Shown here piece after piece: positions 1 through 64,000 of a stretch of DNA of 64,000 nt; within the stretch, counting starts at the first letter, position 1, and each line of letters begins with the position of its first letter. Made by a program: the position numbers and the translations under genes. The notes under the pieces were generated by a model. That model saw only the letters and a program-made list of their open reading frames with translations, searched no databases and was not told the origin of the DNA. The DNA comes from a plasmid: sequence record NZ_CP124633.1; one strand, 5' to 3'.

Positions 1-1340
1 ATTGCATCTTGAGTCGCCGTATTCAGCCCCATGACTGGATCAAATGAAAGATGCGGTGATCCCGAACCATAGAAGGCATCAAGTATCGTACTGTCGATAT
101 ATCTGGCCAACTGAAACCAGAAGTCGACGAACATCATCGCAAAGAAGACGACCGTCATCGTCATGGCAACTTTCAGTTGATAGGTGCCGATGACCAGGAC
201 CATCGGAATGCAGATGACCATGGCCATCTTCAGGAACGACATCACCATCGGCAGCGCCTGGCGGACCATATCCATCGCTGGGAAGTAGGCCAGGCTGCCC
301 ATTGCCACTCCGAGGGTGCCTCCGGCACGAGCCAGTCCATTCCAGACGGTTCCGCCTACCTGCCCACCGTAATCGGTGTAGACGTTGCCCTTGACCTGGC
401 TGGAGGGTGAGATCACCTGGCGAATGACAGCCTCGGTCACCTCGTCCTGGTTCAGCCATTTCGCCCACTTGAGGAAGCTGGTCATCAGGTCCGGATCCAC
501 CTGGCCCTTGATCCGATCACGCAAACCAATCCCCGAGTCAGCCCACCACTGCTTGCAGGTTGGGTAGCCGCCACCACCGCCCACCCGAGGCAGGCCGGCA
601 TCGCGGGTGGCGTTGTAGGGCCACGACTGACGGGGACTCTTCGAATAGTCGGTGTCGTAGTACCCCGGGGTGTTCAACAAGAATCGGGAGCCGATCCAGT
701 TCAGGTCCTGCAGCGCCTTGTTGTCCTCGGCAACGGAGCCCAGGTCGGGTTGCCGCATGAACAGCCGCGCACGGGAAGGCCCGTAGCAGTCCCTGGAGAA
801 ATCAGCGATTTCTTGTGCCAGCAGCGGGTTGTTCACGCGCGTGTTGTCCACTTCCATTCGCATCTGCCGCAGATCCGTGCCGCACGGAATGGCCGCGACC
901 GCGCCGGCGGTGAAGCCCTTGGACAGAGCGTGCATCATCGCCCACCAGAGCGGCATCTGCGCACTCTTGCCGGCCAGGCTGCTGAAGGAACTCGACCAGC
1001 CGGTGTCCGCCGGTGCCGGCAGATTGTATTGGCACTGCTGGGCGCGGGCCTGGTCGAACTCGATGGTGTCGAAGCTCACGTTGACGACTGGGATCCCCGC
1101 CAGCGCGACCACGATGTAGCCGACGTAGATGTGCGTCTCGATGCGGGCCAGAGACAGCACGCCTTTGTTGCCCTCGTCGGCGCCTTCCCCGCGAACTTTC
1201 AGCCACTCACGCATCACAATGGCCACGAAGGGCACCGCGAACAGCCCTGTATCCGAGATCATGTTCCAGATCCCGTTGTTGATGATCCAACCGAGGAGGG
1301 TGAGGTAATACTCCAGGTAGTCATTGGTCATGAAGGTCAT
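1..1340 (-). CDS. Large polytopic membrane protein (TraG-like), partial: C-terminus runs off the left edge of the window.
   Basis: ATG at 1338-1340 overlaps the stop of the upstream gene (ATGA). Manual translation MTFMTNDYLEYYLTLLGWIINNG... stays open to position 1 with several hydrophobic segments. Not in the ORF track because it has no stop inside the window. Confidence 0.55.
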   Translation of the reverse strand, partial: MTFMTNDYLEYYLTLLGWIINNGIWNMISDTGLFAVPFVAIVMREWLKVRGEGADEGNKGVLSLARIETHIYVGYIVVALAGIPVVNVSFDTIEFDQARAQQCQYNLPAPADTGWSSSFSSLAGKSAQMPLWWAMMHALSKGFTAGAVAAIPCGTDLRQMRMEVDNTRVNNPLLAQEIADFSRDCYGPSRARLFMRQPDLGSVAEDNKALQDLNWIGSRFLLNTPGYYDTDYSKSPRQSWPYNATRDAGLPRVGGGGGYPTCKQWWADSGIGLRDRIKGQVDPDLMTSFLKWAKWLNQDEVTEAVIRQVISPSSQVKGNVYTDYGGQVGGTVWNGLARAGGTLGVAMGSLAYFPAMDMVRQALPMVMSFLKMAMVICIPMVLVIGTYQLKVAMTMTVVFFAMMFVDFWFQLARYIDSTILDAFYGSGSPHLSFDPVMGLNTATQDA

Positions 1341-1687
1341 GCTGCGCCTCCCGTGCGGAAGTGGGCTTTGCTGAATTCGATGAGCAGGACCAGCAACAGC
1401 ACCAGGACCTCGATCCGCCGAATGCGCTGCCGCTCATGCGCGCTCAGTTCCTTGCGCTGCTTGAGCCGGAACCAGGCGATGGCCAGGGCGCAGTACAGCA
1501 GCGCCCGCCAGGCGAACAAGCTCCAGTAGTTGCTTTGCCGCCAGGCCTCCAGGCCCTGGATGCCACCGAAGTGGTTCAGGGCGAAGAGGCTGAGCAGCGT
1601 ACCGAGCACTGCCAGGCCGATGACGATCAGCACTCCGACCAGTAGCTGACCGAGAAGCTTTCGGGTGGTGAGCGTATCTGCCATCAC
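1337..1687 (-). CDS. Small membrane protein of the ICE conjugation module.
   Basis: 116-aa ORF with two or three hydrophobic helices. ATGA overlap with the upstream gene at 1684-1687. Confidence 0.55.
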   Translation of the reverse strand: MMADTLTTRKLLGQLLVGVLIVIGLAVLGTLLSLFALNHFGGIQGLEAWRQSNYWSLFAWRALLYCALAIAWFRLKQRKELSAHERQRIRRIEVLVLLLVLLIEFSKAHFRTGGAA

Positions 1688-3066
1688 GGTCTCCCTCCCG
1701 ACTTGCCGCCGGCGGCAGAGGGGGCCTGCAGGCGATCGAGGCGATCAGCATCGGGCGCCGACTCGAACACGCCACTGGACCCTGAGGCGCGCTGTTGCCC
1801 GCGCTCGATGACCCGCATGGGCGAATTGCTGGCCAACTCGCGACGGAGTTCCAGTTCGGTCTTGAGGTTCGAGATCTCCTGCTGCAGGAGGCTGGTCTGC
1901 TGATCGACGGCTTGGGTGGCCAGGCCGTTGGCGGCGACGTTGGGCTCCTTGGCGCCGGCGAACATCAGGCGCTGCAACAACAGGGCCTTGCTGAGCACGT
2001 CCATCAGGGATACATCGGACGCCAGGCGGCGCGCCAGGACGTCCTGGTCACGCTCGTCGCGCAGCGCCTCGATGACGCCGCGGGTAATCGGCAAGGCATC
2101 GGTGCCGGCCGTAGCCAGGTTCTCGGCGGTCAGTGGCTTACTGTTCGACAGCAGCTCCTGCAGCGACTGGAGCTTCTTGTCGTAGGTCTCCTGGATCAGC
2201 GGGGTCAGGCCCACGCCTGCAGCCGTCACAGTCTTCTGGCAGCCTTCGCAGGTCTGTTGCTGTTGCTCCCCCAGTACCCGGGTGGCGAATGCGGCGGCTT
2301 CCTGGGGGGAGGACCAGGTGTTGCAGACCAGGCCGTTGTTACAACTGGCGGAAGGCACGTTCGACGAGTCATTCACCGAGCGGCTGGTCAACAGGTTGTA
2401 GCCCGCCCGTGTCACGTCGTTGACGATGCGAATGGGCTTCTGGCCGGAGCCGCCGGCCTTGTCTCCACCGACCCAGGTTACGCCATCGTTGCCGCCCTTC
2501 TTCTCCACCGCTTCGAGGGCGGATACGGCGTCTTTCCCGCCAGAGGCCAGCGTGGCGCCCAGGGCCTGGCCTTCGGCGATTTTCCCCCAGCCGGTCTGCT
2601 CGCCAGCGATGTCAGCCATCTTCTCGGCGATCGCTCTGCAAGTCCCTTTCGAGCGGTCGTAGTCGATTCGCGCCTGCAGGATGCCATTGGTGATCAGGTT
2701 GTAGAGCTGAGGGTTCGCGCGCTGGATGATCAACGCCGGTAGCGACATGACCGCGCCGGTCGCGTTCTGAATGACTGAGCCCATGATGTTCTGGAAGCCC
2801 TGTGTGGCACCGTTGAGCTGGTTCTCCAGGGTGGTGCTCAGGTTCATGTTTCCGCACATCATGTCGTTGTTCCAGCCGAAGCCGACGCCGATCGAGTCCA
2901 TCTGGCCGGCGCTGCCCATGCTCACCGCACTGCCGCCGCCAATGCTGTAGAGGACCTCGTCGCTGAGCACCGTGCCGGTCTTGGACACGTTGATCGGGTC
3001 GTCGGCCTGGGCAAGTTGCGCTGCGAGCAGCCACGTCAGCGCGACCGAGGTGATGTTCATTCGCAT
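1684..3066 (-). CDS. Secreted ICE protein (TIGR03755-like, PFL_47xx family).
   Basis: Start MRMNITSVALTWLLAAQLAQA at 3064-3066 (signal peptide). RBS GGAGACGAATC sits before the ATG. The 636-aa track ORF extends upstream of this start with Arg-rich junk. Position in the conserved conjugation operon supports the call. Confidence 0.7.
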   Translation of the reverse strand: MRMNITSVALTWLLAAQLAQADDPINVSKTGTVLSDEVLYSIGGGSAVSMGSAGQMDSIGVGFGWNNDMMCGNMNLSTTLENQLNGATQGFQNIMGSVIQNATGAVMSLPALIIQRANPQLYNLITNGILQARIDYDRSKGTCRAIAEKMADIAGEQTGWGKIAEGQALGATLASGGKDAVSALEAVEKKGGNDGVTWVGGDKAGGSGQKPIRIVNDVTRAGYNLLTSRSVNDSSNVPSASCNNGLVCNTWSSPQEAAAFATRVLGEQQQQTCEGCQKTVTAAGVGLTPLIQETYDKKLQSLQELLSNSKPLTAENLATAGTDALPITRGVIEALRDERDQDVLARRLASDVSLMDVLSKALLLQRLMFAGAKEPNVAANGLATQAVDQQTSLLQQEISNLKTELELRRELASNSPMRVIERGQQRASGSSGVFESAPDADRLDRLQAPSAAGGKSGGRP

Positions 3067-3083
3067 GATTCGTCTCCGTGTCC

Positions 3084-4022
3084 TTATTGGAAGTCGGTAC
3101 TGCCGAGGAAGATCTGCCCCTTGCGCTGGCAGCAGGAGTAGGGACGCCAGAGCGCCCAGGCGTAATTGCCGTCGACGGCCTGCGTCTTCGGCCCTGAGTT
3201 GGGAAACACCGCGCAGTTGAGGCTCAGGGACGGGGTCAGCTCCTGCCATTTCCCGGTCGAGGCATCGCCCTCTTTCAGCTCGCCCGCCGGCCAGTAGCCG
3301 TCCTTGGGTGCTGCGCGCATGGGGAGGTAGACGTGGAGCTGGCCGATTCGCGTGGTGATGTCGCCGGCGCGCTGGGCGATGACGGCCGCCGTCTTGTAGT
3401 CGTCGGTCTGGTGCAGGAATCCGCTGCGCGGATAGAGGTTCCCCCACATGTCGCCGGAGAAGATTCCCCCCACCTCGCGCAGTCCTGGGACCAACGCCTC
3501 GGGGTACACCTGCTCGGGAATTCCATGCCGCCAGCCAATGGCGTCCAGTGTGCTGAGGAAGTAGGGCACCAGCGGGAAGGTGGCGCCAGGGCAAACGTAC
3601 CCAGAGGCGCTGGCGAACCGGCTGAACGTGGCCCCGCCAGGATGGCCGATCACATCCGCTTCCTTGAAGCGGCCGATGCTGTTCTCGGCCTTGTAGTTGG
3701 TGGTCGCGTCATTGCCGGCCTGGGCTAGGGGATTCGGTGTGCCCAGCGCCGACACTTCCGTCCAGGGGTTGCTCCCGGTATTCGCATAGCTGGAGACGAC
3801 TGCGTCAGGCACGTAGTGGCGGACCTTGACCGACGTCTTCACCTTGCAGCCATGTGGGCCGCAGAGCAGCCAGTAGCAGATCCCGACGACCTTGTATTCG
3901 AGGCACTGGGGCGAAAGGGTGGAGGAGACGATGGCGGCGCTGTTGATCGCGGCCGAGGCCGTGAACGAGAGGCTGAAGGTGGCGGCCGCCGCTGCCAGGC
4001 GGCGGAGGTTGAGGCTGGTCAT
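3084..4022 (-). CDS. Secreted ICE protein (TIGR03756-like).
   Basis: 312 aa with N-terminal signal peptide MTSLNLRRLAAAAATFSLSFTASA. ATGA overlap with the upstream gene at 4020-4022. Conserved gene order. Confidence 0.65.
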   Translation of the reverse strand: MTSLNLRRLAAAAATFSLSFTASAAINSAAIVSSTLSPQCLEYKVVGICYWLLCGPHGCKVKTSVKVRHYVPDAVVSSYANTGSNPWTEVSALGTPNPLAQAGNDATTNYKAENSIGRFKEADVIGHPGGATFSRFASASGYVCPGATFPLVPYFLSTLDAIGWRHGIPEQVYPEALVPGLREVGGIFSGDMWGNLYPRSGFLHQTDDYKTAAVIAQRAGDITTRIGQLHVYLPMRAAPKDGYWPAGELKEGDASTGKWQELTPSLSLNCAVFPNSGPKTQAVDGNYAWALWRPYSCCQRKGQIFLGSTDFQ

Positions 4023-4498
4023 CAGCGCGACCTCCTGGCCTTGGCGATCAGCTCAAGCGCGCGCGGTACATCCGGCTCGCCGTAGACCACGTACTGCCTG
4101 TCGACTACCACGGCAGGGATCTTCTCGACACCGAGACTCCACGCATCGGCGACGTCTTGTTGTGCCTTAACCAGTTCTGCCTGCAGGCGTCGCCCCGCAG
4201 GGCTTTGTAGTAACTGCTGAAATGCTGCCTGAGCTTGTTGAGGATCCTTGGGTAGAGCGTCAGTCAGCTGCTCCTCAAGGTGCTGCTGGGCATCCAGGAG
4301 CAGGACTCGCGATGATCCGGTGGCGGTGACCGGATGAGCCTTGTCGGTGATGACCCAGGTTTCGGCCTGGCTCGCGCCGCTCAGCAGTACCAGTAGTAAG
4401 CCAACGACCAGCGTTTGTGGCCGCCAGCCAGGGGAGAGTGATGAAGAGGCATGGGTCTGTACCGGTTCGAGGAAGGTACAGACAGCAGACAGGATCAC
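4022..4498 (-). CDS. ICE protein (TIGR03757-like); start uncertain.
   Basis: ORF begins with GTG at 4496-4498 and a weak RBS. A signal-peptide-like segment TLVVGLLLVLLSGASQA follows. Stop overlaps the downstream start. Confidence 0.5.
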   Translation of the reverse strand: MILSAVCTFLEPVQTHASSSLSPGWRPQTLVVGLLLVLLSGASQAETWVITDKAHPVTATGSSRVLLLDAQQHLEEQLTDALPKDPQQAQAAFQQLLQSPAGRRLQAELVKAQQDVADAWSLGVEKIPAVVVDRQYVVYGEPDVPRALELIAKARRSR

Positions 4499-4660
4499 TT
4501 CCGATGGGGCAGCAGGAAATCATCAACTCGTAGGTGGTGTATTTTTTCGAGCCATGATCGAGCGCTGCTGCGTACATAAGTAGGGGGGACGCCTGCATGT
4601 CCTGGGTAGCATAATTCCTGTATGTAGCTGGCTTACTGATATTAAGGAGTGGTCGAAGTC

Positions 4661-4879
4661 ATGGAGCGCTTGCTCGAGAGCATTTACATCAATGCTCGGC
4701 CGGCAATGGAGTTGAGGCTTAGCCTCACCAGCTCCGGCCGCAAGAGAATTGTAAAGATTGTGGATGGGGAGGAGGTCGAGGTTCTGCCAGGTGAAGTGCA
4801 GGGCATCCTGGAGGCCCAAAAGAGGGATGTTGGAATCCTCGCTGATTTCTTAGCCAAGAGTCTCTTGGCGCGACGCTAG
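4661..4879 (+). CDS. Small hypothetical protein (72 aa) in a ~380-bp AT-rich insert between conserved ICE genes.
   Basis: AAGGAG RBS 11 nt before ATG 4661. The ORF track starts at a GTG at 4649 that is too close to the RBS. Convergent with the DsbA-like gene, with stop codons overlapping by 4 nt. Local GC is low. Confidence 0.4.
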   Translation: MERLLESIYINARPAMELRLSLTSSGRKRIVKIVDGEEVEVLPGEVQGILEAQKRDVGILADFLAKSLLARR

Positions 4880-5535
4880 TGATCCTTGGCTAGCCAGTCT
4901 ATCGCCGACAGCAAGGTGGTTTCGTCGGCCATGCCCTCCAGCTTCACGCTTCGTTTCGTCTGGTTGTCTTGGATGACGAGGGTCGGGGTCGCTGTAATGC
5001 CCTTCGACCGTGCAATGTCGATGTCCGACTTGATGGATGAGTCAACCAGCTCGTTGTCTTTCGCACATTTCTCCAGTCGAGCCTGGTCCAGTTCAGGAAA
5101 GTCCAATGTGCCGCCAGCCAGCCCGCCCCCGTTGCCGGCCGACTGAGCGAAGATCGCATCGATAGCGCTCCAGAAGGCTTTGGCGCCGCCTTGGATCCCC
5201 GCGCACTCCACCAGGCGAGCCTGGTGGCGGGCCGCCTCGCCATGCATCTGCAGGGGAAGATGCCGCCAAACCAGGTTCACGTCCGGATGGCTGTCTACCC
5301 AGCGCTTCAGTCGTGGGGTGTAGACCTTGCAGAAGGGGCACTCCAGGTCGGCGTATTCATTGATCGTCCAGCGCGCCTTCGCATCGCCGTAGAGGCTGTG
5401 GTTGGCTGGTAGACCCTTCACCAGAAGCTCGACCCCTAGGGCGGAGACAGCCAGCAAGACCAGCAGCAGCCCCGCCCAGGGCAGGGCGGGACCTTGAAAT
5501 CGTTTCGCTGCCCAGCCGCCCTTCAACAGTCTCAC
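4876..5535 (-). CDS. Thioredoxin-fold thiol:disulfide interchange protein (DsbA/DsbC-like) of the ICE.
   Basis: CPFC active-site motif, N-terminal signal/TM segment, ATGA coupling to the upstream gene. Confidence 0.75.
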   Translation of the reverse strand: MRLLKGGWAAKRFQGPALPWAGLLLVLLAVSALGVELLVKGLPANHSLYGDAKARWTINEYADLECPFCKVYTPRLKRWVDSHPDVNLVWRHLPLQMHGEAARHQARLVECAGIQGGAKAFWSAIDAIFAQSAGNGGGLAGGTLDFPELDQARLEKCAKDNELVDSSIKSDIDIARSKGITATPTLVIQDNQTKRSVKLEGMADETTLLSAIDWLAKDH

Positions 5536-5816
5536 GCTTGCCTCCGCTGTAGGACTTCCGCACGGTCCACGGCCTCGATGAGCGCCTGTTGGGCCGTATC
5601 AGGCTGTGGATGCTGTTGCAGCCATTCATCCAGGAGCTGCTTTATCTGCGGGACTATGTCCCGGCGATCGACCGCCCTCAGTTGAATCTGCTGCAGCTCC
5701 TCGATCAGTACAGGAGCGCATATCCTGAGCGTCTGCAGGGCATCTTCTTCGGGGTTCTGCAGGATCTGGGTCAGGTTGTCGATCAGGTTCTGGGTCAGCG
5801 AATTCAGAGCTCTCAT
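5532..5816 (-). CDS. Small hypothetical protein (94 aa).
   Basis: ATG at 5814-5816 overlaps the TraC-like stop as ATGA. The track ORF starts 4 codons upstream at a GTG. Acidic, helical sequence. Confidence 0.5.
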   Translation of the reverse strand: MRALNSLTQNLIDNLTQILQNPEEDALQTLRICAPVLIEELQQIQLRAVDRRDIVPQIKQLLDEWLQQHPQPDTAQQALIEAVDRAEVLQRRQA

Positions 5817-8755
5817 TCGTCCTGGCACTCCACTGCCGGTTGGTCTGGGAAATTAATTGGGAAGGGCGGCAGGCCGCGCGCCTTGTCGAGATCCGCTGCG
5901 ACCTGCAAGGCCGCCTCGAGCTCGTCGCAGCCGGTGGCTTGCATGATGTTGTAGCGCTGGTTCTTTTCTTCGTTTTCGGTCATGGCCAGGGCCAGGTAGA
6001 GACTCGGGGGAACCACACGGAAGAGGTACTCCTTGCCCTTGGCCAGGAGCACGCCCTCGGTGAATTTGCCGCTTTCCTTGCGGGCCGAGAGCATCATCGA
6101 CTTCTGCGCCGGCGACAGCTCGCGGAACCTGGAGATCTTCTCTACCTCGTCTGGGGGCATGTTCAGGCACAACCACCACTCGATCATGTTCAGCATCGGC
6201 GCCCCGGAGGCTGGGATGTCGTCGATGTTCTGGGTGGCGAGCCAGAACCAGGCGCCCAGTTTCCGCCACATCTTGGTGATCTTCATGGCGTAGGGCAGCA
6301 GCAGCGGGTGCTTGGTGATGATGTGTCCCTCATCGGTGATCTTGACGATGGGCCGGCCCTTGAATTGGTCGCGTTCGGCGATGTTGTTTACGGTGTTCAG
6401 CAGCGAGATGTAGGCGATCCCGAGCTGGGCGGCGTAGCCTTCGCGCGCGTAAGTCGCGAAATCCACCACGGTGAGGTCGGCTTCAGGCCAGGGCGTGCCT
6501 TTGCGATTGAACATCTCGCCGTCGGCGCCCATGCAGAACATCTGCATGGCTTCCGCCATTTCGGCCAGGCGCGCGCGCCGTTCTGGCGCGGAGCCATCGC
6601 TCCTGGAGGCCTCGTAGAGCGCATCGCGCACGTCCTGGGTGAGCACCGTGCGGTTCGCGGCGGCGCAGGTCCTGGCCGCCGCCAGAATCGCCTGGCGGAT
6701 GGCGCTGCGATCGGCACGGGTCAGGCGCGCGTCTTCCTTCTCTTCGCCGCCGGTGATCATCAGGCGCGCGACGATCTCCATCTCGCCGAGGATGTCTCGT
6801 TGATCGTCCTCGAGGTCGGCCTTGCTGCCCTGGACCGAGTCCGAGGCCTCGATGTCTTCGGCATCCAGGACCTTCACCTGGTCGGGACTCTCGACCAGCT
6901 TGATGGCGTCCGCGAACGGCGCCAGGCTGACGCCGGAGCCCGGGGCGAGGCGGACACGGTGGACCGAGAGGCCAAACCGCTTGGCGAAGTCGGCCAGCAG
7001 GCCGAAGCTGTTGCCCGCTTCCGCGACGAACATCCGTGGCAGGTACATGGCGAGCATCTGGCTGATGAGGTTGGTCAGGGACGCTGACTTGCCGGACCCG
7101 GTTGGGCCGAAGATGAAGCCGTGGGCATTCATCTGCCGGTCCAGCTTGTTGAACGGGTCGAAGGTCAACGGCGCGCCGCCACGGTTGAACAGCGTGAAGC
7201 CGGGGTGTCCGGTACCGGTGGTGCGCCCCCAGATGGGCGACAGGTTGGCGATGTGCTGCGCGAACATCATCTGGGTGTACCACTCCAGGGCTCGCTTTTC
7301 GTTCGGATCGAAATTGCAGGGCAGCCAGCGCAGGTAGCTGTTCAGCGGTCCCACTTCGTTCTGCGGTTCGACCGGCACCAGGCCGGCGCCGAGCAGCACG
7401 TTGCTCAGGGTGATGCAGCGCTCCTCCAACTGGGTATGGTCGCGGCCGCGCACGAACAGAGCGATCGAACCGCGATAGAGCTTGTGCTCCCGGCCGATCA
7501 GGCGGCGAACGGTGGCCACGTCCTCGCGGGTGTGGATCGAGGCCTGGTTGTCACCAACGGCCTTTTTCGAGAGCTGCTGCAGATGCCCTTCCAGCATGTC
7601 CTGCGGCGTCACCACCATGGTGATACACAGCAGCGTATCCTCGGGCATGCGATCGAACAGGGCGTTCAGGCCATCACCCTTGAGCGTCTCGCCGGTGAAA
7701 TGCCCTGTCAGCGGCGCCTTGTTCAACTGGTCGACCACGATCACTCGGTGTGGCATGGCATCGAACAGCCATACGCCCTGGGTGGCATCGGAAACAGGCT
7801 GCCGATAGAACAGGTTCTGGGAGAAGTCGGTGCCGTCGGCCAGCGGCAAGTCATCCTGCAGGATCGGTTCGTCCGGCCGGCATACCAGTTCGTAGAAGCG
7901 ACGTAGATCCGCATCGGTCTTGCCGAGGTGATCCGGGTGCGGGTTGAACCAGCGGATCAACCAGTTCCTGATCTCCTGTCCGCCCATGCGCGAAGCGACG
8001 ATGCCGGCGTTCGCCAGGCCGCCTTGGATACGCTCGCAGATGGACTTCAGGTACGCCGCCGGGTCCTGTCCGCGAATCTGCGCATCCGCCTTGCGGATCC
8101 GGCGGTAGACGACCATCCGCACGCGCCGCTGTTGTCCTCGCCAGGGCAGCTTGCTGACGGCGGTGTCGACGAACAGTCCGCCCGGCTTCGAAATGCCCTC
8201 CAGGTGATGCTTCATGAGCGCCAGGTACATCTCGCTGAAGGCTGATCCTCGCGCTCGAGGATGGACGTACTGCCTCAACTGCTCCTGGAAATTGTCCCAG
8301 CTGATCTCGTCCTGGGCGTAGAACTGGACGATCCAGGGCGAGGTTTCGTGCTCGTCGAAGGAGTTCTGCAGGGCTTCTTTCAATGCGTCCCGGGCGTTCT
8401 GCATCCAATTGGGATCGCGACCCTCGGTGCCCAAGGGCACCAGCTCGAAGAAGACGGCACGCGAACGTCCATCTTCCAGGAGCATCACCTGTTCGTCGGG
8501 CAGGTACTCGGCCCAGGGCAGCAGGTCGACGAACGATGGGTCGTGATCGTAGAGGCGTGACGCTTCAGCCTGCGTGGCGCCATTCTTGCTCCCGGTGTTG
8601 GGTAAAGGGATACCCATGGCGGCCAGTCGCGCCAGATAGCGCTCAGTCGCTTCTTCCACGGCCGCTACGTCCAGCGCTCCTGAATCTTCGGGAGCGTCTG
8701 CCGGTACCGACTGAGGCTGTGTGCGACCGCGCAGAAGGGTTTGAAAAAGGCCCAT
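5813..8755 (-). CDS. Conjugative transfer ATPase (TraC/VirB4-like, ICE PFL_4706-type).
   Basis: 981 aa starting MGLFQTLLRG at 8753-8755 with RBS GGAGGACTACTG. Walker A GPTGSGKS. The 1175-aa track ORF carries a spurious Arg/Pro-rich N-terminal extension. Confidence 0.9.
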   Translation of the reverse strand: MGLFQTLLRGRTQPQSVPADAPEDSGALDVAAVEEATERYLARLAAMGIPLPNTGSKNGATQAEASRLYDHDPSFVDLLPWAEYLPDEQVMLLEDGRSRAVFFELVPLGTEGRDPNWMQNARDALKEALQNSFDEHETSPWIVQFYAQDEISWDNFQEQLRQYVHPRARGSAFSEMYLALMKHHLEGISKPGGLFVDTAVSKLPWRGQQRRVRMVVYRRIRKADAQIRGQDPAAYLKSICERIQGGLANAGIVASRMGGQEIRNWLIRWFNPHPDHLGKTDADLRRFYELVCRPDEPILQDDLPLADGTDFSQNLFYRQPVSDATQGVWLFDAMPHRVIVVDQLNKAPLTGHFTGETLKGDGLNALFDRMPEDTLLCITMVVTPQDMLEGHLQQLSKKAVGDNQASIHTREDVATVRRLIGREHKLYRGSIALFVRGRDHTQLEERCITLSNVLLGAGLVPVEPQNEVGPLNSYLRWLPCNFDPNEKRALEWYTQMMFAQHIANLSPIWGRTTGTGHPGFTLFNRGGAPLTFDPFNKLDRQMNAHGFIFGPTGSGKSASLTNLISQMLAMYLPRMFVAEAGNSFGLLADFAKRFGLSVHRVRLAPGSGVSLAPFADAIKLVESPDQVKVLDAEDIEASDSVQGSKADLEDDQRDILGEMEIVARLMITGGEEKEDARLTRADRSAIRQAILAAARTCAAANRTVLTQDVRDALYEASRSDGSAPERRARLAEMAEAMQMFCMGADGEMFNRKGTPWPEADLTVVDFATYAREGYAAQLGIAYISLLNTVNNIAERDQFKGRPIVKITDEGHIITKHPLLLPYAMKITKMWRKLGAWFWLATQNIDDIPASGAPMLNMIEWWLCLNMPPDEVEKISRFRELSPAQKSMMLSARKESGKFTEGVLLAKGKEYLFRVVPPSLYLALAMTENEEKNQRYNIMQATGCDELEAALQVAADLDKARGLPPFPINFPDQPAVECQDE

Positions 8756-9174
8756 CAGTAGTCCTCCGTGCGCTCGCCCGGCATGGCGTACTGGACTCGC
8801 TGGTAGAAGGGGAACACGGTGGTATAGCCCGGTACCGGGGCGGGATCGCTGCCGGCTAGGTGCGGGAACACATACATGACCAGGTCGGGATTGGGCAGTC
8901 GTTTGAACTGGCTGTGGATCTCGTTGCTGGCCGTGCGGGTGTAGTCGGCCTGGTCGTTCGCGGAGGCAACCTGCTGCGGATTGATCGGGCGCCGCAGCGT
9001 TTGCCTGGCATCGAGGAGTAGCCGGCCACGGCTGTTGCCTATCGAGCTGGTTGCACCTTGTTCCCAGACGTCGAGCATGTTGGCCTCGCCGTGGGGCAGC
9101 ATCTCCTCCTTGCTGGTGGAGCACGCTGCCAGGGTTAGCGCGCAGGCCAGGCCGGCGCAGAGACGAAGAAGGGG
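8755..9174 (-). CDS. Conjugal-transfer lipoprotein (TIGR03751-like) with no canonical start codon.
   Basis: Signal peptide and lipobox PLLRLCAGLACALTLAACS are encoded in frame immediately after the TAA stop (9175-9177) of the upstream gene. No ATG, GTG or TTG lies before the ATG at 9100-9102. That ATG has GGAGG only 2 nt upstream. ATGA overlap with the TraC-like start. Confidence 0.5.
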   Translation of the reverse strand, partial: PLLRLCAGLACALTLAACSTSKEEMLPHGEANMLDVWEQGATSSIGNSRGRLLLDARQTLRRPINPQQVASANDQADYTRTASNEIHSQFKRLPNPDLVMYVFPHLAGSDPAPVPGYTTVFPFYQRVQYAMPGERTEDY

Positions 9175-11547
9175 TTAGTCCAGGTCTGCTGTTGCATGAG
9201 CGGCTCCAGAGCTGTAGTCGACCTTGCGGCCCTTGAGTTCGTAGTCGATCGCCAGTTGCTGATCGAGATGCACGGCGACCCGTGCGCCAGGTTGCACGTA
9301 GACGGCGGCGAAGGCCTCGCCGTACAGCTTGTTCATCCACTGCCGGATGTCGCTGACGCCGCCGGAGAGGATGCTGTTGAGGGCCGAGTTGCTGTTGGTT
9401 CCGGTCGTCCCGAAGCTGGTGCCGTTGCCGCTGAAGACGGTACTGGTGTTGTTCTCGTCGGCGTCCAGGAGCTTGGCGATGCCGGCCCCGGCAGCCGTGA
9501 GTAGGCTCTGATTGCCCAGGTACTCCTTGGCATTGGATCGGCGATCACCGGCGATGCAGGGGATGCCGTAGGGGTCGCTGATCCAGCCGAGGCCGCCCTG
9601 GATGGTTTTCTGGTCGGCGCTGGCGGTCTGGTTGTTGTTGCTCTGGTTGTCATTCACCTCCTCGGCCGGCGCCGGGAAGGTGCGCACGGTCCCGTCGTTG
9701 AACGCGAACGTGAGGCTGCGGATCTGCCCACGCACGCAGGAGAGTGTCCAGTCGCCCGAGGCGGTCCCGCTGGCTACCGCGCCGGCGACGTCCGGCAGCT
9801 CGATGCCGTTGGCGGTGAGGTTGTCCGGGCCGATGAGGATTTTGAACGGGTAAGGATCATTGACCGTCCCGTCGACCGGCACACGACCGATCAGCGCGGA
9901 CATGGCCACCGAGCCCATGAGCGTCGAGTTCTGCGGCAGCGTGTAGGTCTTGCGGACGAGCTTGCGGTTTTCCAGGTCGGATCGCTGTTGGCCGACGGGG
10001 TGCAGCCCGTCATCGATCCGCTCCAGCGCGTTCTGGCCGCGATCGACCGCGTTGCCGAAGGAGGTCGGGAAGCTGAATCCGCTCGGTTGGGTGGTGGAGC
10101 CGGCGGCCAGCGGCTGGCCATTGGCATCGACCGCGCGGGCGTCCTGGGGCTCGATCCAGACGATGTCCGATGACGACGAGCCCGCTCCCTGAAAGTGCTG
10201 GCCATCCTCTGGTCGCACGCCGAATCCTACGGGCAGGTCGGTGTCGCCGGCCTCGGGAATGTGGGTTAAGTTCTCGAGCCGTTTCTGTACCTGGTCCAGG
10301 ATCGTCTGGCTACGGTTCTCCTGCTGTTGCTGCAGCTCCTGGGCGGTGTTGTTGAGCTTCTGCTCTATGTTCTGATCGATGTTGCGCAGGCGGCCCTGCA
10401 GGTTCTCATTGGCGGCTTTGAGCGAGTCATTCTCCTGGATCACCTTGCTGATTTGGTCCTTGAGCTGCCGGCTTTCTGCCACGATGGTGCGTAGTGTGTC
10501 GGCGGGCGTGTCGCCGTCGATGCCCAGGGTTGCCGCTTCTTCCGACGTTACCGTCGGGGTTGCGGCGCCTTGTGACTGCGCGCTTTCCTTCTTGCCCATC
10601 ATGCTCACGCCGATCAGGATGGCGCCGATCACGACGGGGACGACCAGCAATTTCAGGAGGGGATTACCGGTCAGCGCCACGACGGCCTCCTTGGGATCGA
10701 TCTGGCTGATGGCGGAGGGCAGGAGCGCGTCGGCAAGGCCGCGGCCGCGCGTCACCAAATACACGGTAGTGGTGTCGGAGGCGTCGCCCCGGGCTCCCAA
10801 GTACGGGTGCTGGAAGGTCGCGGCGACGAAATTGCCCATCAGGTCCCTGGGATCCAGGGCCAGGTGCTGGGCGCTGGCGTTCTGCAGCTTCACCGCCGTG
10901 ACGTAGTAGTCGTCCAGCCGCCAGGCGCCCAAGGCGGTAGCCGTGATGGGTAGGCTGGGGAGCAGGGTGGTCAGGTCGAGCTGTCGCTTGACGCGCACCT
11001 GACCGACGCCATCTACCGGTTCCACCGTGCGAAGCGGGGCATAGAGCATCTGCGCCGCATAGCGCGTCAGAACCACGGGGACGGGCGTTTCGCGCGGCAC
11101 GGCCTTCGGTGCTTCTGCCTGCTCGGTCTGTTTCGCTGCTGCCGATGGCTGGGCTTCCCGGGGCTGGCCATAGTGCGGAGCCACGGGCTCGCCGGCGACG
11201 ATCCTGACCGGCTCGCGCGGCTGTTGATCGGCCGCTGCCTCGGTGGCGGCGATATCGATGAGCATCTGCTCGCCATTGGTCGCGTCCTGCAGGCGCAGGC
11301 GCGCTGGAGGAATCGGCTCGTTGGCGAGCAGGTAGAGTGCGCCGCCGGTACTCTGGACGCGCAGCTTGCCCTGCAGATCCCGAGGAACGCCAACTCGCAC
11401 GTTTCTGTCGACAAAGACAATGCGTTCCTGGCCGACCGTCAATGGAATGGCCAACGGAATGCGCTCCCAGCGCAGAATCTCCACCGCGTGGGCCAGTGTG
11501 GGTAGGGCAAGCATTAGCAAGAGCGAGCCTGTCGACTTCCGGATCAT
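9175..11547 (-). CDS. ICE protein. A single 790-aa ORF appears to join a periplasmic TIGR03749-like part to a TM plus coiled-coil TIGR03752-like part.
   Basis: Start MIRKSTGSLLLMLALPTLAHA with RBS GGGAGGGAGG. Internal TM segment NPLLKLLVVPVVIGAILIGV at about residue 300 resembles the usual N-terminus of the second family. Coiled-coil region and Gly/Ser/Thr-rich C-terminus. Confidence 0.7.
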   Translation of the reverse strand: MIRKSTGSLLLMLALPTLAHAVEILRWERIPLAIPLTVGQERIVFVDRNVRVGVPRDLQGKLRVQSTGGALYLLANEPIPPARLRLQDATNGEQMLIDIAATEAAADQQPREPVRIVAGEPVAPHYGQPREAQPSAAAKQTEQAEAPKAVPRETPVPVVLTRYAAQMLYAPLRTVEPVDGVGQVRVKRQLDLTTLLPSLPITATALGAWRLDDYYVTAVKLQNASAQHLALDPRDLMGNFVAATFQHPYLGARGDASDTTTVYLVTRGRGLADALLPSAISQIDPKEAVVALTGNPLLKLLVVPVVIGAILIGVSMMGKKESAQSQGAATPTVTSEEAATLGIDGDTPADTLRTIVAESRQLKDQISKVIQENDSLKAANENLQGRLRNIDQNIEQKLNNTAQELQQQQENRSQTILDQVQKRLENLTHIPEAGDTDLPVGFGVRPEDGQHFQGAGSSSSDIVWIEPQDARAVDANGQPLAAGSTTQPSGFSFPTSFGNAVDRGQNALERIDDGLHPVGQQRSDLENRKLVRKTYTLPQNSTLMGSVAMSALIGRVPVDGTVNDPYPFKILIGPDNLTANGIELPDVAGAVASGTASGDWTLSCVRGQIRSLTFAFNDGTVRTFPAPAEEVNDNQSNNNQTASADQKTIQGGLGWISDPYGIPCIAGDRRSNAKEYLGNQSLLTAAGAGIAKLLDADENNTSTVFSGNGTSFGTTGTNSNSALNSILSGGVSDIRQWMNKLYGEAFAAVYVQPGARVAVHLDQQLAIDYELKGRKVDYSSGAAHATADLD

Positions 11548-11780
11548 AGACCTCCCTCCCGCTTGGTGGGGGCGGCCGGCTCCTCAAGCTCGATACGTTG
11601 AGGCGTATCGGAGTAGCAGTCCCACTGCAGGCCGAAGGGATTGGTCTCCGGGTCGACGTCGGCGCGGATGACGTGCAACGGGTAGCGGGCCAGCGCGCGC
11701 TTGATCTTTTCGCCGGCGTAATACTCCGTGCTGTCCATGTCCAGGTTGACGGTCCAGTCATTGATCGAGTGTTGGATCAC
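11544..11780 (-). CDS. Small ORF (GTG start); possibly the C-terminal part of a frameshifted TIGR03746-like gene.
   Basis: 78 aa. Its frame continues upstream of the GTG as protein-like sequence. 4-nt overlap with the preceding ORF. Confidence 0.4.
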   Translation of the reverse strand: MIQHSINDWTVNLDMDSTEYYAGEKIKRALARYPLHVIRADVDPETNPFGLQWDCYSDTPQRIELEEPAAPTKREGGL

Positions 11781-12202
11781 GCGGCCATCGCTCTCGCCAA
11801 TGCCCCGACCGGGGATTTCCGAGGTGGTGCGCTCTCGCCCCTGAGCTCGCCGGCGTTACGACGAAACTCGAAGTCCTTCTCCAGGAAGACTTTGCAGGAA
11901 GGCGTCAGGTAGGCGGCGTAGCGGAACAGGTTGCTCTTGTAGTCCACCTCGCCGTCCTTGGGCCAACGCTGTACCTGCTGGAAGATGTAGAGGCCGAACG
12001 CATAGACACTCTCCGGCGGAATGTCCCACCACAACCGGGTGCTCCCTGAACGCAAGTCGGGCGGAATGTGGATCCAGAGGTCCTTGCGGGCTTCCCAGAC
12101 GCAGTAGGCCAGCACCACGATGACCATGCACAAGAAGCCGGTGATGAACCGGAAGGTGTTGATGTGAGCCTGCTGTTGCGCGGTGTGTTTTCTGAAACTC
12201 AT
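11777..12202 (-). CDS. ICE membrane protein (TIGR03746-like), probably disrupted at its 3' end.
   Basis: 141 aa with an N-terminal TM helix. The last ~20 residues, ESAPPRKSPVGALARAMAA, look out of frame. See the frameshift finding. Confidence 0.5.
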   Translation of the reverse strand: MSFRKHTAQQQAHINTFRFITGFLCMVIVVLAYCVWEARKDLWIHIPPDLRSGSTRLWWDIPPESVYAFGLYIFQQVQRWPKDGEVDYKSNLFRYAAYLTPSCKVFLEKDFEFRRNAGELRGESAPPRKSPVGALARAMAA

Positions 12203-12585
12203 GGGGACTCCGTGCGTCGACTGGTCCAGGCGCCGGAGCGCGTCACCAGGCGACGGTTGCCGAAGACGGGAAAGCGCAGCGAGAGGGCCAGCTCCACCTG
12301 GCGGTAGAACCAGGTATCGGGCCGCCCCCGCTTCATCCGCCGCAGGATGCGGCTGCCGATACCCAGGCCGAGGGCGCCTACCAGCAGCGCGCCCAGTGGA
12401 ATGCAGGCCGCGTTACCTGCGACCAAGGCAGCCGGGATGCCAAGAACGAACCCGGCTGCTCCGCTGGTGAGGACCGTGATCCACATTTCGTCCGCAGTCA
12501 GACCGCCGATGACCACCGGTTGCCGGTTCAAACGGGTCGGCAGGAAGCTGAGGGTCCCATCCTGAAACAGATGTTCTTCGGGCAT
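12199..12585 (-). CDS. ICE membrane protein (TIGR03750-like).
   Basis: 128 aa with two TM helices. ATGA overlap at 12199-12202. Confidence 0.55.
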   Translation of the reverse strand: MPEEHLFQDGTLSFLPTRLNRQPVVIGGLTADEMWITVLTSGAAGFVLGIPAALVAGNAACIPLGALLVGALGLGIGSRILRRMKRGRPDTWFYRQVELALSLRFPVFGNRRLVTRSGAWTSRRTESP

Positions 12586-12595
12586 GGGAAGGCCC

Positions 12596-12952
12596 TTACA
12601 TGATGGTGGTGGCTTTGGTGACGAGATAAATGATCAAGATCAGCAGGCCGATGCCTACGGCCACGCCCGCTCCGAGATCCGACCACTTCTTTTTCCCATC
12701 ATGGATGGCGTGATAGGTGCCGTAGGTATGCCAGGAGACTCCCAGAAAGACAGCCACGCAGATGAGTAGCGCGAGGAGCATCGCTCCGTCATAGCCGAAG
12801 TTCTGGATGGTTTGCATGATCCCCGATCCTTCCCCGCGGCTAGGCGCCTCGGGCTTGGGGAGTGCAGCCAAGGCGACGCCTGGGAGTACCAAAGAGATGG
12901 CAGCCAGGCGCAGGCAGAGGGTGGACAGTTTCTGGAGGGTGAATTTCAGCAT
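12596..12952 (-). CDS. Pilin-like small membrane protein of the conjugation module (TIGR03745-like).
   Basis: Start MLKFTLQKL at 12950-12952 with a GGAG RBS. Signal peptide plus C-terminal TM helix. The 221-aa track ORF is an upstream over-extension. Confidence 0.6.
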   Translation of the reverse strand: MLKFTLQKLSTLCLRLAAISLVLPGVALAALPKPEAPSRGEGSGIMQTIQNFGYDGAMLLALLICVAVFLGVSWHTYGTYHAIHDGKKKWSDLGAGVAVGIGLLILIIYLVTKATTIM

Positions 12953-12969
12953 GAGTGTCTCCGTATGGG

Positions 12970-13209
12970 TCAGCTGAGGAGGAAGAAAGAGGTGATGCTG
13001 AGGAGGACCACGATCCGTATCGCGGAAACGCCGGCAGTGGCGCTGTCGAGGTTGTTGGTGGCCCAGCCGCGCCAGGTGCTGTACATCGCCCAGGCGGACC
13101 ACAGCAGAAGGAAGGTCATCGCTGCTCCAATGAACAGCCCCTCGCCGGCCGATGGGGGAAAGCCAGCGGCGGCCTGGAACGCTGATGTTTGGGCTCCACT
13201 CATGCTCAC
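12970..13209 (-). CDS. Small membrane protein (TIGR03758-like).
   Basis: 79 aa with two TM helices. Position in the conserved operon. Confidence 0.5.
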   Translation of the reverse strand: MSMSGAQTSAFQAAAGFPPSAGEGLFIGAAMTFLLLWSAWAMYSTWRGWATNNLDSATAGVSAIRIVVLLSITSFFLLS

Positions 13210-13544
13210 GGCATCGGCCCTCCGCGCAGGGTGTAATCCCCAGATAGGTCGGAAGGGTCACGCGGTTGGGCGCGGCTGGGCGTCATGTAGTCCTGCAGGC
13301 CTTGGCGGATGCGCTGCAGATCAGCGGCCAGGCGCGAGTAGTCGAAGTAGAAGCGCTGTCCGGGCTCATCGGCACCCTGGGCACTGCGGTGGGCGGTGTC
13401 CTCGAGGGCGTTGAGCTGCCGGATCATCACCTCCAGGTTCGCCTGCTCGGAGGCGCTCGCTGCGAAAGCTCCCTGTGCGACCAGCGCACTGCAGGCCAAG
13501 ACGGCCAGGCAGCTTCGGCGAAGGGATTGATGTGGAGTGTTCAC
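13206..13544 (-). CDS. RAQPRD-family ICE/plasmid protein.
   Basis: Contains the literal RAQPRD motif, a signal peptide, and ATGA overlap with the downstream gene. First gene of the conserved operon. Confidence 0.75.
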   Translation of the reverse strand: MNTPHQSLRRSCLAVLACSALVAQGAFAASASEQANLEVMIRQLNALEDTAHRSAQGADEPGQRFYFDYSRLAADLQRIRQGLQDYMTPSRAQPRDPSDLSGDYTLRGGPMP

Positions 13545-13636
13545 GGCGAATCTCTTGCAGATCAGGGTGCGATCAGCTTGCCGATCGCCCTGATTCCATT
13601 CCGCAAGAAATACTCGGCGCGGGGCCGGGGTATTTT

Positions 13637-13936
13637 TTATGAGGTTGCGCGCTTGAAAAACAGCAGGTAGCTGACGGGCAGAGCGATGCCCCAGGCCCAG
13701 CCCTGGGCGTTCTGATTGCCGATCTCGGTTACACCCCGCATGAGTGGCTGAACGCTCACCAGCTCCCAGCCTTCCTGGCCCAGACGCACGACCTCGGCCC
13801 AGCGCAGAGGGTTGAGCAAGGCGTGGTCGTCGGGTTCCAAGGTGTCTTCTTTGTGTTTGAACATCGCGACGCCCTTGGTGAGGGTTTTATAGGGAATGTC
13901 GATGTTCTCGACATGGTATTCGAAGGTCTGCTTCAT
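13637..13936 (-). CDS. Hypothetical protein (99 aa).
   Basis: RBS CAGGAGCAC precedes the ATG. This start context recurs at two other small genes. Confidence 0.55.
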   Translation of the reverse strand: MKQTFEYHVENIDIPYKTLTKGVAMFKHKEDTLEPDDHALLNPLRWAEVVRLGQEGWELVSVQPLMRGVTEIGNQNAQGWAWGIALPVSYLLFFKRATS

Positions 13937-14108
13937 GACGTGCTCCTGGAGTGGTTCGAGTAGAACCGCACGGTTTCAAGAGCAGGAGGAGGGCCTCAAC
14001 CGAAAATACTAGGCCTAGCACCAGTGAATTTCTGGTGGTTGGCGGGTTTAGAGACACGTATGGACGTCTGGGTGTATATTTCATATATATTTCTAAGGGA
14101 GACGGCTG

Positions 14109-14420
14109 ATGCTTAGAAACATCTCTATTGGAGTTTTGCTAGCCATGGCTGCTATGTTGGACAGTTATGGGGTGGCTGCCGCTACATTACGATGCGGGTC
14201 GGCAATTGTTAGTGAGGGTGACTTGATTGATGATGTGCTTAGGAAGTGCGGAAACCCTGATAGCCGTAAAGTTGAAGGGCCCGCAGTGGATGGTAGTGGC
14301 TATATAGTGCGGGGGGCTGCTACTGTCGAAAACTGGGTATACGGACCAAGGAATGGTTGGTACCAGAAGCTTAGGTTTGTCGATGGAAGGCTAGTTCAGA
14401 TAAAAGGCAGTATGGACTAG
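14109..14420 (+). CDS. Small secreted protein, DUF2845-like, in low-GC cargo.
   Basis: RBS AAGGGAGACGGCTG before the ATG. Signal peptide, two Cys, about 100 aa. Local GC about 40%. Confidence 0.55.
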   Translation: MLRNISIGVLLAMAAMLDSYGVAAATLRCGSAIVSEGDLIDDVLRKCGNPDSRKVEGPAVDGSGYIVRGAATVENWVYGPRNGWYQKLRFVDGRLVQIKGSMD

Positions 14421-14422
14421 GG

Positions 14423-14460
14423 TATAGCCGTGGATGGTGTGTTTTTCATCCACGGCTATA
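14423..14460. terminator. Bidirectional hairpin between convergent genes.
   Basis: Perfect 14-bp inverted repeat TATAGCCGTGGATG / CATCCACGGCTATA with a 10-nt T-rich loop. Confidence 0.5.
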
Positions 14461-14464
14461 AGTC

Positions 14465-15440
14465 TCATCCGGCAGATGATATAAGGGTAAGGATATTTGC
14501 GATTGGTAGGCCTTGTGCGTCGGAAATAAACACGGTTGCACTAGCGCCTGCACGAGAAACTATCTGTTGTAGGTTGCTCGGATTAGACATGCCGCCGTTG
14601 TAATTGGCTTGGAATTGCTTGCTGGAACTTGCTATGTCTAGAAGTTCAAGTAGAGTGCTTTGGTTGGCGGATTGTGCGGAGTTCATACTGATTGATGTGT
14701 TTGATCCTGCCGCTCGCAGCGCCTGCTGGATGTTGTTTGAAGTGAGTTGGGCACCATTAAAGTTGGCGCTGAATTTTTTAGTGTTGCCCGCGATGTTGAT
14801 GGCCTGTAAAAGGATGGATATATTCGCCGCCTGAGCGGTGTTGACGCTGATACTGGTTCCCGAGGCCGCAGCGCTGATCGCTTGCTGAAGGTTGTCTGCT
14901 GTTAGTTGTGCACCATTGAAGTCGGCGCTAAATTTTTTCGTGTCTTTGGCAGAGTTGATGAGGGCTAGCAGGGTGCTTATATTAACCGCCTGAGCGGTGT
15001 TGACGCTAATGGATGTTCGGGTTCCTGCGGCGTCTAAAGCTTGTTGAATGTTGTTTGAAGTAAGTTGAGCGCCATTGAACTCTGCGCTGAATGTTTTTGT
15101 GTTACCTGCTGCATGAATAGTCTGAAGAAGGGCGGTTATATTTGCCGCTTGTGCGGTGTTGACGCTTATGCTAGTGTTTGTTCCTGCCGCATTCACTGCT
15201 CTAAGTAGGTTGTCGCTGCTGAGTTGGGCTCCATTGAATTCTGCGCTAAAACTCTTTGAGTTGCCTGCTGTAGATATTGCGGAAAGAAGTGTATTTATAT
15301 TAATGGCTTGTGCGGCTATTGTGGATACTCTGGTTAATGATCCTGCTAAGTTTATGACTTCCTGAAGGTTGTTGGCAGTCAGCTCTGCGCCGTTGAAAGT
15401 TGTTGAGAGGTTTTTTGTGTTTTCTGCAGTTGTTGTTGCC
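14465..15440 (-). repeat. About 6-7 tandem copies of a ~144-bp coding repeat.
   Basis: Visible at both DNA and protein level inside the repeat-protein gene. AT-rich. Confidence 0.7.
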
Positions 15441-15575
15441 TTGAGAAGAGTGTCTCATATTTAATGCTTGCGCGTTGCTTATGCTGATGGTTGTATTCTT
15501 TCCTGCTTTTGATAGGGCCTCTAGCATGTTGCTTGGATTTAGAAGGCGTCCGTCGAAATCAAGGATAAGCTTCAT
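14465..15575 (-). pseudogene. Tandem-repeat protein gene (about 48-aa units), disrupted by a +1 frameshift near 15445-15455.
   Basis: ORF 15300..15575 (MKLILDFDGRLLNP...TISISNAQA) and ORF 14465..15196 carry the same repeat family, SISVNTAQAANIxxLLxxIxxAGNTKxFSAxFNGAQLTxNNIQQAL. Manual translation shows the downstream frame open up to ~15450. It is joined to the upstream ORF by a single-nt change in ...GCATTAAATATGAGAC... Confidence 0.6.
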
Positions 15576-15706
15576 CTCAATGCTCCGCTGTGACCTAACG
15601 TTAAAGTCTTGGTGTGAGTACTTCCTAGGCTGAATGAGTTGGCTACAAATCTCTTTGCCTTATGTCAATGTCAGGCATTCGCTGTGACCAATATCATTTT
15701 TTTGAG

Positions 15707-17188
15707 TCATTTTTCACAGCTAGCTATCTGCTCCTTCAGCTTTCTGTCGTCCACGTACCGCTGCATGATCGATAGCACCAGGCTATTGATGGCGAGGATC
15801 TTCATCGCGCGGGTCACTGCGACGTAGATCAGGTTCAGCTCATCGTCGCGCTTGCCTGGGTCGGTGTCGGGGGCCAGCGGGTCCGCGTTGAAGTCGTCGT
15901 ACAGGCAAACGAAATCCCATTCCAGCCCCTTGGCCTTGTGTGCGGTGGTCAGGGTGATCGTTGCGTCCAGCTCATCGTCAAGGGTCAGTGAGCGAAGCTC
16001 AAGGATCCGCGCCGGTAGATCAGGGTAGGTCGAGATGATCTTGATCGAGCGCGCCATTTCACTGTCCTGGCTGATCTCGGCGATCTCCACGTACTGGGTG
16101 TAGTCGCGGTAGTCCCGGAGCAGCTTTTTGTTCTGGACGTTTTGGCGCAGGCCTCGGCTGAATGCGTACAGATCCTCCAGGTCGCGCAGCGAGTAACTGT
16201 CGATACCGCCTACCCAGTAGAACTTGGGCGCCGGATTATTGCGCACACGCTGCAGGGCATTTTCGATGACGCCGATAACGGTGCGGTGAATGAAAGTGCG
16301 GTGAGGAAGGTCCGCCGGGAGGGACTTTTTCACCAGCGTCTGCGGGCCCAGTCCTTGAAGTTTCCGTGTCTCGCCCTTGTAGGAGAGGATGATGTTGGCC
16401 ACGTGCGCAATCGCGGGGCCGAACCGCCAGCTCTGGGTCAGGTAGTGCTCCTCGGCGCCGACCATCCAGTCGCTGTTCAGGGCATCTTCCGCGCCTCTGA
16501 ACCGGTAGAGCTGCTGGTGGGGATCGCCGACGATAGCCATTTTGATGCGCTGCCAGTGGGCAATGTCCGCGATCACCGGGTTGATGTCCTGTCCCTCGTC
16601 CAGGAACATGCAGTCGAAGCGCTGGCTCAAATCGGGCTTGCTCAGTTGATACAGCTTCAGGTAGCCGTCATGGGGCATCAGCATGCCGGTGTCCTGGAGA
16701 TCTACCATGCGCCTCCAGACTACTCGCGCCATGTCCAGGCCCTGCTTGAGGAAGCGTTCCTGGGCACTGGTGAGGAACGCCTTGTCGCGGAAGCGCGGGA
16801 AGTGCGGTCGGCCGAGTTCCGCGTCGGCGCTGGCCATGTAGTTGTTCAGCGTGGCCAGCACGTCACGTACCAACTCCCAGTCTTGGGTATCGAGTCCGCG
16901 GGCGATATCGGTCAGACGCAGGTTCTTCGTCTTCTTGTGGGCGTACTGGATGCCGTACACCGCATGAGCCAGGCTGTGGGCGGTCTTGCAGACTACGTTG
17001 CGGGGAAACTTGCCCTTCGCGGCTTTCTCCACCGAGCTGTTGTAGCAGAGATAGAGGATTCTCAGGGTAGCGTTCGCCTTGGCAAAGCCCACCAGGGTGG
17101 TCGTCTTGCCAGTGCCGGCGAAGGCCCGCACCAGGATCTTCGATGCCTTCGACTGGATGATCGGTGACTGTTCGTGAGTCCACTGCAC
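15707..17188 (-). CDS. UvrD/Rep-family DNA helicase.
   Basis: Walker A AGTGKTTT, DEGQD motif, C-terminal helicase motifs. GTG start with AGGAG RBS. Confidence 0.85.
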   Translation of the reverse strand: MQWTHEQSPIIQSKASKILVRAFAGTGKTTTLVGFAKANATLRILYLCYNSSVEKAAKGKFPRNVVCKTAHSLAHAVYGIQYAHKKTKNLRLTDIARGLDTQDWELVRDVLATLNNYMASADAELGRPHFPRFRDKAFLTSAQERFLKQGLDMARVVWRRMVDLQDTGMLMPHDGYLKLYQLSKPDLSQRFDCMFLDEGQDINPVIADIAHWQRIKMAIVGDPHQQLYRFRGAEDALNSDWMVGAEEHYLTQSWRFGPAIAHVANIILSYKGETRKLQGLGPQTLVKKSLPADLPHRTFIHRTVIGVIENALQRVRNNPAPKFYWVGGIDSYSLRDLEDLYAFSRGLRQNVQNKKLLRDYRDYTQYVEIAEISQDSEMARSIKIISTYPDLPARILELRSLTLDDELDATITLTTAHKAKGLEWDFVCLYDDFNADPLAPDTDPGKRDDELNLIYVAVTRAMKILAINSLVLSIMQRYVDDRKLKEQIASCEK

Positions 17189-17198
17189 GGCGGGTCTC

Positions 17199-17945
17199 CT
17201 ACAGGTACTTTTTGAAGGTGGATGCTGTGATACATACCGCTACGCCGAGCAGCGCGGCGCAGGGCAACAGGATGAGCAGGGGATTGATGCTGATGGGGAT
17301 TGCCAGGTAGAGCGTCCAAGGGACGATCGCTAGCGGAATGATGCTGCCGCGCGCCTTGTGGTAGAGGTAGCTGGACTCCCGGCCGGCGCCGAACTTGCGC
17401 AGGTCCCGGCGCACCAGGCCGTCCACCAGGCCGGTGAACGCGGCCATCAGGAACAACGGGATCGTCATGGCCAGGATCACCAGGCGCACGACGAATGTCA
17501 GCACCGTGTACAGCGCGGCCAGGCCGTAGTTCTGCAGCGTGGAGACGCCCTGGGCGGTGAGATAGCGAACGTCCAGCGGGCTTCGTGGTCCGGCTTGTGC
17601 GATGCTGGTCATGTTGGTCATCCAGTCGACCACGCCGGTCTTCACGAACAACCAGTCATAGGCCAACTGGGCCAGCCAGGTGGCGGTTCGACCTGGCTCC
17701 TGCACGATGACGCTGTGTAGCAGCCCCTGCGACAGCCAACTGAGCTCGTACTCGAACATGGCCTGGGCATGCTTCCAGCCCGCGTCAGGCCAGAAGAAGT
17801 ACAAGCAGACCCACTCCACGATGATTGCGCCGATCAGCGAACCGAACATCACGCCGAGGAACTGGAAGGGCGTACTGATGATGGTGCCGAGCAGGGTTTT
17901 CTGGCTCTCTTGTTGCTGCTCTGCACGTTGAGTGACTTCAGCCAT
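17199..17945 (-). CDS. ICE integral membrane protein (TIGR03747-like).
   Basis: 248 aa with four or more TM helices. Directly downstream of the coupling-protein gene. Confidence 0.6.
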   Translation of the reverse strand: MAEVTQRAEQQQESQKTLLGTIISTPFQFLGVMFGSLIGAIIVEWVCLYFFWPDAGWKHAQAMFEYELSWLSQGLLHSVIVQEPGRTATWLAQLAYDWLFVKTGVVDWMTNMTSIAQAGPRSPLDVRYLTAQGVSTLQNYGLAALYTVLTFVVRLVILAMTIPLFLMAAFTGLVDGLVRRDLRKFGAGRESSYLYHKARGSIIPLAIVPWTLYLAIPISINPLLILLPCAALLGVAVCITASTFKKYL

Positions 17946-20176
17946 CAGGCGGCATCCTCACCGGCGCCGAGGTGACGGAAGTCGTCGACCAGGTCCTGGG
18001 GCAGACCATCCTGTAGGGCGGAGTATCCCGGCGCCTCCCACCACTCGCTGTTGGCGGCCTGGCCCTTGCGCATGCCGGCAGCCAGTTCCTGCAGGCTTTT
18101 CGGCATCACCTCGTCGGGATCGACCGCCGGCAGCGGCATTCGGATCTTCCAGAGATTGCCGCCCTCGAGTAGCGCGAAAGCCTGTCCTTTGGGCAGAGCA
18201 ACGATGTGGGCCGGCTCGAGCATCGGCACGCTGGTCATCTGCACCTGGTCGTGCGAGCTGGAGGTGAAGGCTGCCTTCTTGTTGTTGACCGCGTCGTTGG
18301 CGCCGCTCGCCGGCGTGCTGGTGTAGATCTGGACTTTGGGGAGCTGGTTGGTCAGAAGTTCGGCCGTGGCGGTCTCGCGCACCCGCAGCATGAACAGGTT
18401 GTTGAAGTTGCCGATGATCTGACCGGCCTTCGCGCGGGAGCCGATCTTGGCCTCGATGTCGCTCATGGTCTGGGTGTAGGCCGTCACCTGCACACCGGCG
18501 CCGCCCGCTTTGTTGACCATGGGGATGAACTCGTCGCCAATCAGCTCGTTGAACTCGTCGGCATGCAGGTTGATGCGGACCTTGCCGCCGGCGAGCGAGC
18601 CGGGCAGGCCGTCATCGACTCCATGCTTGTAGATGTGACCCGCCACCGAGACCAGGTCGCTGAACATGGAGTTGCCCACCGCGGCGGCGACCTCGGTATC
18701 CGATAGTGCGTCGAGGCCGACATAGACCACGGCGCGTTTGCGGATGACCTGCATCCAGTCGAAGATCGGCCGCGGATCGTTGAGGTCCGCGTAGTTGGGC
18801 GAAAGCAGCTCCGAGATCCGCCCAGTGGTGAGTTTCTCCAGCAGCGGCAGCAGCGAGGCCACGATCTTGTCGAAGTAGGTCTTGTCGTAGCGCACGGCGC
18901 TCTTCAGGCCTTCCATGACCGGGTCGGCGATGCGTTTCTGTGTCAGGTACTGGTCGATGGCCACGACCCGCAGGGGCCGTCCTTTCATGTTGAACGGGAT
19001 GTTCTTGTCGTTGAGCTTGCCCTCGATCTGGATGATGGTGTCCCAGGCCCTGGGATCGTGCTCGCTGATGTATTTCTGGGCATATTCGACGAACAACGCA
19101 TCGATGTTCACGACGTGGCGGAGGATCTGTTGGTAGTCAGGCCGGATACCCAGCGCGTGCAGCGCGCGGGCGATGATGTTGACGAACCGCCAGGCGAACT
19201 CGCGGAACGCCGCGCTGTTGCCTTCGCCGGAGAGCTGGCCGGCGACGCGGGTGGCGACCTCGGAGATCCGACCGAACCGGCCGACGGCGTTGTAGCGTGC
19301 CGACAGGTCAGGATGACCGAGGTGGAACACGTAGAACTCGTCCAGGCGGCTGGCACGTTCGCATTCCACGTACATACGCTTGAGCAGGTCAGCGTCGCCT
19401 TTCGGGTCGAAGACGATCACCACCTCGTAGTCCGGCTGCTCCTCTGCGCGCCGGCGCCGGTGGCCGTGGTGAACCGTCTGGGTCCGCCGGCCCATCTTCG
19501 CCCGCCGGCGTCGGCCCCGGCAGTGGGTGCGGCGAATATCCTGGGTGATGAACAGCTCCGCGAGTCGCGTCTTACCCACCCGCGTAGTGCCGAGTACCAG
19601 TGTGTGGCCGACGCGCTCGCCCAGTTGTAGGCCTACGTCCTGTTCGCGCGGCTCGATGCCATGGAGCCTAGGCAAACCGCCCACGGGCGGCAGCGGCCGT
19701 GCGGGGTTCCAGGCCACGTCCCAGGCAGTGGCTTTGGTGACCAGCTTCAGGGGGAAAGGGGCGAACTCAAGCTGCTTCTCCAGCCGGCGCGCGCGCTCGT
19801 AGAGCGGCGAGGGCTCGACGTAGGAGGCGAACTGGGGCAGGTAGGTATCTGCCAGGCGCTGCGTATGCTTCTGCGTCCAGCGAAATCCTTTACCGATGAA
19901 CAGGTGTTCGTTGCTGACCGGCATCTCGGCGCTGGTCATCGTGTACTTCGGCAGTCGGCGAATGTTCCGCCGGTAGCGGAGCACCACGCCGGCCTGCTTC
20001 AGCCGCACGATACCCAGCCAGGCGAAGCCCAGCGCGGCCACGATGCCGAACAGCGGAGTGAGGGCGAACGTCCACGGCGCGACGATGCAGAGCGCGGCCG
20101 CGGTGAAGCACACGGTGGTGGTGTAGAGCTCCACGGCAGGCCGCAAGAGCGCTTCCAGCGGGTACTGGCCAGCCAT
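17945..20176 (-). CDS. traD: Conjugative coupling protein (TraD/VirD4/TraG family).
   Basis: 743 aa. N-terminal TM helices. Walker A GTTRVGKTR. ATGA overlap at 17945. Confidence 0.88.
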   Translation of the reverse strand: MAGQYPLEALLRPAVELYTTTVCFTAAALCIVAPWTFALTPLFGIVAALGFAWLGIVRLKQAGVVLRYRRNIRRLPKYTMTSAEMPVSNEHLFIGKGFRWTQKHTQRLADTYLPQFASYVEPSPLYERARRLEKQLEFAPFPLKLVTKATAWDVAWNPARPLPPVGGLPRLHGIEPREQDVGLQLGERVGHTLVLGTTRVGKTRLAELFITQDIRRTHCRGRRRRAKMGRRTQTVHHGHRRRRAEEQPDYEVVIVFDPKGDADLLKRMYVECERASRLDEFYVFHLGHPDLSARYNAVGRFGRISEVATRVAGQLSGEGNSAAFREFAWRFVNIIARALHALGIRPDYQQILRHVVNIDALFVEYAQKYISEHDPRAWDTIIQIEGKLNDKNIPFNMKGRPLRVVAIDQYLTQKRIADPVMEGLKSAVRYDKTYFDKIVASLLPLLEKLTTGRISELLSPNYADLNDPRPIFDWMQVIRKRAVVYVGLDALSDTEVAAAVGNSMFSDLVSVAGHIYKHGVDDGLPGSLAGGKVRINLHADEFNELIGDEFIPMVNKAGGAGVQVTAYTQTMSDIEAKIGSRAKAGQIIGNFNNLFMLRVRETATAELLTNQLPKVQIYTSTPASGANDAVNNKKAAFTSSSHDQVQMTSVPMLEPAHIVALPKGQAFALLEGGNLWKIRMPLPAVDPDEVMPKSLQELAAGMRKGQAANSEWWEAPGYSALQDGLPQDLVDDFRHLGAGEDAA

Positions 20177-20179
20177 GGG

Positions 20180-20449
20180 TTACACCTTCAAGCTTGCCGG
20201 CGACTGCAGGCGGCCCGGTCGGCGGCGCTTGGCATGAAGTTCGAGCACCTGTTTCCTGGCTTGCTCGACCTCATGATCAGGCAGCATCTGCTCCAGCAGC
20301 TCGCAGAGGGACGACTCGTCCTCCAAGGCCTTGGACGTCACCTCACCGCCGTAGCGTGAGATCAGGCCGAGCAACTCCTGGTACATGAGTTGGCGTGCCT
20401 GAGCGTCGCTCGACTGCTTGATGAGCAGGGTGATCAGGTGAGTAGTCAT
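20180..20449 (-). CDS. Small hypothetical protein (89 aa).
   Basis: Start MTTHLITLL at 20447-20449 with AGGAG RBS. The 249-aa track ORF is an Arg-rich over-extension. Confidence 0.55.
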   Translation of the reverse strand: MTTHLITLLIKQSSDAQARQLMYQELLGLISRYGGEVTSKALEDESSLCELLEQMLPDHEVEQARKQVLELHAKRRRPGRLQSPASLKV

Positions 20450-20457
20450 GAGGACTC

Positions 20458-20958
20458 CTACTGCTGGATGGCGGTGGATGTGATGAGGGCGGGGTAGTGC
20501 CGCAGTCCGAGCCGGTCGACCAGGTCGTCCGCCGGCGCCGGCAATATCTGAAGTCCTTTCCCCCAGGCACGGATTTCCGTCAGGCGCGCTTCGCTGGCCA
20601 CGTTCACTGCCAGGCCCACAGCGTGGAGGCCTCGGAGCTCGTCGCCTCGCTCTTTCAGCCAGGTTCGAGACAGCGTGTCGTCGCCGACGAGGAACAGAGG
20701 TTGCAGGCCTGGGGCGTTGATGGCGCGCCCCTGAACCTGGCCTGGCGAAAGGCGTGCCGAGCGAACTGGAAACGCACCTGAGCCACGGACACCCAGGTCG
20801 CCAGGTCCTGGTATGGCAGCGGATGGCTGCGGATCCAGGCCCTGGTAGTAGGGGAGCGCTGAGGCGCCGCCCAGGTCTTCGACAACGATCAGCCCGGCGG
20901 CCCAGGCTTGAGTCGCGAACGCCGTGCAAAATGCCAGCGTGGCAAGGAACTTCTTCAT
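20458..20958 (-). CDS. Secreted ICE protein (PFL_4695-like).
   Basis: Signal peptide MKKFLATLAFCTAFATQAWA. Conserved position next to the lytic transglycosylase. Confidence 0.55.
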   Translation of the reverse strand: MKKFLATLAFCTAFATQAWAAGLIVVEDLGGASALPYYQGLDPQPSAAIPGPGDLGVRGSGAFPVRSARLSPGQVQGRAINAPGLQPLFLVGDDTLSRTWLKERGDELRGLHAVGLAVNVASEARLTEIRAWGKGLQILPAPADDLVDRLGLRHYPALITSTAIQQ

Positions 20959-21536
20959 GGATTGGTCACCAGCAGGTTGACGCCGAGGACTTGGCTGAGG
21001 TGGCGGGATACTGTCCTACGGTATTTGGCGGCAGGCGCGCCGCCGGCGGGGCGGTGGTAGCGGCCGGCGACCTGGATCCAGTCCACCGGTTTCCCGGGGG
21101 CAGAGGCGTACAAGGCGTCCCGCTGCTCGATCAGGATGTCGGAGGTGGCGTCCAGGTTCTTGTACGGATCCAGGGACTCGCAGGGGCTGGAGAAACGATG
21201 TCCGTTCCAGCCGATGTTGACCTGGCCGAGGCCGGAATCGACGCTCTTGGCCCCGTAGAGGTTGATCGCCGCGAGTAGCGCTGTGCAGGCGGCGGTGCGG
21301 GTCGCGTAGTAGTAAGATTTCCCGGCGACGTTCAATGTCCAGGGCCAGGGAACGTATTCGCCGCGCAGCAGGACCTTGCTCTCGGTCAGCGCGACCGAGT
21401 AGAGCACCTCGGCCGGAACCCCTTTGGGCAGGGCGATCTGCTTGTACGCCGGCGGAGGATCCACGGCGGCCTGAACGATGTTGGCCAGAACCAGCAGGGC
21501 GGCCAGTTGGAGGGCGCGGATTACAGACGTTGCCAT
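20955..21536 (-). CDS. Lytic transglycosylase (SLT domain) for conjugative transfer.
   Basis: Signal peptide. SLT-like motifs ES...GLGQVN...Y. Overlaps neighbouring genes. Confidence 0.7.
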   Translation of the reverse strand: MATSVIRALQLAALLVLANIVQAAVDPPPAYKQIALPKGVPAEVLYSVALTESKVLLRGEYVPWPWTLNVAGKSYYYATRTAACTALLAAINLYGAKSVDSGLGQVNIGWNGHRFSSPCESLDPYKNLDATSDILIEQRDALYASAPGKPVDWIQVAGRYHRPAGGAPAAKYRRTVSRHLSQVLGVNLLVTNP

Positions 21537-22276
21537 CGGCCGTTCACCTCCTGGACCAGGGCGGGAAGGGCCCCGCCCAGTCCCAGGGCCATCCAGCGGC
21601 CCTCGTCATGATTGAGCGTGATCTGCTTGCTGCGAACCTTCTTCGGGTCGACGCCGGCGAGGATTGCCCAGTGCCGCACTCGCTCTGCGTCGTTCTGGCT
21701 ACCGACGAAGTAGAGATCGAACTCCTTGTTCTGCTGCTGCAGGTCGCGGACCCGCTGGATGCAGGCGGTGCAGTTGTCCTGGACGAACAGGGCCAGGCGC
21801 CCGCTGCTCTGCAACGCTGGGCTCATGTTCGGGGCGCCCGACGGGTTGGCCGTGCTGCTTTCGGTGAGGCGGATGACCCCCTCGCCTGGATAGGCGCGGG
21901 CGAAGGCTTCGTCGTATGCGCGCTGGTAGGCGAGTTCCTTCTCGACCCGGCGCCGTTCGGCCTGGACCTGTAGATCGGCATACCGCCGCCGTTCCTCTGC
22001 CGATCGCGCCTCGATGCCCAGCGCGGTCAGCGGGTCAATGCCAGGTGAGTACACGCCCCGGGGGCCTTGCATGAGCGTCTGGTAGCGGGTCCATTCCTGT
22101 TGATTCAGTCCCCACTCCTGGGCCAGGTCGCTCTGAGATGTCTGTTGTTTCAGCGTGCCGAGTTGGCTACCGGACAGCTGGCTGCTGGTCTCTCGGCTTG
22201 CCGCAGCCTCCTGGCCGACTGCGGGATAGCTCAGCAGCAGCACCAGGCCGGACAGGAGCGATACGGTTCTGTTCAT
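21521..22276 (-). CDS. Thioredoxin-like ICE protein (CxxC).
   Basis: Start MNRTVSLLSGLVLLL at 22274-22276 (signal peptide). Contains CTAC. Confidence 0.55.
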   Translation of the reverse strand: MNRTVSLLSGLVLLLSYPAVGQEAAASRETSSQLSGSQLGTLKQQTSQSDLAQEWGLNQQEWTRYQTLMQGPRGVYSPGIDPLTALGIEARSAEERRRYADLQVQAERRRVEKELAYQRAYDEAFARAYPGEGVIRLTESSTANPSGAPNMSPALQSSGRLALFVQDNCTACIQRVRDLQQQNKEFDLYFVGSQNDAERVRHWAILAGVDPKKVRSKQITLNHDEGRWMALGLGGALPALVQEVNGRWQRL

Positions 22277-22286
22277 GTGCGGGGTC

Positions 22287-22979
22287 CTATGGTTGGATGC
22301 GAACGCTGCGCGAGGCGCCGGCGACGTCGAAGTGCGCGGTACGATCGTCAAGGTCGGTCAGTCGCCAGGTCGTGCCGGCGACGGCATCGCCCTGGCGAAT
22401 GAGGTAGATCTGGCTGAGCTGGGTGGATCCCGGAGGTGCAACCGACAGAAACCGTTCGCCCCCGCGATACTCCACGCCGAGGATTGAGAAGGGCGGAGGC
22501 TCGATCGGCTTGGGTTTCGGCTTGGGCTTGTCAGGGAAGGCACCGCGCTTCGGTGGAGGCACGATCAGCGGCGGAGCCTTGGCTTGCTTCTCTTGCAGCG
22601 TGCGGACAGAACCGTCCAGCGTCTCCACTGTTGCCTTGAGCACCAGGAGATCGCCGGCCGAGGCGGTGGTTTGAGCCAGGTTCTCGACGGCGTCGGAGGC
22701 CTGCTTGGCGAAGGCCTGCGCGGCGTCAATGCGGTTGGACAGTGCCTGCTGGCCTGAGCGGAAGTCCTCGTTGCTGACCAGGTGCTGTCCATCCACGGCG
22801 TCGAGGCGCTCGTCGACTCGATTCAAGCGAGCCAGGATCGCCTCTAGCGAGGTCTTTTCCGCGGCACTGTCCACGCCTGATCGGAGCTGAATGAGTTGGT
22901 ACTGCTGGTAGCTCAGCAGGCCGGCCATTGCCGTCAAGCAGAGGCCAAGAATCATTGATGCAGGGGATGGGCGTTTCAT
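22287..22979 (-). CDS. Membrane-anchored coiled-coil protein with a Pro/Lys-rich linker.
   Basis: GAGG RBS. N-terminal TM helix, then coiled-coil region, then PKPKPKPIEPPP linker. Confidence 0.5.
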   Translation of the reverse strand: MKRPSPASMILGLCLTAMAGLLSYQQYQLIQLRSGVDSAAEKTSLEAILARLNRVDERLDAVDGQHLVSNEDFRSGQQALSNRIDAAQAFAKQASDAVENLAQTTASAGDLLVLKATVETLDGSVRTLQEKQAKAPPLIVPPPKRGAFPDKPKPKPKPIEPPPFSILGVEYRGGERFLSVAPPGSTQLSQIYLIRQGDAVAGTTWRLTDLDDRTAHFDVAGASRSVRIQP

Positions 22980-23430
22980 GAGTGTCCTCGCGCGAAGCCA
23001 GAGACACCCTCTCAGACTGCCCCCATTGAGGCAGTAGGAAATACTCGGTGAGTGGGGGTGGGATTTTTTTGGATAGGATTCTGGCGAATCGCCGGGCCTG
23101 ATTCGCTATGCGAAGATCAGTCGACTCTGGGTGCCCTTCACACGCATCTAGGCTGCGTCATTTCTGGTTAACACTGCTTCGAGGAAGCCCTAGGCTATGA
23201 ATACAGACCTTCCCCAGCTCGAACAAACCATCATTGAGATAGCGTGCCAGGAATTGGTTGAAGCTGGTCAGCCAAGCCAAAACTCCCTGTCATGCTATGT
23301 CGCATCTTTCGAGTCTACTCATCTGGCTTGACTCGTTCGATGGCTAAAGCCGCTTGTGCAGTGGAGCCTGGCTGAGGCGGGACACTAGCTCAAGATGAGC
23401 GTGGCCGTTGCTGGGGTGAGTTACCGACAA

Positions 23431-24765
23431 TCACTCGTCTTCGAACTCCGCCTTTCCCTTCTGGACCATTGAGATGGGAGGTATAAAAAACATTGTCCGC
23501 TGCGCCGCCGGCATCAGGATATCTGAGGACTTGATGCTGCTGCCCTTTCGCCGCTTGGTGCCACTGTCCTTGTCGTAAACCTCGATGTCTTTGCACAGAA
23601 TTGGCATGTGGAGGGCCTCGCGAACGATGCTTTCGTTGGCCATCGTGCTGTTGGCCATGCTCTTCATCATGTCCTCGAACGTCTGTACAGGCTGTTGGTA
23701 GATCTGCCTGGGCAGCAGCTCGGAAAGCTCTCTCTCGATGCGTTTTCCGGTGACGTTATCGAAGAAATGCTCTTCACCGAAGCCAAGGTTTTGCTGATCG
23801 GTAACCTGTATATCGCGCTTAGTGTCGTACCCCACGAATAGCGCGGGCGTCATTGCGTGCGAAAAGTGGTTGCCGTACTTCCAGTGGATTTCCTTCATCA
23901 CAGCGTTGGCGCGATAGCTCTTGGCGAGATGAATGAACCAGTAGGTGCGAGGGTTAGCACCAAACGGCGTTATGAAGAATACCGTCATGAACTCTGCGCC
24001 GCTTTCTTTCAGTATGCCCTCTGCCAGGAAGCGTTGAATGAGGTGCTGCCATTCATGACGCATCGTGGCCTTGAAGGAAGGGAGTTTAGCCCACGGAATG
24101 TATTTCTCAAGGTCAATATTCTGGAGCGCCTTACGGTTTTCCTCCCGCTCAGAAAGGTAGTCAATCAGGCTGTCAACGTTGAACGTCAGCAACACCTCAG
24201 CGTTTCTCACTTCCTGAAAGATGGCGCGGATGCTGGAGAATGGAACATCTTTGTAAGCGTACTGATCCAACAAGAAAATTGCGCGTTGAGAGAATTTTAA
24301 TTTCTTGATCTGATTTATTAGCGCAGGGAGAGCGTTGGTGAAGCGTGACTTTATCGGGAATACGTCCTTGTCTATTAAGTGCGAATATCCTTTCGCGTTA
24401 AGTACTGCGTTCAGATAATCTATGTTGTCCTTTTTGATGTCTACAAAATAGTACTTGGCAATTACTTCGCGGTCTTGTTTTCTCAGGGTGTTAATTTCCG
24501 CAACTGTCTGGCGAACGGTCTCCAACGCGATGATCGGCGATCCATAGTGGATGCCTATACCATCATCGTCTTTGTAAATACCCCCTCCACAGAACCCATC
24601 GATGATGCTGATTCCTATTCGAGGGATCATCTGGTTGCTCATCACGACCGTTATGTAGGAGCGAATATAGTCCTGAATTATCTTGTGTTTGATCTTGCTG
24701 TGGGGATTAATCTGAGGATATGTCCCGGTGGAAATATTCCACTTGTACTTTTCATCCTTGGCCAT
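23431..24765 (-). CDS. TcmP-like protein (partner of Gp37/Gp68), paralog B, 444 aa.
   Basis: N-terminal motif KIKHKIIQDYIRSYI...ISIIDGFCGGG and central blocks are shared with the 396-aa paralog upstream. AAGGA RBS. Low-GC region. Confidence 0.55.
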   Translation of the reverse strand: MAKDEKYKWNISTGTYPQINPHSKIKHKIIQDYIRSYITVVMSNQMIPRIGISIIDGFCGGGIYKDDDGIGIHYGSPIIALETVRQTVAEINTLRKQDREVIAKYYFVDIKKDNIDYLNAVLNAKGYSHLIDKDVFPIKSRFTNALPALINQIKKLKFSQRAIFLLDQYAYKDVPFSSIRAIFQEVRNAEVLLTFNVDSLIDYLSEREENRKALQNIDLEKYIPWAKLPSFKATMRHEWQHLIQRFLAEGILKESGAEFMTVFFITPFGANPRTYWFIHLAKSYRANAVMKEIHWKYGNHFSHAMTPALFVGYDTKRDIQVTDQQNLGFGEEHFFDNVTGKRIERELSELLPRQIYQQPVQTFEDMMKSMANSTMANESIVREALHMPILCKDIEVYDKDSGTKRRKGSSIKSSDILMPAAQRTMFFIPPISMVQKGKAEFEDE

Positions 24766-24782
24766 CCGGTAAGTCCTTTAAC

Positions 24783-25525
24783 TCAGGCTAAATTCAAAAG
24801 AGGTATTTCATCCCAGGTCTGGCCGTTTAGCAGCCGCCCGTTTGCTTTTTTAGAGCGCTTGACTCCATCCGCCCCCCATCCGCCCCACTGCTTGAAAAAG
24901 AACGCGGAACCGGAGATATCGCACTGACGATGAATGTTGTCGACCCATTCTTGCTGCATGGGACGCGCTTTCGCGCCTGACTCGCCTCCAACGATCACCC
25001 AGTGGATATCGGTCAAGTCTATTTCACCGAGATCTTCCAGAAGGGCTCCGCCGAGAGGAAGCGGATTGTGGCATTCACACGGCGCAAGCAGTCGATACGA
25101 GGAACGCCATAGGCCTTGTCTTCGACCGATACTCCAAGCCAGGCGTTGGTAGGTGGAACGCGCTTGCTGAAGTAGTCAGCCAATCGTTCCGCGCGCTTTG
25201 TCAGGATTTGAAAGGTATGTTGCGTCGCCTCACGAATGACGTCAAAAATCTGATCGATGTAATGGTCAGGGACTTTCTCGTGAAACAGATCCGACATGGA
25301 GTTTACAAAATAGATAGTCGACTTCTTGCGCTGAAGCGGTTCGCGAAGTTTCTCTGGACGCAGGCTAAGCTTGAAACCATTTTCATAACCTGGAGTGCCC
25401 ATGGCCTGCAGTCGGTGCGCCATGTTCTCGGCATAACAATGTTTGCAGCCCGGCGATACCTTGGTGCACCCCACAATGGGGTTCCAGGTCATTTCTGTCC
25501 ATTCTATGCTCGTCTGGGTACTCAT
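24783..25525 (-). pseudogene. Phage Gp37/Gp68-family (DUF5131) gene, split by a -1 frameshift in a C-run at about 25034-25040.
   Basis: N-terminal ORF has the signature IEWTEMTWNPIVGCTKVSPGCKHCYAE and ends ...LSAEPFWKISVK*. Shifting one base gives ...[32 protein letters not shown]...FFFKQWGGW, the canonical family C-terminus. The likely true start is MSTQTSIEWT at 25523-25525. Confidence 0.7.
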
Positions 25526-25757
25526 TGCACTGTAACTCCTGTCGTGCGCGATGCTCATGTAAATCGGGCGCGAATCAAATGACTATCACCTTAGTGATTG
25601 GCCTTTCTGTTCGAGGTCCTGTCAAATTGTAAGTGTAACACATCTATCCAGATAATCTCAGCTAAATAAGAATTGCTTAATATGGTATTTGGCTTACAGT
25701 CTTATGGGGTGTTAAAACTTTCTTGTCGTCGGCTGGTTTGTGGGCTGTTGGTAGAAA

Positions 25758-26948
25758 CTAAAAAATCTCTTTTGGCGAAAATGATTCTGCGCAGAGCACC
25801 CAGCGCTCACTTTTCCTCGGCCAATGAGGCCTTACTGGATTCTTTGTCCGCTTTCGAACATCCGCATCCAGATTTATGATTTTCCCTTCTTTAGCTAGAT
25901 CTTTGAATGCGAGTTGCAGATCCGTCGGATAGAGGTCGGTTTCCTCAAGGAAGCTTGCCCAGCAATCATTGTCCACGAGCAATGGTGTGGCGGATAGGCG
26001 TGTCAGCAAATACTTTTTGGCGAGCATCCTGTTGTCCCGAACATTGACTGGCTCGGGCTGATCCTCAGGTGAGGAGAAGAGGTCATTAACAGGAAGCCTC
26101 TTGCTCGATTGCCGCCTGAGCTTGGTCTCGAACTGACTGACACGCTGAACCATATCCATCTGCTCGGCGGCCTCTTTGAAGACAATTAGCCCTTTAGAAT
26201 GTCGCGTGAGATAGATCAGGAAGTACAGGACGCGGTCCATGCCCGGCCGCTCAACGGTAACGTACGCAGTCTTGCCGTTGTAGATATCTCCTACCGCCTG
26301 GCGGTATTGGGAAACAATAATTTGTCGCCGCTCGGTTGCCGACTCTTTGCCTGAAAACGTGATTGCCTTACCGAGCAACTCTTCAACGTTCGCTTGCTGG
26401 GCCGTCATCGACATTGCTCGGTTGAGGAAGTCGTACATCAGGTTGATGAGAAACTCGGCTCTGTTCAACGCCAATAGCGGCGCCAGTACCGGTGCGTTGA
26501 TAACCTTTCGCCAGCCCTTGGGATCAATGAAGAAGAAGGTGAAGCCAAGTTTGGCCCAGCTTGCGATATCTTCGATTTTCGTCGTGTAGTCGCCGTGCAT
26601 GCAGCTGGCGTCTACGACACTGCCCGTATCGTTGGAAAGGAATCTCTGCAGCTTCGCAAAAGCATTGTCGTTTTTTTCGATATACAGGGCGCGGAATCTC
26701 ACCTTTGCGCCATGCTGCTCTTCAAGCGTCTTCGCGCAATCCTTCATCAGGCTCAACGAGATACCAATGGAGGTGTCCCGCAAGTCATCAGACTCTTCCG
26801 ACCAGGGGCCGGCGAAGCAGTCGACGTAATTGATCACCTTCTCACTGCGGCCGATGATCATGATCAGCCGCTGCAAGTAAGTTCTCAGAATGGTGTGCTT
26901 GACGTATGCCTGTTCTCTGCCCTGATATTCTATCGGCATCAAAGACAT
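25758..26948 (-). CDS. TcmP-like protein, paralog A, 396 aa.
   Basis: Start MSLMPIEYQ at 26946-26948 with RBS CAAGGAGGTGAA. The track's first ATG is inside the RBS. Motif YVKHTILRTYLQRL...INYVDCFAGPW. Confidence 0.6.
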   Translation of the reverse strand: MSLMPIEYQGREQAYVKHTILRTYLQRLIMIIGRSEKVINYVDCFAGPWSEESDDLRDTSIGISLSLMKDCAKTLEEQHGAKVRFRALYIEKNDNAFAKLQRFLSNDTGSVVDASCMHGDYTTKIEDIASWAKLGFTFFFIDPKGWRKVINAPVLAPLLALNRAEFLINLMYDFLNRAMSMTAQQANVEELLGKAITFSGKESATERRQIIVSQYRQAVGDIYNGKTAYVTVERPGMDRVLYFLIYLTRHSKGLIVFKEAAEQMDMVQRVSQFETKLRRQSSKRLPVNDLFSSPEDQPEPVNVRDNRMLAKKYLLTRLSATPLLVDNDCWASFLEETDLYPTDLQLAFKDLAKEGKIINLDADVRKRTKNPVRPHWPRKSERWVLCAESFSPKEIF

Positions 26949-27129
26949 TTCACCTCCTTGTTGACCCATCTCGGTCTCCTGCCACGGATCGGCTAATCAC
27001 GTTGAGCGACGTCGTAGTGGCTATACGGTATCGTAGCCCTCGTGGCGTGGCTATGGGGGCGGGGTATGCTTAAGTGCTGGTCGCTGAAACCAGTAGAGCG
27101 TCGCGGTGTGAATCGCCGCAGGTTTCGTG

Positions 27130-27612
<483 letters not shown>

Positions 27613-27662
27613 ATTTCGAAAAACTCGCATTTATTTCGAAAGCCTACAACTTCGATAAGCAT

Positions 27663-27693
27663 TATATAAAAAAGGCCACTCAAAGGTGGCCTA
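27663..27693 (-). terminator. Rho-independent terminator for the SNF2 helicase operon.
   Basis: 7-bp stem AGGCCAC / GTGGCCT with a 6-nt loop, followed on the minus strand by a T6 run. Confidence 0.8.
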
Positions 27694-27698
27694 TCTGT

Positions 27699-29984
27699 TC
27701 ATGCTGCAATGAGTTGTCGTGCCAACGCCATCTCCACCGAATCTCCGTCTTGGTTCAATGAGTCGAGACCTGACTCGGGAACGTCTCCCGACGTGCTCTG
27801 AGCCACAGCGATCTTCTTGGCCATCAGTTGCAAGCAGGTGATCTGCGAGCTGCCGGCGTAGCCGAAGAACACCACCCGCACCGGGTGCCTCTGCCCGATC
27901 CGCCACGACCGCCGCGCGGCCTGCTGCAGGGTGTACACGTTGTATCCCGTCTGCAGGAACGCGATGGTCGGGAAGTCGAGCAAGTCCAGGCCGGTCTTCA
28001 CCAGTTCCGGGTTGGTGATCAGCACATCGATGCCGCGTTCAACCTGGTCGAGGATCCAGTCCTCGCGCCGAGAGGTAACGACCGAAGCACGTAGCACTGC
28101 CACCTTCAGCCCAGCCTGCTCGAGCACTTTCTTCAGCCTGGACGTGGTGTCGCGCGTTCCGCTGTAGACCGTGTAGGCCAGGACCTTGCGGCCCTTCGCT
28201 TTCTCCTCGAGGCAGAGGTCCAACAGCGCCTGTTCCTTTGGCATCAGTTGCTCGTCGCCGAAGATCGCTGGCACGAAGGCCAGTGTGTCCCGGGTTCGCG
28301 GATGCTTGACGATCTCCGGTCGGAAACAGCAGTCCGGCCAAGCCAGCAGCACGTTGAGGACCACGCCCAGGAGCGTGGTATCTCGTCGCGCCAGAGCCTG
28401 GCGGAGCTCCGCTGTCAGCGTGGCCGCCAGGCGCTGATAGGCCGAAGCCTGATCCGGCGCCATGGGCACGTCGACGAGCTCTTCCTGGTAGTCGGGCAGT
28501 ACGTTGCCGCCGATGTCCCTGAGCTTCAGGAACACGGTGAACGGCAATACGAAGCGGTGGATGCCCTTCGGGCCGAAGCCGGGAGCCTTCACCGTGCGTA
28601 CCGAGAGCTTCTTGCCCCGGGCTGTCTTGTGCGAGTCACCATCGCGTTCGGTGTAGATGTCCTTGAGCACGCCGTGGTCGCGCATGAACGACATGGCTGC
28701 TGGAGCCATGCTGCCACGCGCGTTGGGCCGGTAGCCGTCCTCGATCATGCGCTGGGTGAGGATGCGGAACAGGAGGTAGAACAGGTCGTCGGCGTAGCCG
28801 CCCATGAGCGTTCCGGTCAGCAGCACGGTTTTCCGTGCCTTGGCTGCGAGAACGCCCATGGCCTGGCCCTGGGCCGAACTGCTGTTCTTGTACTCATGCC
28901 CCTCATCCACCACCAGCAGGTCGAAGTAGCCATCAGGTAGGTAGCGCTTGATGAACTCGGTCGGTTGGTAGCCTCCTTCGCCGAAGCCGAACTCGATGTT
29001 CGCCATCGATCGCTCCATGCGTTTGGCCTGCCGATCGCTGAAGACGAAGTTGCCCTTGGCGTCCATCAGGTTGATGAACTCCGAGACGTTGTCCACCAAC
29101 ATCGTGGCCAGGAAGTCCTCGCCGAAGTCGTTCAGCAGGCGCTCCGCCCTGACCGGGCCGATGGTTGGAATCCGACACATCGACTTGAGGATCGTTGCGC
29201 GCCGGCTGCCGCCGTCAGGCTTGCCTGGCCGGATCAGCGTCCAGAGCGCCCCACGGCAGGAGGAACAGGTACGTCGACGGTCACCACGCTCGAACTCCTC
29301 CACCGTGACCAGGTTGCCTTCCAGGTCCTCAAGGACCTGGCCGCAATCCGGGCACGCAGCGAGCAATTGACCGCCAGCGGCGCGTTTCCTCCAGCAGGCG
29401 AGTCGCCAGTGGAAACCCATCCGCATCCGCACGCGGCCGAGGATGAAGAACTCCTGGCGCCCGTCGTAGGCGTCGCCCATCTGATCTCGCAGCTTGAGCA
29501 GCTTGAGTAGAGTATCTGGGCCGTTGAGTACCCAGACGCGGGCGCCTGGGATGGTCTCCAGTATCTCGCGGCGCCACTTGTAGACCAGGTGCGGCGGAGA
29601 GACGACCAGGGTCCGGCGATAGCCGGCCGCGTGCATGACCGCTGCGACAGCGATGGCCATCATGGTTTTCCCGGTGCCCATCTCGGCGTTGATGATCCCG
29701 GCCTGCTCGTTACGGTCCAGCAGCAGGGCGGTGATGGCCTGGACGACCTCGGCCTGGGCCGCGAAGGGCTTGCGCTTGAGTCGGTCCATCACCAACTGGC
29801 GGTGAGCGTTGTCGGATCCGGTATAGACCGGGGGGTTGGAGCGATTGAGCGACTCCAGGAGCTCGTCGCCGAACTCGTCGATGAAGTCGGTCAGGTTGAT
29901 GTTCAGGGGGAGGCGGCCAGGGCGGCCGGTTGGGTCAGAGCGTTCATGTGCATCTCCTGCAGGTGAAGGAAGAAAGCAGGGCAT
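27699..29984 (-). CDS. SNF2/DEAD-like superfamily-2 helicase with Zn-ribbon.
   Basis: Motifs AEMGTGKT, DEGHEYKN, and a helicase C-terminal QAARRSWRIGQ. CxxC...CxxC cluster. Confidence 0.85.
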   Translation of the reverse strand: MPCFLPSPAGDAHERSDPTGRPGRLPLNINLTDFIDEFGDELLESLNRSNPPVYTGSDNAHRQLVMDRLKRKPFAAQAEVVQAITALLLDRNEQAGIINAEMGTGKTMMAIAVAAVMHAAGYRRTLVVSPPHLVYKWRREILETIPGARVWVLNGPDTLLKLLKLRDQMGDAYDGRQEFFILGRVRMRMGFHWRLACWRKRAAGGQLLAACPDCGQVLEDLEGNLVTVEEFERGDRRRTCSSCRGALWTLIRPGKPDGGSRRATILKSMCRIPTIGPVRAERLLNDFGEDFLATMLVDNVSEFINLMDAKGNFVFSDRQAKRMERSMANIEFGFGEGGYQPTEFIKRYLPDGYFDLLVVDEGHEYKNSSSAQGQAMGVLAAKARKTVLLTGTLMGGYADDLFYLLFRILTQRMIEDGYRPNARGSMAPAAMSFMRDHGVLKDIYTERDGDSHKTARGKKLSVRTVKAPGFGPKGIHRFVLPFTVFLKLRDIGGNVLPDYQEELVDVPMAPDQASAYQRLAATLTAELRQALARRDTTLLGVVLNVLLAWPDCCFRPEIVKHPRTRDTLAFVPAIFGDEQLMPKEQALLDLCLEEKAKGRKVLAYTVYSGTRDTTSRLKKVLEQAGLKVAVLRASVVTSRREDWILDQVERGIDVLITNPELVKTGLDLLDFPTIAFLQTGYNVYTLQQAARRSWRIGQRHPVRVVFFGYAGSSQITCLQLMAKKIAVAQSTSGDVPESGLDSLNQDGDSVEMALARQLIAA

Positions 29985-30051
29985 GCACGTCCCTTTCGGG
30001 TATCGGCATACCCTGCAGGGTGGAGTGGAAGGAATCGCCGTGGGGGCGAGG

Positions 30052-31497
30052 TCAGTAGTCGCTGGGGAGCAACAGGGTGGTCGAACTGCGATCAGCCTCA
30101 GTGATGATCCAGAGCCTGGATTCGCCGCCGGCGTCGATGTCGTAGGACGACAGCAGCCGATCGCCGAACTTCAGGGCTCTCTGGTTGGTGTTCCAGTCTT
30201 CCTGGTCCAGCGTCCCCCAATCTCCCGCCAGATGGCGGTTCAGCAAGGGCGCTGGGTTGAGTTGACCGATTTCCACCAGGTGGCTAACGGCAGCGGTCAT
30301 TACGACCTGGCCAGGGTTGAACAGCAGCGGTTCCGGGGTAGGCTCAGGTTGGGGCTCTTCAGCTTCTTCCGTGGTTGCGGCCGAGGAGCTGATGGTCAGC
30401 ACGCGGCCCTGATTGACCGAGGAAGGTGTCATTTCCCATGCCCGGATGATCGGGATGAAACGGTCGGTGAGGATCCTCACCTCGGTGATGTTGCCGTCGT
30501 CGTCTTCGGTGAATTCGGTCTTGCGAACCTTGTCCTTGTAGGTGTCACCCTTCACGACCAGGATCCGGCCCGACTTCGATTGCACGACGCCGGATATCGC
30601 GCCGGCGGCCAAGGCCAGGGCCAGGTGCCAGCGAGACAGCTCGCGGACTGGTGGGCGCGGCTGCAGCCCCGCTTGCGCGAAGTGCAGGTTGAAGTCAGGC
30701 CAGAGACCTCGCAGCCGCTGGATTTCACCGGCGAACTGCTCCGGCTCCAGGGTTACTCGGTAGAAGTGCTCCAGCTCGCTGGTGGCCGGCAGAACCACGT
30801 AGGGTTCCCATGGCCAAGCCGCTGGAATTTCCTCGGCCTTTTCCTGGCCCGCGTCGATCGCCTGCAGGCGAGACCTCACCTGATTGGCGTCCGCCCGGGC
30901 CAGGTCCTGCCGACGGACCCGGATGCCGAAGATCACCACCTGCTTGAAGGTAGGATCCGCGGCTGCGTAGATGTGCAGGCCAGTGAAGTGGTTGCTCAGC
31001 CAGCCAGACAGCTCATCGTCCAAGACGTAGTGAGGAACAATCAGGACCATGACGCCGCCGTACTGCAGCAACGGCAGGCAGCGCTGGTAGAACGCTTTCT
31101 CCAGACGCCGGCGGCCGCTGCCCTGGTACTGCGACGCACCGGAGTGGTCCGCCACCAGGTCGCCATAAGGCGGGTTGAGCCAGAGCAGTCCGAACGACTG
31201 CCTGCTGATCATGGTGTCGAAAAGGTCACTGTGCAGCACTCGGTCAAGCAAGCCACGAGCGTGGTCGGCGCGCTCGCGGTCGTACTCGACAGCGAGGGCT
31301 TGGACCTGATCGCGGCCGAGGGTGTGCGCTGCCTCAGCCAGGGCAACCCCCTCACCGGCGCAGGGATCACAGATCCTCATTCTGCCCGACGGGGCAGGAG
31401 CGAGGGCCTGCAGAGCGCGTTCGAGGGTGACCTCATCGGTAGGGAAGTAGCCGTTGCGTGCAAAGTTGCGCGCCAAGCGCGGGAACATGAGGGCCAT
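30052..31497 (-). CDS. N6-adenine DNA methyltransferase (motif I DPCAGEG, motif IV NPPYG) with a C-terminal extension.
   Basis: AAGGAGG RBS. 481 aa. Directly upstream of the SNF2 helicase in the same operon. Confidence 0.8.
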   Translation of the reverse strand: MALMFPRLARNFARNGYFPTDEVTLERALQALAPAPSGRMRICDPCAGEGVALAEAAHTLGRDQVQALAVEYDRERADHARGLLDRVLHSDLFDTMISRQSFGLLWLNPPYGDLVADHSGASQYQGSGRRRLEKAFYQRCLPLLQYGGVMVLIVPHYVLDDELSGWLSNHFTGLHIYAAADPTFKQVVIFGIRVRRQDLARADANQVRSRLQAIDAGQEKAEEIPAAWPWEPYVVLPATSELEHFYRVTLEPEQFAGEIQRLRGLWPDFNLHFAQAGLQPRPPVRELSRWHLALALAAGAISGVVQSKSGRILVVKGDTYKDKVRKTEFTEDDDGNITEVRILTDRFIPIIRAWEMTPSSVNQGRVLTISSSAATTEEAEEPQPEPTPEPLLFNPGQVVMTAAVSHLVEIGQLNPAPLLNRHLAGDWGTLDQEDWNTNQRALKFGDRLLSSYDIDAGGESRLWIITEADRSSTTLLLPSDY

Positions 31498-31687
31498 GGG
31501 GCCTCCTTGAGTCTGAGAGGGATGGCTCAGGCTTGCGCCTGAGCATCGGTGGTAAGAATGCTTTCGCGGATCAGCTCACCGAGGGTGGGCTCGAGCACGT
31601 CGACCCGCAGGGCGAGTCGCCAGGCGCAGACGTTGCCGATCGTCCCGGGTAGGGCCGTCAACATCTGGTGCTGGGTGAGGACCTCCA

Positions 31688-32131
31688 TCACCGGCTCGCG
31701 CCAGTGCTGCAGGAGGGGAGCGGACAGGTTTCCATCACCAGCGGCCAGAGCCTCTGGTGTGGATCCTCATCGCGCTGCAGGAGTGCGAAGGCGAGGTGAT
31801 TGCCTCGGTCGGGCGCCGAGGCGCGCCGATCGAACAGCCAAAGATTGAGCAGGCTGCCGAACAACGTGCCGCGGAACTGGCGGGTGGTGCGTTTCTCCAG
31901 GAGATCCTGGTTTGGGAAGACAGGTAAGCGGCGGCCGTCCACGATGATGTGGAAATGGTCGATGCCATTTTCTTCCCGGCCCAGCGTCAGCCTGGCCAGG
32001 AACTCTTGTGTCACGGTGTCGCGGCCCCAGGCCGAAAGAAAGACCAGGTTGCGCTGCTCGTCGCACACGCAGGCGTCGACGTACAGGTCTGGGCACTCTT
32101 CGATCTGGTAGAGCGGGGTGGGACTGGGCAT
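31688..32131 (-). CDS. Hypothetical protein (147 aa); C-terminus uncertain.
   Basis: RBS CCAGGAGGTTCC. An alternative frame opens after about residue 125. Confidence 0.4.
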   Translation of the reverse strand: MPSPTPLYQIEECPDLYVDACVCDEQRNLVFLSAWGRDTVTQEFLARLTLGREENGIDHFHIIVDGRRLPVFPNQDLLEKRTTRQFRGTLFGSLLNLWLFDRRASAPDRGNHLAFALLQRDEDPHQRLWPLVMETCPLPSCSTGASR

Positions 32132-32222
32132 AGGAACCTCCTGGAAGGAGGAGCCACGCCGCCCTCAAGGGGCGGTGAAGCCCCTCGGGGTGTAGTCCAA
32201 CTGGTGCAGGGGAGCGTGGTGG

Positions 32223-32477
32223 CTACCGAACGCTCTTGGTGTGAGGGTCGAACCTGAGCCCATCGGCTTGGTGCAGCGGCCCTTGGCCGATCAGGAAGAC
32301 CTGGCAGAGGTACTGATCGCGTAGCGCGACAGCCGCTTCCGCCTGCTCCAAGGTCAGCGACAGCTCCTCGATGAACAGGTCGATGAGCTCGTCGTCGCCG
32401 GCGACGTCGTTGTTGGACAGTTGATCCTCGAGGTAGGCGAGGGTTTCCTGGGTGAGGTTGGTGAACAGTGGGTTCAT
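32223..32477 (-). CDS. Small acidic hypothetical protein (84 aa).
   Basis: RBS CAGGAGCACACC before the ATG. Confidence 0.5.
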   Translation of the reverse strand: MNPLFTNLTQETLAYLEDQLSNNDVAGDDELIDLFIEELSLTLEQAEAAVALRDQYLCQVFLIGQGPLHQADGLRFDPHTKSVR

Positions 32478-32544
32478 GGTGTGCTCCTGGTGGTAGACGA
32501 GGAGCGCCCTTGAGGGAGCCCCTCAAGGGAAGTGGTTGGTGCGG

Positions 32545-32907
32545 TCAGGCTTGGTGTTCTTGCGTCAGACGGTCTCGCCACTCCTGGTTGGTCTCATCGT
32601 GAGCCAGATCCAGGAACTCCAGCGGACAGCCGTAGTAGAACGGGCCTGCTTTCTCCGGAATGGTCTTGTAGCCCCATTGCCCGGCCGAGCAGTCCAGCAA
32701 GTGCAGCTCGATCATGGTGATCGAGTGACCGGCCGGCTTGCCGAAATAGAATCCGGCAAGGTGGAAGGTTCGTTTTACGACAGTCCAAAGTTCATTGCCG
32801 GAGACTGCGTGTGCCAGCACCTCGGTGCTGCCTGCGAAGGTACTGGTTGGGGCCAGCAGCTCACGCAGCAGGTCTTCCTTCGTCTGATGTGAGAAAAGCC
32901 ATCCCAT
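32545..32907 (-). CDS. Hypothetical protein (120 aa).
   Basis: RBS CAGGAGCACACC before the ATG. Confidence 0.5.
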   Translation of the reverse strand: MGWLFSHQTKEDLLRELLAPTSTFAGSTEVLAHAVSGNELWTVVKRTFHLAGFYFGKPAGHSITMIELHLLDCSAGQWGYKTIPEKAGPFYYGCPLEFLDLAHDETNQEWRDRLTQEHQA

Positions 32908-33009
32908 AGGTGTGCTCCTGTGGTTGGCCAGGTCTCCCTGACGGGAGAACCCGGCAGGGGTGGGTAGGGTGTTGCTTCAGCGTGTTGCGCGCTCAAGGCG
33001 CTGGAGGAG

Positions 33010-33801
33010 TCAGCTGGTTGACAGAGCAACGCCAATAGCAGCAGCGCTTACAGCCATTGCGCTGATAGCCTGGTGGGTGGAACAGGTTGTAGTAGCACTC
33101 CGGGCTGCCGTGCGGCGCTCGTAGTCATCGTCTAGCGACTGATTGACCCCGGCTTTGGCTCCAACATGGAGAGGGCACGCTTTGCGGGTCCACACTTGTT
33201 TTTTGAAGTCGAGCTCATAGCCCAGCGCGCCGAGTCGCACACATTGTTGGCGTAGTCGCTTGCGGTCGACCGTGGTGTCCAGCTTGACGATTTCGCCTAG
33301 CGGCCAGACCGTCCCGAACAGTTCTGCATCTGCGTCTGTGTCCAGAGTGGCGGCCTGCTCTGCAGGAGCCGGAGGGTCCATACCGAAAGGCGCGTCGTCC
33401 CCGGTTGCAGCGGGGCGCAGAGGCTTCGGTTTCTGGGGCGACTTCGGCGGTGCCGCCGGTGCGGCAGTGGGTTGCTGGATCGCGGGCACTTCGTCGAGCG
33501 GATCCACCTCATTGCCAGAGAGACGCTCTGCCTCCTCGTCGCTGAGGTTGTCCACGTCGTCCAGAGTCATGCTGTCGAGCTTCGCGCGGATCTCGACGAC
33601 CAGCCGGCCGCCGGTGGTGTAGTAGGAGGGACGGATCTCGGTGATGGCGAAATCACCGCGGTACTTGCCTTCGATGTGCTGGTCCAGGAGAGCGTCCTTG
33701 ATGACGAACTCCCCGATCGAGGTCGAGAGCTTTCCCACGTTGAACTCGCCATTGCGACCGTTGATGGTTCGAATGGCCAACTGGCCGGGTATGTTGATCA
33801 T
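33010..33801 (-). CDS. DUF3275-like ICE protein with an acidic/Pro-rich linker.
   Basis: Proposed start MINIPGQLAIRTINGRNGEFNVGKL at 33799-33801. The track start at 33924 adds an Arg/Ser-rich extension. Confidence 0.5.
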   Translation of the reverse strand: MINIPGQLAIRTINGRNGEFNVGKLSTSIGEFVIKDALLDQHIEGKYRGDFAITEIRPSYYTTGGRLVVEIRAKLDSMTLDDVDNLSDEEAERLSGNEVDPLDEVPAIQQPTAAPAAPPKSPQKPKPLRPAATGDDAPFGMDPPAPAEQAATLDTDADAELFGTVWPLGEIVKLDTTVDRKRLRQQCVRLGALGYELDFKKQVWTRKACPLHVGAKAGVNQSLDDDYERRTAARSATTTCSTHQAISAMAVSAAAIGVALSTS

Positions 33802-33856
33802 GGCGTGACCTGCGAAAAGGATGATCCCGCCGAAGCGGGATCGTGGTGAGGGAGAA

Positions 33857-34207
33857 CTACTCGGTATCCGGGTTGCCCTGGAGGCTTTCTTCCTGCAGCT
33901 CGATGCGCAGGTAGGAAGGCTCATCGGACGGCTCGACTATCGAGAGGACCAGCAGCGCGAGCGCGCGGTCCTGCCCCTCTTCCTCCTTGTGGTACAGGTG
34001 GAATTGGATGTGCTTCGCGGTCGGCTGGAGCGAAAGCTCCTGCCAGGCGGTTTGAACGACACTGGCCAGCCGGGTGCCCATCTCGTCGACCCTGGCAGGG
34101 TTGGCGAGATAGACCAGGCGCAGCCAGGCCGCGTTGGTGAGAACGATCGGGAGTTTGAGGTACGCAGCAGTGTGACCTGCGCTGGAGTGGTTGTTGAGAG
34201 AGGTCAT
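33857..34207 (-). CDS. Hypothetical protein (116 aa).
   Basis: GGAG RBS. Confidence 0.5.
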   Translation of the reverse strand: MTSLNNHSSAGHTAAYLKLPIVLTNAAWLRLVYLANPARVDEMGTRLASVVQTAWQELSLQPTAKHIQFHLYHKEEEGQDRALALLVLSIVEPSDEPSYLRIELQEESLQGNPDTE

Positions 34208-34442
34208 GAGAGGTCTCCGAATACGCAGGCCTCTCCCGCGGGGATGAGGTCCCCGCGTGGGTGGGTAGGATGCACTCCATCACTTGCGTGATGCGACCGC
34301 GCTGCCGAGTGCTGTGGCGGTCTTGGGTGGGTTAGCGCTTGCGCGCCGGAGCCTTAAACCCTGGCTCCTTGGGAGGCGCTGTCAACGACAGCGAGCCAAT
34401 TCGAATTCGGGGGCTGGCGGGATTTCCCGCCGGCCGGATTGC

Positions 34443-35150
34443 TCAATCGTCATAAAGCGGCAGGCCCTTGAGCGTGGGCGCGAATGGATCAAGTACCAGG
34501 AGCCGGATGTCTGCTTGTCCCGCGAGGTGAAGCAGATCGACCAGGTGTTCGTCGAGGCCGAAGTCAAGCTGTTCTTGTCGAAGAGCGGCTGCGGTCATCT
34601 CCAGGATCTCCAGACACTCATCCGTCCAAGGGGTGTTGTGCAAGCGAAAGCCCACGGCACCGTGCTCGTTACACCAGAAGAGCGATACCAACACCGAGGG
34701 CAAGCGGATTGGCATCTTGGTCGAGAACCTTTCGTAGAGGCTATTCCACGCCCTGATGGGTAGATGTGTTTTTCTGATCTCCCAGCAGCGGTTATAACCG
34801 CCGCCGAACGAAAGGTATCGAACGACACTCTCGGCTTCGGTCAGTGAGTATTGATCTCCGATAAGCTTTTTTCTGCCGTCCTGCTCACCGTAGATGCTGT
34901 AAAGTACGTTTCTCACTATTCCTTGGTGAGGGCATTTTTCAACTCTTTCATCGTCTAAGTCTTGGGTTACCACGGCGAAATCGCCATTGAAGTAGCACTG
35001 CTCGCACTGAAAATATTCGTCTGGGAGGTGCTGCTGGGTTTCATGCAGTGCGCGGTAGCACGGTAGATTGTCGCCTTCGTCAGTGATCTGCAGGTTTCGC
35101 TCGATGCGGAAACTCTCATAGCCGCGAATAAACGGATTGAGTTGAGTCAT
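34443..35150 (-). CDS. Hypothetical protein (235 aa), lower GC.
   Basis: RBS CCGGAGATACCCC. Multiple Cys and His residues. Confidence 0.5.
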   Translation of the reverse strand: MTQLNPFIRGYESFRIERNLQITDEGDNLPCYRALHETQQHLPDEYFQCEQCYFNGDFAVVTQDLDDERVEKCPHQGIVRNVLYSIYGEQDGRKKLIGDQYSLTEAESVVRYLSFGGGYNRCWEIRKTHLPIRAWNSLYERFSTKMPIRLPSVLVSLFWCNEHGAVGFRLHNTPWTDECLEILEMTAAALRQEQLDFGLDEHLVDLLHLAGQADIRLLVLDPFAPTLKGLPLYDD

Positions 35151-35250
35151 GGGGTATCTCCGGTTGCCGGGAAGCCCATGCCCTTGGAGGCTATGGACCT
35201 CCAGGTGAGTAGGGGCGCCGAAGCGCCCAGGTGATGTCGAGTTGTTGTAG

Positions 35251-35541
35251 TTAACGCGATAGGTGTTCTTCTTTACGCCGAGCCTTCTGGTATCGCTCTA
35301 CCAGGCCATAGTATTGAAGTACCGGTGATGTGCTCGAGTCGCAACCATGCTCACAGTCGGCCTGCGCCAAAGCTTCGATTGCATCTTGAATTACATAGAG
35401 CTCGATACTGAGTCCTGCATCGCCAAACTCATCAACCAAGCCTTTGCACAGAATGTACTCGAACTTGCTTTGTGCGGCTTGTACTCCGATGTTGAGTAGA
35501 GCTGGGAGCCTTTCTGGGTATGTGTTCATGGTGAGTTCCAA
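35251..35541 (-). CDS. Hypothetical protein (96 aa).
   Basis: ORF preceded by leader-element copy D. Confidence 0.4.
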   Translation of the reverse strand: MELTMNTYPERLPALLNIGVQAAQSKFEYILCKGLVDEFGDAGLSIELYVIQDAIEALAQADCEHGCDSSTSPVLQYYGLVERYQKARRKEEHLSR

Positions 35542-35633
35542 TTCGTAATCAAATCGGAGAGGTCACCTCCCAACAGGGGTGATGACCCCGTCTGGGTTGA
35601 ATTAGAAGATGAACATGGGCAAAAGGGTAAAGC

Positions 35634-35831
35634 TTAATATTCCCGTTGCGTCCAAGTACCGTTGTCTAATGCCTGTTGAGCAAGATCGCGGGAGGGGTAA
35701 TATTCAACCGACTCGCGCGAGGCTGGTCCTTCTTCATCAAGGGTGCCGATATAGAAGCCGGCGTTGGACATAAGAACCTGCAGCGGCAGTTCGAGACGAA
35801 GATGGGCGAGTGCCCGCTTTCCGTATTGCAT
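35634..35831 (-). CDS. Small hypothetical protein (65 aa).
   Basis: Start MQYGKRAL at 35829-35831 with RBS AAAGGAGAATCACC. Preceded by leader copy E. Confidence 0.5.
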   Translation of the reverse strand: MQYGKRALAHLRLELPLQVLMSNAGFYIGTLDEEGPASRESVEYYPSRDLAQQALDNGTWTQREY

Positions 35832-35904
35832 GGTGATTCTCCTTTCGGTAGGAAACACCAGTCCCAAGGGGACTGAGGTCCCCTAAATGGGAAATGTTTG
35901 GCGG

Positions 35905-36063
35905 TTAGGCCAGGGCAGATACCTGGGCATTGTTGCTGGCTAGGAACAGCCAGGCGAAGTTGCAGAAATGCCTGCTGAGCAGCAACTCGTCCTCGATGTC
36001 AGAGAGGCAAACTTCCTCTACTTCCGGCAGGGCGGGCAGATCTACGATTTGGATATTGCTCAT
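35905..36063 (-). CDS. Small acidic protein (52 aa).
   Basis: Start MSNIQIVDL with RBS CTGGAGATCATC. Preceded by leader copy C. Confidence 0.4.
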   Translation of the reverse strand: MSNIQIVDLPALPEVEEVCLSDIEDELLLSRHFCNFAWLFLASNNAQVSALA

Positions 36064-36200
36064 GATGATCTCCAGATAATGGAGAACACCACGCCCTGGG
36101 GGAGATGGTGCCCCCCGGATGGGTATGCGATGAAGAGTGGCGCATAGCGTAGGTAGTGAAAGGCCCTCGGGATGAGGGCCGGTATTCAATCAAGCCGTGC

Positions 36201-36680
36201 TCAAGCAGCGGCTTGTTCAGCAGGGGCTGCGGGTTCACCTTGCGGTTCGCCTTGGCCTTGCTGGGCTTTTTCAGCTTCTTCCTTCGCATCGTAGACGGTG
36301 GTGCCATCTACTTTGATCCAGGAGATGAAGAGCAGCCGGCCTTTGAGACTTGCGTCGGGCCTGCCTTGTTTCTCGCCTTTCTGGTGGATGAAGGGATCCG
36401 CCCAGATATCGCCGATACGGAAGGAAATCAGAACCTTCTTCTTGGCCTCGACTGCTTCCTTGCAACGGCGGACAAGCTTTTCAGCCTGGGCGCCGACCAC
36501 TTTGCAGTCGATGTAGGAGTATTCCACGCTGTCTGCCGCGCCATGGAGGGCTGCGACGGTTACGGCGAGGAACGGTTCACCTCGGCGGATCGGTACTTCG
36601 CGGATGCGATTGAGGTAGCCGATACCGGTGGTGTGCAGGTCGAAATATTTGGCTTCTTGGGCTTGGGTGTTGTTGCTCAT
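36201..36680 (-). CDS. STY4534/DUF3577-like ICE protein (159 aa).
   Basis: Start MSNNTQAQEAKYFDLHTTGIGYLNRIREV at 36678-36680 with a GGAG RBS. Lys/Glu-rich C-terminus. Preceded by leader copy A. Confidence 0.5.
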   Translation of the reverse strand: MSNNTQAQEAKYFDLHTTGIGYLNRIREVPIRRGEPFLAVTVAALHGAADSVEYSYIDCKVVGAQAEKLVRRCKEAVEAKKKVLISFRIGDIWADPFIHQKGEKQGRPDASLKGRLLFISWIKVDGTTVYDAKEEAEKAQQGQGEPQGEPAAPAEQAAA

Positions 36681-36967
36681 GATGGTTCTCCAGTTTCGTA
36701 AGCGAAAGCGGAGAAACACCTTGCCCGTCAGGGAAAAGTATTCCCCGCATGGGTCGGTATTGGGAGGTAAATCTGAGGGAGAGGGCTTCCATCAACCTGT
36801 GGTTGATTGATCGCGCTACCGGAAGCTGGTGCGATCTTGGGTTCGATCTACACGGAAGTCCGTGTCGTAGTCTTTCAGATCATGACTACTGGGGGAGGGT
36901 TGCCGACAACGTCAGCAGCTCACGGGGTAAAGGATGGGCAGGGGAAAAATGAATGTCAATACCCTTG

Positions 36968-36998
36968 AAATGAAAAAAGCGCCCAGTGTTGGGCGCTT
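36968..36998 (-). terminator. Rho-independent terminator after the two tiny TM genes.
   Basis: Minus-strand stem GCGCCCA / TGGGCGC with loop ACAC, followed by TTTTTTCATTTC. Confidence 0.75.
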
Positions 36999-37004
36999 TC
37001 ATGG

Positions 37005-37139
37005 TCAATGATGACGGGGAAGAATCCGATGTTTTTGGCACCAGGTCTTGACTTGAGGCCAACTGAACCAGAGGGCTATGCCGGAGCAGATAACCACCAG
37101 GCTGGTCATGATGATCATGCCGAACTCGGTCTGGGACAT
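37005..37139 (-). CDS. Tiny membrane protein (44 aa).
   Basis: RBS GGAGGAGGAG immediately upstream. One TM helix. Below the ORF-track length cutoff. Confidence 0.35.
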   Translation of the reverse strand: MSQTEFGMIIMTSLVVICSGIALWFSWPQVKTWCQKHRILPRHH

Positions 37140-37140
37140 T

Positions 37141-37317
37141 TCACTCCTCCTCCTCGGTGAGAGCGATACCTATGAGCCAGATTACCATACCCATGACGAA
37201 AGCATATGCCGTCAGCAAGCGGTGCTCGCTGAGGAAGATGCCCACCAGGCTCGCCGCAACGGCAGTGGTACCGATTTTTCGTAGATCGTCTGCGAATGCA
37301 GCACGCTTCGATTTCAT
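37141..37317 (-). CDS. Tiny membrane protein (58 aa).
   Basis: RBS GAGGAAAACC. One TM helix and a poly-Glu tail. Confidence 0.35.
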   Translation of the reverse strand: MKSKRAAFADDLRKIGTTAVAASLVGIFLSEHRLLTAYAFVMGMVIWLIGIALTEEEE

Positions 37318-37391
37318 GGTTTTCCTCGATGAATGCCGGAAAACCGTCCCCGCGGGAAGGTTTCCCGGCAGGGGTTGGTGAGAGGTACGGA

Positions 37392-37781
37392 TCAGCAGGT
37401 CAGCGGATCAACCGGTGCGATCAGTTGATCGAGGGAGCCCAGCTTGAGCTCCTTCCTGACCGGTGTTTTGGCCTTGGGTGTCGCCTTGGCCGGTTTGGAT
37501 TTGCGCGCGCGCTTGGGCTTTTGCACTTCGCGCGTGTTGGCCAGATACCAGTCATTGAGGTTGACTTTCTTCAACCGGACGATCGCCGGGACGTCGCTGA
37601 TGTGTTCCAGCTCTTTGGCGGTCGGGCCAGCAAGCATGGCGGGCTCGATACGCTGGACACTCGACGCAACCGGTGCTTGTGCTTGCACTACGACCGGAGG
37701 GCGACTGAGCGCTCTGCGGAACTCACGCACAACACTGCCGAGGGCAAAGCCGATTTCGAAGCTGGTGGATTGCTTGGACAT
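37392..37781 (-). CDS. Hypothetical basic protein (129 aa).
   Basis: RBS GCAGGAGAAACACC, which lies inside leader copy B. Confidence 0.5.
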   Translation of the reverse strand: MSKQSTSFEIGFALGSVVREFRRALSRPPVVVQAQAPVASSVQRIEPAMLAGPTAKELEHISDVPAIVRLKKVNLNDWYLANTREVQKPKRARKSKPAKATPKAKTPVRKELKLGSLDQLIAPVDPLTC

Positions 37782-38700
37782 GGTGTTTCTCCTGCAGGTT
37801 GAGGGTGCGGAGAAAACACTGGCCCTGGCGGGGAAGTGGATTCCCCGCTGGGTTGCGGAAGGGAGCTTCTATCGACCGAGGCCGACCGACCGTGCTACCA
37901 GAAGCTATACGGTCTTGGGTTGGATCAACACGCTGGGCTGTGCTGCAGCACTTCGGATCCGAGCTGCATGGGGCATGTCGCTGACAACGTCAGCAGATCA
38001 CGCGCTCATCATCGAAGCGGGGGGCGAAAGTGTCAAGGTCAAGCAGGAGGGGGAGCGGATGCAGGATGCAGCGGGCGGAGAGCGAGGGCGGAAGAGCGCG
38101 GCTGGTAGAAACCCTGTCAAAGGTTTCCCCAGCCGTGTCTGGAAGGGGAGTCAAGTGAGCCACCTGTGGTTGAATCGTCGATCCCTGGGCATTGATCGTC
38201 TCGATCCCATCACCCGGCCATTATCGTGGCTTGGCCAGCAAACAGTAGGCACGCATCCGCGTACAAAGGGAGCCCTGCGTATCACCGGCGGGCCACCGGC
38301 AGGGAGAAGGATCCCGATGGGTAGCCTGATGGTCCTGGAGCAGGAGCATCAGGCTACCCATGGAGAGGGAAAAGGAGGGGCCGTAACACCAGTACGACCC
38401 TTAAATCGAGGAAACACCGAACCTCTTGAGAACCCTATGTGCCTTTAAACTCGCTCGACACGAGTTGACGGCTGCATGACAAGCAAAAGAACAGGGAGAC
38501 ACAGGGAGAATTCTCAACCAGATCCGCACGCCCCACCCGGTGTTGTAGCGTGCTTACGGTTTGGCGATGAGGCGAACCTGCATCACCAGGGCGCTACTGA
38601 TGACCGTCAGTAGCCAGCGGGGTGAAATCAAAGTTGATGGCATTATGTGTTCAGAAGGCCGGTTTATCAAGCAGCGCCGGGGTTTACTGGCTTCTGGAGG

Positions 38701-39138
38701 TTATTTGACCGCGACCACCGCGCCCTCGGGGATGGGAGCAGGGAGCGCAATGGCAGTGGCTCCGAGGCGGCGTGTGACTAACTGGCCGTTGCGCCTGACG
38801 CCAACTAGGTCGGATTCCGTACCGGCATCCACGGCTGCCGCCAGCCCTGCCGGCGGCGAGGCGATGAAGGCGTAGCTGGTGCCGGCGGCGATGTAGCCCT
38901 GAAGCCGCACTGGCTTGCGGAACCAGGCCGGTAGACCAAGAGCGGAGTCCGCCGGCGAACCGCTGAAACCGGGGTTGGCGTGTGCGTACTCCGCCAGCCT
39001 GGCGCGGTAGAGCAGCAAGCTCCTGGCCAGGGTGTCGACCTCGGCCAGTTCGGCGCTCGAGGTCGCGTGGTCGCTTTGTACACTCAGCCAGGTCCCGGTG
39101 AGCAGGGCGAGCAATAGGGCAATCCAGAGCAGCGGCAT
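38701..39138 (-). CDS. pilM: Type IVB pilus protein PilM-like.
   Basis: N-terminal TM helix. Last gene of the pil cluster. Confidence 0.5.
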   Translation of the reverse strand: MPLLWIALLLALLTGTWLSVQSDHATSSAELAEVDTLARSLLLYRARLAEYAHANPGFSGSPADSALGLPAWFRKPVRLQGYIAAGTSYAFIASPPAGLAAAVDAGTESDLVGVRRNGQLVTRRLGATAIALPAPIPEGAVVAVK

Positions 39139-39155
39139 GATATCTGGACGACTCC

Positions 39156-40535
39156 CTAGTTGAGGTAGGTTGCCGTCACACGCATGCCGGCGGAGTTACC
39201 GAATCCTGCGAGCACAACGGTGCTGTATAGGCAGAACCGGTGTCCGGCTTTAACCATGGCGGAGATCGAGGCGTCTTCAACTACGTCAGCGTTTCGCCCA
39301 GCGGTGGAGCGCGCTTGACCGACGATCACTCCATCGACTTCCAGGCGCAGAACTCCGGGGCCGGAGCCATTGATCAGCGCGTCCCTGGAGACCGCTTGGC
39401 AGTGGGTGCGGGGTCGGTTATCGGCGGGATACTGTGCCAGCACCACAGGGGTGGCGATATTCACGCCACTGGGCCGTTTCCACAGCCCATCGGTGCAGAA
39501 TAGGGGGCCGCTGTTGTCTCTGCCTACCAGGCCATTGGGGGAGCATCCTGCATTTTCTGCCGCCAAACCATTGATCTGAAGGTACTCGCCGACGGTCGTT
39601 CTGCCTTCGGAGGTGAGCTTTCCTCCTCTGAGCTCACCGCCGGTATAGACGCTCTTGTTCATCCACGACCTGACCCAGGCGCTGTCGCTCATGTACCAGC
39701 CACCGTCCCATTTCTCGTTGTACCAGCCCGAGTTGCCGCGGGTCCTGAACCAGCCTCCGGTGTACGTCTCGCCGGCGACGTCAGCAGTGCCGGCTTTCAC
39801 CGTGCCAGTGGCTGTCACGTTGCGCGCGCTGATGTCCGCGCTGGTCGTGATGTTTCCGCTGGCGGTGATCGCTCCGGCTGCTGCGATATTGTTGCCGCCC
39901 ATATTCAATGCCGTGTTCATCCGGTTGAGCTCGGGATGACCCGGGACGGCATTGCGGTAGAGGTACTCGTTGGCGATGGCACCGTCCTGGAAGAACAGCG
40001 CCGTCGCCAGGTGTCCAGCACCGGGAGCGCTACCGAAATTGCTTAACGCCACCTGCCAGGCGGCGCCCTGAGCAATGCCGGTATTGGTTTTCGAGATGTA
40101 GCCACCCTGGGCGCCCATGAGCTGGGCGATCCGCCGGATCGACATCTCCGGGGCCGCTTGCCCACCCGTGGTGACGATCAGCGTTTCGAGTTGGTTCGCG
40201 GCGGGCTTGCGAGCCCGCACCTGGTACTGCTGGCCGAAGATGTTGGTGTCGCTGAAGCCTGCGGGCAGGTAGCGGGTGTTGCGCAGCATCGGGACGGTGA
40301 TCACCGCCGGGGCCGTGGCGCCGGCGCTGGCCAGAACCGTGCTGAAGTTGTCCTTCAGGTACTTCTCCGCTGCCTTGGCCACCTGCTGTTGCTGCTGGGC
40401 CGCGTGCTGTTCATTCAGGCCGTCTAGATAGCTCATCAAGACTGAAATCCCGCCGGTAGTCGCGATGGCGATGATGATCAGGGCGATCATTAATTCAATC
40501 GAGATAAAGCCGCGGTTGATCTTGGTGTTATTCAT
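39156..40535 (-). CDS. pilV: Type IVB minor pilin/adhesin PilV-like.
   Basis: Prepilin N-terminus RGFISIELMIALIIIAI. 459 aa. No shufflon repeats seen downstream. Confidence 0.7.
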   Translation of the reverse strand: MNNTKINRGFISIELMIALIIIAIATTGGISVLMSYLDGLNEQHAAQQQQQVAKAAEKYLKDNFSTVLASAGATAPAVITVPMLRNTRYLPAGFSDTNIFGQQYQVRARKPAANQLETLIVTTGGQAAPEMSIRRIAQLMGAQGGYISKTNTGIAQGAAWQVALSNFGSAPGAGHLATALFFQDGAIANEYLYRNAVPGHPELNRMNTALNMGGNNIAAAGAITASGNITTSADISARNVTATGTVKAGTADVAGETYTGGWFRTRGNSGWYNEKWDGGWYMSDSAWVRSWMNKSVYTGGELRGGKLTSEGRTTVGEYLQINGLAAENAGCSPNGLVGRDNSGPLFCTDGLWKRPSGVNIATPVVLAQYPADNRPRTHCQAVSRDALINGSGPGVLRLEVDGVIVGQARSTAGRNADVVEDASISAMVKAGHRFCLYSTVVLAGFGNSAGMRVTATYLN

Positions 40536-41484
40536 AGGTTGGCTCCCACAGGCTTCTGCGAGCCTGGCGATTCACGTCGTCCTCAAGCAGGTGAATCTGC
40601 TGCCGGCGAATCTTGTCGCGCATGGCGACGGAGTCCATCCCGGTGAATAGCAACGGTTCCGCATGCAGTCGTCGAGCTGCGCCATCGCTTACCAGTTCCT
40701 GGCAGATCACGCCCTGAATGCCTTCAGCCACAACATCGTAGGCATTGGACGCGAGGGGTTTGGCCAGGGTGATAAGCCGTTCGATGGCTTGCGGGCAGTT
40801 CTTGGCGTGGATGGTCGATATGACTAGGTTGCCGTTCAGCGAAGCTTTGCAAGCCTGATAGGCGGTGTCTTCGTCGCGGATCTCGCCAATCAGCACCAGG
40901 TCGGCTCCGGTACGCAGCGTGCGCAACAGGGCTTCGCTGTAGCCTCCCGAGCGTCGCGAGGTCCTGACCTGGATACAGCGGCCTAGGCCATGCTGGCCGC
41001 TGAGATTGGTTTCCTGCGGATCTTCGACGGTGAAGCCCACCCCGCCCAGGGTTTGCAGTCGGGCGAGGATCAGAGAGGCGGCAGAGGAGGTTTTTCCGGT
41101 CGCCATATCGCCACAGAACAGAATCAACCCCTGCAACTGCGGAGCCATCAGGGCGGAGACCACTTCGCTCGGATAGCCGATGTCTTCGAAGCTTCTGACT
41201 TGGGCCGTCGATCGGCGCAGCACGAAGACACTCCCGCCGTTGAAAGCATCTTCCAGTTGGGTAACGCGCAGTAGCACGCCGTCGACGACGATGGCGAACT
41301 CAGGATCCTGCAGCTCCTCCAGCGTTTGCCTGCAGATCTGGAGCAGTTCCTGGGCGTGCGGCTCCCACTCGCGAGGCACTTCGACTCGGCGCGCGCCGGC
41401 GCCGGCCAGGCCTTTCACGTCGGCGAAGCCTTCACCGAGGTAGAGGTCGACGAACTGGGCCTGGATGATCGGGTTCACACTCAC
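40528..41484 (-). CDS. pilT: PilT-family pilus ATPase.
   Basis: Walker A GDMATGKT. PilT/PilU-like motifs. Confidence 0.75.
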   Translation of the reverse strand: MSVNPIIQAQFVDLYLGEGFADVKGLAGAGARRVEVPREWEPHAQELLQICRQTLEELQDPEFAIVVDGVLLRVTQLEDAFNGGSVFVLRRSTAQVRSFEDIGYPSEVVSALMAPQLQGLILFCGDMATGKTSSAASLILARLQTLGGVGFTVEDPQETNLSGQHGLGRCIQVRTSRRSGGYSEALLRTLRTGADLVLIGEIRDEDTAYQACKASLNGNLVISTIHAKNCPQAIERLITLAKPLASNAYDVVAEGIQGVICQELVSDGAARRLHAEPLLFTGMDSVAMRDKIRRQQIHLLEDDVNRQARRSLWEPTYE

Positions 41485-42011
41485 GAACTATAGGTCCAGG
41501 TGATGCTGTTGCTGTCGCTGCTGCAGGCCTGGGTCGCGGCTGCGGTGGTCACTTCTCCGGTGATCGCGGATCCGCTGTTGATCTTGGTCTGCTCGAAGGT
41601 GTTCTTCGCGATCTTGGTACTTAGGGTGATGCAGGCGTCCTTGGGCAGCTTGCTGGTGGTGATCGAGAAGCCCATGCCGGTGGACGAGACAGTGACCGAT
41701 CCGCCGTAGACGTTGTAGACGACGCCGGAGGAGACACTCATGTTCTTCGGCACGCCGTTGATTGCGATCAGGCTCGGGATCAGGTTGGTACCGCTGGAGC
41801 CGTAGCCCGAAGAGGTCTTCAGGGCGCGTGCGTTGGCCGCAATGACGCTGATGTTGCGCTGTTCCTCGTTGGCGTTGGACGAACTGAACATCCCTGCCGC
41901 TGCGGCCAGCCCCAGGCCGACTCCGATGGCGATGATGATCAGCACGATGATCATCTCGATGGAAACGAAACCGCCCTGCGTCGGACGGGAAGTGCGTTGC
42001 GTAGTGCTCAT
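41481..42011 (-). CDS. pilS: Type IVB major prepilin PilS-like.
   Basis: QGG|FVSIEMIIVLIII prepilin cleavage region. AAGGAG RBS. Confidence 0.75.
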   Translation of the reverse strand: MSTTQRTSRPTQGGFVSIEMIIVLIIIAIGVGLGLAAAAGMFSSSNANEEQRNISVIAANARALKTSSGYGSSGTNLIPSLIAINGVPKNMSVSSGVVYNVYGGSVTVSSTGMGFSITTSKLPKDACITLSTKIAKNTFEQTKINSGSAITGEVTTAAATQACSSDSNSITWTYSS

Positions 42012-42032
42012 GGAGCGCTCCTTGGTGAGGTT

Positions 42033-43118
42033 TCAGTGGTTCATGGATTGGATGAGCTGCTGTGCCTGGTAGGCGCCGAGCAGGACCAGGATCATCAGCG
42101 CGCCGATGAAGATCAGGGCGAAGTTCTTCACCAGCCCGGCGGCCAGCTCGATCTGCTTGAGGCTGGTCTCCTGCCAGCGGCGGCTGAACTTGACCAGCGC
42201 TTCGGAGAAGCCTCCCCGGTTGGCGAGGATGCACAGGTACTGGATGGCCTGTCGGTCGGGGAAATCGTGACCGGCGCTGCGAAGGGCGACTCCCAGGTTA
42301 TGGCCCAGGCCCACGCCGTAGCGGGCAGCTTCCAAGCGCTGCTTCAGCCAGGGCGGGGAGATCTTGATCATGCTGGCCAGGCTGTCGTAAGGGCGTATGC
42401 CGGCGTTGAGCATGACCGCCATGTTCAGCAGGAAGGTGGTGCCTTGGAGCATGCGGTAGATGGACCAGGGCGGCAGCGTCCGGTCCAGCCAGACCCGGCC
42501 TTTCCAGCGGTAGGTCGGCAAGGTGACGATGACCACCACCGTGAGAGTGATGACGGCGACCAGAACGTAGATACCAGGTCCTGTGACGAAGCTGGCAATG
42601 GCGTTGAGCGTGGCGAGTGGGCCGGTCCAGGTGACTGGGTCGGAAAGCCTGGCCAGGCTGGGGACCATGCGATAGGCCACGATGCACAGCAGGAACACCA
42701 TCATGGCGGACAGCGCCGAGGGGTAGAGCAGCGCCTGCCAGATGGTGGCGCGGATCCTGGCCTGGGCCTCGACCAGGGAGACGGCATCGCCCATGGCCTG
42801 AACCAGGTTGCCGCTCATCTCGCCGGCTTCGATCAGCGCTCGCTCCTGGGCGGGCAGATAGAGCGCCATGGCGGTGGCCAGACGCTTGCCGTTGGACAGC
42901 CCCATCAGCGCTTCGCGACTGGCGATGGCCACCGGATGAAACGGATGCTGTCCCTCATGAGCGAAGATCTTGTGTACCTCTGCCACAGCGTCCTTCAGCG
43001 GGACCCCGTTTTCGAGCAGGGTGGACATGCTTTCGTAGAACTGCAGGCGTTCCTTGCGACCGAACTGCTTGCTGTAGAAGGCGAACTGCAACTGCTCCCA
43101 GAAGCCCCCCATCAGCAC
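42033..43118 (-). CDS. pilR: Pilus assembly inner-membrane protein PilR (GspF/PilC family).
   Basis: 361 aa polytopic protein. Overlaps pilQ. Confidence 0.75.
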   Translation of the reverse strand: MLMGGFWEQLQFAFYSKQFGRKERLQFYESMSTLLENGVPLKDAVAEVHKIFAHEGQHPFHPVAIASREALMGLSNGKRLATAMALYLPAQERALIEAGEMSGNLVQAMGDAVSLVEAQARIRATIWQALLYPSALSAMMVFLLCIVAYRMVPSLARLSDPVTWTGPLATLNAIASFVTGPGIYVLVAVITLTVVVIVTLPTYRWKGRVWLDRTLPPWSIYRMLQGTTFLLNMAVMLNAGIRPYDSLASMIKISPPWLKQRLEAARYGVGLGHNLGVALRSAGHDFPDRQAIQYLCILANRGGFSEALVKFSRRWQETSLKQIELAAGLVKNFALIFIGALMILVLLGAYQAQQLIQSMNH

Positions 43119-44692
43119 GCCTCCTGCGAGTAGAAGCTATCGTCGAGCAGATGCTCATCGAAGTCGAGTGGCCCAATGAAATCCTCGACCATCTGCGGGT
43201 CGAACATGCCCTCGTTGATGCGGCGGATGGCGTGGGCGTGCTTGGTGATGCCCTGCATGGTCTTGACCCAGTAGTTGCGTGCCTCGGCTGGGCCGCCTTT
43301 GGCGAACACACGCATGAAGGCCAGGGTGGGCATCACCACCTCGGCGACGATCGAGCGGCCGTTGACCCCGGAGCCACGGCAGGCCTGGCAGCCAGGCCCC
43401 TTGACGTACACCTGGGAAACATCGGTCAAGCGCTGGACCCGTTCGACCAGATCGGGCGCGAGCTGGTCTTGGTGGTCTTGGAAGCGCACTTTGCAGTGGG
43501 GGCAGAGCTTGGGCAGCAGGCTCTGGTTGATCAGACCGGTCAGCAGGGCCGGATCGAACAGCAAGCCGGGGTCGACGCCCAGGTCCTTGAGGCGCTGGAC
43601 AATGCCGATCGCGCTATTGGTGTGCAGGGTCGACCACAGGCCGTGCCCGGTCATCGCGCCACGGAAGGCGGCGACAGCGGCGAAGAGGTCGCGCACTTCG
43701 CCGATCATCATGTAGTCCGGATCCAGGCGCATGCCGTTGGCGATGCCTGCGGCCCAGGCCTGGCGTTCTGCGTCTGGGTCAGTGGCGTCATAGACCAGTG
43801 GGGTCTGGTTGATGCCTTCGCCGCGAATGCGGTATTCCGGTGGATCCTCGATGGTCAGGATATGCTTGGATCCGCCATGCAGCTTATCGAGTCCTTCCAT
43901 GGTGACCTTCAAGGTCATCGACTTCCCTGACCCGGTGGGGCCGGACAGGATGTTGATGCCGTAAGGCATGCGCATCATGCGATCGAACAGCGCGTTCTGC
44001 TCGGGCAGGTAGCCGAGCTGCTCCAGGCTGTCGAGGCCGGTATCGTCGTAGAGCAGCCGCAGGATCATCAGGAACCCACCGGCGCGCGGGCGGGTCGCGA
44101 TCCGGGCGCCGAACAGGTTCAGCTTCTCGACGAAGGCCTGGCTCATCCGCGCGTCCTGGTCCAATTGCGGCTTGAAAAGCGGCTCGGCCACGTCGCACAT
44201 GGACTGGTAGATGGTTGCGCAAAGTTCGTGCAGTTCCTGGCTGCGGTACTGCTCGACGGTCTTCAGCAGGCCGTCGACGCGGAAACGGATCTTGCTGCCG
44301 GTGCCGGCGGGACTCACGACGAAATGCACGTCACTGGCGCGCAGCTCTGTGGCCTTACGAATGATCTTGACCACGCGCTCCTGCATCTGGGTGGCGCGCT
44401 GGCCATCGCTATCGACCAGGCCGTCCATGGCGACGGCGCGGTAGAGCTGGTGAATGGTCTGCAGGTCGGTGAGGTTGAGCTGGTATCGGAAGCCACGGCG
44501 ATCGAGACGGTCGATGAACGACAGAACGTGAATGTCGTTCTGGTGGCTCTCCGATAGATAGAGCGTGCCGTCGGCGGCCAGGGCCATGATCTCTTGCAGG
44601 TGTTTCGAGACCTCCCACTCGCCACCGTCGGCGGTGAGCAGTTGGGTCACCATGGAGGGCTGTGCAAGCGCGGCAATTTGAAGGTTCGTCAT
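43112..44692 (-). CDS. pilQ: Pilus assembly ATPase PilQ (GspE family).
   Basis: Walker A GPTGSGKS. Tetracysteine motif CPHC...CQAC. Confidence 0.85.
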   Translation of the reverse strand: MTNLQIAALAQPSMVTQLLTADGGEWEVSKHLQEIMALAADGTLYLSESHQNDIHVLSFIDRLDRRGFRYQLNLTDLQTIHQLYRAVAMDGLVDSDGQRATQMQERVVKIIRKATELRASDVHFVVSPAGTGSKIRFRVDGLLKTVEQYRSQELHELCATIYQSMCDVAEPLFKPQLDQDARMSQAFVEKLNLFGARIATRPRAGGFLMILRLLYDDTGLDSLEQLGYLPEQNALFDRMMRMPYGINILSGPTGSGKSMTLKVTMEGLDKLHGGSKHILTIEDPPEYRIRGEGINQTPLVYDATDPDAERQAWAAGIANGMRLDPDYMMIGEVRDLFAAVAAFRGAMTGHGLWSTLHTNSAIGIVQRLKDLGVDPGLLFDPALLTGLINQSLLPKLCPHCKVRFQDHQDQLAPDLVERVQRLTDVSQVYVKGPGCQACRGSGVNGRSIVAEVVMPTLAFMRVFAKGGPAEARNYWVKTMQGITKHAHAIRRINEGMFDPQMVEDFIGPLDFDEHLLDDSFYSQEAC

Positions 44693-44700
44693 GGCGGTAC

Positions 44701-45234
44701 CTACTGGATGAACGGCTGCGGTACCGCCCCGGGCAGCGCCGGCGGAACGGAGGCGCCTTGGGCCGAGGAGGCGGCTTGGGTGGGGGCAACGCTGGAGAAG
44801 CCCACGGGCACGCGGTTGCCGTCCTTGTCGGTGAGTACGACCTGGTCCAGGGAGATCGACTCGACGCGGTAGTTGCCCGGCAGCTCCGCGCCGCTGGCGG
44901 CGTCCACCTCGTACCCGCCCGGGAACAAGAATGTGGCAGTCATCTTGCCGCCGGCGCCGTAGATGGTCCGCACCACCGGCGGAACCGGCTGCGTGATCGT
45001 CGGCGGCGCCGGCGGCACCGGCATGGCGAACGTCTGCCCCTGGGCGCTGACGACCTGGCCGGTTTCGCCTTTGCCCTCCAGTTGCCGTTGCGCCGTGGCC
45101 AGACGCACCTTGGCCTCGGTGAGGATGGCCTGGGCCTGGATCTCCGCCAGTTCGCCAACGGTGCCGGCGCAGGCCTGGCCGGACGCGAGGAGGAAGAGCA
45201 CGGCCACGGCCATGCCGATCGGCTCAGTTCGCAT
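44701..45234 (-). CDS. pilP: PilP-like lipoprotein.
   Basis: Signal peptide and Pro-rich region. Confidence 0.6.
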   Translation of the reverse strand: MRTEPIGMAVAVLFLLASGQACAGTVGELAEIQAQAILTEAKVRLATAQRQLEGKGETGQVVSAQGQTFAMPVPPAPPTITQPVPPVVRTIYGAGGKMTATFLFPGGYEVDAASGAELPGNYRVESISLDQVVLTDKDGNRVPVGFSSVAPTQAASSAQGASVPPALPGAVPQPFIQ

Positions 45235-46549
45235 AGATTTCTCCTGTGACAGTCCAGTCCAACTGGCTGTCCTTGAGCGTGGTTTCGAGGTTGGTGATGC
45301 GGACCCCGGCGGCGGGCAGCCCCTGGAAGGTCAGGTCTGCCGGGAGCCTGGTCTGGGCGCTGAAGGTGAATTTCTTCCAGGAGGGCAACACCAGTTGCTG
45401 CTCCGTCGCCGCTTCCGCGCCAGGAAGGGGAGGGGTTGTCTCCTGGCTGATCGACAGCTTGGGCTCGACACCCTGACGGTAGAGATGGCTGGTCAGCGCC
45501 TGCAGCGTGTCGTCGGCTGGCTGCAGCGGCTCATCGCTACCGATGGCGACTTTCAGGTCAACCTTCAGGGCCGCGGTGTTGCCGTTGTCGATGACGAAGG
45601 CGGGGCGGCCGGTGAACAGGTGCTGGCTGGCCGCTGTCAGGTCGGCTGCCGTGCTGTTGCCGGTACGGTGGTAGGTGGCGACCAGGACCCTGCCGTCGCA
45701 CTTGCTGGATTCGAAGAGCCAGCCCTGGATCGACAGCGACAGTACCCCCGTTGCCTTGCTACAGGCGCGTAGCATGTCCTCGAGGTCAGGCATGAGCGTC
45801 CAAGGCTTCTGCAATGACGCCAGGTCCAGCGGCTGCTTGGCCTGGGCGTTCTTCTCGGCCAGCTCGGCGAGGCGCCTCTGCTCCTCGAGGAGCGCGGCTT
45901 GTCTGGCGAGCTCTTGCTGGTGGGCATTCCATAGGTAGTAGGCGGTTAGCGACCCGCCTACCAAGCAACCGAGCAGGGCCACTGCCGTCCACTCCCTGGC
46001 GGACAAGCCGAAGGTGAGTTGCCGGAGGCGGTAGTCGCGCCGCAGGCGCTTCGGCGCGAGCAGCTCCTCGATGTCGAAGTCCTTGACGGGGAAATCGAAC
46101 CCTTCGGGAACGAAGACCTGTGCGTTTCGCAGCACGCCGCGCGTAGAGAGCTTCCTGACCCGGTCCCGGGCCTCGTCGAGGGTGGTGACCACATCCTGCC
46201 CGGGGACAATTGCGCCATCGAGCGTGGCGACCAGCGCGTAGCGGTCCTCGTCGATTTTCCAGCAGGCCAGGAAGTCGCCGTCGAACTGGCCTGAAAGCGC
46301 CGAGGCCAGGGAGTACATGCCCTTGACTGCGCCTTGCGACTTCGAAACGAAGCCGGCCTGAATCACCGTCGGCGAATGGCGGATGGCAACGATGTCCAGA
46401 TGCTCTTCCTTGCCCAGCTTGCGCGCTTCCTTCATGTACTGCCGCTGGCTGGACAGCGGCCGCCAGAACAGGCCGCTGACGAACTTGTTGCCGTGGTAGC
46501 TCAGGATCGAGACGTCTGGTCCACGGCTGCCGAGGTCAGGCTTCTCCAT
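45224..46549 (-). CDS. pilO: PilO-like protein.
   Basis: 441 aa with a central TM helix. Sits between pilN and pilP. Confidence 0.6.
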   Translation of the reverse strand: MEKPDLGSRGPDVSILSYHGNKFVSGLFWRPLSSQRQYMKEARKLGKEEHLDIVAIRHSPTVIQAGFVSKSQGAVKGMYSLASALSGQFDGDFLACWKIDEDRYALVATLDGAIVPGQDVVTTLDEARDRVRKLSTRGVLRNAQVFVPEGFDFPVKDFDIEELLAPKRLRRDYRLRQLTFGLSAREWTAVALLGCLVGGSLTAYYLWNAHQQELARQAALLEEQRRLAELAEKNAQAKQPLDLASLQKPWTLMPDLEDMLRACSKATGVLSLSIQGWLFESSKCDGRVLVATYHRTGNSTAADLTAASQHLFTGRPAFVIDNGNTAALKVDLKVAIGSDEPLQPADDTLQALTSHLYRQGVEPKLSISQETTPPLPGAEAATEQQLVLPSWKKFTFSAQTRLPADLTFQGLPAAGVRITNLETTLKDSQLDWTVTGEIYAN

Positions 46550-46552
46550 GGT

Positions 46553-48262
46553 TCAGCCCAGCACGACGGGGGTGATCAGCACCACGATGACCTCGCGCTT
46601 GGTATTGCGGGTCAGCCCGCCGCCAAGCCCGAAGAACCCAGCGTCGCCGGTGCCGACCTTGTTGGTGTCCTCGGTGGTCTGGTCGAAGCCGGAGAGTACC
46701 AAGGTCTCGCCGCTGCGCAGGCGTACCTTCTGGTCGAACAGTTGTATGTCGTAGCTCGGGAACTGGGCTTTGGAGTCCCCGCTGGTCTGCATTTCGAACG
46801 TCGGCCGGGAGGTCATGTTGATGTTGATCTTCAGCAGCATCTCGCCGCTTTCCATCACGAACGGCAGCAGGCTCATGTTGTAGCCGCTGGTCACGGCGCC
46901 CGGGATCAGCGAGGTGGTACTGCCGACCTGGGCGACGTTGGAGATCTGGCTGGAGGCCAGGTAGCTGTCGTAGCGGCCGATCTGGATCGGCGCCGACTGG
47001 AGGTTGAGCGTGGTCACGGACGGGGAGCGGACGGTCGAAACGCGGCCCTGCTGGGCCAGCGCCTGGACCATGGCTTTGGAGCCAGCCCAGGCGCTGTTGG
47101 CGGTATCCAGGATGCTCACGGAGCCGGAGATCGCACTTTGGTCGATGCCCGGCATGGTGTTCTTCAGGCCGATGCCCCACTTGTTGTTGAGCGACTTGTA
47201 GACCAGGTTCCAGTCGATCCCCAGTTGATCCTTGTCGGTGAGGGCGACCGAGAGCACGTTGACGTTCAGCAGCACCTGCTTGGTGATGCTCTCGTTCTCC
47301 CGGTTGACCAGCTGCTGGACACGGTTGAGGACCTCTGGACGGTCGGTAACGGTCAGGGTGCCCGTGGCACGCGACAGCGACATGCGTCCCATGCTCGGCG
47401 TCAGCATCGAGTTGATGCTGTTTTCTATGTCGCTGAGGATCGAGGTCTTCAGCTCAGAGCTGGTTGTCTGCTTGCTGCCGGAGTCGCCGCTGATGCCGGA
47501 GCTGCCATTCTGCCCAGTGGATCCGGAGCCATCCCCGCTGATGCCGGCGGCCGTCGTCATACCAGAACGCACGGTGGAGTCCACCGTATTGACGTCGTCG
47601 AAGGCGTAGATGCGGAAGGTCCGAGTGTCCAGGTAGTAGAACTCGACCCGTTTCTCGGTTGGGTTGTAGCGCCAGGACACGCCGGCGCGGGCGGCGATGA
47701 GATCGAGGAATCCGCTGACCTTGCCGTTCCATTTGATGTTGTACAGCGACCGCGGGCCGTAGGACCCGAAGCTCGACCCGATGCTGCCGCCGGCACCTAG
47801 GGACATGCCGTTGGCGACGGAGGCAGGAAACAGCATGGTGGCCATGTCCTGGCCGCCTTGGATGGGCGGCGGGGCGTTGCTCGCGCGCTGCTGAGGTTGC
47901 AGGGCAAAAGCGGCCGGGTTCAGCGCGTCGGGCGTGATACTGACCGCCAGGTGGCATTGGTTGATGACTTCCTGGGCGGCCTCCTGCAGCGACGCTGCGC
48001 CTGCAGGGCGCCACGTCACGATGCAGTCACTGGACAAGGTGTGCGAAACGCTCAGAGGCTTCGTGCTGACCCAGGGTTTGTCGGAGAACACCACCGTATC
48101 GCGGCGATCCGGTCGGGTGTTGCGCATCTGTGCTGCGATCGTCGACGCGGAATCTGCCGTGGCTTCGACACGATCCGCCGACTCGTTCACCCGTGCGACC
48201 GAGCAACTGGCCAGCGCGGGGATCAGGAGGCAAGGCAAGAGGTTCTTCAGGGGGGCACGCAT
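46553..48262 (-). CDS. pilN: PilN secretin lipoprotein.
   Basis: Lipobox LASC. C-terminal secretin motifs ...GFFGLGGG...VIVVLITP. Confidence 0.8.
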   Translation of the reverse strand: MRAPLKNLLPCLLIPALASCSVARVNESADRVEATADSASTIAAQMRNTRPDRRDTVVFSDKPWVSTKPLSVSHTLSSDCIVTWRPAGAASLQEAAQEVINQCHLAVSITPDALNPAAFALQPQQRASNAPPPIQGGQDMATMLFPASVANGMSLGAGGSIGSSFGSYGPRSLYNIKWNGKVSGFLDLIAARAGVSWRYNPTEKRVEFYYLDTRTFRIYAFDDVNTVDSTVRSGMTTAAGISGDGSGSTGQNGSSGISGDSGSKQTTSSELKTSILSDIENSINSMLTPSMGRMSLSRATGTLTVTDRPEVLNRVQQLVNRENESITKQVLLNVNVLSVALTDKDQLGIDWNLVYKSLNNKWGIGLKNTMPGIDQSAISGSVSILDTANSAWAGSKAMVQALAQQGRVSTVRSPSVTTLNLQSAPIQIGRYDSYLASSQISNVAQVGSTTSLIPGAVTSGYNMSLLPFVMESGEMLLKININMTSRPTFEMQTSGDSKAQFPSYDIQLFDQKVRLRSGETLVLSGFDQTTEDTNKVGTGDAGFFGLGGGLTRNTKREVIVVLITPVVLG

Positions 48263-49385
48263 CAGTTCTTGCGCTCCTTGACGATGATCAGGGACTGCGG
48301 CCGGCTGGCGTTCACCAGGAAGGGCCGTTCGGCAGCGTCATACAGCGGGAACAGCTCGGATACCACGTCCTCGAAGGAGCCGTGGAAGGTCAGAGGAGCT
48401 TCGATCGGATAGTTGAGATCCTGCGGCTCCCAGCGGACGGTCCAGCGTGCGCGCTTGGCCCAGGCTTCCAAGGTGTCGCGCAGGGTTGATCCCGTTTCGG
48501 CTGACCAGGACTGTGTCAACTGCCGGCTCGGCTCTGTCGGCGTGAGCACCTTGACCGGAGGGGCGGAAGCCACGGTGGCCGGAGTGGGCGGCGTGGACTT
48601 TACGGCGGAAGCCAGGGGCTTTATCGGTGCCGAAGCCGCGGGAGGAGAAGAGGGGTGGCCATCCTTGGCCGGTGCGGCTGGGGGGAGCACAGTGGTGGAT
48701 TCAGGCTTCTTGGTCGGAGCGGGGCTGGTTGTGATCGGCGCCGGCGTTGGCACCGAGGCGACCACGACGGGCGATTCCAGCGTGCTGACTTTTTCCGTGG
48801 AGGAGGGTTGCGCTACCGCCGCTGGAGTTGGGGCAGCGGGCTTCGCATATAGTTGCTGGACCGGTTTCGGCCTCGGCGCCGGGGAAGTTGATAGCCCGGG
48901 CGCAGCACGAAGCAGACCTGCCGCGCGACCTCGTCGACCTTCACCTGCCAGGCAGGGCCGGAGAGGACCTGGAGGGTGTTGCGCAGGGTCATGGGGCCGA
49001 GCTTGTACTGAGCCGCCGGCAGCGGCCGGGTGTAGAGGATGTTCACATGACCGGCCTCTGCCGGGCACAGCGAGTAACCCGAGCGGCTCATCACGTACTG
49101 CATGGCGTCCTTGACACTCGGGTTCATGCTCGACGGGATGGTCACGTCGATAATCTGTGCCATCAGGTCGCGCTGGCCAGCGTCCGGCTGGGTGCTGACC
49201 AGGGTGTAGCGCCCGTAGCGCACGACGGGCTCCTTCTCCGGCTGTACGCCATTCGGGTACAGGTCCGGTGAGAGCAGGTCTGGATTGCGGCTGCTGTCGA
49301 AGGCGGGCCTGGCCGGCTCAGCCTTGTGGGTCGTGCAGCTGGCGAGCAGCAGGCACAGCGTGAGAGTGGTCAACTGCCTGGTCAT
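48262..49385 (-). pseudogene. pilL: PilL lipoprotein gene (lipoprotein N-domain + Pro/Thr linker + TcpQ-like C-domain), split across two frames near a CCCGGG run at about 48890-48900.
   Basis: Frame 1, from ATG 49383-49385, encodes MTRQLTTLTLCLLLASC... and ends in junk RRRGRNRSS. Frame 2, ending at 48262, encodes ...APGLSTSPAPRPKP...PT-rich...TEPSRQLTQSWSAETGSTLRDTLEAWAKRARWTVRWEPQDLNYPIEAPLTFHG. A single-base indel would join them into one ~370-aa lipoprotein. Confidence 0.6.
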
Positions 49386-49586
49386 TGAGGCCCCCTTTGA
49401 TGATGGGGCACACAATGGCAGGCCAATCGCCATGCCTCAGCAGGAAATACTCGGCAACAGGGTAGGGGATTTCTTTGGCCCACCCGCAGGATTGTGCTTC
49501 AAGGGGAGCCAACAGAATTTGGAACAAAGCGTGTGCTAAGGCTGCGTGCGATTGACTGTTTGTGATTTATAAGTCACAGTTGGCCC

Positions 49587-49886
49587 ATGGTTGAAGTCAA
49601 ACAAACCGCCACTTTCATGGCATGGGAAAGCAAGCTAAAGGATCGGCGGGCTAAGGCCGTGATCGCCGCCCGTATCTTCCGATTGGCGAATGGACTACCC
49701 GGCGATGTGTCACCAGTCGGCCAGGGTGTGAGCGAGTTGAGGATTCACTATGGCCCAGGCTATCGGGTGTACTTCCAGCAGCGCGGGACGGAAATCGTCA
49801 TTCTGCTATGTGGTGGAGACAAGAGCAGCCAGGCCAGGGATATAGAAATGGCGAAACGCCTGGCAAATGAGTGGAGGCCGCAATGA
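49587..49886 (+). CDS. RelE/ParE-superfamily toxin (HigB-like addiction-module killer).
   Basis: 99 aa with ...RIFRLANGLPGDVSPVGQGVSELRIHYGPGYRVYF... Confidence 0.75.
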   Translation: MVEVKQTATFMAWESKLKDRRAKAVIAARIFRLANGLPGDVSPVGQGVSELRIHYGPGYRVYFQQRGTEIVILLCGGDKSSQARDIEMAKRLANEWRPQ

Positions 49887-50173
49887 CCGAGCAAATTTAT
49901 GATTATGACCCCGCGCAAGCGCTGGACAGCCCGGAGGCCATGGCTCTGTTCATCGCAGACGCTTTGGATACTGGAGACACCGCCTATATCGCTAAGGCTA
50001 TGGGAGTCGTGGCCCGCGCCAAGGGGATGACGGAGTTGGCCAAGGAAACGGGTTTGGCCAGGGAGCAGCTTTACAAATCGTTTAGTGAGCGCGGGAACCC
50101 TACATTGAAAACCATGCTGGCAGTAATGCGAGCTCTGGGAGTTGATCTGACCGCCCGCCCGCATGCTCAGTGA
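49883..50173 (+). CDS. HigA-like antitoxin (HTH).
   Basis: ATGA overlap with the toxin stop. ...MGVVARAKGMTELAKETGLAREQLYKSF... helix-turn-helix. Confidence 0.7.
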   Translation: MTEQIYDYDPAQALDSPEAMALFIADALDTGDTAYIAKAMGVVARAKGMTELAKETGLAREQLYKSFSERGNPTLKTMLAVMRALGVDLTARPHAQ

Positions 50174-50255
50174 GAACTCGTCCAGTTAGAGTTCTCTCTC
50201 CCGATCCTTGGCTATCACTGGTGAATCGAGTTGCTGGGCTCACTCATGTATCGTG

Positions 50256-50588
50256 CTATCGCTCATACCTAGGGAATAGGACTTCCCTAATCTTTGAATC
50301 CATCACTGACTCTATCTCGTCATAGGTGAAGGGGTAGCGTGCAACTTCATCCTCGACGAGTTCTATGTATAGCGCTGGAACTGTAGGTTCCCGGTGAAGG
50401 TAATATAAGGCGATTGCTGTCGCCATTTCGCAAAGTCTATCTGGGTCGGCCAGCGTTTCCTTAATGTTCGCTAGCAGCTCTGGAGAGGCGGCATGTGCGA
50501 GCTCGTAGAGCGCCTCGATCTTCAGCAACGCTTGCAGCACCATATTTCTTCTGTAGTCGATAGTCGGTGAGGGCTGCTCGAATCTCAT
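50256..50588 (-). CDS. Hypothetical protein (110 aa).
   Basis: Start MRFEQPSPTIDY at 50586-50588. The track start adds an Arg-rich extension. Lower-GC stretch. Confidence 0.45.
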   Translation of the reverse strand: MRFEQPSPTIDYRRNMVLQALLKIEALYELAHAASPELLANIKETLADPDRLCEMATAIALYYLHREPTVPALYIELVEDEVARYPFTYDEIESVMDSKIREVLFPRYER

Positions 50589-50728
50589 TTTTGGGGCATC
50601 TCCTGCTGAACAGTCGTGTCGTTGTGATCGAGCTTGCTTCCTGCTCCTCCGTGTTGCAGCAGGAAGTGCTCGGTTGGTGCGAGTAGTTTTTTTGCTGTGT
50701 CGATCAGCGGCTGGTTCAACCCGAGTAA

Positions 50729-52705
50729 TCAGCGTTCGGCAAGGCTTGCGGCCAAAAGCGCACGGTTTCCGTCGACCTGCTCGGGCTCGATGAGGTCCTG
50801 GGCAACCTGGCGTTTCGCGTTGAGCAGTTGCCACAGCTGCTCGTCGATCGTGCCCTCGACCAGTGGGATCTTCACCACCACCATGCGGAGCTGGCCGTTG
50901 CGGTACGCGCGGTCCTCGGCTTGTTCCTGCTGACCTGGAGTCCAGGGCAGGCCGAGGAAAAACACGTAGTTCGCCGCAGTGAGGTTGTTGCCCGTCCCGG
51001 CGGCCGCCGTGGTGCAGATGAACACCCGGCAGTCGGGATCCTGCTGGAAGCGATCGATCGCTTTCTGCCGCTTGGTGAGCGAGTCATTGCCCACCAGCGT
51101 GACGCAGCCGTGCCCGGCCTGCTCGCAGAGTTCTTTCAGCGCAGCCACGGTCGGCTTGAACTCGCAGAACAGGATCACCTTGTCCTCGGCGTCGAGCTCG
51201 CTCAACAGGTCCATCGCCACGCGAACCTTCACTGTTTCCAGGTAGCGCCGCAGCGCGCCGAGTCTCGCGAAGACCGGTCGGTCCTCGAGGCGCAACAAGT
51301 CGTATTGCTGGCGTTCCTCGGTGGAGAGAGCCACCTTCAGCAACTGCCGCTGCTTGCCCTTGAGATTGGGCAGTACGTCCTTGCGCCTGCGCAGCATCCA
51401 GTCGCCCAGTTCCGCCCGCAGGCTCTGGCGGAACTCGGGGTTGCCGGCGAAACGGTCGCAGAACTCTTTCAGCGGCAGTTGGCCTATTGGGTGGCCCGAA
51501 AGGCGCAGCAGGGTGTGCAACTCGGTCTCGCGGTTGAGAACCGGCGTGCCGGTGAGCAGGTAGCGATTCGGCACCTGGGCGGCGATGTCGAAACCGTGCC
51601 GCGTGCATTGCGCCGTCGGTTCCTTCATCCGTTGTGCCTCGTCGATTACCATCACGGCGAAGCGAGAAGCGTTGGCGACGAAGGGGCTCAACTGCTCGTA
51701 GTTGACCAGGATCCACTGAGCCTCTGGGTCGTCCTGCTGGATGGTCACGATGGCCGAGGGATAGACCTCCTGGATCTCGCGCTGCCAGTTGATCAGCAGG
51801 GTAGCCAGGGTGATGACTAGGATTGGTCTGCCGGCCGCGCGGATCGATGCCGCAATGACCGCCTGGCGGGTCTTGCCCAACCCCATGTCGTCGGCCAACA
51901 GGGCACTCGTTCTCTGCAGCAAGTGAGCGATGCCGGCTGGCTGGTGAGCCAGTAGCGAGTAGCCCTGCAGTGCCGACTCGATATCAGCTGAACTGTACTC
52001 GGTGCGCTCGATCTCCGGCACCGCGGCGAGGTAGATGTCACAGGCTGACTCGTCCTCCAAGGATGGCGCTGCCGGTTCCTGCTGTGGACCGCCGATGCTC
52101 ATGCTGGGCAGCTCGGTCGCCGGCGCGAAACTACCGTCGCTGAGCAGCTCCTGGACGGTATCCAGTATCTCGAATTGTTCTTCGGCGAGGCCAAGCTCCA
52201 GGATCAGGTTGCTGCGAAGCAGCTCAGGTGTGGCGTCGATGCGCCAGGAGCTCGATGGACGCAGGAACACCCCGCGCATACGCCGAGCCACCGCCACCAC
52301 ACCGGGATGGAACTCGCCTGACAGCAGGACGCCGCCTTCGGCCAGCGGCGCGATGCGCAGCAGCAAACCCCAGGTGAAGGCCTGTCGGTCAAGCGAGGCC
52401 TGTGCAGATTCGACCATGCCGCTGAAGTCCCGCCAGGACTGTGAGTGGAGGCCTCCAGCGAGCTCGGCGAGTCGGTTGTATAGAGAGTCAAGTTCGGGCA
52501 GCAACTTGGCCTTGGGGACCCGCCAGTAGCGGTGCAACGGATGCTCCCGGGCGCTGATGAAGAAGCCGGACAGTTCCAGCAGCGCGCGGTTGCTGCCTGC
52601 GATGTAGGGGATCTTCAAGCCGAAGTCGTAGCCGTCGAAGATAGCCCGCTGCAGAAGCGTCGAAGGAGTTGCGGAGGTACGGTTGACCAGGCGTGGACGG
52701 TTCAT
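50729..52705 (-). CDS. SNF2-family helicase (second copy).
   Basis: Motifs DDMGLGKT, DEAQ, and a helicase C-terminal QAEDRAYRNGQ. ATGA overlap with the upstream gene. Confidence 0.8.
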   Translation of the reverse strand: MNRPRLVNRTSATPSTLLQRAIFDGYDFGLKIPYIAGSNRALLELSGFFISAREHPLHRYWRVPKAKLLPELDSLYNRLAELAGGLHSQSWRDFSGMVESAQASLDRQAFTWGLLLRIAPLAEGGVLLSGEFHPGVVAVARRMRGVFLRPSSSWRIDATPELLRSNLILELGLAEEQFEILDTVQELLSDGSFAPATELPSMSIGGPQQEPAAPSLEDESACDIYLAAVPEIERTEYSSADIESALQGYSLLAHQPAGIAHLLQRTSALLADDMGLGKTRQAVIAASIRAAGRPILVITLATLLINWQREIQEVYPSAIVTIQQDDPEAQWILVNYEQLSPFVANASRFAVMVIDEAQRMKEPTAQCTRHGFDIAAQVPNRYLLTGTPVLNRETELHTLLRLSGHPIGQLPLKEFCDRFAGNPEFRQSLRAELGDWMLRRRKDVLPNLKGKQRQLLKVALSTEERQQYDLLRLEDRPVFARLGALRRYLETVKVRVAMDLLSELDAEDKVILFCEFKPTVAALKELCEQAGHGCVTLVGNDSLTKRQKAIDRFQQDPDCRVFICTTAAAGTGNNLTAANYVFFLGLPWTPGQQEQAEDRAYRNGQLRMVVVKIPLVEGTIDEQLWQLLNAKRQVAQDLIEPEQVDGNRALLAASLAER

Positions 52706-54597
52706 CGGTCTTCCAACCGAGTGAGCAGCCACTTCGCCGTGGCTTCGGCGAGGCCCGCCTTCCAGCGACCATCGGCGAAGCGTGTCATGTGGGCGGTCAT
52801 GTCGGGCCAGTTCAGGTTCGTCGCTATGGCTCCAGAGCGAATCCGTTCCATGAACCAGTGGTATGCCTGGCCGGCAGGGGAATCGGCCGGCACGGGGTTA
52901 TTATCGAATTCGCGCAATTGCACCGTGGAAAGGTGCTGGGGATTCCAGGGCCTACCTAGAGGCTCGCCATGTTCACGCCTGAGCTCCAATTCGGCAGAGG
53001 CCAGTGGGCGGCCAGCCTCACGTACTGAGAGCAGTCGGCAGTCTCCTCGATAGGCGGCCTGGTCGTAGCTATCTATGCAATGGGCCAGCGCGATATGTTC
53101 GGCGTAGAGGGCGGCAGGGCAGCGGAGCTCGACGATCTGCAGGCCATTGGGGCAAGCGATAAGGCCGACAGGCAGCATTCCCTCCCAGGTGGTGTACTCG
53201 TCGGTGTCGACCAGATCGGGCAGGCTGCTCTGCACTGCGGCGCGCAGTTCCCTCTGGACCTGGTGGTAGTCGTCCACCAGGTTGCCAGCCTGTCGGTAGG
53301 TACAATGACCCAGGTACGCCTTCAGGGCGCTGCGCGCCTGCCGAACAACCTGTGAGCTCCCCTGGTCGAGGGCGGTATAGAACTCCTTGATGTCTCTCAG
53401 GCGTGCAGTGATTGCAAGCCATGCCGGATCCTGCCAATCCGACGGGCAGCCGTTGAAGAGACGGTTGTAGTCGGGCTTGGCGTTGTGAACTTGCCAAGGG
53501 ATCGCATTGTAGGCGGCATAGAATGCTGTCCATTGAGCGCGAGTGATCGGCCGCCGGTTACCTAGCGATGCTGCCATAAGGAGAGTATGCCATCCCGAAT
53601 ATCGGCCTTCCCGTTTGCGATGGAAGAGAGCTCCTCCCGCACGGCCGGGACTGACGTGACTAAGAAATCGAATCGAGGCCCGTGGCGCCTGAAATAGCCA
53701 GGCGAAAAAGTTGATGACCGAAATCCCTTCGTCCGCGACCTGCCCAAGAATACGGGCCATATCGAGGTTCAAGTCGCATGGCACGGCGGCGGCCTGCGGT
53801 CGTTCACTGTCAAGCAGGGAAAAAGGGCAAGGAAGGAAATGGCAGATGCTCTCGCCGTTGTCGTTGGTCGTCGTGTGGGGCCAGACTCCCTCCTCGCAAT
53901 CCACCAGTAGCGGCGTCAAGACCGGCTGAGTCTTCAGCATTTGCAGCCGGCGCATCTGGTCGCCTTGAGCCAGCCAGTTGTAGAGCTGGGGCGAGAGGCA
54001 CCGAACCGAGCGGATGGCGAACAGCAGATCTTGGTCCAGGACCTGTCTGAAGGTTCGCAAGACCGCTCCGATCTGCTTCAAGTAGAACCGGCGTCTCGGT
54101 GAGTAGTATCGATTGTGGCTGACTGATGGATACTGACTCTTGGGGAATGAGCCGAGGTCCTGACGCGCTAACTGAGTGGCCAACCCCTGTGCCCTCTGGG
54201 TGTAGGAGCTGAGCACAGGAACGGCATCGTCGAACTTCTTGAGGCGCTGCAGCAGCTTCAACGCTCCGGCTGGGGACGGCGTGCTTGCAGGGATACGATG
54301 GGCAGGTTTGCACTCCCACGCACCGATCAGTTGACCGTCGAAGACCTGGAGCAGAGGCCCTGCGCGCATGATGGTGTAACGCACACCATTATCCGCAGCG
54401 ACGGTGATGCACCAGCACCTGGTCGTAGAGGTGCTGCGCAGGTAGTGACGGATGAACTTGGTTCGAGCTGTCCCTGCGAGGGAGAAATGCGTTGCCCAGG
54501 TGTTGGCAACGGCGAGCTGCCGCTCGCTGTAACGGGCCAGAGATGGATCCTGTAGCGGCCCGCTAGGGGAGGCGTTGTCGAGTGGTGCCACGCGCAT
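52702..54597 (-). CDS. Large hypothetical protein (631 aa), translationally coupled to the SNF2 helicase.
   Basis: Long ORF with mixed composition and several Cys/His pairs. No motif recognised by eye. Confidence 0.55.
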   Translation of the reverse strand: MRVAPLDNASPSGPLQDPSLARYSERQLAVANTWATHFSLAGTARTKFIRHYLRSTSTTRCWCITVAADNGVRYTIMRAGPLLQVFDGQLIGAWECKPAHRIPASTPSPAGALKLLQRLKKFDDAVPVLSSYTQRAQGLATQLARQDLGSFPKSQYPSVSHNRYYSPRRRFYLKQIGAVLRTFRQVLDQDLLFAIRSVRCLSPQLYNWLAQGDQMRRLQMLKTQPVLTPLLVDCEEGVWPHTTTNDNGESICHFLPCPFSLLDSERPQAAAVPCDLNLDMARILGQVADEGISVINFFAWLFQAPRASIRFLSHVSPGRAGGALFHRKREGRYSGWHTLLMAASLGNRRPITRAQWTAFYAAYNAIPWQVHNAKPDYNRLFNGCPSDWQDPAWLAITARLRDIKEFYTALDQGSSQVVRQARSALKAYLGHCTYRQAGNLVDDYHQVQRELRAAVQSSLPDLVDTDEYTTWEGMLPVGLIACPNGLQIVELRCPAALYAEHIALAHCIDSYDQAAYRGDCRLLSVREAGRPLASAELELRREHGEPLGRPWNPQHLSTVQLREFDNNPVPADSPAGQAYHWFMERIRSGAIATNLNWPDMTAHMTRFADGRWKAGLAEATAKWLLTRLEDR

Positions 54598-54910
54598 GCT
54601 CCTGTGTAAGCGAGCAGCACTGTGGCTGGTCGGTGTGCTACGGATCGATGGGAAATGTTCAGGCCACGCGGCCTGTATTTCTTTGGATTACGAGGCCAGG
54701 AACACCAAGTGGACGCTGAGAGTCACTGCAAAGAGAATTAAAACGGTGAAGCTGAACATCATGACCTTCATGGCCACTGACCTCAAAAGGAGCCCCCGAC
54801 AGGCCTGTGTGCGGGAACAGGGTGTCGGGGGCGGGGAACACGCCGGGGATATACAGCGTGTATGGCTGAGCGTAGCTGGCCCGAATAGCGATGCAAGTCT
54901 GACAGCGAGC

Positions 54911-55663
54911 TCAGCCTGAAATGAGACATTTCAGCCTTGCCTTCCAGCCTCGCGGTTGCTCTTCAGATGGTTTTCCCCGAATGAGGTCGATGAGTTGCTC
55001 CCTCGCCTGTGCTTCATTCAGGGATCTTTCCTCCTGGGTCTTGAGGTTCAACCAGTTCAATGTGGTCTGGTAGGTGTCCATTTTCCAGCCAGCGGTATCT
55101 TCCCGACCCAACTGCAAGCGCTCCGGATGAACTTGCACAGGCAGCCCTTGTAGCAGGACCTGTTGCCGGAGTTGCCCGTACAGGCGGTAGAAGGCGTCGT
55201 TGACCTGGTAGTGGTTGAGCGTCACGTCGTGGAGCTGGCTCTTCTGCTGCTCGGCCAGGAAGAATCGAGCAATACAGGTGCGGTGGTTGCCGTCGGAGCC
55301 GACGTAGAAATTCAAGCCATCGAGTGTGTTGTAGTGGATCGCGGGCCTGCGCTCCGTTGGCTGCAGGTAGTAGCTCGGGTTGTCCAACAAGGCCTGCAGG
55401 TTTCGCTGCATTCGCTTGCCGCCAGTGAGGAAGTCGAGCCAGGACCTTCCCCGGTAGTCTTTGCGGTCGGTACCCACGACGCGGAACACATTGATCGATC
55501 CCGTCTCGGTCCAGTAGTGGCTTTGAAGGAAGGCGTGCTTTTCCTGGGGGTAGGCTTCCTCCCACGACAGCAGGACCTCTGATGCCCATGCTGGCGGTTG
55601 CTCGACTTGCCTGCGCACGAAGTCGAAATTGAGGTTCCTGTCGGTACTGGTCTGCATGTTCAT
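54911..55663 (-). CDS. ParB/sulfiredoxin-like nuclease-domain protein.
   Basis: ...VGSDGNHRTCIARFF... resembles the ParB N-terminal DGxHR...A motif. Confidence 0.45.
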   Translation of the reverse strand: MNMQTSTDRNLNFDFVRRQVEQPPAWASEVLLSWEEAYPQEKHAFLQSHYWTETGSINVFRVVGTDRKDYRGRSWLDFLTGGKRMQRNLQALLDNPSYYLQPTERRPAIHYNTLDGLNFYVGSDGNHRTCIARFFLAEQQKSQLHDVTLNHYQVNDAFYRLYGQLRQQVLLQGLPVQVHPERLQLGREDTAGWKMDTYQTTLNWLNLKTQEERSLNEAQAREQLIDLIRGKPSEEQPRGWKARLKCLISG

Positions 55664-55671
55664 GTATTTAT

Positions 55672-57591
55672 CTATAGCCCGCGCGGGTTGTCGAAGTCAG
55701 GTTGGCCGTTCTTGGTGGGATAGCTGACTTTGCAGCCGGTGGTGCGATAGCCGCTGCAGCCCCAGAAGTCGAAGCCGCTCTTGCCGGCTTTCTTGCGGTG
55801 GACCAGGGGCAGACCGCACTTGCCGCAGAGGAAGTCACTGGCCGGCGCCGTGGGAGCGCTGGCGGTAGAGCTTGCTCGCGGGTCGCCCTGTGCGCTGGGA
55901 TGCGCGCGCAGCGTCTGCAGCTCTGACTGCAGGAGCTGGTAGAACTGCTGGACCACGTTCATGTAGGTGTCCTCGCTGTTGGCGATCCGGTCCAAGGCGA
56001 CCTCGAGGTTGCGGGTGAAATCGAGGCTGAGGAAGCTGAAGTTGTGCTCCAGGAGCGCGATGGTGGCCTCGCCCAGCTCGCCGGGGACCAGGCTTCGCCC
56101 CTTCATCTGCACCTGGCCTTTGTCGATGATGTTCTTCACGATCGAGGCGTAGGAGGATGGCCGACCAATCCCGCGGCGCTTCATCTCGCCCACCAGGCTG
56201 GCATCGGTGAAGCGTTTGGGAGGGGTGGTTTTCTTCTCCAGGACCTCGCCGCTGTAGACCTTGAGTATCTGGCCTGGCTCCAGCGCCGGGATGGGGCTTG
56301 AAGGCGTTTCGTTCTTTTGCTCCTCGGCATCATCGCCCTGCAGCAATTTTCTCCAGCCAGGCACGTTCAACAGCTTCCCTTTGGCGCCGAAGCGCAGCGG
56401 CTTTTTGTCGGGGCCGACGCCCAGGAGGGTGATGGTTCTCACTGCGTACACGGCAGCTTCGATCTGGCTGGCAAGCGCGCGAACTCGAATGAGCTGGTAC
56501 AGCGCCTGCTCATCAGCAGTTTCACCGGCGGTAGCGGCCATCCAGTCGGTAGGGGTGATAGCGGGGTGGCCTTCCTGAGCGTCTTGGTCCGCTTTGAACA
56601 TTCGCTGTTGCTCTACACACTTCAGCCCCAAGGCTTTGGCGACAGCACGGATATCCGGCATCGAGTCCTTCGAAATATTGGGGTTGTCCGTTCGGTGGTA
56701 AGTGATGAGCCCCTGTTCATACAGCCGCTGGGCGACTTTCATCGTCTTGTCGGGTGACCACTTCAGTGCATTTCCGGCTGCCATCTGGAGCGAAGAGGAG
56801 ATGAACGGTGCCGGAGGCGTATCGGTTTCTTCGCCATCAATGCAGGTCTCGACGATCACATTGCGTATAGCCCCCACCAGTTCTGCGAGTTGACGATCCT
56901 GGACATACGGAAATTCCTTGCTGGCAAACGTGGGCACTGGATCCCACTCCGCCTTCCAGGTGCGGCCGTCGCTGGGCGAAACGAAGGCCAGTTCCACCCC
57001 GAAATGCTTGATTGGTGTGAAGGCGCGAATCTCCCGCTCTCGCAGGACCACCAGGTACACAGCGACGGACTGCACGCGCCCGGCGGTGGTTGGCCTGCCC
57101 ATCACGCGCCGCAACTCTGGCGTGACCAGATATCCCACCAGGCGATCGATGACGCGACGGCATTCCTGCGAGGCGACCTTCGGGAGGTCCAGGCGACGCG
57201 GCGAGCTGAGTTCGGCGCTGATGCATGACTTGGTGATCTCTTTGAAGGCAACGCGCTTGTAGTTCTTGATCCCGGCAGCCTGGAGTATGTGCCAGCCGAT
57301 GCTTTCGCCTTCCCGATCCGGGTCGGATGCGACGTAGACTTCCACGGCTTTCTGCCGCAGCTCCTGCAGCCGTGCGACGATTTTTTCCTTGCCCGAAAGG
57401 ATCTGGTAGTGGGGTTTGAAATCCTGGCCTACGCCGACGGTGAGCATCTGCGGATCCTGGCCGTGAACGGGTAGGTCTCTGATGTGACCGGCAGTCGCTT
57501 CGACCTGCCAGGTCACGTCGGGACGAATGGAGGGGAGAAGGGACCGCAGCTTTTTCAGCTTGCCCGGGGCTTCAATGATTACAAGGTGCAT
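55672..57591 (-). CDS. topB: DNA topoisomerase III.
   Basis: Toprim start MHLVIIEAPGK. Type IA topoisomerase core. C-terminal Zn ribbon CGKCG...WGCSGYRTTGC. Confidence 0.85.
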   Translation of the reverse strand: MHLVIIEAPGKLKKLRSLLPSIRPDVTWQVEATAGHIRDLPVHGQDPQMLTVGVGQDFKPHYQILSGKEKIVARLQELRQKAVEVYVASDPDREGESIGWHILQAAGIKNYKRVAFKEITKSCISAELSSPRRLDLPKVASQECRRVIDRLVGYLVTPELRRVMGRPTTAGRVQSVAVYLVVLREREIRAFTPIKHFGVELAFVSPSDGRTWKAEWDPVPTFASKEFPYVQDRQLAELVGAIRNVIVETCIDGEETDTPPAPFISSSLQMAAGNALKWSPDKTMKVAQRLYEQGLITYHRTDNPNISKDSMPDIRAVAKALGLKCVEQQRMFKADQDAQEGHPAITPTDWMAATAGETADEQALYQLIRVRALASQIEAAVYAVRTITLLGVGPDKKPLRFGAKGKLLNVPGWRKLLQGDDAEEQKNETPSSPIPALEPGQILKVYSGEVLEKKTTPPKRFTDASLVGEMKRRGIGRPSSYASIVKNIIDKGQVQMKGRSLVPGELGEATIALLEHNFSFLSLDFTRNLEVALDRIANSEDTYMNVVQQFYQLLQSELQTLRAHPSAQGDPRASSTASAPTAPASDFLCGKCGLPLVHRKKAGKSGFDFWGCSGYRTTGCKVSYPTKNGQPDFDNPRGL

Positions 57592-57706
57592 CGTCGGAGT
57601 CTCTCGGAACAGTCGGTCGAACTGTCGCGATTAGTGAGTGGGCCAACAATGAGAAATGAACGGTGCGTTGTTGCAGTTTTCGGGAGGTGCTGTAGAGCGG
57701 GATCGA

Positions 57707-57904
57707 TCAGAAATCGAGCTGCTGTTGCTGCTCCTGGGCAAACCCTTTCAACCAGGACGCCCGCATCGCAGGATGACTGTAGGGGCAGTCGAACACCCGT
57801 AGCCCTTTCCGCGCGGCCTCAGCACCAATAGCCCGTACAGTCCGGTGGGGATCGTTGAAGTGTCGTCTGTCCAGCTTGTCGGTACCGGTCGCTTTCTTTG
57901 ACAC
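57707..57904 (-). CDS. Ribosome-modulation-factor (RMF)-like small protein; start uncertain.
   Basis: ...DPHRTVRAIGAEAARKGLRVFDCPYSHPAMRASWLKGFAQEQ lines up by eye with RMF (...ERAHQRGYQAGIAGRSKEMCPYQ...RSQWLGGWREA). Proposed GTG start at 57902-57904 with a GAGGTG RBS. The track start lies inside a direct repeat. Confidence 0.4.
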   Translation of the reverse strand: MSKKATGTDKLDRRHFNDPHRTVRAIGAEAARKGLRVFDCPYSHPAMRASWLKGFAQEQQQQLDF

Positions 57905-57945
57905 ACTGCACCTCGTACTGGTCGAGATTTCCGAATCGGAAGTTC

Positions 57946-58390
57946 TTGCCACCAGCAACTTCACGAACGGGCGGCCAAAATTAAGGATGCTGGTTCATCA
58001 GCTGTTTCCGGTATAACTGATCATGTTGGTTGCTCCAGTCGCTGGAATGCTTGTCGATGTTGCGGGCGGCGAAGAATGGTTCTAGCCACCTGCAACTTCA
58101 CGAGTGGGCGCGGTAAATTAAGACCGGCGTTTCACCGTCGCTTCGGCAATGCGCTGAGCCACTCGGATGAAGGTCGCTCGATCTTCTTCCTCCATAAGCG
58201 CCATGCACTTCAGTACGGAGATCTCGTCGGCGCTGAGGGGAGGCCTGGTCAACGGCTCTGGGCAATGTGAACCTGCTTGGTCATCTTTCCTGTTCATGGC
58301 GGATTTCCTGTCGGGCGAGTCTTTGTAGAGGCTGCGGGCGGCGAAGAGTAGTGCTTGCCACCCGCAGCTTCACGAATGGGCGGCCAAAAA
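57946..58390. repeat. Three spaced direct repeats of about 45 bp between topB and ssb.
   Basis: R1 57946-57985, R2 58076-58120, R3 58345-58390. Consensus TGCCACC-N-GCARCTTCACGARYGGGCGG-N2-AAAATTAAG, each with a conserved GCGGGCGGCGAAGA prefix. Confidence 0.7.
58118..58297 (-). CDS. Small acidic hypothetical protein (59 aa).
   Basis: RBS GACAGGAAATCC before the ATG. Flanked by direct-repeat copies R2 and R3. Confidence 0.3.
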   Translation of the reverse strand: MNRKDDQAGSHCPEPLTRPPLSADEISVLKCMALMEEEDRATFIRVAQRIAEATVKRRS

Positions 58391-58402
58391 TTAAGCCACC
58401 TG

Positions 58403-58891
58403 TTACATGGGGATGTCGTCGTCGAAGGCGCTGTCGTAGTCCTGCTGCGAGCGCGCATCCTGCTGAGTAGGTTGCGGCGGCACCTGCCGAGTCTGCTGAT
58501 GCTGGGTCGATTGGCCATTGGTCGACGGCAACAGGGTGACCTCGGCCAGGCGATGCGGAAGGATGGAAATGCGCGAGGCTTCGACCTTCAGCGCCTGGAC
58601 TTCTTCGCCTGACTCTTTGTCGGGCCAGCGGTCCATGATCGCCCGGCCTTCGACCTTGACGCGCATCCCTTTCGCGAACAGTTCGGCGAAACGCTGGGCA
58701 TCCTGATGCCACCACTCGACGCTGCACCAGAAGCCGCCGCGATCCTTGTAGCCACCTTGGCCATCGGGAATCGAGTTGTCGAACATCACGTTCAGTCGCA
58801 GCAACTGCCGCGGGGGATTGTTGCCGTTCGGGAAGCTGCGGTGCTCCGGCGCCGAGCCGATGTTGCCTTCCCAGAAGACGGGGGTAGCCAT
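58403..58891 (-). CDS. ssb: Single-stranded DNA-binding protein.
   Basis: OB-fold core. Gln/Pro-rich tail ending in the acidic DDDIPM. Confidence 0.85.
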   Translation of the reverse strand: MATPVFWEGNIGSAPEHRSFPNGNNPPRQLLRLNVMFDNSIPDGQGGYKDRGGFWCSVEWWHQDAQRFAELFAKGMRVKVEGRAIMDRWPDKESGEEVQALKVEASRISILPHRLAEVTLLPSTNGQSTQHQQTRQVPPQPTQQDARSQQDYDSAFDDDIPM

Positions 58892-58920
58892 GATGAATCT
58901 CCAGTCGGTTGAGTCGGGGG

Positions 58921-59751
58921 TTAGTGGGTGGAGCGTGGTTTGAAGGGGGAGCGAGTGGCGCGGCTGGCCACGTACCCGAGCAGTTCACGGGTTTGCCGAG
59001 CCGTTGCAGCCAAGGTGTTGGCCATGTGCTCCTTGAACACTTCGCTGGCCAGCTTTTCGACGCCGCTGTCGTAAAGGGAGTTGAACAGCAGCTCCGCGTC
59101 ATGAGCGGAGCGCAGCAAGCCGTAGAGCAGGTCCTTGGCGATGGAGGAGCCGGCCACGCTGGGCAAGGACTTGGCGGCCACACCTTCACCGATGATCTGC
59201 CCCTGGAGGAAGTTCAGGGCCTGCTTGATCTGCTCGGGATTCGCCGCGTCCAAGGACTCGACGGCCAGGTAGTTGCATACGACCTGTTCTGTCCTGGGTC
59301 GGGCCGGCTCGCCGAGGGTGTGGTCGCGCATCAGGTCGAGGGTCTTGATAGCGAACTGGAGCAGGTGGTTGTGGCTGAGGATCTCGGGTTGCTCGATGAT
59401 CGCCTGTTCCATCTTGTTGAAGGCGTTGATGTAAGCGACCTTCCAGTGCATAGCCTCCTTGCCAGTGAACCCCATGCAGAGAAGGGTGAAGCCGTCGCGA
59501 GTCATGCGCACGTATGGCTCTGGCCTGTTGTTCGCTCCTGTGCGGGAACACTCCTCAAAATTGAGGAGTGCAAAATCCTCGGGACATTCCAAGTTTTTGA
59601 TATCCCGTAACACGTTGTCGTGCCTCTTCCGAAAATGCTTGGCGACGTCGAGGCTGGTCGTGGTGGGCTTGCCGCCGATGATCTCGACGCTGACCTCGGT
59701 GGAGGGCTGGGCTTTGGTGTTGGAAACGGTCTTGCTGCTGATGTTGCTCAT
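58921..59751 (-). CDS. Rha-family phage-type regulatory protein.
   Basis: Start MSNISSK at 59749-59751 with a GGAG RBS. ...SLDVAKHFRKRHDNVLRDI... The track start adds an Arg/Pro-rich extension. Confidence 0.6.
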   Translation of the reverse strand: MSNISSKTVSNTKAQPSTEVSVEIIGGKPTTTSLDVAKHFRKRHDNVLRDIKNLECPEDFALLNFEECSRTGANNRPEPYVRMTRDGFTLLCMGFTGKEAMHWKVAYINAFNKMEQAIIEQPEILSHNHLLQFAIKTLDLMRDHTLGEPARPRTEQVVCNYLAVESLDAANPEQIKQALNFLQGQIIGEGVAAKSLPSVAGSSIAKDLLYGLLRSAHDAELLFNSLYDSGVEKLASEVFKEHMANTLAATARQTRELLGYVASRATRSPFKPRSTH

Positions 59752-59798
59752 GTTGTCTCTCCGTTGGTGATCGTTTCGTCGAAGGTAGAGCGGTACAG

Positions 59799-60347
59799 CT
59801 ACATGCCCACGGAACCAGGGCGGGTCTGACTCTGCTGCAGTCGGCCCATGAACTCGGCCTCGGCCTGGCCCATCTTTTCCGCGCACTCGGCGGCCTGCTT
59901 GCCGATGGAGTGGATCAGGCTGATCTGCATGTTGAGGGTGATGCGCTGCAGCTCCATCTCGTAGAGGTCTTGCAGCAGGTATTCCGGGGTCTTGTCCTGG
60001 CGCAGCATTTCCGCCCACACCCCGACGCCCATCCGCCGGGTTGCAATGTGCTGCCAGCGAAGAAAGGTGGTGCGGGCGGATGTGCGCTGCTCGATGAGTC
60101 GGGTGGGCAGTAGAGTGAAGGGTGGGCGACGAACCTGGGCCAGCAGTCCCTGGGCAAGTTCAAGCAATCCCTGCTCCAGGACTTCGCACTGTTCCGCCAA
60201 CTGGGCCAGCTCCCCCTTACCTTTAAAAGGCTTTAAAAGGCCTTTTAGTGAGGCACTGTGTTGCAGCGCCTGGAAGGCAGTTTGTTGCAGTGGGCGGAAG
60301 GCACTTTGTTGCAGAGCGCCTTGCTGGTCCTTATCGAGCTGCCGCAT
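59799..60347 (-). CDS. Hypothetical coiled-coil protein with an N-terminal LQQxAF repeat.
   Basis: 182 aa. The 5' end contains three DNA direct repeats and the palindrome AAAAGGCCTTTT. Confidence 0.4.
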   Translation of the reverse strand: MRQLDKDQQGALQQSAFRPLQQTAFQALQHSASLKGLLKPFKGKGELAQLAEQCEVLEQGLLELAQGLLAQVRRPPFTLLPTRLIEQRTSARTTFLRWQHIATRRMGVGVWAEMLRQDKTPEYLLQDLYEMELQRITLNMQISLIHSIGKQAAECAEKMGQAEAEFMGRLQQSQTRPGSVGM

Positions 60348-60352
60348 TCCGA

Positions 60353-61081
60353 TCAGTCCTCGAGCTCGACACGGTCAGCGTCATCATCGGCATCACTGTC
60401 AGAGCGGCCCCGGGTGATCGGCGGAGCGAAGTTCGAGCGTCGGGTGCCCTCCAGGATGTCCTGCGGGATCTCGCCGAACTTCTCGTACATCTTCCGCGCG
60501 GCTTCGGCGCGAGCATTGTTTGCGGCGAAGTCGTCGCGAGTAGCGCCCGAGAACTGGTAGCTCTGGGCCAGACCAAAGAGGCTGCGCAGCACCGACGCAC
60601 CTTCGTCGAGCCAGACCTCCATGTCGCGGCGACCGACCAGCCCGACGTGCTGGGCCAGCAGGATTCGACGGGCGAGTTCGTCGTAGTTGGTCAGGAGATA
60701 GACTGCCTTGAAGCCGAGAGGGTTGGAGATGAACAACGGGACCTTGACCGGTGTGACGGACAGGTTCTCGGAGATATCGAGGGTCGCTGGCAGCTTGGCC
60801 ATGACGTCATCCAGCCGCTGGTCGATGGCCTTGAGTGCGGCTTGGCAGATCTCGACTTTCTCTTCGATCTGAACCAGCCACCAGTCGGAGTACGGATCGT
60901 CCTGTGCCGCCCCGCGGTGCATGCGATTCACGTAGGCGCAGAAGCCGGAGAGGCCGAGGATGCTGTGCTTGGCATCCGACTTCTGCCTGCCTGTCCAGAT
61001 GCGGGCGGCGTGATAGGTGTGAAGCGTCAGGGCGACATCGCTGCGGAGAGAGCCGATCTGAAGCCGATGGGTTTCAGCCAT
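60353..61081 (-). CDS. ICE protein (PFL_4669-like).
   Basis: Start MAETHRLQIGSL at 61079-61081 with an AGGAA RBS. Acidic C-terminus. Confidence 0.45.
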   Translation of the reverse strand: MAETHRLQIGSLRSDVALTLHTYHAARIWTGRQKSDAKHSILGLSGFCAYVNRMHRGAAQDDPYSDWWLVQIEEKVEICQAALKAIDQRLDDVMAKLPATLDISENLSVTPVKVPLFISNPLGFKAVYLLTNYDELARRILLAQHVGLVGRRDMEVWLDEGASVLRSLFGLAQSYQFSGATRDDFAANNARAEAARKMYEKFGEIPQDILEGTRRSNFAPPITRGRSDSDADDDADRVELED

Positions 61082-61439
61082 GGTGCAGTGTTCCTTTATA
61101 GGGAAGGGGTTCGGCCACATCGTGCTGATCGGGGTAGGAGCGCGCAGTAGGAAATACATGGTTCGCCGCTGGGGTATTTCCGCTGGCAGTGCGGGTTCAT
61201 CATCATCCCGCTTGCGGCTCATGGAGGTTGGCTTCCTTCAGCTCTTGGCCCCCTCGGGGGCGTTGTCTATCGCTACGTCGACGCAACTTTTGAGCTTGCC
61301 GAGCAGCTCGCTCAGTTCCTGCAGCTCCGTAAAGTCGATAGGCCATTCATCGTTGTCGTTGAATAGGGTTGCCAGCCCTAGCAGCCGCTCGAATTCGAGT
61401 TCGTCCATAGGGGCATACACGATTGAGTCGCACATCTTT

Positions 61440-62412
61440 TCGGTTCCTATTGGGTGGGAGAAGTTGATAGCCGCCACCGGCGCCGAAGTCAGTTCCTGGT
61501 GGAGTGGTTCCAGTGGAACCACCCAACTCGCCGCCGGCGCCGAAGTCAGTTCCTGGTGAAGTGGTTCCAGTGGAACCACCCAACTCGCCGTCGGCGCCGA
61601 AGTCAGTTCCTAGTGGAGTGGTTCCAGTGGAACCACCCAACTCGCCGCCGGCGCCGAAGTCAGTTCCTGGTGAAGTGGTGCCAGTGGCACCACCCAGCTC
61701 GTCGACGGCGCCGAGGCCTGGTCCTGGCGGAGTGTTGCCAGTGGCAACACCCAGCTCGCCGTCGGCGCCGAAGTCAGTTCCTGGTGAAGTGGTTCCAGTG
61801 GAACCACCCAACTCGCCACCGGCGCGGAGGTCGGTTCCTGGTGAAGTGGTGCCAGTGGCACCACCCAGCTCGTCGACGGCGCCGAGGCCTGGTCCTGGCG
61901 GAGTGTTGCCAGTGGCAACACCCAGCTCGTCGACGGCGCCGAGGCCTGGTCCTGGCGGAGTGTTGCCAGTGGCAACACCCAGCTCGCCGCCGGCGCTGGG
62001 GTCGGTCCCTGGTGGGGTGATTCCAGTGGAACCACCCAACTCGCCGTCGGCGCCGAAGTCAGTTCCTGGTGGAGTGGTTCCAGTGGAACCACCCAACTCG
62101 CCGCCGGCGCCGAAGTCAGTTCCTGGTGGAGTGGTTCCAGTGGAACCACCCAACTCGCCACCGGCGCGGAGGTCGGTTCCTGGTGAAGTGGTGCCAGTGG
62201 CACCACCCAGCTCGTCGACGGCGCCGAGGCCTGGTCCTGGCGGAGTGTTGCCAGTGGCACCACCCAGCTCGCCGCCGGCGCTGGGGTCGGTCCCTGGTGG
62301 GGTGATTCCAGTGGAATCACCCAACTCCTCGACGGCGCCGAGGTCGATCCTTGGCAGAGTGTTTCCACTGGAAACACCCAGTTCGCCACCGGTGCCGAGG
62401 TCAGGACCTGGC
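61440..62412. repeat. About 17 tandem 57-bp direct repeats; candidate pKLC102-type oriV iteron array, alternatively the coding repeats of a Gly-rich protein.
   Basis: Unit is approximately GGTGGAACCACCCAACTCGCCGCCGGCGCCGAAGTCAGTTCCTGGTGGAGTGGTTCCAGT with variants. All six frames stay open across the array. One minus-strand frame has an ATG at 62466-62468 coupled by ATGA to the upstream gene, giving (GGELGGSTGTTPPGTDFGA)n. Confidence 0.8.
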
Positions 62413-62464
62413 AGAGTGATGCGGGCCGCATCACCAAAAAACACGACGCCCGACCGAGACTTTC

Positions 62465-63796
62465 TCATGGCTCATCACCCCGCTCGGATGGCACGCTCGA
62501 TCCGTGCCTGGGCCGAATGAGGTCCTTGAGCCGGCTGAGGACTTCGTTCCCTGTCCGGGTATCCCCCTTCGGCTGAACCTGAGGCTGTGTAGGCGTTGTG
62601 GGGCTTGGTGGTGCCGGAGCACGACTGGGGCGTTCCGCTGCTGGGATGGTTCGTTCAGCCGGTTCTTCCGGAGCCCAAGAAGCGTTGAACTTTCCCTGGA
62701 CTGCACGCTGGATGAGCGTCATGAGGTAGCCGAACGGATTACCGACGGTTCCGCCGGCACATCGGTGCCGCCACTGCTCGATGATGGGTAGCCGAAGCTC
62801 CTCGGACACCCGTCGGAGCGCGCTTACCGCCTGGAACCGTTGCTCGCCCTCCAGTCCGTTCAGGAGATCCTGCCAGTTCGGATGTGCTTCCTCGCGTGTT
62901 CGCGGTTGTACTGGTTTTTTAAATACAGAATCTTGTTTGTATGTATACGTACTATATGAGTTCGGCATCCGAACCAAGGGCGTACTCGGCGGATTCTGTC
63001 TGGGTTCGGCATCCGAACTCAGCGGTAAAGCGCATTGCTTGCCGCTGATTTCACTGAGTTCGGCATCCGAACTCGGGGTTGAATGAGGTAGATCGGGCAG
63101 AGTTCGGATGCCGAACTCTGCCGCTGGATCTGCTTCGAGCTGACTATCGATAGCCCATTGCTGGTGGTTCAAGCGTCCCTCGAGCTTCTCCAGATGGGTT
63201 GGGAGGCGGCGACCAACGTCCGGGTCATCCCTGAACTCCCGCCATGTGACCTGGCCGATTTCGCGTATGGCTCGGTTGCTGTCGCCGGTGGACTGGCTCA
63301 GCAACTGCATGTAGTCGGGGTCCAGCTCCAGGGCTTCTGCCGGGGATACCGGTTCGTCGTGGAGGATGTAGACGTTGCCCTGTACTTGCCCGTTGAGGTC
63401 GTTGCGCAGGCGACGGCCGAGACTGAGCCAGCGTGTCAACCGAAGGACCTTGAGTGCCTTGGCGATGGTTTCGCGCGAGGCGATCTTACCCGGCTGCATG
63501 CCGAGATAAGGGCGTAGTTGCTCGTATGTAGGGAACGCGGTCAGCCCGTCGTCGTTGATGAGCAAGCGGAACACTTGCCAGCAGTTCCGCTCCAGCGGGG
63601 TGAGGCGTTTATCCAGCAGCAGGCGCCGAGGAACGGTTTCATGCGGGTTGCCGCTGAAAATGATGCCGGAATATTGTTGAGCCAGCGGTTCGCCGCTCTC
63701 GGCATCAAGCCGCTTCTTAAACAAGTGGGCCTCGAGATGTCCCGAGGCCGAGTCCAGCAGAGTCGAAATGGGAAAGCGCGACAGCCTCATTGTCAT
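62465..63796 (-). CDS. STY4528-like ICE/pathogenicity-island replication protein.
   Basis: 443 aa, starting MTMRLSRFPISTLLD. Conserved C-terminal block ...NPFGYLMTLIQRAVQGKF.... Contains an internal AT-rich tract and four 19-bp palindromes. Confidence 0.55.
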   Translation of the reverse strand: MTMRLSRFPISTLLDSASGHLEAHLFKKRLDAESGEPLAQQYSGIIFSGNPHETVPRRLLLDKRLTPLERNCWQVFRLLINDDGLTAFPTYEQLRPYLGMQPGKIASRETIAKALKVLRLTRWLSLGRRLRNDLNGQVQGNVYILHDEPVSPAEALELDPDYMQLLSQSTGDSNRAIREIGQVTWREFRDDPDVGRRLPTHLEKLEGRLNHQQWAIDSQLEADPAAEFGIRTLPDLPHSTPSSDAELSEISGKQCALPLSSDAEPRQNPPSTPLVRMPNSYSTYTYKQDSVFKKPVQPRTREEAHPNWQDLLNGLEGEQRFQAVSALRRVSEELRLPIIEQWRHRCAGGTVGNPFGYLMTLIQRAVQGKFNASWAPEEPAERTIPAAERPSRAPAPPSPTTPTQPQVQPKGDTRTGNEVLSRLKDLIRPRHGSSVPSERGDEP

Positions 63797-64000
63797 GGTG
63801 TCGTATCGCCTTCGGACTGAACCAGGTTGAGGAGTTGCTGCTGCGCAGACTCAATCTCCAAGCGGGGGCTCTGTGGCGGGTGAGCCGTAGGCGAGGGGAG
63901 GTGAGCGCTGACGTTGGCCAGGTAAAGGGTGGCGGGCTTGGCCTGTTCTTTCCTGTTTGGTTGGTAGAGGCTGTCTTTCAACCAGCTCTGGATGAGAGAC
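63793..64000 (-). CDS. Hypothetical protein, partial (runs off the right edge).
   Basis: Frame is open from 63793 to the end of the window. ATGA overlap with the STY4528-like start. Confidence 0.3.
   Translation of the reverse strand, partial: SLIQSWLKDSLYQPNRKEQAKPATLYLANVSAHLPSPTAHPPQSPRLEIESAQQQLLNLVQSEGDTTP

What the first reader, a model, noticed from the sequence alone, without database searches (positions are those of the whole stretch)
23431..26969. TcmP / Gp37-Gp68 (DUF5131) / TcmP three-gene cassette in a low-GC defence-island-like cargo
A Gp37/Gp68-family gene carries the three-Cys motif GCTKVSPGCKHCY (C-X5-C-X2-C) and the C-terminal ...[10 protein letters not shown]...FFFKQWGG block. 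It is flanked on both sides, on the same strand, by two clearly paralogous proteins of 396 and 444 aa. These share KH-I-xxY...IDxFxGxG and three further collinear blocks, the pattern recalled for the 'three-Cys-motif partner protein' TcmP. The known arrangement is a two-gene cassette of unknown function. Here the partner is duplicated, and the island (GC about 45% versus 63% in the core) sits beside an IS3 remnant inside an ICE. This looks like a phage-defence or DNA-modification locus. The Gp37/Gp68 gene carries a homopolymer frameshift.
Basis: partly seen in the sequence, partly recalled or inferred. Interest (0 to 1): 0.78.

Follow-up and report, generated by a model that had tools for sequence, protein, structure and literature searches.

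The report
Radical-SAM-like enzyme with two methyltransferase partners
A Pseudomonas aeruginosa conjugative element carries a three-gene cargo, a very conserved iron-sulfur (radical-SAM-type) enzyme flanked by two distant RlmJ-like methyltransferase-fold proteins, which is an already catalogued but untested candidate phage-defence or nucleic-acid-modification module, here with the central gene broken by a one-base deletion.

Summary
On the minus strand lie a TcmP (25758-26948, 396 aa), a DUF5131/Gp37-Gp68 gene (24783-25525) and a second TcmP (23431-24765, 444 aa). All three have strong HMM support.

- The Cys motif is C-X6-C-X2-C, not X5.
- Cassette GC is 50% against 61-62%.
- The two TcmPs are ancient paralogs (about 15-21% identity), not a recent duplication.

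The frameshift is one missing C in a C4 run (25043-25045). Two near-identical copies of the locus are intact. The intact protein occurs on at least 996 contigs. The window's fragments occur nowhere else.

The pair is already listed in PADLOC as the untested candidates PDC-M30 and PDC-M41. I found no functional study.

New here:
- The triad recurs in Pseudomonas, Cellvibrio and metagenomes in three gene orders, once next to Gabija.
- DUF5131 is far more conserved than either partner.

Best reading, inferred rather than shown: a nuclease-free nucleic-acid base-modification module used in conflicts between mobile elements, phages and hosts. I rate it a new variant of a known candidate kind, of moderate interest.

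The parts
25758..26948 (-). Upstream ('up-type') TcmP, 396 aa. The ORF is open to the ATG at 26969 (403 aa). RlmJ-like class I methyltransferase fold plus a C-terminal winged helix.
24783..25525 (-). DUF5131 / Gp37-Gp68 gene, split into two ORFs (25019-25558 and 24783-25016). The likely start is the ATG at 25525, preceded by AGGAG. The repaired product is 247 aa.
   Evidence: PF07505 at 5.6e-68 plus 1.4e-30; 4e-110 when repaired. PDC-M30B and PDC-M41B at about 1e-73. TIGR04471, a radical SAM family, at 8.5e-27 over 15-212, below its cut-off. Listed in the radical SAM superfamily as Megacluster-5-2 (PMC9477430).
25436..25468 (-). Three-Cys motif C20-X6-C27-X2-C30 (GCTKVSPGCKHCY), the presumed iron-sulfur cluster ligands.
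   Evidence: Read directly from the sequence. C20, C27 and C30 are invariant in 31 homologs, and so is C202.
25043..25045 (-). Frameshift site: a run of three C where intact copies have four.
   Evidence: L003 and L096 (99.1-99.2% identical loci) carry one extra C here. The intact protein is on at least 996 contigs. The window's fragments are absent from the collection.
23431..24765 (-). Downstream ('dn-type') TcmP, 444 aa, starting 17 nt after the DUF5131 stop. RlmJ-like methyltransferase fold (about residues 1-297), a disordered linker (299-335) and a winged helix (about 336-420).
27102..27604 (-). IS3-family transposase remnant next to the cassette.
   Evidence: The rve domain is on the equivalent ORF of L003. 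DNA matches at 85-87% to annotated IS3 / ISPst4-family transposases.
23258..27692 (.). Cargo segment (GC about 0.50-0.55) in a variable slot of a pKLC102/PAPI-1-type ICE. It lies between a backbone gene (22287-22979) and the SNF2-type helicase gene (27699-29984).
   Evidence: pKLC102-type records match window 22300-23257 at 98-99% and then stop. One record matches both flanks, and the features annotated under that match include an S1 peptidase and an FxLYD protein, so this slot may hold different cargo there; I did not inspect that record. GC. Terminator-like hairpin at 27673-27692.

Best explanation
SHOWN. This is a three-gene cargo cassette of a P. aeruginosa pKLC102/PAPI-1-type ICE. It holds one DUF5131 (Gp37/Gp68) protein and two TcmP proteins from different, anciently diverged subfamilies. 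Both TcmPs have an RlmJ-like SAM-methyltransferase fold followed by a winged helix. The cassette belongs to the PADLOC candidate class PDC-M30/PDC-M41. The three-gene version is a recurrent, conserved architecture. In this window the central gene carries a one-base deletion that is absent from other copies.

INFERRED.
- The module modifies a nucleic-acid base and contains no nuclease.
- Each TcmP supplies target recognition (winged helix plus a base-flipping methyltransferase pocket) and probably SAM-dependent chemistry on an exocyclic amine of adenine. Each keeps the RlmJ catalytic pair: the motif X Lys-His and the motif IV Asp.
- DUF5131 is the ultra-conserved subunit. It binds an iron-sulfur cluster through C-X6-C-X2-C and performs a radical-SAM-type step on the same target or on the methylated product.
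- Two different TcmPs sharing one DUF5131 would give two target specificities, or a heteromeric enzyme.
- The most likely substrate is DNA, and the most likely role is in conflicts between mobile elements, phages and hosts (defence or protection of the element's own DNA).
- If the frameshift is real, the cassette is inactive in this strain.
For: Identity:
- HMM matches.

TcmP fold and motifs:
- Invariant TcmP residues line up with the RlmJ residues shown by mutagenesis or structure to bind SAM or catalyse: K18/H19, H42, S100, E118, D164 (PMC3814359).
- In the dn-type these are K26-H27, DGFxGGGxY (RlmJ DTHAGAGRY), GSP (RlmJ PGSP), D109 at the end of strand 2 and D167 at the end of strand 4.
- A broad TcmP HMM aligns RlmJ residues 15-66 in that same register (7.1 bits, E 1.6e-4 for one sequence).

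DUF5131:
- Homologous to an NCBIfam radical SAM family.
- Placed in the radical SAM superfamily next to the spore-photoproduct-lyase cluster.

Functional linkage of the three genes:
- The same three families occur as up-DUF-dn, as DUF-dn-up, and as up followed by an inverted dn-DUF pair.
- They are found in Pseudomonas, Cellvibrio and at least 12 of 80 metagenome loci.

Conserved core, variable partners:
- DUF5131 is 65-98% identical to the window's copy, against 40-77% for the up-type and 32-84% for the dn-type.

Context:
- Next to Gabija in P. syringae.
- Immediate neighbours in 80 species include type I and type IIG restriction-modification genes, TIR and helicases, with no constant extra gene.
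- Carried as cargo of an ICE, a Tn7-like element and a Tn3-family transposon.
- Lies between the integrase and the immunity repressor of Gordonia phage PantheRoc.
Against: - No experiment on any member was found. PDC-M30 rests on guilt by embedding plus a weak strain-level correlation.
- Membership in the RlmJ family is not supported by sequence. There is no Pfam hit and hhalign against RlmJ is insignificant.
- RlmJ methylates RNA and was inactive on single-stranded DNA, so DNA as substrate is a guess.
- The up-type replaces the second glycine of motif I with Trp. The dn-type has D-Q-Y rather than D-P-P-Y. Either could be catalytically altered or inactive.
- The Cys spacing is not the canonical C-X3-C-X2-C. 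A fourth invariant Cys (C202) could make the cluster fully ligated, which would argue against radical SAM chemistry.
- No self/non-self discriminator or effector is evident.
Confidence: 0.45

Rival explanations
1. Same chemistry, opposite beneficiary. The module is a modification-only device that marks the mobile element's own DNA, or the host's, so that it escapes restriction. It would be an orphan hypermodification system like phage Mom or phage-borne methylases, not a host defence.
For: There is no nuclease partner in the cassette or consistently nearby. It rides on an ICE, Tn7-like and Tn3-family transposons, and prophages. DUF5131 is present in 181 phage records, often near replication genes. 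Of 80 IMG/VR contigs, 39 carry the pair.
Against: PADLOC lists it because it is embedded in defence loci. It sits next to Gabija and in the immunity region of a temperate phage, where prophage defence genes usually lie. Context alone cannot separate the two roles.
Confidence: 0.25
2. Small-molecule defence, as with viperin. DUF5131 converts a nucleotide or another universal metabolite into an antiviral or toxic product. The TcmPs act as sensors or regulators, binding DNA through the winged helix, rather than as enzymes on nucleic acid.
For: DUF5131 is 53-98% identical across many phyla, as expected for an enzyme with a universal small substrate. The TcmPs evolve fast, as sensors do. Three loci have a LexA-like repressor in the operon.
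Against: Both TcmP subfamilies keep the full set of SAM-binding and catalytic positions of an adenine-N6 methyltransferase as invariant residues. That is hard to explain for a pure regulator. The nearest radical SAM cluster acts on DNA.
Confidence: 0.12
3. RNA modification. The TcmPs methylate rRNA or tRNA, as RlmJ does, and DUF5131 acts as RlmN/Cfr or MiaB do. The result would be changed translation or antibiotic or toxin sensitivity.
For: The closest solved structure is an rRNA m6A methyltransferase that needs only an RNA hairpin and rejects single-stranded DNA.
Against: The C-terminal winged helix, the restriction-modification-rich neighbourhoods and carriage on mobile elements point to DNA. 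The RlmJ active site is itself described as very similar to DNA m6A methyltransferases.
Confidence: 0.1
4. The triad has no meaning of its own. It is two ordinary TcmP-DUF5131 pair systems, one of which lost its DUF5131, or a chance juxtaposition. In this window it is simply a decaying pseudogene locus.
For: Each TcmP subfamily also forms plain pairs with DUF5131: 44 up-DUF and 12 DUF-up loci, plus many DUF-dn loci. Solo up-type genes exist. The orthologous locus L002 has a broken dn-type gene, and the window has a broken DUF5131.
Against: The same three families stay together through three different gene orders and down to 32-51% partner identity. The intact allele is on at least 996 contigs. 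In 7 of 19 surveyed loci with a TcmP downstream of DUF5131, the dn-type comes with a second, short TcmP.
Confidence: 0.08

Closest known systems
PADLOC phage-defence candidates PDC-M30 and PDC-M41 (A = TcmP, B = DUF5131)
   Same: Both components hit the A and B models strongly and are adjacent. PDC-M30 is reported in 32 P. aeruginosa strains.
   Different: In every source I saw, the arrangement is a two-gene pair. Here there are two A-type genes of different subfamilies around one B gene. The candidates are untested and have no proposed mechanism.
[quoted passage not shown]
   Same: Both TcmPs exceed the curated cut-off. The defining adjacency to a PF07505 gene is present.
   Different: The family definition describes a pair and says nothing about fold or function. 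The RlmJ-like fold, the conserved Lys/Asp pair and the subfamily structure come from this analysis.
RlmJ, the 23S rRNA m6A2030 methyltransferase (PDB 6qe5; homolog 2oo3), and through it the m6A DNA methyltransferases T4Dam and M.TaqI
   Different: No HMM-level membership. Motif IV is D-Q-Y or D-P-x-G-W, not D-P-P-Y. TcmP adds a winged helix and is tied to a DUF5131 partner. RlmJ is a housekeeping gene that acts alone.
Radical SAM superfamily: NCBIfam TIGR04471 'radical SAM mobile pair protein A'; RadicalSAM.org Megacluster-5 (neighbours MJ0683-like and spore photoproduct lyase)
   Same: DUF5131 aligns to TIGR04471 over about 185 positions (8.5e-27). It is listed as Megacluster-5-2. It has three invariant Cys near the N-terminus.
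   Different: The score is far below the TIGR04471 cut-off (94 against 355 bits). The spacing is C-X6-C-X2-C, not C-X3-C-X2-C. No activity, cluster or structure is known, and the fold was not tested here.
Multi-gene DNA-modification islands (Dnd/Ssp phosphorothioation, Dpd 7-deazaguanine) and prokaryotic viperins. This comparison rests on my own knowledge, not on a test here.
   Same: They are mobile, defence-island-borne sets of modification enzymes. Some include iron-sulfur or radical SAM proteins and are used in phage conflict.
   Different: There is no sequence relationship. Those systems have a known chemistry and usually a restriction partner or a defined antiviral product. This one has neither.

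Membership tests
Pfam PF07505 DUF5131 (Gp37/Gp68) | HMM score above the gathering cut-off (28.9 bits) across the whole model | tested here: met
   229.5 plus 107.1 bits for the two halves. 367.5 bits over model positions 1-243 for the repaired protein.
Pfam PF07505 DUF5131 (Gp37/Gp68) | Conserved N-terminal three-Cys motif | tested here: met
   C20, C27 and C30 are present and invariant in 31 homologs. The spacing is X6 then X2.
Pfam PF07505 DUF5131 (Gp37/Gp68) | Intact reading frame of about 245-248 aa | tested here: not met
   A one-base deletion at 25043-25045 splits the gene. L003 and L096 are intact.
NCBIfam TIGR04474 TcmP | HMM score above the 53-bit cut-off | tested here: met
   99.9 bits (upstream) and 233.4 bits (downstream), both covering model positions 1 to about 262 of 263.
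NCBIfam TIGR04474 TcmP | Encoded next to a PF07505 gene | tested here: met
   Gaps of 232 nt (to the ATG at 25525) and 17 nt on the same strand. An iterated local TcmP HMM found an adjacent TcmP in most (about 68) of 80 surveyed species.
PADLOC PDC-M30 / PDC-M41 | Adjacent hits to the A and B models | tested here: met
   A: 2.7e-27 and 1.1e-12. B: about 1e-73 and 1e-28.
PADLOC PDC-M30 / PDC-M41 | Demonstrated anti-phage activity | not testable with these tools
   No experimental test in the papers found. Only a strain-level correlation (68.8% of 32 carriers phage-resistant). Candidates are defined by embedding in known defence loci.
Radical SAM superfamily | Canonical C-X3-C-X2-C cluster motif | tested here: not met
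   The motif is C-X6-C-X2-C. By my own recollection, not checked here, variant spacings occur in accepted members.
Radical SAM superfamily | Sequence homology to accepted members | tested here: inconclusive
   TIGR04471 at 8.5e-27 but below its cut-off. Listed in RadicalSAM.org. No Pfam Radical_SAM hit at E up to 10. No PDB sequence hit.
Radical SAM superfamily | Partial TIM-barrel fold with SAM bound to the unique iron; reductive SAM cleavage | not tested
The biochemistry is not testable here.
RlmJ family of m6A methyltransferases | RlmJ-type Rossmann fold with the N-terminal motif X and a helical insert | tested here: met
RlmJ family of m6A methyltransferases | Catalytic K18 (motif X) and D164 (motif IV) plus the SAM ligands H19, H42, S100 and E118 | tested here: met
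   Invariant equivalents in register by motif and by predicted strand position. No residue-level superposition was available. The up-type has Trp for the second motif I glycine.
RlmJ family of m6A methyltransferases | Sequence-profile membership | tested here: not met
   No RlmJ-family hit in Pfam at E up to 10. hhalign probability is 2-4% against E. coli RlmJ. It resembles RlmJ in fold and active site but is not a member.
Restriction-modification system | A nuclease partner of the modification enzyme | tested here: not met
   No nuclease domain in the three proteins. No constant neighbour among 142 flanking genes.

The most novel reading that the evidence does not exclude
The triad is a new kind of nucleic-acid modification machine. 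One ultra-conserved radical-SAM-type subunit is directed by two different RlmJ-like, adenine-flipping methyltransferase/winged-helix subunits. Together they install a previously undescribed adenine (or other base) modification at two classes of target. This gives mobile elements a nuclease-free way to defend against phages or to evade restriction.
Probability: 0.25. Interest if true: 0.8.

Novelty: new variant of a known kind. Interest (0 to 1): 0.55.

Why it matters
- DUF5131 is among the most conserved proteins carried by mobile elements that still lack a function. It is 53-98% identical across Pseudomonadota, Bacteroidota, Acidobacteriota, Chloroflexota and others.
- It sits in hundreds of phages. 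The allele in this cassette is on about a thousand Pseudomonas contigs.
- Its obligate partner turns out to be an RlmJ-like methyltransferase with an intact catalytic pair. This turns 'unknown function' into a concrete, testable hypothesis: a radical-SAM enzyme plus an adenine-N6-type methyltransferase acting on DNA or RNA.
- The three-gene version offers a natural experiment on how partners set specificity.
- If it defends against phages, it also bears on phage therapy of P. aeruginosa, where PDC-M30 is among the commonest candidate systems.

Tried and rejected
- Sequence searches of the Protein Data Bank with the dn-type TcmP, the repaired DUF5131 and the profiles A1 and A3 found nothing usable.
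- hhalign of either TcmP profile against the single E. coli RlmJ sequence was not significant. Only the fold, the motif register and a weak broad-HMM match link them.
- A fold search of viral structures (BFVD) gave only generic methyltransferases with TM 0.34 or less. The AlphaFold-database library was not available.
- Literature searches for DUF5131, PF07505, TIGR04474, TcmP, Gp37Gp68, GMT-wHTH, PDC-M30/M41 and RlmJ with defence terms found no functional study. The meaning of 'GMT' in the Pfam wHTH family was not resolved.
- The 526-aa gene upstream of DUF5131 in the Halomonas Tn7-like locus is not a TcmP. It has no HMM hit, only zinc-ribbon traces. That locus is a pair, not a triad.
- The tyrosine recombinase directly upstream of DUF5131 in another P. 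aeruginosa locus and in P. abyssi is probably not a system component. One protein in the same 90% cluster is named 'Cointegrate resolution protein S'. In the P. aeruginosa locus it lies beside a Tn3-family transposase and mer genes. It is most simply the transposon's resolvase.
- Programmed frameshifting or phase variation was rejected. The run is only 3-4 bases. Intact copies are the norm and the fragments are unique to this window.
- An internal promoter or regulatory element in the 232-nt gap was not supported. There is no consensus promoter on the coding strand. Only the ribosome-binding site is conserved among five orthologous gaps.
- No constant third gene was found among 142 immediate neighbours in 80 species.


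Full report
**What is there**

Window 23431-26969 holds three minus-strand genes.
- The downstream gene (23431-24765, 444 aa) matches the same model at 233.4 bits.
- Both exceed the 53-bit cut-off and cover the whole model.
- The middle gene matches Pfam PF07505 (DUF5131, formerly Gp37/Gp68) in two pieces, at 5.6e-68 and 1.4e-30.

On the coding strand the sequence reads gcg gag ccc ttc tgg ... taa. Adding one C to the CCC run at 25043-25045 restores [27 protein letters not shown]. The result is a 247-aa protein that matches the full Pfam model at 4e-110. The likely start is the ATG at 25525, behind AGGAG.

The Cys motif GCTKVSPGCKHCY is C20-X6-C27-X2-C30, not X5. The cassette has GC 0.50, against 0.61-0.62 for the rest of the window.

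**Are the two flanking proteins paralogs?**

BLASTP finds only the N-terminal motif (21% identity over 66 residues, E 0.003). Profiles built from 40 homologs of each align over 342 collinear columns, including the C-terminal domain. The probability is 93% and E is 3.5e-7, at 15% identity. They are homologous along their whole length but belong to two old subfamilies. I call these 'up-type' and 'dn-type'. This is not a recent duplication.

**The frameshift**

- A Logan assembly (L003, run ERR233205) carries the same ICE segment at 99.1% identity. A metagenome contig (L096) carries it at 99.2%.
- Inside the DUF5131 gene the only difference is one extra C at the run, so the gene is intact in both.
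Sources name it Gp37/Gp68 family protein of P. aeruginosa or of several Pseudomonas species.
- None of the window's fragments exists anywhere in the 15-billion-protein collection.
- The defect is therefore private to this assembly. It is either a sequencing error or a recent null mutation.
- The other indels against L003 in 9 kb are a 6-nt in-frame one and a compensating pair. The assembly is not riddled with homopolymer errors, so I cannot decide between the two.

**Context in the window**

- The 100% identical up-type protein comes from P. aeruginosa.
- Flanking genes are ICE backbone: a TraG/TraD-type coupling protein, DUF4400, DUF3275, DUF3577, an SNF2-type helicase and a DUF6094 methyltransferase.
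- pKLC102-type records match window 22300-23257 at 98-99% and then diverge.
- Another record matches both flanks. The features annotated under that match include an S1 peptidase and an FxLYD protein, so it may hold different cargo in this slot. I did not inspect it.
- The cassette, with an IS3-family remnant at 27102-27604, therefore appears to fill a variable cargo slot of a pKLC102/PAPI-1-type ICE.

**What is already known**

- PADLOC models PDC-M30A/B and PDC-M41A/B hit the three proteins.
- These are 'phage defence candidates'. They are nominated because such genes are repeatedly embedded in known defence loci.
- One survey found PDC-M30 in 32 P. aeruginosa strains, 68.8% of them phage-resistant. 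That is a correlation only.
- RadicalSAM.org lists DUF5131 as Megacluster-5-2 of the radical SAM superfamily, beside the MJ0683-like and spore-photoproduct-lyase clusters.
- I found no functional or structural study of either family.
The module is named but unexplained.

**What TcmP is**

AlphaFold2 models built on 40-sequence alignments are confident: pLDDT 80.4 for the dn-type and 83.9 for the up-type.

- About 200 residues align at about 3 A.

RlmJ makes m6A2030 in 23S rRNA. Its structure paper shows the following:
- K18 (motif X) and D164 (motif IV) are essential.
- H19, H42, S100 and E118 hold SAM.
- The active site resembles the DNA m6A methyltransferases T4Dam and M.TaqI.

Reading the RlmJ sequence against the invariant columns of the two TcmP alignments gives an in-register match.

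| RlmJ | dn-type TcmP | up-type TcmP |
|---|---|---|
| VLKH (motif X) | IKH (K26-H27) | VKH (K17-H18) |
| LDTHAGAGRY (motif I) | IDGFCGGGIY | VDCFAGPW |
| YPGSP | YGSP | DTSIG |
| E118, end of strand 2 | D109, end of strand 2 | E91 |
| LIDPPY, end of strand 4 | LLDQY (D167), end of strand 4 | D142-P-x-G-W |
| D143-G-F (motif III) | no conserved Asp | G-D120-Y |

A broad TcmP HMM that I built locally aligns RlmJ residues 15-66 in exactly this register. The match is weak: 7.1 bits, E 1.6e-4 for a one-sequence search.

Profile methods do not place TcmP in the RlmJ family. My conclusion is that it has the RlmJ fold and active-site layout but is not a family member.

After a disordered linker, both TcmPs end in a three-helix, two-strand winged helix. 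This region gives weak hits to Pfam GMT-wHTH.

**What DUF5131 is**

- The full-length protein aligns to NCBIfam TIGR04471, 'radical SAM mobile pair protein A', over 185 positions at 8.5e-27. That is far below the family's cut-off.
- C20, C27, C30 and also C202 are invariant in 31 homologs.
- There is no Pfam Radical_SAM hit and no PDB sequence hit.

**Is the triad real?**

I ran three surveys.

*Survey 1: DUF5131 as bait in one genome per species.*
- It returned 80 loci from many phyla, at 53-89% identity.
- An iterated local TcmP HMM found a TcmP next to DUF5131 in most of them, about 68.
- None of the 80 had the up-type plus dn-type combination.
- Of 19 loci with a TcmP downstream of DUF5131, 7 had a second, short (276-316 aa) TcmP.
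- Three had a LexA-like HTH/S24 repressor gene between the upstream TcmP and DUF5131.

*Survey 2: the up-type as bait in metagenomes, plus look-ups of named homologs (88 loci).*
- 44 were up-DUF pairs and 12 were DUF-up pairs.
- 8 were up-DUF-dn triads, including three redundant copies of one P. syringae-group locus.
- 7 were DUF-dn-up triads, including Cellvibrio sp. BR.
- 1 had the up-type followed by an inverted dn-DUF pair.
- Several more were truncated at a contig end.
- Among the 80 metagenome loci, at least 12 carry both subfamilies.
- P. brassicacearum has the triad too, judged from locus tags and shared contigs.

*Survey 3: orthologous triads compared with the window.*
- DUF5131 is 65-98% identical, the up-type 40-77% and the dn-type 32-84%.

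The three genes stay together through rearrangement and deep divergence, which argues for a functional unit. Because each TcmP subfamily also pairs alone with DUF5131, the simplest picture is one catalytic core shared by two alternative or cooperating partners.

**Neighbourhoods**

- The 142 immediate neighbours in the 80-species set are heterogeneous.
- The most frequent are HTH_3 (7), ResIII (5), DEAD (4), N6_Mtase, Methylase_S and Eco57I (3 each), Peptidase_S24 (3), TIR (2) and UvrD (2).
- No constant extra gene and no constant nuclease emerged.
- In the P. syringae group the triad follows a Gabija system directly (GajA 2.6e-242, GajB 3.9e-222).
- The module also rides in a Tn7-like transposon in a Halomonas genome, next to candidate PDC-S28.
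- In P. aeruginosa it also lies behind the resolvase gene of a Tn3-family mercury transposon.
- A solo up-type gene lies beside SIR2-STAND and AbiJ-like genes.

**Phages**

- 181 phage records encode DUF5131, mostly Mycobacterium, Gordonia and Burkholderia phages. tblastn with the dn-type TcmP found almost nothing there.
- In Gordonia phage PantheRoc, gp40 (DUF5131) and the convergent gp41 form the pair. gp41 is a TcmP (TIGR04474 at 3.9e-51).
- This pair sits between the integrase and the immunity repressor. By my own knowledge, prophage-expressed defence genes usually sit there.
- In IMG/VR, 39 of 80 DUF5131 contigs have an adjacent TcmP. Among those with DUF5131 at least 60% identical, the figure is 13 of 14.

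**Mechanism**

Shown:
- the family identities;
- the RlmJ-like fold and conserved active-site positions of both TcmPs;
- the C-terminal winged helix;
- the conserved-core, variable-partner pattern;
- the recurrent triad;
- the contexts in mobile elements and defence islands;
- the absence of a nuclease.

Inferred:
- TcmP recognises a nucleic-acid target and flips a base, probably adenine, into a SAM-dependent active site.
- DUF5131 is an iron-sulfur enzyme related to radical SAM proteins. It acts on the same base or on the methylated product.
- Two TcmPs give two specificities or a heteromer.
- I favour DNA over RNA at about 60:40. The reasons are the winged helix, the restriction-modification-rich neighbourhoods and the DNA-repair neighbours of DUF5131 in the radical SAM network.
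- I cannot tell whether the beneficiary is the host (defence) or the element (escape from restriction).

Caveats:
- The Cys spacing is non-canonical.
- A fourth invariant Cys could fully ligate the cluster.
- The up-type has an altered motif I.
- The dn-type lacks the two prolines of motif IV.

**Verdict**

The module belongs to a known but uncharacterised candidate class. The two-partner architecture and the RlmJ-like nature of TcmP are, as far as I could find, undescribed. I rate it a new variant of a known kind, with interest 0.55.

Noticed in passing
L004 6235-9317, L005 210-3292, L006 5000-8075: A different P. aeruginosa / P. abyssi version of the module. A 323-aa tyrosine recombinase lies directly upstream of DUF5131 and a dn-type TcmP. 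In the P. aeruginosa locus it sits inside a Tn3-family mercury-resistance transposon. A protein in the same cluster is named 'Cointegrate resolution protein S' (TnpS). DUF5131 is 88% identical to the window's, but the TcmP only 53%.
   Followed up: partly
L008 4432-8107, L012 4071-8118, L019 3078-8033: In three Betaproteobacteria loci the operon reads upstream TcmP (two of about 284 aa; a 402-aa ORF in L012), LexA-like HTH + S24 peptidase repressor, DUF5131, dn-type TcmP. This suggests SOS-linked control in some versions.
   Followed up: partly
L086 4001-5733 (Gordonia phage PantheRoc genes 40 and 41): A temperate actinophage carries a convergent DUF5131 + TcmP pair between its integrase and its immunity repressor. 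Both genes are annotated as hypothetical proteins in the record.
   Followed up: partly
L088 634-9510 (P. syringae group genomosp. 3): The orthologous triad (up-type 77%, DUF5131 98%, dn-type 84% identical) lies directly downstream of a complete Gabija system and a small Xre/ParS-type gene. The up-type protein is indexed in 141 blocks of the collection.
   Followed up: partly
L091 6001-7170 (P. aeruginosa): An up-type TcmP (59% identical) stands alone with no DUF5131 within 6 kb, beside SIR2-STAND and AbiJ-like genes. It may be a remnant or a partner-independent form.
   Followed up: no
L001 10156-12738; PMC12445080: Two TcmP-helicase adjacencies turned up. In the Halomonas locus an 861-aa DinG-like helicase (PADLOC candidate PDC-S28) lies convergent to the pair. 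In S. meliloti, TcmP SMa2243 is listed beside the Hna defence helicase SMa2245 and is co-upregulated with it.
   Followed up: no
cluster: The 90%-identity cluster that holds the intact DUF5131 also holds many 321-349 aa site-specific integrases, and its representative is 323 aa. This looks like a clustering artefact. It hid the 100% match from the first homology search.
   Followed up: no
window 14000-17188: A second low-GC patch (GC 0.48). It contains a 243-aa ORF with a sub-threshold vWA-MoxR-associated (VMAP-M2) hit, a DUF2845 ORF (14109-14420) and a 493-aa UvrD-like helicase (15707-17188) with weak GajB-like matches. This may be another cargo insert.
   Followed up: partly
window 27699-31497 and 50729-52732: An SNF2-type helicase (761 aa) lies next to a DUF6094 methyltransferase (481 aa), immediately beside the cargo slot. 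A second SNF2-type helicase lies at 50729-52732. The first helicase has weak matches to ZorD, BrxH and DpdE. These are probably ICE backbone.
   Followed up: no
window 22530 and 21090-21096: Against L003 there is a 6-nt in-frame indel in the 22287-22979 gene and a pair of compensating one-base indels 6 nt apart in the 20955-21536 gene. The backbone is about 1% diverged while the cassette differs at only about 6 positions.
   Followed up: no
phage records H4, H8, H23, H30: In several mycobacteriophages the gene next to DUF5131 is annotated as an AAA/ASCE ATPase, and the dn-type TcmP query found almost no phage matches. Phage DUF5131 may work with a different partner.
   Followed up: no

What the first reader, a model, noticed from the sequence alone, without database searches (positions are those of the whole stretch)
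35552..38150. Family of conserved structured leader elements upstream of at least five small ICE genes
Six or more copies of a ~50-nt element lie immediately 5' of minus-strand genes: 35251..35541, 35634..35831, 35905..36063, 36201..36680 and 37392..37781, plus one orphan copy at ~38103. On the mRNA strand each copy has a GC hairpin (GGGGA..TCCCC) followed by GGUGUUUCUCC, and 8-25 nt later an SD of the form GGAGAAnCACC before AUG. The GGUGUUUCUCC segment is complementary to that SD: in copy B, GUGUUUUCUCC pairs with GGAGAAACAC. So the element can sequester the ribosome-binding site. This looks like a shared post-transcriptional control device or protein-binding site for a co-regulated gene set.
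Basis: seen in the sequence. Interest (0 to 1): 0.62.

Follow-up and report, generated by a model that had tools for sequence, protein, structure and literature searches.

The report
Switch-like RBS-masking leaders of ICE genes
Twelve consecutive genes of a PAPI-1/pKLC102-type conjugative element each start with the same small folded mRNA leader, which hides the ribosome-binding site and can refold to expose it; the leader recurs in related elements of many proteobacteria and I found no published description.

Summary
A covariance model built only from orthologues of one copy finds 12 copies in the window. All are on the minus strand between 29945 and 37857, and each ends at a start codon. None lies elsewhere in the 64 kb. 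The 'orphan' at about 38103 is a lone hairpin, not a copy.

Each leader has four features:
- a C-rich, G-poor tract ending in (A)CCCA(C)CC;
- hairpin HP1 (GGGGA..UCCCC), clamped by a CCC:GGG helix;
- hairpin HP2, in which a pyrimidine-rich arm pairs with the Shine-Dalgarno sequence and the spacer up to the AUG;
- a further complementarity between the HP1 5' arm plus loop and the anti-SD arm, which gives an alternative fold that frees the SD.

All three pairings (1:2, 1:3, 3:4) are specific to each copy and covary; control pairings are not.

The family occurs in ICEs and plasmids of Pseudomonas, Enterobacter, Ralstonia, Burkholderia, Vibrio, Salmonella, Klebsiella, Comamonas and Shewanella. It precedes at least 27 protein families and usually follows a radC (or STAXI) Rfam motif. 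It is absent from Rfam.

Best reading: a cis-acting translational leader that is off by default, with a built-in anti-anti-SD. The trigger is unknown. RNA thermometer, attenuator, attC and ssDNA readings are disfavoured.

The parts
37779..37857 (-). Leader F, 5' of the 129-aa gene 37392-37781; follows radC copy 37865-38012
   Evidence: R1 hit of 52.6 bits, E 5e-12. Folds as HP1 plus an SD hairpin, z = -3.7. SD-opening cost 8.8 kcal/mol.
37315..37378 (-).
   Evidence: R1 hit of 27.5 bits, E 2e-5. GGUUUUCC pairs with GGAAAACC. The MFE is the alternative (open) fold; SD-opening cost 0.8 kcal/mol.
36678..36757 (-). Leader D, 5' of the DUF3577 gene 36201-36680. Segments: 0 = CCC 36751-36753; 1 = GCGGGGAA 36741-36748; 2 = UUUCCC 36731-36736; 2' = GGG 36724-36726; 3 (anti-SD arm) 36704-36720; 4 (SD arm) 36681-36697; AUG 36678-36680
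   Evidence: R1 hit of 75.9 bits. z = -4.1. Conserved upstream of DUF3577 in 79 of the 80 fetched loci; the other is a 479-bp contig without upstream sequence. SD-opening cost 5.7 kcal/mol.
36061..36127 (-). Leader C, 5' of the 52-aa gene 35905-36063
   Evidence: R1 hit of 33.4 bits, E 7e-7. z = -3.1. Its 1:3 helix is 12 bp (GGGGGGCACCAU:GUGGUGUUCUCC).
35829..35895 (-). Leader B, 5' of the 65-aa gene 35634-35831
   Evidence: R1 hit of 21.3 bits, E 1e-3. Both folds are close in energy for the short construct. SD-opening cost 6.5 kcal/mol.
35527..35600 (-). Leader A, 5' of the 92-aa gene 35251-35529
   Evidence: R1 hit of 31.9 bits, E 2e-6. SD-opening cost 7.6 kcal/mol.
35148..35209 (-). Leader I, a divergent copy 5' of the DUF5983 gene 34443-35150
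   Evidence: R1 hit of 17.7 bits, E 0.01. HP1 is GGAGG..CCUCC and the SD hairpin is GGGCUUCC:GGAGAUACCC. Pfam DUF5983.
34205..34265 (-). Leader H, 5' of the 116-aa gene 33857-34207; follows radC copy 34272-34409
   Evidence: R1 hit of 22.1 bits, E 6e-4. z = -4.2. Its anti-SD arm GAGAGG pairs with CCUCUC, a compensatory variant.
32905..32964 (-). Leader J, a weak divergent copy 5' of the 120-aa gene 32545-32907
   Evidence: R1 hit of 12.6 bits, E 0.22. Same architecture by eye. SD-opening cost 4.0 kcal/mol. Cognate 1:3 partner ranks first of 12.
32475..32533 (-). Leader K, a weak divergent copy 5' of the 84-aa gene 32223-32477
   Evidence: R1 hit of 13.2 bits, E 0.16. HP1 has 10 bp; CUCCU pairs with AGGAG. 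SD-opening cost 9.3 kcal/mol.
32129..32194 (-). Leader L, 5' of gene 31688-32131
   Evidence: R1 hit of 18.4 bits, E 6e-3. SD-opening cost 11.9 kcal/mol.
29945..30024 (-). Leader M, 5' of the SNF2/DEAD helicase gene. Its ATG (29947) is the helicase start in pKLC102; here it is frameshifted to a 14-codon ORF
   Evidence: R1 hit of 18.9 bits, E 4.5e-3. The MFE is the alternative (open) fold. Comparison with pKLC102. Pfam SNF2/ResIII/Helicase_C.
37865..38012 (-). radC RNA motif (RF01754), copy 1, immediately 5' of leader F
   Evidence: Rfam, 76.9 bits (gathering score 40). A sigma-70-like TTGACA-17-GATGAT lies at 38036-38008 just upstream.
36785..36934 (-). radC RNA motif, copy 2, 27 nt 5' of leader D
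   Evidence: Rfam, 96.9 bits. Preceded by a terminator-like hairpin at 36975-37000.
34272..34409 (-). radC RNA motif, copy 3, 6 nt 5' of leader H
   Evidence: Rfam, 81.8 bits.
38100..38134 (-). It is not a full leader
   Evidence: Folds as one hairpin, z = -3.6. No R1 hit at E<=10. Found only in the closest relatives L001, pUM505 and pKLC102.

Best explanation
These are cis-acting mRNA leaders, about 60-80 nt long, that control translation initiation of the gene cluster lying downstream of the pil operon in PAPI-1/pKLC102/ICEclc/SPI-7-type (MPF_G) conjugative elements. This cluster runs radC/STAXI, DUF3577, DUF3275, methylase, helicase; the window's closest relatives pUM505 and pKLC102 are typed MOBH.

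Segments, in mRNA order:
- a C-rich, G-poor tract ending in CCC(A) (segment 0);
- GCGGGGAA plus loop (segment 1);
- UUCCCC (segment 2);
- GGG (segment 2');
- a pyrimidine-rich anti-SD arm (segment 3);
- the SD GGAGA and the spacer up to the AUG (segment 4).

State A pairs 0:2', 1:2 and 3:4, so the ribosome-binding site is buried. It is the predicted ground state in 10 of the 12 copies. State B pairs 1:3 around a small 2:2' hairpin and leaves the SD single-stranded. Segment 1 therefore acts as a built-in anti-anti-SD.

Shown here: the pairings, their conservation and their copy-specific co-variation.

Inferred: translation of these genes is off or low by default. The C-rich tract could also let Rho terminate untranslated message. 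Expression would be released when something shifts A towards B, such as a factor that occupies segment 2/2' or HP1, or one that holds the SD open. The trigger is not identified.
For: - Anchoring. All 12 window copies, and 139 of 140 hits in 47 other ICE loci, lie on the gene strand and end at a start codon. Of 163 complete downstream ORFs, 162 are at least 30 aa.
- SD pairing. The SD is paired in the MFE of 149 of 151 leaders. The opening cost is 4-12 kcal/mol in 10 of 12 window copies, against a median of 3.2 for 29 other genes of the element (p = 0.008).
- Covariation of state A. On 133 distinct leaders, 91% of cells are paired against 44-68% for slid controls. There are 127 double-change cells against 30.6 +/- 4.4 in shuffles, with 0 of 500 shuffles reaching the observed value.
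- The alternative helix 1:3 in alignments. It is 85% paired against 49-66% for slid controls on the model-fitted alignment. On an unfitted MAFFT alignment of DUF3577 leaders it is 93% against 57-64%. Pairs G-C/A-U (columns 15-56) and A-U/C-G (columns 22-49) covary, although these positions are unpaired or mismatched in state A.
- Copy specificity in the window. Cognate against non-cognate duplex energies among the 12 copies are: 1:2, -18.0 against -13.9; 1:3, -16.0 against -9.5; 3:4, -14.3 against -9.7 kcal/mol. For 1:3 the cognate partner ranks first in 8 of 12 and third or better in all 12, with no permutation out of 20,000 reaching the observed mean (nominal p < 5e-5). The controls 2:4 and 1:4 show no specificity.
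- Replication. In 130 leaders from other ICEs, grouped into 18 downstream-gene clusters, the cognate advantage is -3.7 (1:2), -3.5 (1:3) and -3.2 (3:4) kcal/mol (p from 1e-5 to 7e-5). The controls are not significant.
- Prefix folding. Without the SD arm, all 12 window leaders fold as state B.
- Strand. G-U/U-G cells outnumber A-C/C-A cells 149 to 52 on the sense strand, which favours RNA over a duplex-DNA site or the complementary strand.
- The 5' flank. The 40 nt before HP1 are 43% C and 15% G. C minus G is 6 to 15 per 40 nt, against a regional mean of 2.45 +/- 4.3.
Against: - There are no expression, probing or reporter data, so function is inferred from structure and conservation.
- SD occlusion is only moderately above the high-GC background.
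- Copies E and M are predicted to be open.
- State B is the prefix MFE in only 84 of 149 leaders overall. It is missing in the Salmonella SGI4 and Shewanella DUF3577 leaders and in two of the three Burkholderia glumae leaders examined, so the switch may not be universal.
- Covariation counts are inflated by shared ancestry. The A-U and C-G double changes come largely from one Pseudomonas lineage.
- Alignment A3 was fitted to the model, which biases it towards the model's structure.
- State A is favoured by 4-12 kcal/mol at equilibrium, and no trigger for flipping is known.
- Direct-path barrier estimates are crude upper bounds.
Confidence: 0.6

Rival explanations
1. Constitutive tuner, insulator or stabiliser. 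The leader is never switched. It gives every shuffled-in gene the same self-contained ribosome-binding context with a set (low) initiation rate. HP1 protects the 5' or intercistronic RNA from RNases. The 1:3 complementarity only softens the SD hairpin thermodynamically.
For: The same module precedes at least 27 unrelated protein families. Opening costs span a graded range of 0.2-12 kcal/mol among copies. No trigger, ligand pocket or leader peptide is evident. State B is absent from about 44% of leaders.
Against: The 1:3 complementarity is copy-specific and as strong as the two canonical hairpins. That is hard to explain if the alternative fold is never populated, because state A is 4-12 kcal/mol more stable.
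Confidence: 0.22
2. Protein operator. HP1 and/or the CCCACCC tract is the binding site of an ICE-encoded or host RNA-binding protein. This protein would repress or activate the whole gene set. One model is the SSB-like DUF3577 protein acting as T4 gp32 or RegA does, with repression relieved while the protein is titrated by ssDNA.
For: Sequence, not only pairing, is conserved in CCCACCC and GCGGGGAA. DUF3577 is predicted to have an SSB-type OB fold: pLDDT 80, and nearly all of the 50 best PDB matches are SSBs, with TM-score normalised to the target 0.45-0.65 for most. This reading is compatible with the two-state leader and could supply its trigger.
Against: No binding data exist. No recognised RNA-binding domain was found in the ten cluster proteins scanned against Pfam, NCBIfam and PHROGs or in the four compared with PDB sequences. 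Sequence conservation may simply reflect common descent of the copies.
Confidence: 0.12
3. Single-stranded DNA element of the transferred strand, such as a priming or ssi site, an attC-like recombination site, or a duplex protein-binding palindrome, rather than an RNA.
For: The neighbours are radC and STAXI motifs, for which an ssDNA role has been discussed (STAXI in PMC2864571). The cluster encodes an SSB-like protein, a methylase and, in Burkholderia, antirestriction proteins.
Against: Every copy is anchored to an SD and an AUG. G-U exceeds A-C about threefold on the sense strand. The attC core GTTRRRY occurs in 0 of 133 leaders. Only weak hits appear on the opposite strand.
Confidence: 0.04
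4. RNA thermometer or transcription attenuator.
For: A two-hairpin layout with a U-rich anti-SD resembles fourU elements. Some DUF3577 leaders have a U-rich run after the 1:3 helix.
Against: The SD-opening cost changes by less than 2.5 kcal/mol between 30 and 42 C and stays at 3.5-11 kcal/mol at 42 C. The U-run is not conserved among paralogues. No conserved leader peptide exists: only 26 of 133 leaders have any upstream ATG.
Confidence: 0.02

Closest known systems
Riboswitch-type expression platforms and the rpoS leader (anti-SD hairpin opened by an anti-anti-SD strand)
   Same: The SD is sequestered by an upstream complementary arm. A third segment can capture that arm and free the SD. The helices are mutually exclusive.
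   Different: No aptamer, ligand or trans sRNA has been identified. The anti-anti-SD is in cis and is itself locked in a hairpin. The element is repeated before a dozen unrelated genes of one mobile element.
Lambda cIII mRNA alternative structures (two conformations, one exposing the RBS; from my own knowledge of Altuvia et al. 1989)
   Same: An early gene of a mobile element whose translation rate is set by an equilibrium between an occluded and an open mRNA fold.
   Different: In cIII the switch region lies partly within the coding sequence, it is a single gene, and RNase III and temperature shift the equilibrium. Here the fold is wholly 5' of the AUG, is insensitive to temperature in prediction and is multi-copy.
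erm/cat translational attenuation and trp-type attenuators
   Same: A four-segment topology in which a middle alternative helix excludes both flanking hairpins. The last hairpin hides the SD.
   Different: The alternative is 1:3 (looping out segment 2), not 2:3. There is no conserved leader peptide to position a stalled ribosome.
fourU / ROSE RNA thermometers
   Same: A two-hairpin 5' UTR in which the second hairpin pairs the SD with a U-rich strand containing mismatches.
   Different: The hairpins are far too stable and their stability barely depends on temperature. The hosts include soil and plant pseudomonads.
radC (RF01754) and STAXI (RF01728) Rfam motifs
   Same: Same loci and same strand. 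A radC or STAXI motif lies directly upstream of many leaders. In the 14 loci, 25 of 31 radC hits are followed by a leader within 40 nt.
   Different: The leader is a separate, shorter element outside both models. It also occurs alone before downstream genes. It is absent from Rfam 15.
Frpo/ssi single-strand promoters in leading regions of F-like plasmids
   Same: Repeated structured non-coding elements preceding same-strand establishment or anti-defence genes of a conjugative element (PMC11541004).
   Different: Frpo is a long DNA hairpin that acts as a promoter. The leader is short, carries no -35/-10 match and is tied to the RBS. That this cluster is the ICE's leading region was not established here.

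Membership tests
Cis anti-SD translational leader | An upstream segment in the same UTR is complementary to the SD or start region and pairs with it in the predicted fold | tested here: met
   The SD is paired in the MFE of 149 of 151 leaders. The opening cost is 4-12 kcal/mol in 10 of 12 window copies.
Cis anti-SD translational leader | The pairing is maintained by compensatory substitutions | tested here: met
   91% paired against 44-68% for slid controls; 127 double-change cells against 30.6 in shuffles. Cognate-specific 3:4 energies.
Cis anti-SD translational leader | Occlusion lowers translation in vivo | not testable with these tools
   Needs reporter fusions or ribosome profiling.
Two-state riboregulator (anti-anti-SD platform) | A conserved alternative helix that is mutually exclusive with the SD helix | tested here: met
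   The 1:3 helix is 85-93% paired against 49-66% for controls. Cognate -16.0 against non-cognate -9.5 kcal/mol, replicated in other ICEs. The prefix folds as state B in 12 of 12 window copies but in only 84 of 149 overall.
Two-state riboregulator (anti-anti-SD platform) | A defined trigger (ligand, protein, sRNA, ribosome) that shifts the equilibrium | not testable with these tools
   None identified. No Rfam aptamer match at E<=10 in 34800-38600, the stretch that holds leaders A-F and I. Leaders H and J-M were covered only by the gathering-threshold scan of the whole window, which also found nothing over them.
radC RNA (RF01754) | Match to the Rfam covariance model over the element | tested here: not met
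   The radC hits end at 37865, 36785 and 34272, which is 6-27 nt upstream of leaders F, D and H. The other nine leaders have no radC.
fourU/ROSE RNA thermometer | Marginal stability, so that the SD helix melts between about 30 and 42 C | tested here: not met
   The opening cost at 42 C is still 3.5-11 kcal/mol and changes by less than 2.5 kcal/mol from 30 C.
erm/cat-type translational attenuator | A conserved leader-peptide ORF overlapping the first segments | tested here: not met
   Only 26 of 133 distinct leaders have any ATG in the 5' 60%. The CCCAUGCGG of copy D is CUCG or CACG in most orthologues.
Intrinsic terminator / transcription attenuator | A GC-rich hairpin immediately followed by a U-tract, conserved across copies | tested here: not met
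   The terminator scan flags only incidental sub-hairpins in copies A and B. True terminator-like sites lie elsewhere, at 36975-37000 and 33823-33842.
Integron attC-like ssDNA recombination site | The R' core GTTRRRY, and folding of the bottom strand | tested here: not met
   GTTRRRY occurs in 0 of 133 leaders. G-U exceeds A-C 149 to 52 on the sense strand.
Frpo-like ssDNA promoter | A long hairpin carrying -35 and -10 hexamers | tested here: not met
   No promoter-like match lies inside any leader. The one good match (38036-38008) lies upstream of radC.
REP-type dispersed extragenic palindromes | Genome-wide intergenic distribution with no fixed relation to start codons | tested here: not met
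   Within the 64 kb all hits with E<=0.3 lie in one 8-kb cluster, on one strand, each ending at an AUG.

The most novel reading that the evidence does not exclude
The leader is a genuine regulated two-state riboregulator that gates translation of the whole ICE establishment gene set. Rho polarity through the C-rich tract may add to this gating. An as-yet unknown signal of the transfer or ssDNA phase would flip it, for example titration of the SSB-like DUF3577 protein by incoming ssDNA, or a host factor acting on HP1. Together with radC or STAXI it would form a composite 5' UTR. That would give a first functional context to two Rfam motifs for which I found no assigned function since their 2010 description.
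Probability: 0.2. Interest if true: 0.8.

Novelty: new variant of a known kind. Interest (0 to 1): 0.64.

Why it matters
PAPI-1/pKLC102/ICEclc/SPI-7-type elements move virulence, resistance and catabolic genes among proteobacteria. Work on their control that I found or recall deals with transcription: the TprA/NdpA2/MvaT triad of PAPI-1 (PMC8565334), and the BisDC cascade of ICEclc (from my own knowledge).

A conserved RNA module that masks the ribosome-binding site of about a dozen consecutive genes points to a post-transcriptional layer. I found no description of such a layer in Rfam or in the searchable literature. The genes include an SSB-like protein, a methylase and a helicase, and antirestriction genes in relatives.

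The finding has three practical uses:
- The module is a compact, mutable target (segments 1-4) for reporter tests.
- It links physically to the radC and STAXI motifs, for which I found no assigned function.
- It could serve as a sequence marker for this gene cluster in genomes and metagenomes.

Tried and rejected
- Rfam 15, at gathering scores and at E<=10, has no family over the leaders. It reports only radC nearby and spurious miRNA- or snoRNA-like hits.
- RNAalifold on the mixed orthologue alignment predicted only HP1. One Pseudomonas lineage has a weakened SD hairpin, so I specified the structure by hand.
- The RNA thermometer reading is rejected on temperature scans.
- The leader-peptide attenuation and attC readings are rejected by motif counts.
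- A terminator role for the 1:3 hairpin is rejected because the U-run is not conserved among paralogues.
- The 'orphan' is rejected as a family member.
- Barrier heights from direct-path search (13-27 kcal/mol) are crude upper bounds, and I do not use them for kinetic claims.
- I did not establish that this cluster is the leading region. The ten large proteins I scanned with Pfam do not include the relaxase or oriT.
- Literature searches on radC, STAXI, DUF3577, leading regions, PAPI-1 transcriptomes and ICEclc found no description of these leaders.
- Pfam, NCBIfam and PHROGs scans of ten cluster proteins, and PDB-sequence searches of four of them, revealed no RNA-binding candidate.

Full report
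**Context**

All genes in the window run on the minus strand. The DUF3577 gene of the window (36201-36680) is 100% identical at protein level over its aligned residues 1-131 to that of P. aeruginosa plasmid pUM505 and 98.5% to that of pKLC102. Both plasmids show the gene order seen in the window and are PAPI-1-like conjugative elements typed MOBH / MPF_G.

The finding lies just downstream of the type IVb pilus operon (pilV, pilM). It sits in a run of small genes that includes:
- DUF3577, named 'STY4534 family ICE replication protein' in NCBIfam;
- DUF5983 and DUF3275;
- a DUF6094 methyltransferase;
- an SNF2/DEAD helicase.

The same gene order recurs in Ralstonia, Enterobacter and Comamonas records. 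In a Burkholderia glumae plasmid the cluster continues into antirestriction genes.

Yes. Reading the mRNA strand shows the described layout before the ATGs at 35529, 35831, 36063, 36680 and 37781. RNAfold gives a 5' hairpin plus an SD-containing hairpin. Folding z-scores against dinucleotide shuffles run from -2.3 to -4.2.

I fetched 80 loci encoding DUF3577 relatives, mostly from different Pseudomonas species. The leader is conserved upstream of DUF3577 in 79 of them; the other is a 479-bp contig without upstream sequence. That gives 67 distinct sequences.

Covariance model R1 was built from those orthologues plus the window's own DUF3577 leader. I ran it over the whole window with filters off.

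- In total there are 12 copies, between 29945 and 37857.
- All are on the minus strand and each ends exactly at a start codon.
- No hit with E<=0.3 lies anywhere else in the 64 kb.
- Twelve of the 15 genes in that 8-kb cluster carry the leader. The exceptions are the DUF3275 gene, the methylase and a 44-codon ORF overlapping the stop of the previous gene.

The 'orphan' near 38103 is a single hairpin at 38100-38134. It has no SD or AUG, is not hit by the model, and is conserved only in the closest relatives.

**Distribution**

In 47 Pseudomonas-type loci R1 finds 140 matches at E<0.01. Of these, 139 are on the gene strand, and 37 loci hold 2-7 copies within 10 kb.

With filters off, the model also finds leaders in:
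- Enterobacter ludwigii (50 bits);
- Ralstonia solanacearum (46 bits);
- Burkholderia glumae (39 bits);
- Vibrio pectenicida (33 bits);
- Salmonella SGI4 (31 bits);
- Klebsiella pneumoniae (27 bits);
- Comamonas aquatica (27 bits);
- Shewanella baltica (20 bits).

The downstream ORFs fall into at least 27 unrelated protein clusters, and 162 of 163 complete ORFs are at least 30 aa. The leader is therefore a generic 5' module of this gene cluster, not the UTR of one gene.

**Relation to known RNA families**

Rfam 15 has no family covering the leaders, even at E<=10. It does find three radC motifs (RF01754) in the window. Each ends 6-27 nt upstream of a leader (F, D, H).

- In the 14 loci scanned, 25 of 31 radC hits are followed by a leader within 40 nt. 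The radC hits in the further loci show the same adjacency.
- In Salmonella SGI4 the same position is occupied by a STAXI motif (RF01728).
- Both motifs were described in 2010 (PMC2864571), and I found no function assigned to either.
- A sigma-70-like TTGACA-17-GATGAT sits just upstream of the radC copy before gene F. Terminator-like hairpins at 36975-37000 and 33823-33842 delimit the units.

The picture is of short transcription units of the form promoter, radC, leader, gene. Leader-only junctions precede the downstream genes of each unit.

**Anatomy**

Upstream of the GGGGA..UCCCC hairpin (segments 1:2) is a conserved (A)CCCA(C)CC. Its CCC (segment 0) pairs with a GGG (segment 2') just after the hairpin.

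The 40 nt before HP1 are 43% C and 15% G. C minus G is 6-15 per 40 nt, against a regional mean of 2.45 +/- 4.3.

The SD hairpin (3:4) is up to 17 bp, with conserved mismatches. It runs from the anti-SD arm through the SD and the spacer up to the AUG.

**Conservation of pairing**

On the 133 distinct sequences aligned to the model:
- 91% of cells form standard pairs, against 44-68% when partners are slid by 1-3 columns;
- 16 of 21 pairs have double changes;
- there are 127 double-change cells against 30.6 +/- 4.4 in shuffles.

On the MAFFT alignment of DUF3577 leaders alone the support is more modest. There, 80% of cells are paired against 46-64%, and 10 pairs have double changes. One lineage has a weakened SD hairpin.

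G-U/U-G cells outnumber A-C/C-A cells 149 to 52. This points to folding of the sense strand, that is, of RNA.

**A second, mutually exclusive fold**

RNAfold returns a different fold for copies A, B and E. The 5' arm and loop of HP1 pair with the anti-SD arm (1:3), a small CCC-N3-4-GGG hairpin (2:2') forms inside, and the SD is left free. I tested whether this is accidental, in four ways.

(i) Duplex energies between segments of the 12 window copies, cognate against non-cognate:

| Pairing | Cognate (kcal/mol) | Non-cognate (kcal/mol) |
|---|---|---|
| 1:2 | -18.0 | -13.9 |
| 1:3 | -16.0 | -9.5 |
| 3:4 | -14.3 | -9.7 |
| 2:4 (control) | -6.4 | -6.4 |
| 1:4 (control) | -8.3 | -8.1 |

For 1:3 the cognate partner ranks first in 8 of 12 copies and third or better in all 12. 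No permutation out of 20,000 reached the observed mean, a nominal p below 5e-5.

(ii) The same test on 130 leaders from other ICEs, grouped into 18 downstream-gene clusters, gives cognate advantages of -3.7 (1:2), -3.5 (1:3) and -3.2 (3:4) kcal/mol. P values run from 1e-5 to 7e-5, and neither control shows an advantage.

(iii) As an explicit helix, 1:3 is 85% paired on the fitted alignment, against 49-66% for slid controls. On the unfitted DUF3577 alignment it is 93% against 57-64%.
- Two of its pairs covary, G-C/A-U and A-U/C-G. These positions are unpaired or mismatched in the first fold.
- In that lineage the U-to-G change breaks an SD-hairpin pair but restores 1:3.
- The caveat is that these double changes stem largely from one lineage.

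(iv) When the SD arm is left off, all 12 window leaders fold as the alternative, by 0.4-12 kcal/mol.

Across all 149 leaders with a paired SD, this rearrangement is the prefix MFE in only 84. It is missing in the Salmonella SGI4 and Shewanella DUF3577 leaders and in two of the three Burkholderia glumae leaders examined. The alternative fold is therefore frequent, and universal in this element, but not universal in the family.

**Energetics**

With 17 nt of coding sequence after the AUG included, forcing the four SD bases open costs 4-12 kcal/mol in 10 copies. It costs 0.8 kcal/mol in E and 0.2 in M, whose ground state is the open fold.

For 29 other genes of the element, with starts chosen by SD, the median is 3.2 (IQR 2.3-5.2). 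The difference is significant but moderate (p = 0.008). Under an equilibrium model, a 3 kcal/mol difference implies initiation about 100-fold lower than a typical gene of the element. That figure is an inference.

The cost hardly changes between 20 and 50 C, which argues against a thermometer.

**What it most likely is**

The element is a cis-acting translational leader that buries the ribosome-binding site by default. It carries its own anti-anti-SD (segment 1), which is normally locked in HP1.

This gives an attenuator-like three-helix logic: 1:2 and 3:4 against 1:3. Anything that frees segment 1 from segment 2 would release the SD. Conversely, opening the SD hairpin frees segment 3 to capture segment 1.

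The C-rich, G-poor tract upstream resembles a Rho-loading or ribosome-standby region. It could couple untranslated leaders to polarity, but that is conjecture.

I could not identify the trigger:
- There is no conserved leader peptide; only 26 of 133 leaders have any upstream ATG.
- There is no aptamer match.
- No RNA-binding domain was recognised in the ten cluster proteins scanned against Pfam, NCBIfam and PHROGs or in the four compared with PDB sequences.

One candidate is worth testing. DUF3577 is predicted (pLDDT 80) to have an SSB-type OB fold. Some single-strand-binding proteins repress translation of their own or other early messages, T4 gp32 being an example from my own knowledge.

**Rivals**

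- A constitutive tuner, insulator or stabiliser fits the graded opening costs and the many downstream gene families. It leaves the copy-specific 1:3 complementarity unexplained.
- ssDNA-level readings (priming site, attC-like site, duplex operator) are disfavoured by the strict SD/AUG anchoring, by the G-U asymmetry and by the absence of GTTRRRY.
- Terminator and attenuator readings fail because no U-run is conserved.

**Novelty**

SD-masking leaders and anti-anti-SD logic are well known. What is new here is:
- a family conserved across beta- and gammaproteobacterial ICEs and plasmids;
- up to a dozen copies per element, before unrelated genes;
- a position adjacent to radC or STAXI motifs;
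- three co-evolving pairings.

I found it neither in Rfam nor in the searchable literature. That library omits most subscription journals, so a prior description cannot be excluded.

Noticed in passing
window 37865-38012, 36785-36934, 34272-34409 (minus strand); also L002, L082, L083, L088 and others: There are three radC RNA motifs (RF01754), each directly followed by a leader. In the 14 loci, 25 of 31 radC hits have a leader within 40 nt. In Salmonella SGI4 a STAXI motif (RF01728) takes the same place. radC or STAXI plus the leader looks like one composite 5' UTR.
   Followed up: partly
window 36201-36680 (minus strand): The DUF3577 / 'STY4534 family ICE replication protein' is predicted (AlphaFold2, pLDDT 80) to have an SSB-type OB fold. 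Nearly all of the 50 best PDB matches by Foldseek are bacterial or mitochondrial SSBs.
   Followed up: partly
window about 29910 (minus strand), in helicase ORF 27699-29984: There is a one-base deletion relative to pKLC102 (GCCGCCTTCCCCC becomes GCCGCCTCCCCC). It puts the leader's ATG (29947) out of frame with the SNF2/DEAD helicase and leaves a 14-codon ORF. This is either a pseudogene or a sequencing error.
   Followed up: partly
window 31525-32131 (minus strand): The gene after leader L is 147 aa here, but about 200 aa in pKLC102 and in its orthologue cluster. The reading frame seems to continue in another frame to about 31525, which would be a second possible frameshift.
   Followed up: no
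window 38312-38366: A palindrome with 26-nt arms (88% complementary, 3-nt spacer) lies about 335 nt downstream of the pilM stop. It gives spurious sub-threshold miRNA-family matches on both strands and is probably a bidirectional terminator.
   Followed up: no
window 38008-38036, 36975-37000, 33823-33842 (minus strand): A sigma-70-like TTGACA-17-GATGAT sits just upstream of the first radC copy. Two canonical terminator-like hairpins follow the 44-codon ORF and gene H. Together they suggest three short transcription units within the cluster.
   Followed up: no
40 nt 5' of each leader's HP1 (e.g. 36749-36788, 37370-37409): Each leader is preceded by a strongly C-rich, G-poor tract (43% C, 15% G). 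This resembles a Rho-utilisation site or a ribosome-standby site.
   Followed up: partly
window 27316-27576 (minus strand): A short ORF here has an IS3-family transposase-like sequence (..[22 protein letters not shown]..), directly downstream of the helicase gene. This may mark the edge of the conserved cluster. It was judged by eye only.
   Followed up: no

Follow-up and report, generated by a model that had tools for sequence, protein, structure and literature searches.

The window analysed here is a 64,000-nucleotide stretch of the plasmid record NZ_CP124633.1. Towards one end it carries a tandem array of 57-bp units, flanked by a STY4528-family gene on one side and a PFL_4669/AcaB-family gene on the other (Table 1). 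The array lies directly downstream of the STY4528-family gene, as an earlier note on this DNA had observed, and is followed by a string of genes on the same strand that encode the AcaB-family protein, a DUF3158 protein, a Rha-family regulator and an SSB. On the opposite side the window ends within a DUF2857 (BisC-like) gene, and a BisD-like ParB-family gene is expected from sequence comparison just beyond its edge; such a gene is also found in pKLC102 (WP_003158178.1) and in the related locus L005, and pKLC102 encodes a ParA as well. A scan of positions 60900-62700 found no sigma-70 promoter, and its single terminator-like match lay on the non-coding strand.

Table 1. Positions of the array, its palindromes, the reading frames and the neighbouring genes in the window
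Feature	Coordinates	Strand	Remarks
SSB gene	58403-58891	-	Same-strand gene string
Rha-family regulator gene	58921-59766	-	Next in the same-strand gene string
DUF3158 gene	59799..60347	-	PF11358; position of ICEclc inrR (gene order from PMC7423338)
PFL_4669/AcaB-family gene	60353..61081	-	242 aa from MAETHRLQIGSLRS, ORF open back to 61222; PF08900, E 2e-71; TIGR03761; position of ICEclc orf95213
Small acidic ORF	61238..61435	-	65 aa from ATG 61435, 56 aa from 61408 (RefSeq)
373-aa ORF through the array	61347..62468	-	ATG 62468-62466 overlaps upstream TGA (ATGA); GGGGTGA purine run 7-8 nt upstream
Tandem array, 17 units of 57 bp	61472..62440	none	Tandem Repeats Finder and units in register
Core GTGGTTCCAGTGGAACCAC, unit 1	61504..61522		Identical at 61561-61579, 61618-61636, 61789-61807, 62074-62092, 62131-62149
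Variant GTGGTGCCAGTGGCACCAC	61675..61693, 61846-61864, 62188-62206		Left-arm T>G paired with right-arm A>C
Variant GTGTTGCCAGTGGCAACAC	61732..61750, 61903-61921, 61960-61978		
Hybrid imperfect core GTGATTCCAGTGGAACCAC	62017..62035		One mismatch
Second hybrid core GTGTTGCCAGTGGCACCAC	62245-62263		
Variant GTGATTCCAGTGGAATCAC	62302..62320		
Variant GTGTTTCCACTGGAAACAC	62359..62377		
Variant GTGATGCGGGCCGCATCAC	62416..62434		Three changed inner-arm positions, all compensated; unit closest to the STY4528-family gene
STY4528-family gene	62465..63796	-	443 aa; NCBIfam NF040582, E 3e-111; position of ICEclc orf96323 (homologues, synteny)
Second palindrome GTTCGGNNNCCGAAC, four copies	62960, 63004, 63058, 63102 (span 62960..63116)		Spacing 44/54/44
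DUF2857 (BisC-like) gene, 3' end	63793..64000	-	Runs off the window

Tandem Repeats Finder reported a period of 57 bp and 16.6 copies at 61472-62418 with a unit-to-unit match of 84%, and placing the units in register gave 17. The earlier note had put the array at 61440-62412, about 30 bp off at both ends, and had described some 17 copies of a near-perfect unit; the count stands, but the match of 84% and six palindrome variants do not make the unit near-perfect. The units run head to tail with homologous spacers, none of them unique, which rules out a CRISPR array, as the earlier note had concluded. Each unit consists of a 19-bp palindrome and a 38-bp G+C-rich spacer. The window holds 17 matches to the core pattern GTGNTNCNNNNNGNANCAC, all of them in the array, against 0.05 expected, so that its repetition goes far beyond chance. 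The conserved core of the units has the form of a perfect 9+1+9 palindrome, GTGNTNCNN-N-NNGNANCAC, and all 15 perfect 19-bp palindromes of the window fall inside the array, one in each of 15 of its 17 units. Among the six variants symmetry is kept by paired changes in the two arms; the two hybrid cores look as if they arose by recombination between adjacent types of unit.

In the related element ICEclc a palindrome of this kind, bisS, has been shown experimentally to dock BisD, a ParB-like clamp that uses CTP; bisS binds BisD in vivo (foci, ChIP-seq) and stimulates its CTPase activity (PMC12409273). The bisS and parS sites are dyad-symmetric over about 16-23 bp, as are the 19-bp palindromes in 15 of the 17 units here, and the array shows positional homology with bisS-1, occupying the same intergenic slot between syntenic, homologous neighbours. 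That slot lies between the orf96323/STY4528-family and orf95213/AcaB-family genes, in an element of the pKLC102 integrative conjugative type. The STY4528-family gene served to collect 80 related loci, and just downstream of it these carry palindromes of the same class, in arrays with periods of 34, 36, 39, 56, 57, 58, 60, 70, 72, 78, 80, 81, 100 and 141 bp; the palindrome is constant, while spacer and period vary. ICEclc-like loci carry the exact published bisS, GAGCTATCCCCnGGGGATAGCTC, in two copies about 2.0 kb apart, matching the publication. From this sequence a graded series of sites leads to the type in the window, with 0, 1, 2, 3, 4 and 5 differences per 11-nt half-site, and the intermediates sometimes coexist in a single array. 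The half-sites of the window match GAGCTATCCCCnGGGGATAGCTC at 5-6 of 11 positions, with T7 and C9 conserved.

The proteins encoded around the sites are likewise related. In 78 of the 80 loci a BisD-like gene lies upstream, and the helix-turn-helix that it encodes (..SHISRM) is conserved. Compared over the full length, the pKLC102-type ParB-family protein and the ICEclc-like BisD share 43% identity (E 5e-132), and the GGNTR motif of the CTP pocket is intact. Identity is 38% between the BisC-like proteins, 54% between the AcaB-like protein and its ICEclc-like neighbour, and 52% between the DUF3158 protein and L062:6189-6713. Helix-turn-helix residues of the BisD-like proteins also seem to vary with site type, Q occurring with GCTAT and S with GTG-type sites, but this association is confounded by phylogeny, has exceptions and is given no weight here.

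The symmetry of the palindromes was assessed on 107 distinct sites, chosen by array register, from 21 arrays. Paired cells amounted to 92.3%, compared with 75% in 500 shuffles and 35-49% in slid controls, and changes on both sides numbered 187 against 62 +/- 6 in the shuffles, a value that was reached in 0 of 500. Pairing is preserved at 9 of 11 half-site positions although base identity varies. Such a pattern is typical of a stem under selection, and the palindromes might accordingly act as structures, that is, as hairpins in transferred single-stranded DNA (for priming or as a single-strand origin), as RNA hairpins in the transcript of the operon, or as cruciforms. Transfer of the element does proceed through single-stranded DNA, and an SSB is among its products. 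The mismatches, however, show no consistent strand bias of G.T over A.C, as expected for a double-stranded DNA site and not for RNA, and a centre of 1 nt makes a poor hairpin loop. An RNA element was rejected on this lack of G.U-type strand asymmetry together with an Rfam search, which at permissive thresholds returned sub-threshold noise only. Template-switch 'correction' of quasi-palindromes can keep arms identical and could thus maintain their likeness without selection for a hairpin. Moreover, the homologous ICEclc site is bound by BisD as a duplex, a 40-bp double-stranded fragment being able to stimulate its CTPase. We therefore regard a structural role of the palindromes as very unlikely.

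The repeats have a history under another label. In pKLC102 (NC_019202.1) a 57-bp array lies between the same two genes, with 15.2 copies by Tandem Repeats Finder and 16 units in register. The window array is homologous to it (88% over the matched part), and array identities to Pseudomonas plasmid and ICE records range from 83 to 96%. The earlier note had recognized the repeats as pKLC102-type, and this was borne out: with the same unit length, position and homologous sequence, and no structural difference beyond 17 units in place of 16, the window array is, as judged by sequence, another copy of the pKLC102 repeat element, and only its functional label is in question. Klockgether et al. in 2004 reportedly described an 'oriV' of sixteen 57-bp direct repeats in pKLC102. 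Literature on pKLC102 calls the region a 'postulated' oriV (PMC7685784), and the equivalent region of PFGI-1 is named a 'putative' oriV (PMC2647930). The literature searched, which did not extend to the original pKLC102 papers, yielded no experimental test of a pKLC102-type oriV. Related plasmid records, pKLC102 included, are typed 'rep_cluster_322' by PLSDB/MOB-suite.

If the label were right, the 57-bp repeats would be iterons, bound by the STY4528-family 'replication protein', which would open the DNA for plasmid-type replication of the excised element. Besides the two published designations, this agrees with the episomal replication of pKLC102 at up to 30 copies (PMC7685784), with the NCBIfam name of the neighbouring gene (replication protein), with the DnaB, SSB and topoisomerase encoded by the element, and with an 8-kb circular record that has its end within the array; circles of 8,046 bp are on record as NZ_CP147626.1 and NZ_CP147623.1. 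In addition, 500 bp off and inside the STY4528-family gene, there is a stretch that is relatively AT-rich (GC 0.495) and contains four more palindromes. These are the GTTCGGNNNCCGAAC sites (four against 0.18 expected), which lie within the coding sequence, where GC is lowest, and are common to most related loci; in ICEclc orf96323 the same type is the 'candidate bisS-3', from which no BisD foci were obtained (PMC12409273).

The earlier note had proposed a candidate oriV, but origin function was not supported. An AT-rich unwinding region is missing across and beside the array, where GC is 0.60-0.71, and so are DnaA boxes, the nearest DnaA-box-like match being more than 7 kb away. Iteron-type plasmid origins such as those of RK2, pPS10 and R6K consist of asymmetric direct repeats of about 20 bp. 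The array resembles them in having direct repeats that adjoin a gene named for a replication protein, but its 57-bp units with perfect palindromes differ in length and symmetry from asymmetric iterons of about 17-22 bp, and it comes without the AT-rich region and DnaA boxes of such origins and without a recognisable Rep fold. Searches with the STY4528-family protein found no Pfam domain and, by PDB profile, nothing, and an AlphaFold2 model built from a 16-sequence alignment had a best Foldseek match in the PDB of E 0.4, with none below 0.1; at a pLDDT of 63.5 the model makes this a weak argument against a Rep-like protein. The homologous ICEclc sites bind BisD (PMC12409273). As for ICEclc itself, we take oriT1 and oriT2 to lie near traI, far from the region equivalent to the array. 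Episomal replication of ICEclc depends on the relaxase TraI and oriT1 (PMC6561031). On balance, a replication origin appears unlikely.

A further possibility is that the array is a gene. The earlier note had described a frame with an ATGA-coupled ATG at 62466-62468 and a Gly-rich repeat product, and a 373-aa ORF of that description was found; its product would be (GGELGGSTGTTPPGTDFGA)n, and it terminates within the small acidic ORF, whose frame is a different one. Contrary to the claim that the array is open in every frame, only two of the six frames are open throughout, one in the sense and one in the antisense direction; another sense frame is broken by a single stop and open over 85% of the array, and the other three are interrupted (30-58%). 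The acidic tail ending at 61238 in a different frame is present as the small ORF of Table 1. This ORF, recorded as WP_003159716.1 in pKLC102 and p2014S05-249-1, is confined, among the related loci compared, to the P. aeruginosa/paraeruginosa clade, has its own AGGAA-N8-ATG and is annotated separately in RefSeq. The two frames are continuous in pY89 and L005 only because an A-run there counts three A's instead of four. A frameshifted fusion to the tail was discarded, as this single-A difference sits in the spacer between the tail ORF's AGGAA and its ATG.

On this account the array would encode a functional Gly/Thr/Pro-rich protein, possibly joined by a frameshift to the acidic tail. It would fit the ATGA-coupled start with its Shine-Dalgarno-like run, the continuation of the repeat frame into the acidic ORF in pY89 and L005, the 246-aa CDS that PGAP annotates in pY89, and the translation of the palindrome, in every case G-[DGV]-x-x-G-[ITN]-T. 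In several lineages, with units of 36, 39, 57 and 141 bp, stop-coupled (NTGA) ORFs likewise run through the whole array (100%) up to the start of the next gene. Against it, no frame of the array showed selection at the protein level, other clades being similarly without signal: variation is spread evenly over codon positions (entropies 10.3/11.4/10.5), synonymous changes make up a fraction of 0.28 in the ORF frame and of 0.24-0.32 in the other five frames, and the compensatory changes in the palindromes are mostly non-synonymous. Pfam and NCBIfam gave no match to the 373-aa ORF, the repeat peptides are completely different between lineages, and the fusion to the tail hangs on one A of an A-run between ribosome-binding site and ATG. 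Many unit lengths among the related loci (34-141 bp) are not multiples of three, and the frame is not kept in arrays with 58-, 80-, 70-, 56-, 34- or 100-bp units or with interrupted frames, which cannot encode a homologous protein. A functional repeat protein thus has hardly any probability in our estimate. The earlier note had left a choice between a frameshifted repeat gene and noncoding iterons with incidental ORFs, and neither describes the locus quite correctly: the tail is independent, and the recurrence of the stop-coupled ORF across lineages means that it is not simply incidental. It is plausible from the reading frames that ribosomes traverse the array from the stop-coupled ORF, the peptide itself not being conserved.

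We propose that the array is probably a multi-copy bisS-like (parS-like) loading platform for a ParB clamp, formed by tandem amplification of a dyad-symmetric site. We consider this likelier than an origin of replication or a protein-coding gene. The identification of the repeats as bisS-like was made in this analysis, by comparison of sequences; no link between pKLC102 repeats and bisS was found in the literature searched. By analogy with ICEclc we infer binding by the pKLC102-type BisD homologue and all steps after it. The BisD-like protein would be encoded in the element itself, in the order BisD-like, BisC-like, STY4528-family, array, with its gene three upstream and outside the window. 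Dimers of this ParB-family CTPase would bind to the 19-bp palindromes, close into CTP clamps and then move off along the direction of transcription into the remainder of the element, to window coordinates below 61,400. Together with the BisC-like partner, the clamps would switch on transfer-competence promoters, hold the excised DNA for ParA-dependent segregation, or both, and 17 sites in place of the two in ICEclc would give a higher loading rate or local occupancy.

Some observations fit a clamp-loading platform less well. The coexistence of several palindrome variants in one array would be unexpected if a sequence-specific protein reads them, unless its contacts are confined to G3, T4, G5, T7 and C9, and agreement with bisS at 5-6 of 11 half-site positions is limited. 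The BisD-like gene itself lies beyond the window, and pKLC102 replicates episomally.

Known systems resemble the array to different degrees. It shares with ICEclc bisS/BisD the perfect palindrome with a 1-nt centre, the position and the BisD, BisC, DUF3158 and SSB homologues (38-54% identical), but ICEclc has two sites 2 kb apart where 17 stand in tandem at 57 bp here, in several variants per array, and the Rha gene and the small acidic ORF are additions to the ICEclc neighbourhood. The sopC centromere of the F plasmid, bound by SopB, is made up of 43-bp repeats, 12 in tandem, every one of which contains an inverted repeat of 7 bp. Like it, the array consists of tandem units with one inverted-repeat site each for a ParB-family protein, putative in the case of the array, and the pKLC102 element also encodes a ParA; the two are unrelated in sequence, however, and a BisD-type protein has an extra activator domain and acts with BisC as a transcription switch. 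In PFGI-1 of P. protegens Pf-5, the slot upstream of PFL_4669 holds four 23-bp palindromes, CTGAGTTCGGAATCCGAACTCAGT, and G+C-rich direct repeats with an inverted repeat of about 21 bp (PMC2647930); both palindrome sets are present in the window, although the units of PFGI-1 are 46 bp long in four copies and those of the window 57 bp in 17. There is also a likeness between GGTTCCAcTGGAACC, the inner stretch of the most frequent unit, and GTTCCACGTGGAAC within the Pseudomonas chromosomal parS, TGTTCCACGTGGAACN (quoted in PMC12409273), but the centre is one base shorter in the array (odd against even symmetry), the half-site spacing differs and the inner bases vary freely between units.

A broader reading, which we put forward as speculative and rather doubtful, is that the clamp-loading platform is at the same time read by ribosomes through a stop-coupled 'bridge' ORF that leads from the STY4528-family gene to the next gene, which would hold the unit length to multiples of three (36, 39, 57, 141 bp) and leave the peptide free to change. 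The number of sites (2 in ICEclc, 8-17 in pKLC102-type elements) might then tune the strength or plasmid-likeness of the element after activation, and the 'oriV' of the pKLC102/PAPI-1 family might be a regulatory, centromere-like switch and not an origin. The ORF that recurs across the sites raises the question of how transcription and translation cross a ParB-type nucleoprotein complex.

Islands of the pKLC102/PAPI-1 type spread virulence and resistance genes in Pseudomonas aeruginosa, and the 'oriV' label of their repeats has been handed on from paper to paper since 2004. Should they prove to be a clamp-loading platform, the repeats would be unsuited as a replicon marker. They would instead mark the place at which the transfer-competence switch nucleates, and would account for the many sites in this branch of the family as against two in ICEclc.

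The 57-bp repeats lie within a minus-strand gene string, immediately 3′ of the STY4528-family gene, where the earlier note had placed about 17 tandem units, and both Tandem Repeats Finder (TRF) and division of the array in register bear out that description. Its assignment to the pKLC102-type repeat region also holds on sequence comparison: a megablast search of 61200–62700 against plasmids matched six Pseudomonas aeruginosa records, including pKLC102 (NC_019202.1), where a 57-bp array (15.2 copies by TRF, 16 units in register) sits between the same two genes. The array of the window is a true copy of an already described element, carried without RefSeq annotation in pKLC102 and p2014S05-249-1. 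Counted in register, copy number varies among relatives of this element, with 8 units in pY89, 11 in locus L005, 13 in p2014S05-249-1 and 17 in the window. Because repeats break short-read assemblies, draft-genome copy numbers are unreliable; runs of N interrupt the arrays of several drafts.

Coordinates of the array, its neighbours and related features (window positions unless a locus is named)
Feature	Position	Strand	Details
Tandem array by TRF	61472–62418		Period 57, 16.6 copies, 84% matches, indels 0
Array cut in register	61472–62440		17 units, head-to-tail
STY4528-family gene, 443 aa	62465–63796	minus	NCBIfam 'STY4528 family pathogenicity island replication protein', E 3e-111; no Pfam domain found
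373-aa ORF encoding (GGELGGSTGTTPPGTDFGA)n	61347–62468	minus	ATG at 62468 overlaps TGA stop of STY4528-family gene
Small acidic ORF	from 61435, ending 61238		65 aa; 56 aa in RefSeq annotation; AGGAA 8 bases before ATG
A-run between array and small ORF	61436–61445; L005 6040–6075		Also in L003 (pY89)
AcaB-family gene (Pfam PF08900)	60353–61222		Follows the array
24-bp repeat	60251–60314; ~6500–8900 in most loci		2.7 copies, CTGCAACAGGnnGCCTTCCAGCC on gene strand; 5′ end of DUF3158 gene
GTTCGGNNNCCGAAC palindromes	62960, 63004, 63058, 63102 (within 62960–63116)		Spacing 44/54/44
GTTCGGNNNCCGAAC palindromes, L008, L013 and others	~4677/4721/4775/4819		
Relatively AT-rich stretch	62900–63099		49.5% GC
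Counterpart of 8,046-bp circles	53765–61746		NZ_CP147626.1, NZ_CP147623.1 (L086)
N runs in arrays	L010 5908–6050; L028 5797–5975; L040 5376–5580		Draft genomes
Paired palindrome clusters	L019 5328–5598, 7554–7836; L052 5204–5577, 7602–7713; L055 5902/5938, 7905/7941; L029 5401/5459, 6584/6642		
Stop-coupled ORF end vs AcaB-family start	L018 5985 vs 5987; L027 6741 vs 6743		

Every unit of the array contains the core GTGNTNCNN-N-NNGNANCAC, found at 17 places in the 64-kb window, all of them within the array, against 0.05 occurrences expected. The units, which the earlier note had called near-perfect, match at 84%, and their cores come in six variants (GGTTCCA, GGTGCCA, GTTGCCA, GATTCCA, GTTTCCA and GATGCGG). 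All 15 perfect 9+1+9 palindromes of the window fall inside the array, the right arm bears the complementary change in each of them, and the two units that are imperfect resemble hybrids between their neighbours. An RNA element was considered and rejected: since mismatches showed no consistent G·T-over-A·C strand bias and an Rfam match was absent, the site looks like a duplex-DNA dyad.

Alignment of 16 STY4528-family proteins and recovery of 80 loci, one genome per species, extended the comparison. TRF arrays lay downstream of the gene in about 45 Pseudomonas-type loci, with periods of 34, 36, 39, 56, 57, 58, 60, 70, 72, 78, 80, 81, 100/101 and 141 bp, and one palindrome shape recurred in every consensus unit, with spacer and period unconstrained. 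For symmetry analysis, sites were chosen by array register rather than by pairing, with two or more perfect cores in each array seeding the register, giving 107 distinct 23-mers from 21 arrays. Paired cells amounted to 92.3%, compared with 75.0% in shuffles and 35–49% in slid registers; both-sided changes numbered 187 versus 62 ± 6 in shuffles, and none of 500 shuffles reached the observed count. In the half-site, G3, T4, G5, T7 and C9 were at least 90% conserved, and positions 6, 8, 10 and 11 varied with compensation. In seven loci (L008, L013, L014, L016, L030, L054 and L031) the array begins 400–1100 bp past the STY4528-family stop, so the gap is filled by something else, and the 78–81-bp units hold two different palindromes each.

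The earlier note had taken all frames of the array to be open, yet only two (one sense, one antisense) are free of stops throughout; another sense frame contains a single stop, and the remaining three are interrupted. It was right about the ATGA-coupled start of the Gly-rich ORF and about the acidic stretch lying in another frame, and neither of its two explanations fits fully: the tail is a separate ORF, not the end of a frameshifted repeat gene, and the stop-coupled ORF recurs, so it is not incidental. Found only in the P. aeruginosa/paraeruginosa clade, the small acidic ORF is in frame with the repeats in two of five close relatives (pY89, with an annotated 246-aa CDS, and L005), and only because the run GAAAAGATG there has one A fewer (3 or 4 A's, GAAAGATG versus GAAAAGATG). 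That the array is a functional repeat-protein gene is highly improbable. Among 44 distinct units from this clade, the Gly-rich frame showed even variation across its codon positions (10.3/11.4/10.5), with a synonymous fraction of 0.28 versus 0.24–0.32 in the other five frames; other clades were similar, with a slight excess at most in the ORF frame. The compensated changes in the palindromes are not silent at the amino-acid level, the repeat peptides of different lineages resemble each other only in the palindrome-dictated part, and arrays whose units measure 58, 80, 70, 56, 34 or 100 bp are unable to maintain a frame. The missing codon signal, unrelated peptides and frame-breaking unit lengths thus argue against a conserved repeat protein.

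What does speak for translation is that the ORF recurs wherever an array directly follows the STY4528-family gene. Its start overlaps the stop of the gene (ATGA after a last codon CCA, TCA, GCA or GAA; TTGA in the 36-bp clade) downstream of a GGAG/GGGG run, and it covers 100% of the adjoining array and stops no more than about 15 nt from the conserved AcaB-family start; L049 shows an in-frame fusion of this ORF with the AcaB-family gene. Arrays with this ORF have units of 36, 39, 57, 60, 72 or 141 bp, and it is missing from L012, the one case of a long adjacent array built of 58-bp units. Pass-through translation likely couples the gene after the array to the one before it, in lineages that are not fully independent, and would, if true, favour unit lengths divisible by three.

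The repeats have historically been labelled a replication origin: that of pKLC102 is termed 'postulated' (PMC7685784), and the equivalent region of PFGI-1, with four 23-bp palindromes and four 46-bp repeats each containing a 21-bp inverted repeat, a 'putative oriV' (PMC2647930). No replication test of a repeat-region origin was found in the literature searched, beyond whose reach lay the 2004 and 2007 pKLC102 papers. We consider an origin here, as the earlier note had proposed, unlikely, as nothing in the sequence supports it. The array and its flanks have 60–71% G+C without a switch in GC skew, DnaA-box-like sequences are absent over a distance of 7 kb, and the only relatively AT-rich stretch falls within the STY4528-family CDS, at the site of its four GTTCGG palindromes. 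No kinship of the STY4528-family protein with Rep proteins could be detected, though its structural model is weak, and episomal replication of ICEclc requires the relaxase and oriT1. The 'oriV' label is probably wrong. Two 8,046-bp circular records deposited as complete plasmids are closed inside the array with about four units left; they carry a hypothetical gene, topoisomerase, crpP, ssb, Rha, DUF3158, AcaB-like and small-ORF genes and lack the STY4528-family and BisD genes. Either misassembly or a minicircle could account for them; a minicircle, if replicating, bears on the location of the origin.

In ICEclc, a screen for parS-like palindromes by Antar et al. 2025 concerned bisS, the docking site of the ParB-like CTP clamp BisD: BisD ChIP-seq enrichment peaks at bisS, which also stimulates the CTPase of BisD, BisD then spreads about 50 kb in the direction of transcription, and BisD with its partner BisC switches on transfer-competence promoters (PMC12409273). 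The ICEclc-like loci (L059–L084) have no array and carry CTATCCCCnGGGGATAG in 2–3 copies, just past the STY4528-family gene and again about 2 kb onward. The exact published bisS 23-mer is present in 17 loci: 12 have two copies about 2.0 kb apart and 5 have one. Counted as differences per 11-nt half-site, a graded series runs from bisS itself in ICEclc-like loci (0) through GGGCTATTCCCCGGGAATAGCTC in L007 (1), CTATTCC/CTATTCGG types (2–3) and GTGATTCCC (4), the latter two in several loci, to the types of the window's array (5–6); CTAT-type and GTG-type sites share equivalent unit positions inside single arrays (L007, L013, L031, L047 and L048). In some elements the same palindromes form another cluster 1.2–2.2 kb downstream of the first, echoing the two bisS sites of ICEclc 2 kb apart.

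The gene order of pKLC102-type elements (ParB-family, DUF2857, STY4528-family, array, small ORF, PFL_4669/AcaB-family, DUF3158, Rha, SSB) can be set beside alpA-parA-shi-bisD-bisC-orf96323-orf95213-inrR...ssb of ICEclc (PMC7423338), and pairwise comparison of the proteins supports a correspondence. The ParB-family protein is 43% identical to a BisD-like protein over its full length (E 5e-132) and keeps the GGNTR motif, whose Arg is position 95 on BisD numbering; the published BisD R95A mutant loses nucleotide binding. Identity is 38% for DUF2857 and BisC-like proteins, 54% for the AcaB-family protein and that at the orf95213 position, and 52% for DUF3158 and the protein at the inrR position. 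In 78 of 80 loci the STY4528-family gene is preceded by a BisD-like one that encodes a conserved helix-turn-helix; the window ends inside the BisC-like gene. The 24-bp repeat of the DUF3158 gene encodes LQQxAFxx octapeptides and is kept in nearly all loci.

Four perfect palindromes of a second type lie in the lowest-GC part of the STY4528-family CDS, with positions and spacing conserved in most loci. The protein there reads EFGIRT / SSDAELS, and the sites are conserved at the DNA level though the proteins of those loci are only 45–60% identical. 'Candidate bisS-3' of ICEclc (CTTCGGAtTCCGAAG), which lies in orf96323, formed no foci and did not bind BisD (PMC12409273), is of this type, and orf96323 is therefore the STY4528-family gene.

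In the literature searched, the papers discussing bisS make no mention of the pKLC102 repeats. The best-supported reading, in which we have moderate confidence from these comparisons, is that the array is a tandem set of bisS-like candidate sites at which the BisD-type ParB clamp of the element would dock. The array is followed by a member of the family of AcaB, an activator that in IncC plasmids acts on the conjugation master switch; the IncC/SXT FlhDC-like/AcaB logic and the ICEclc-type BisDC logic therefore share a component.
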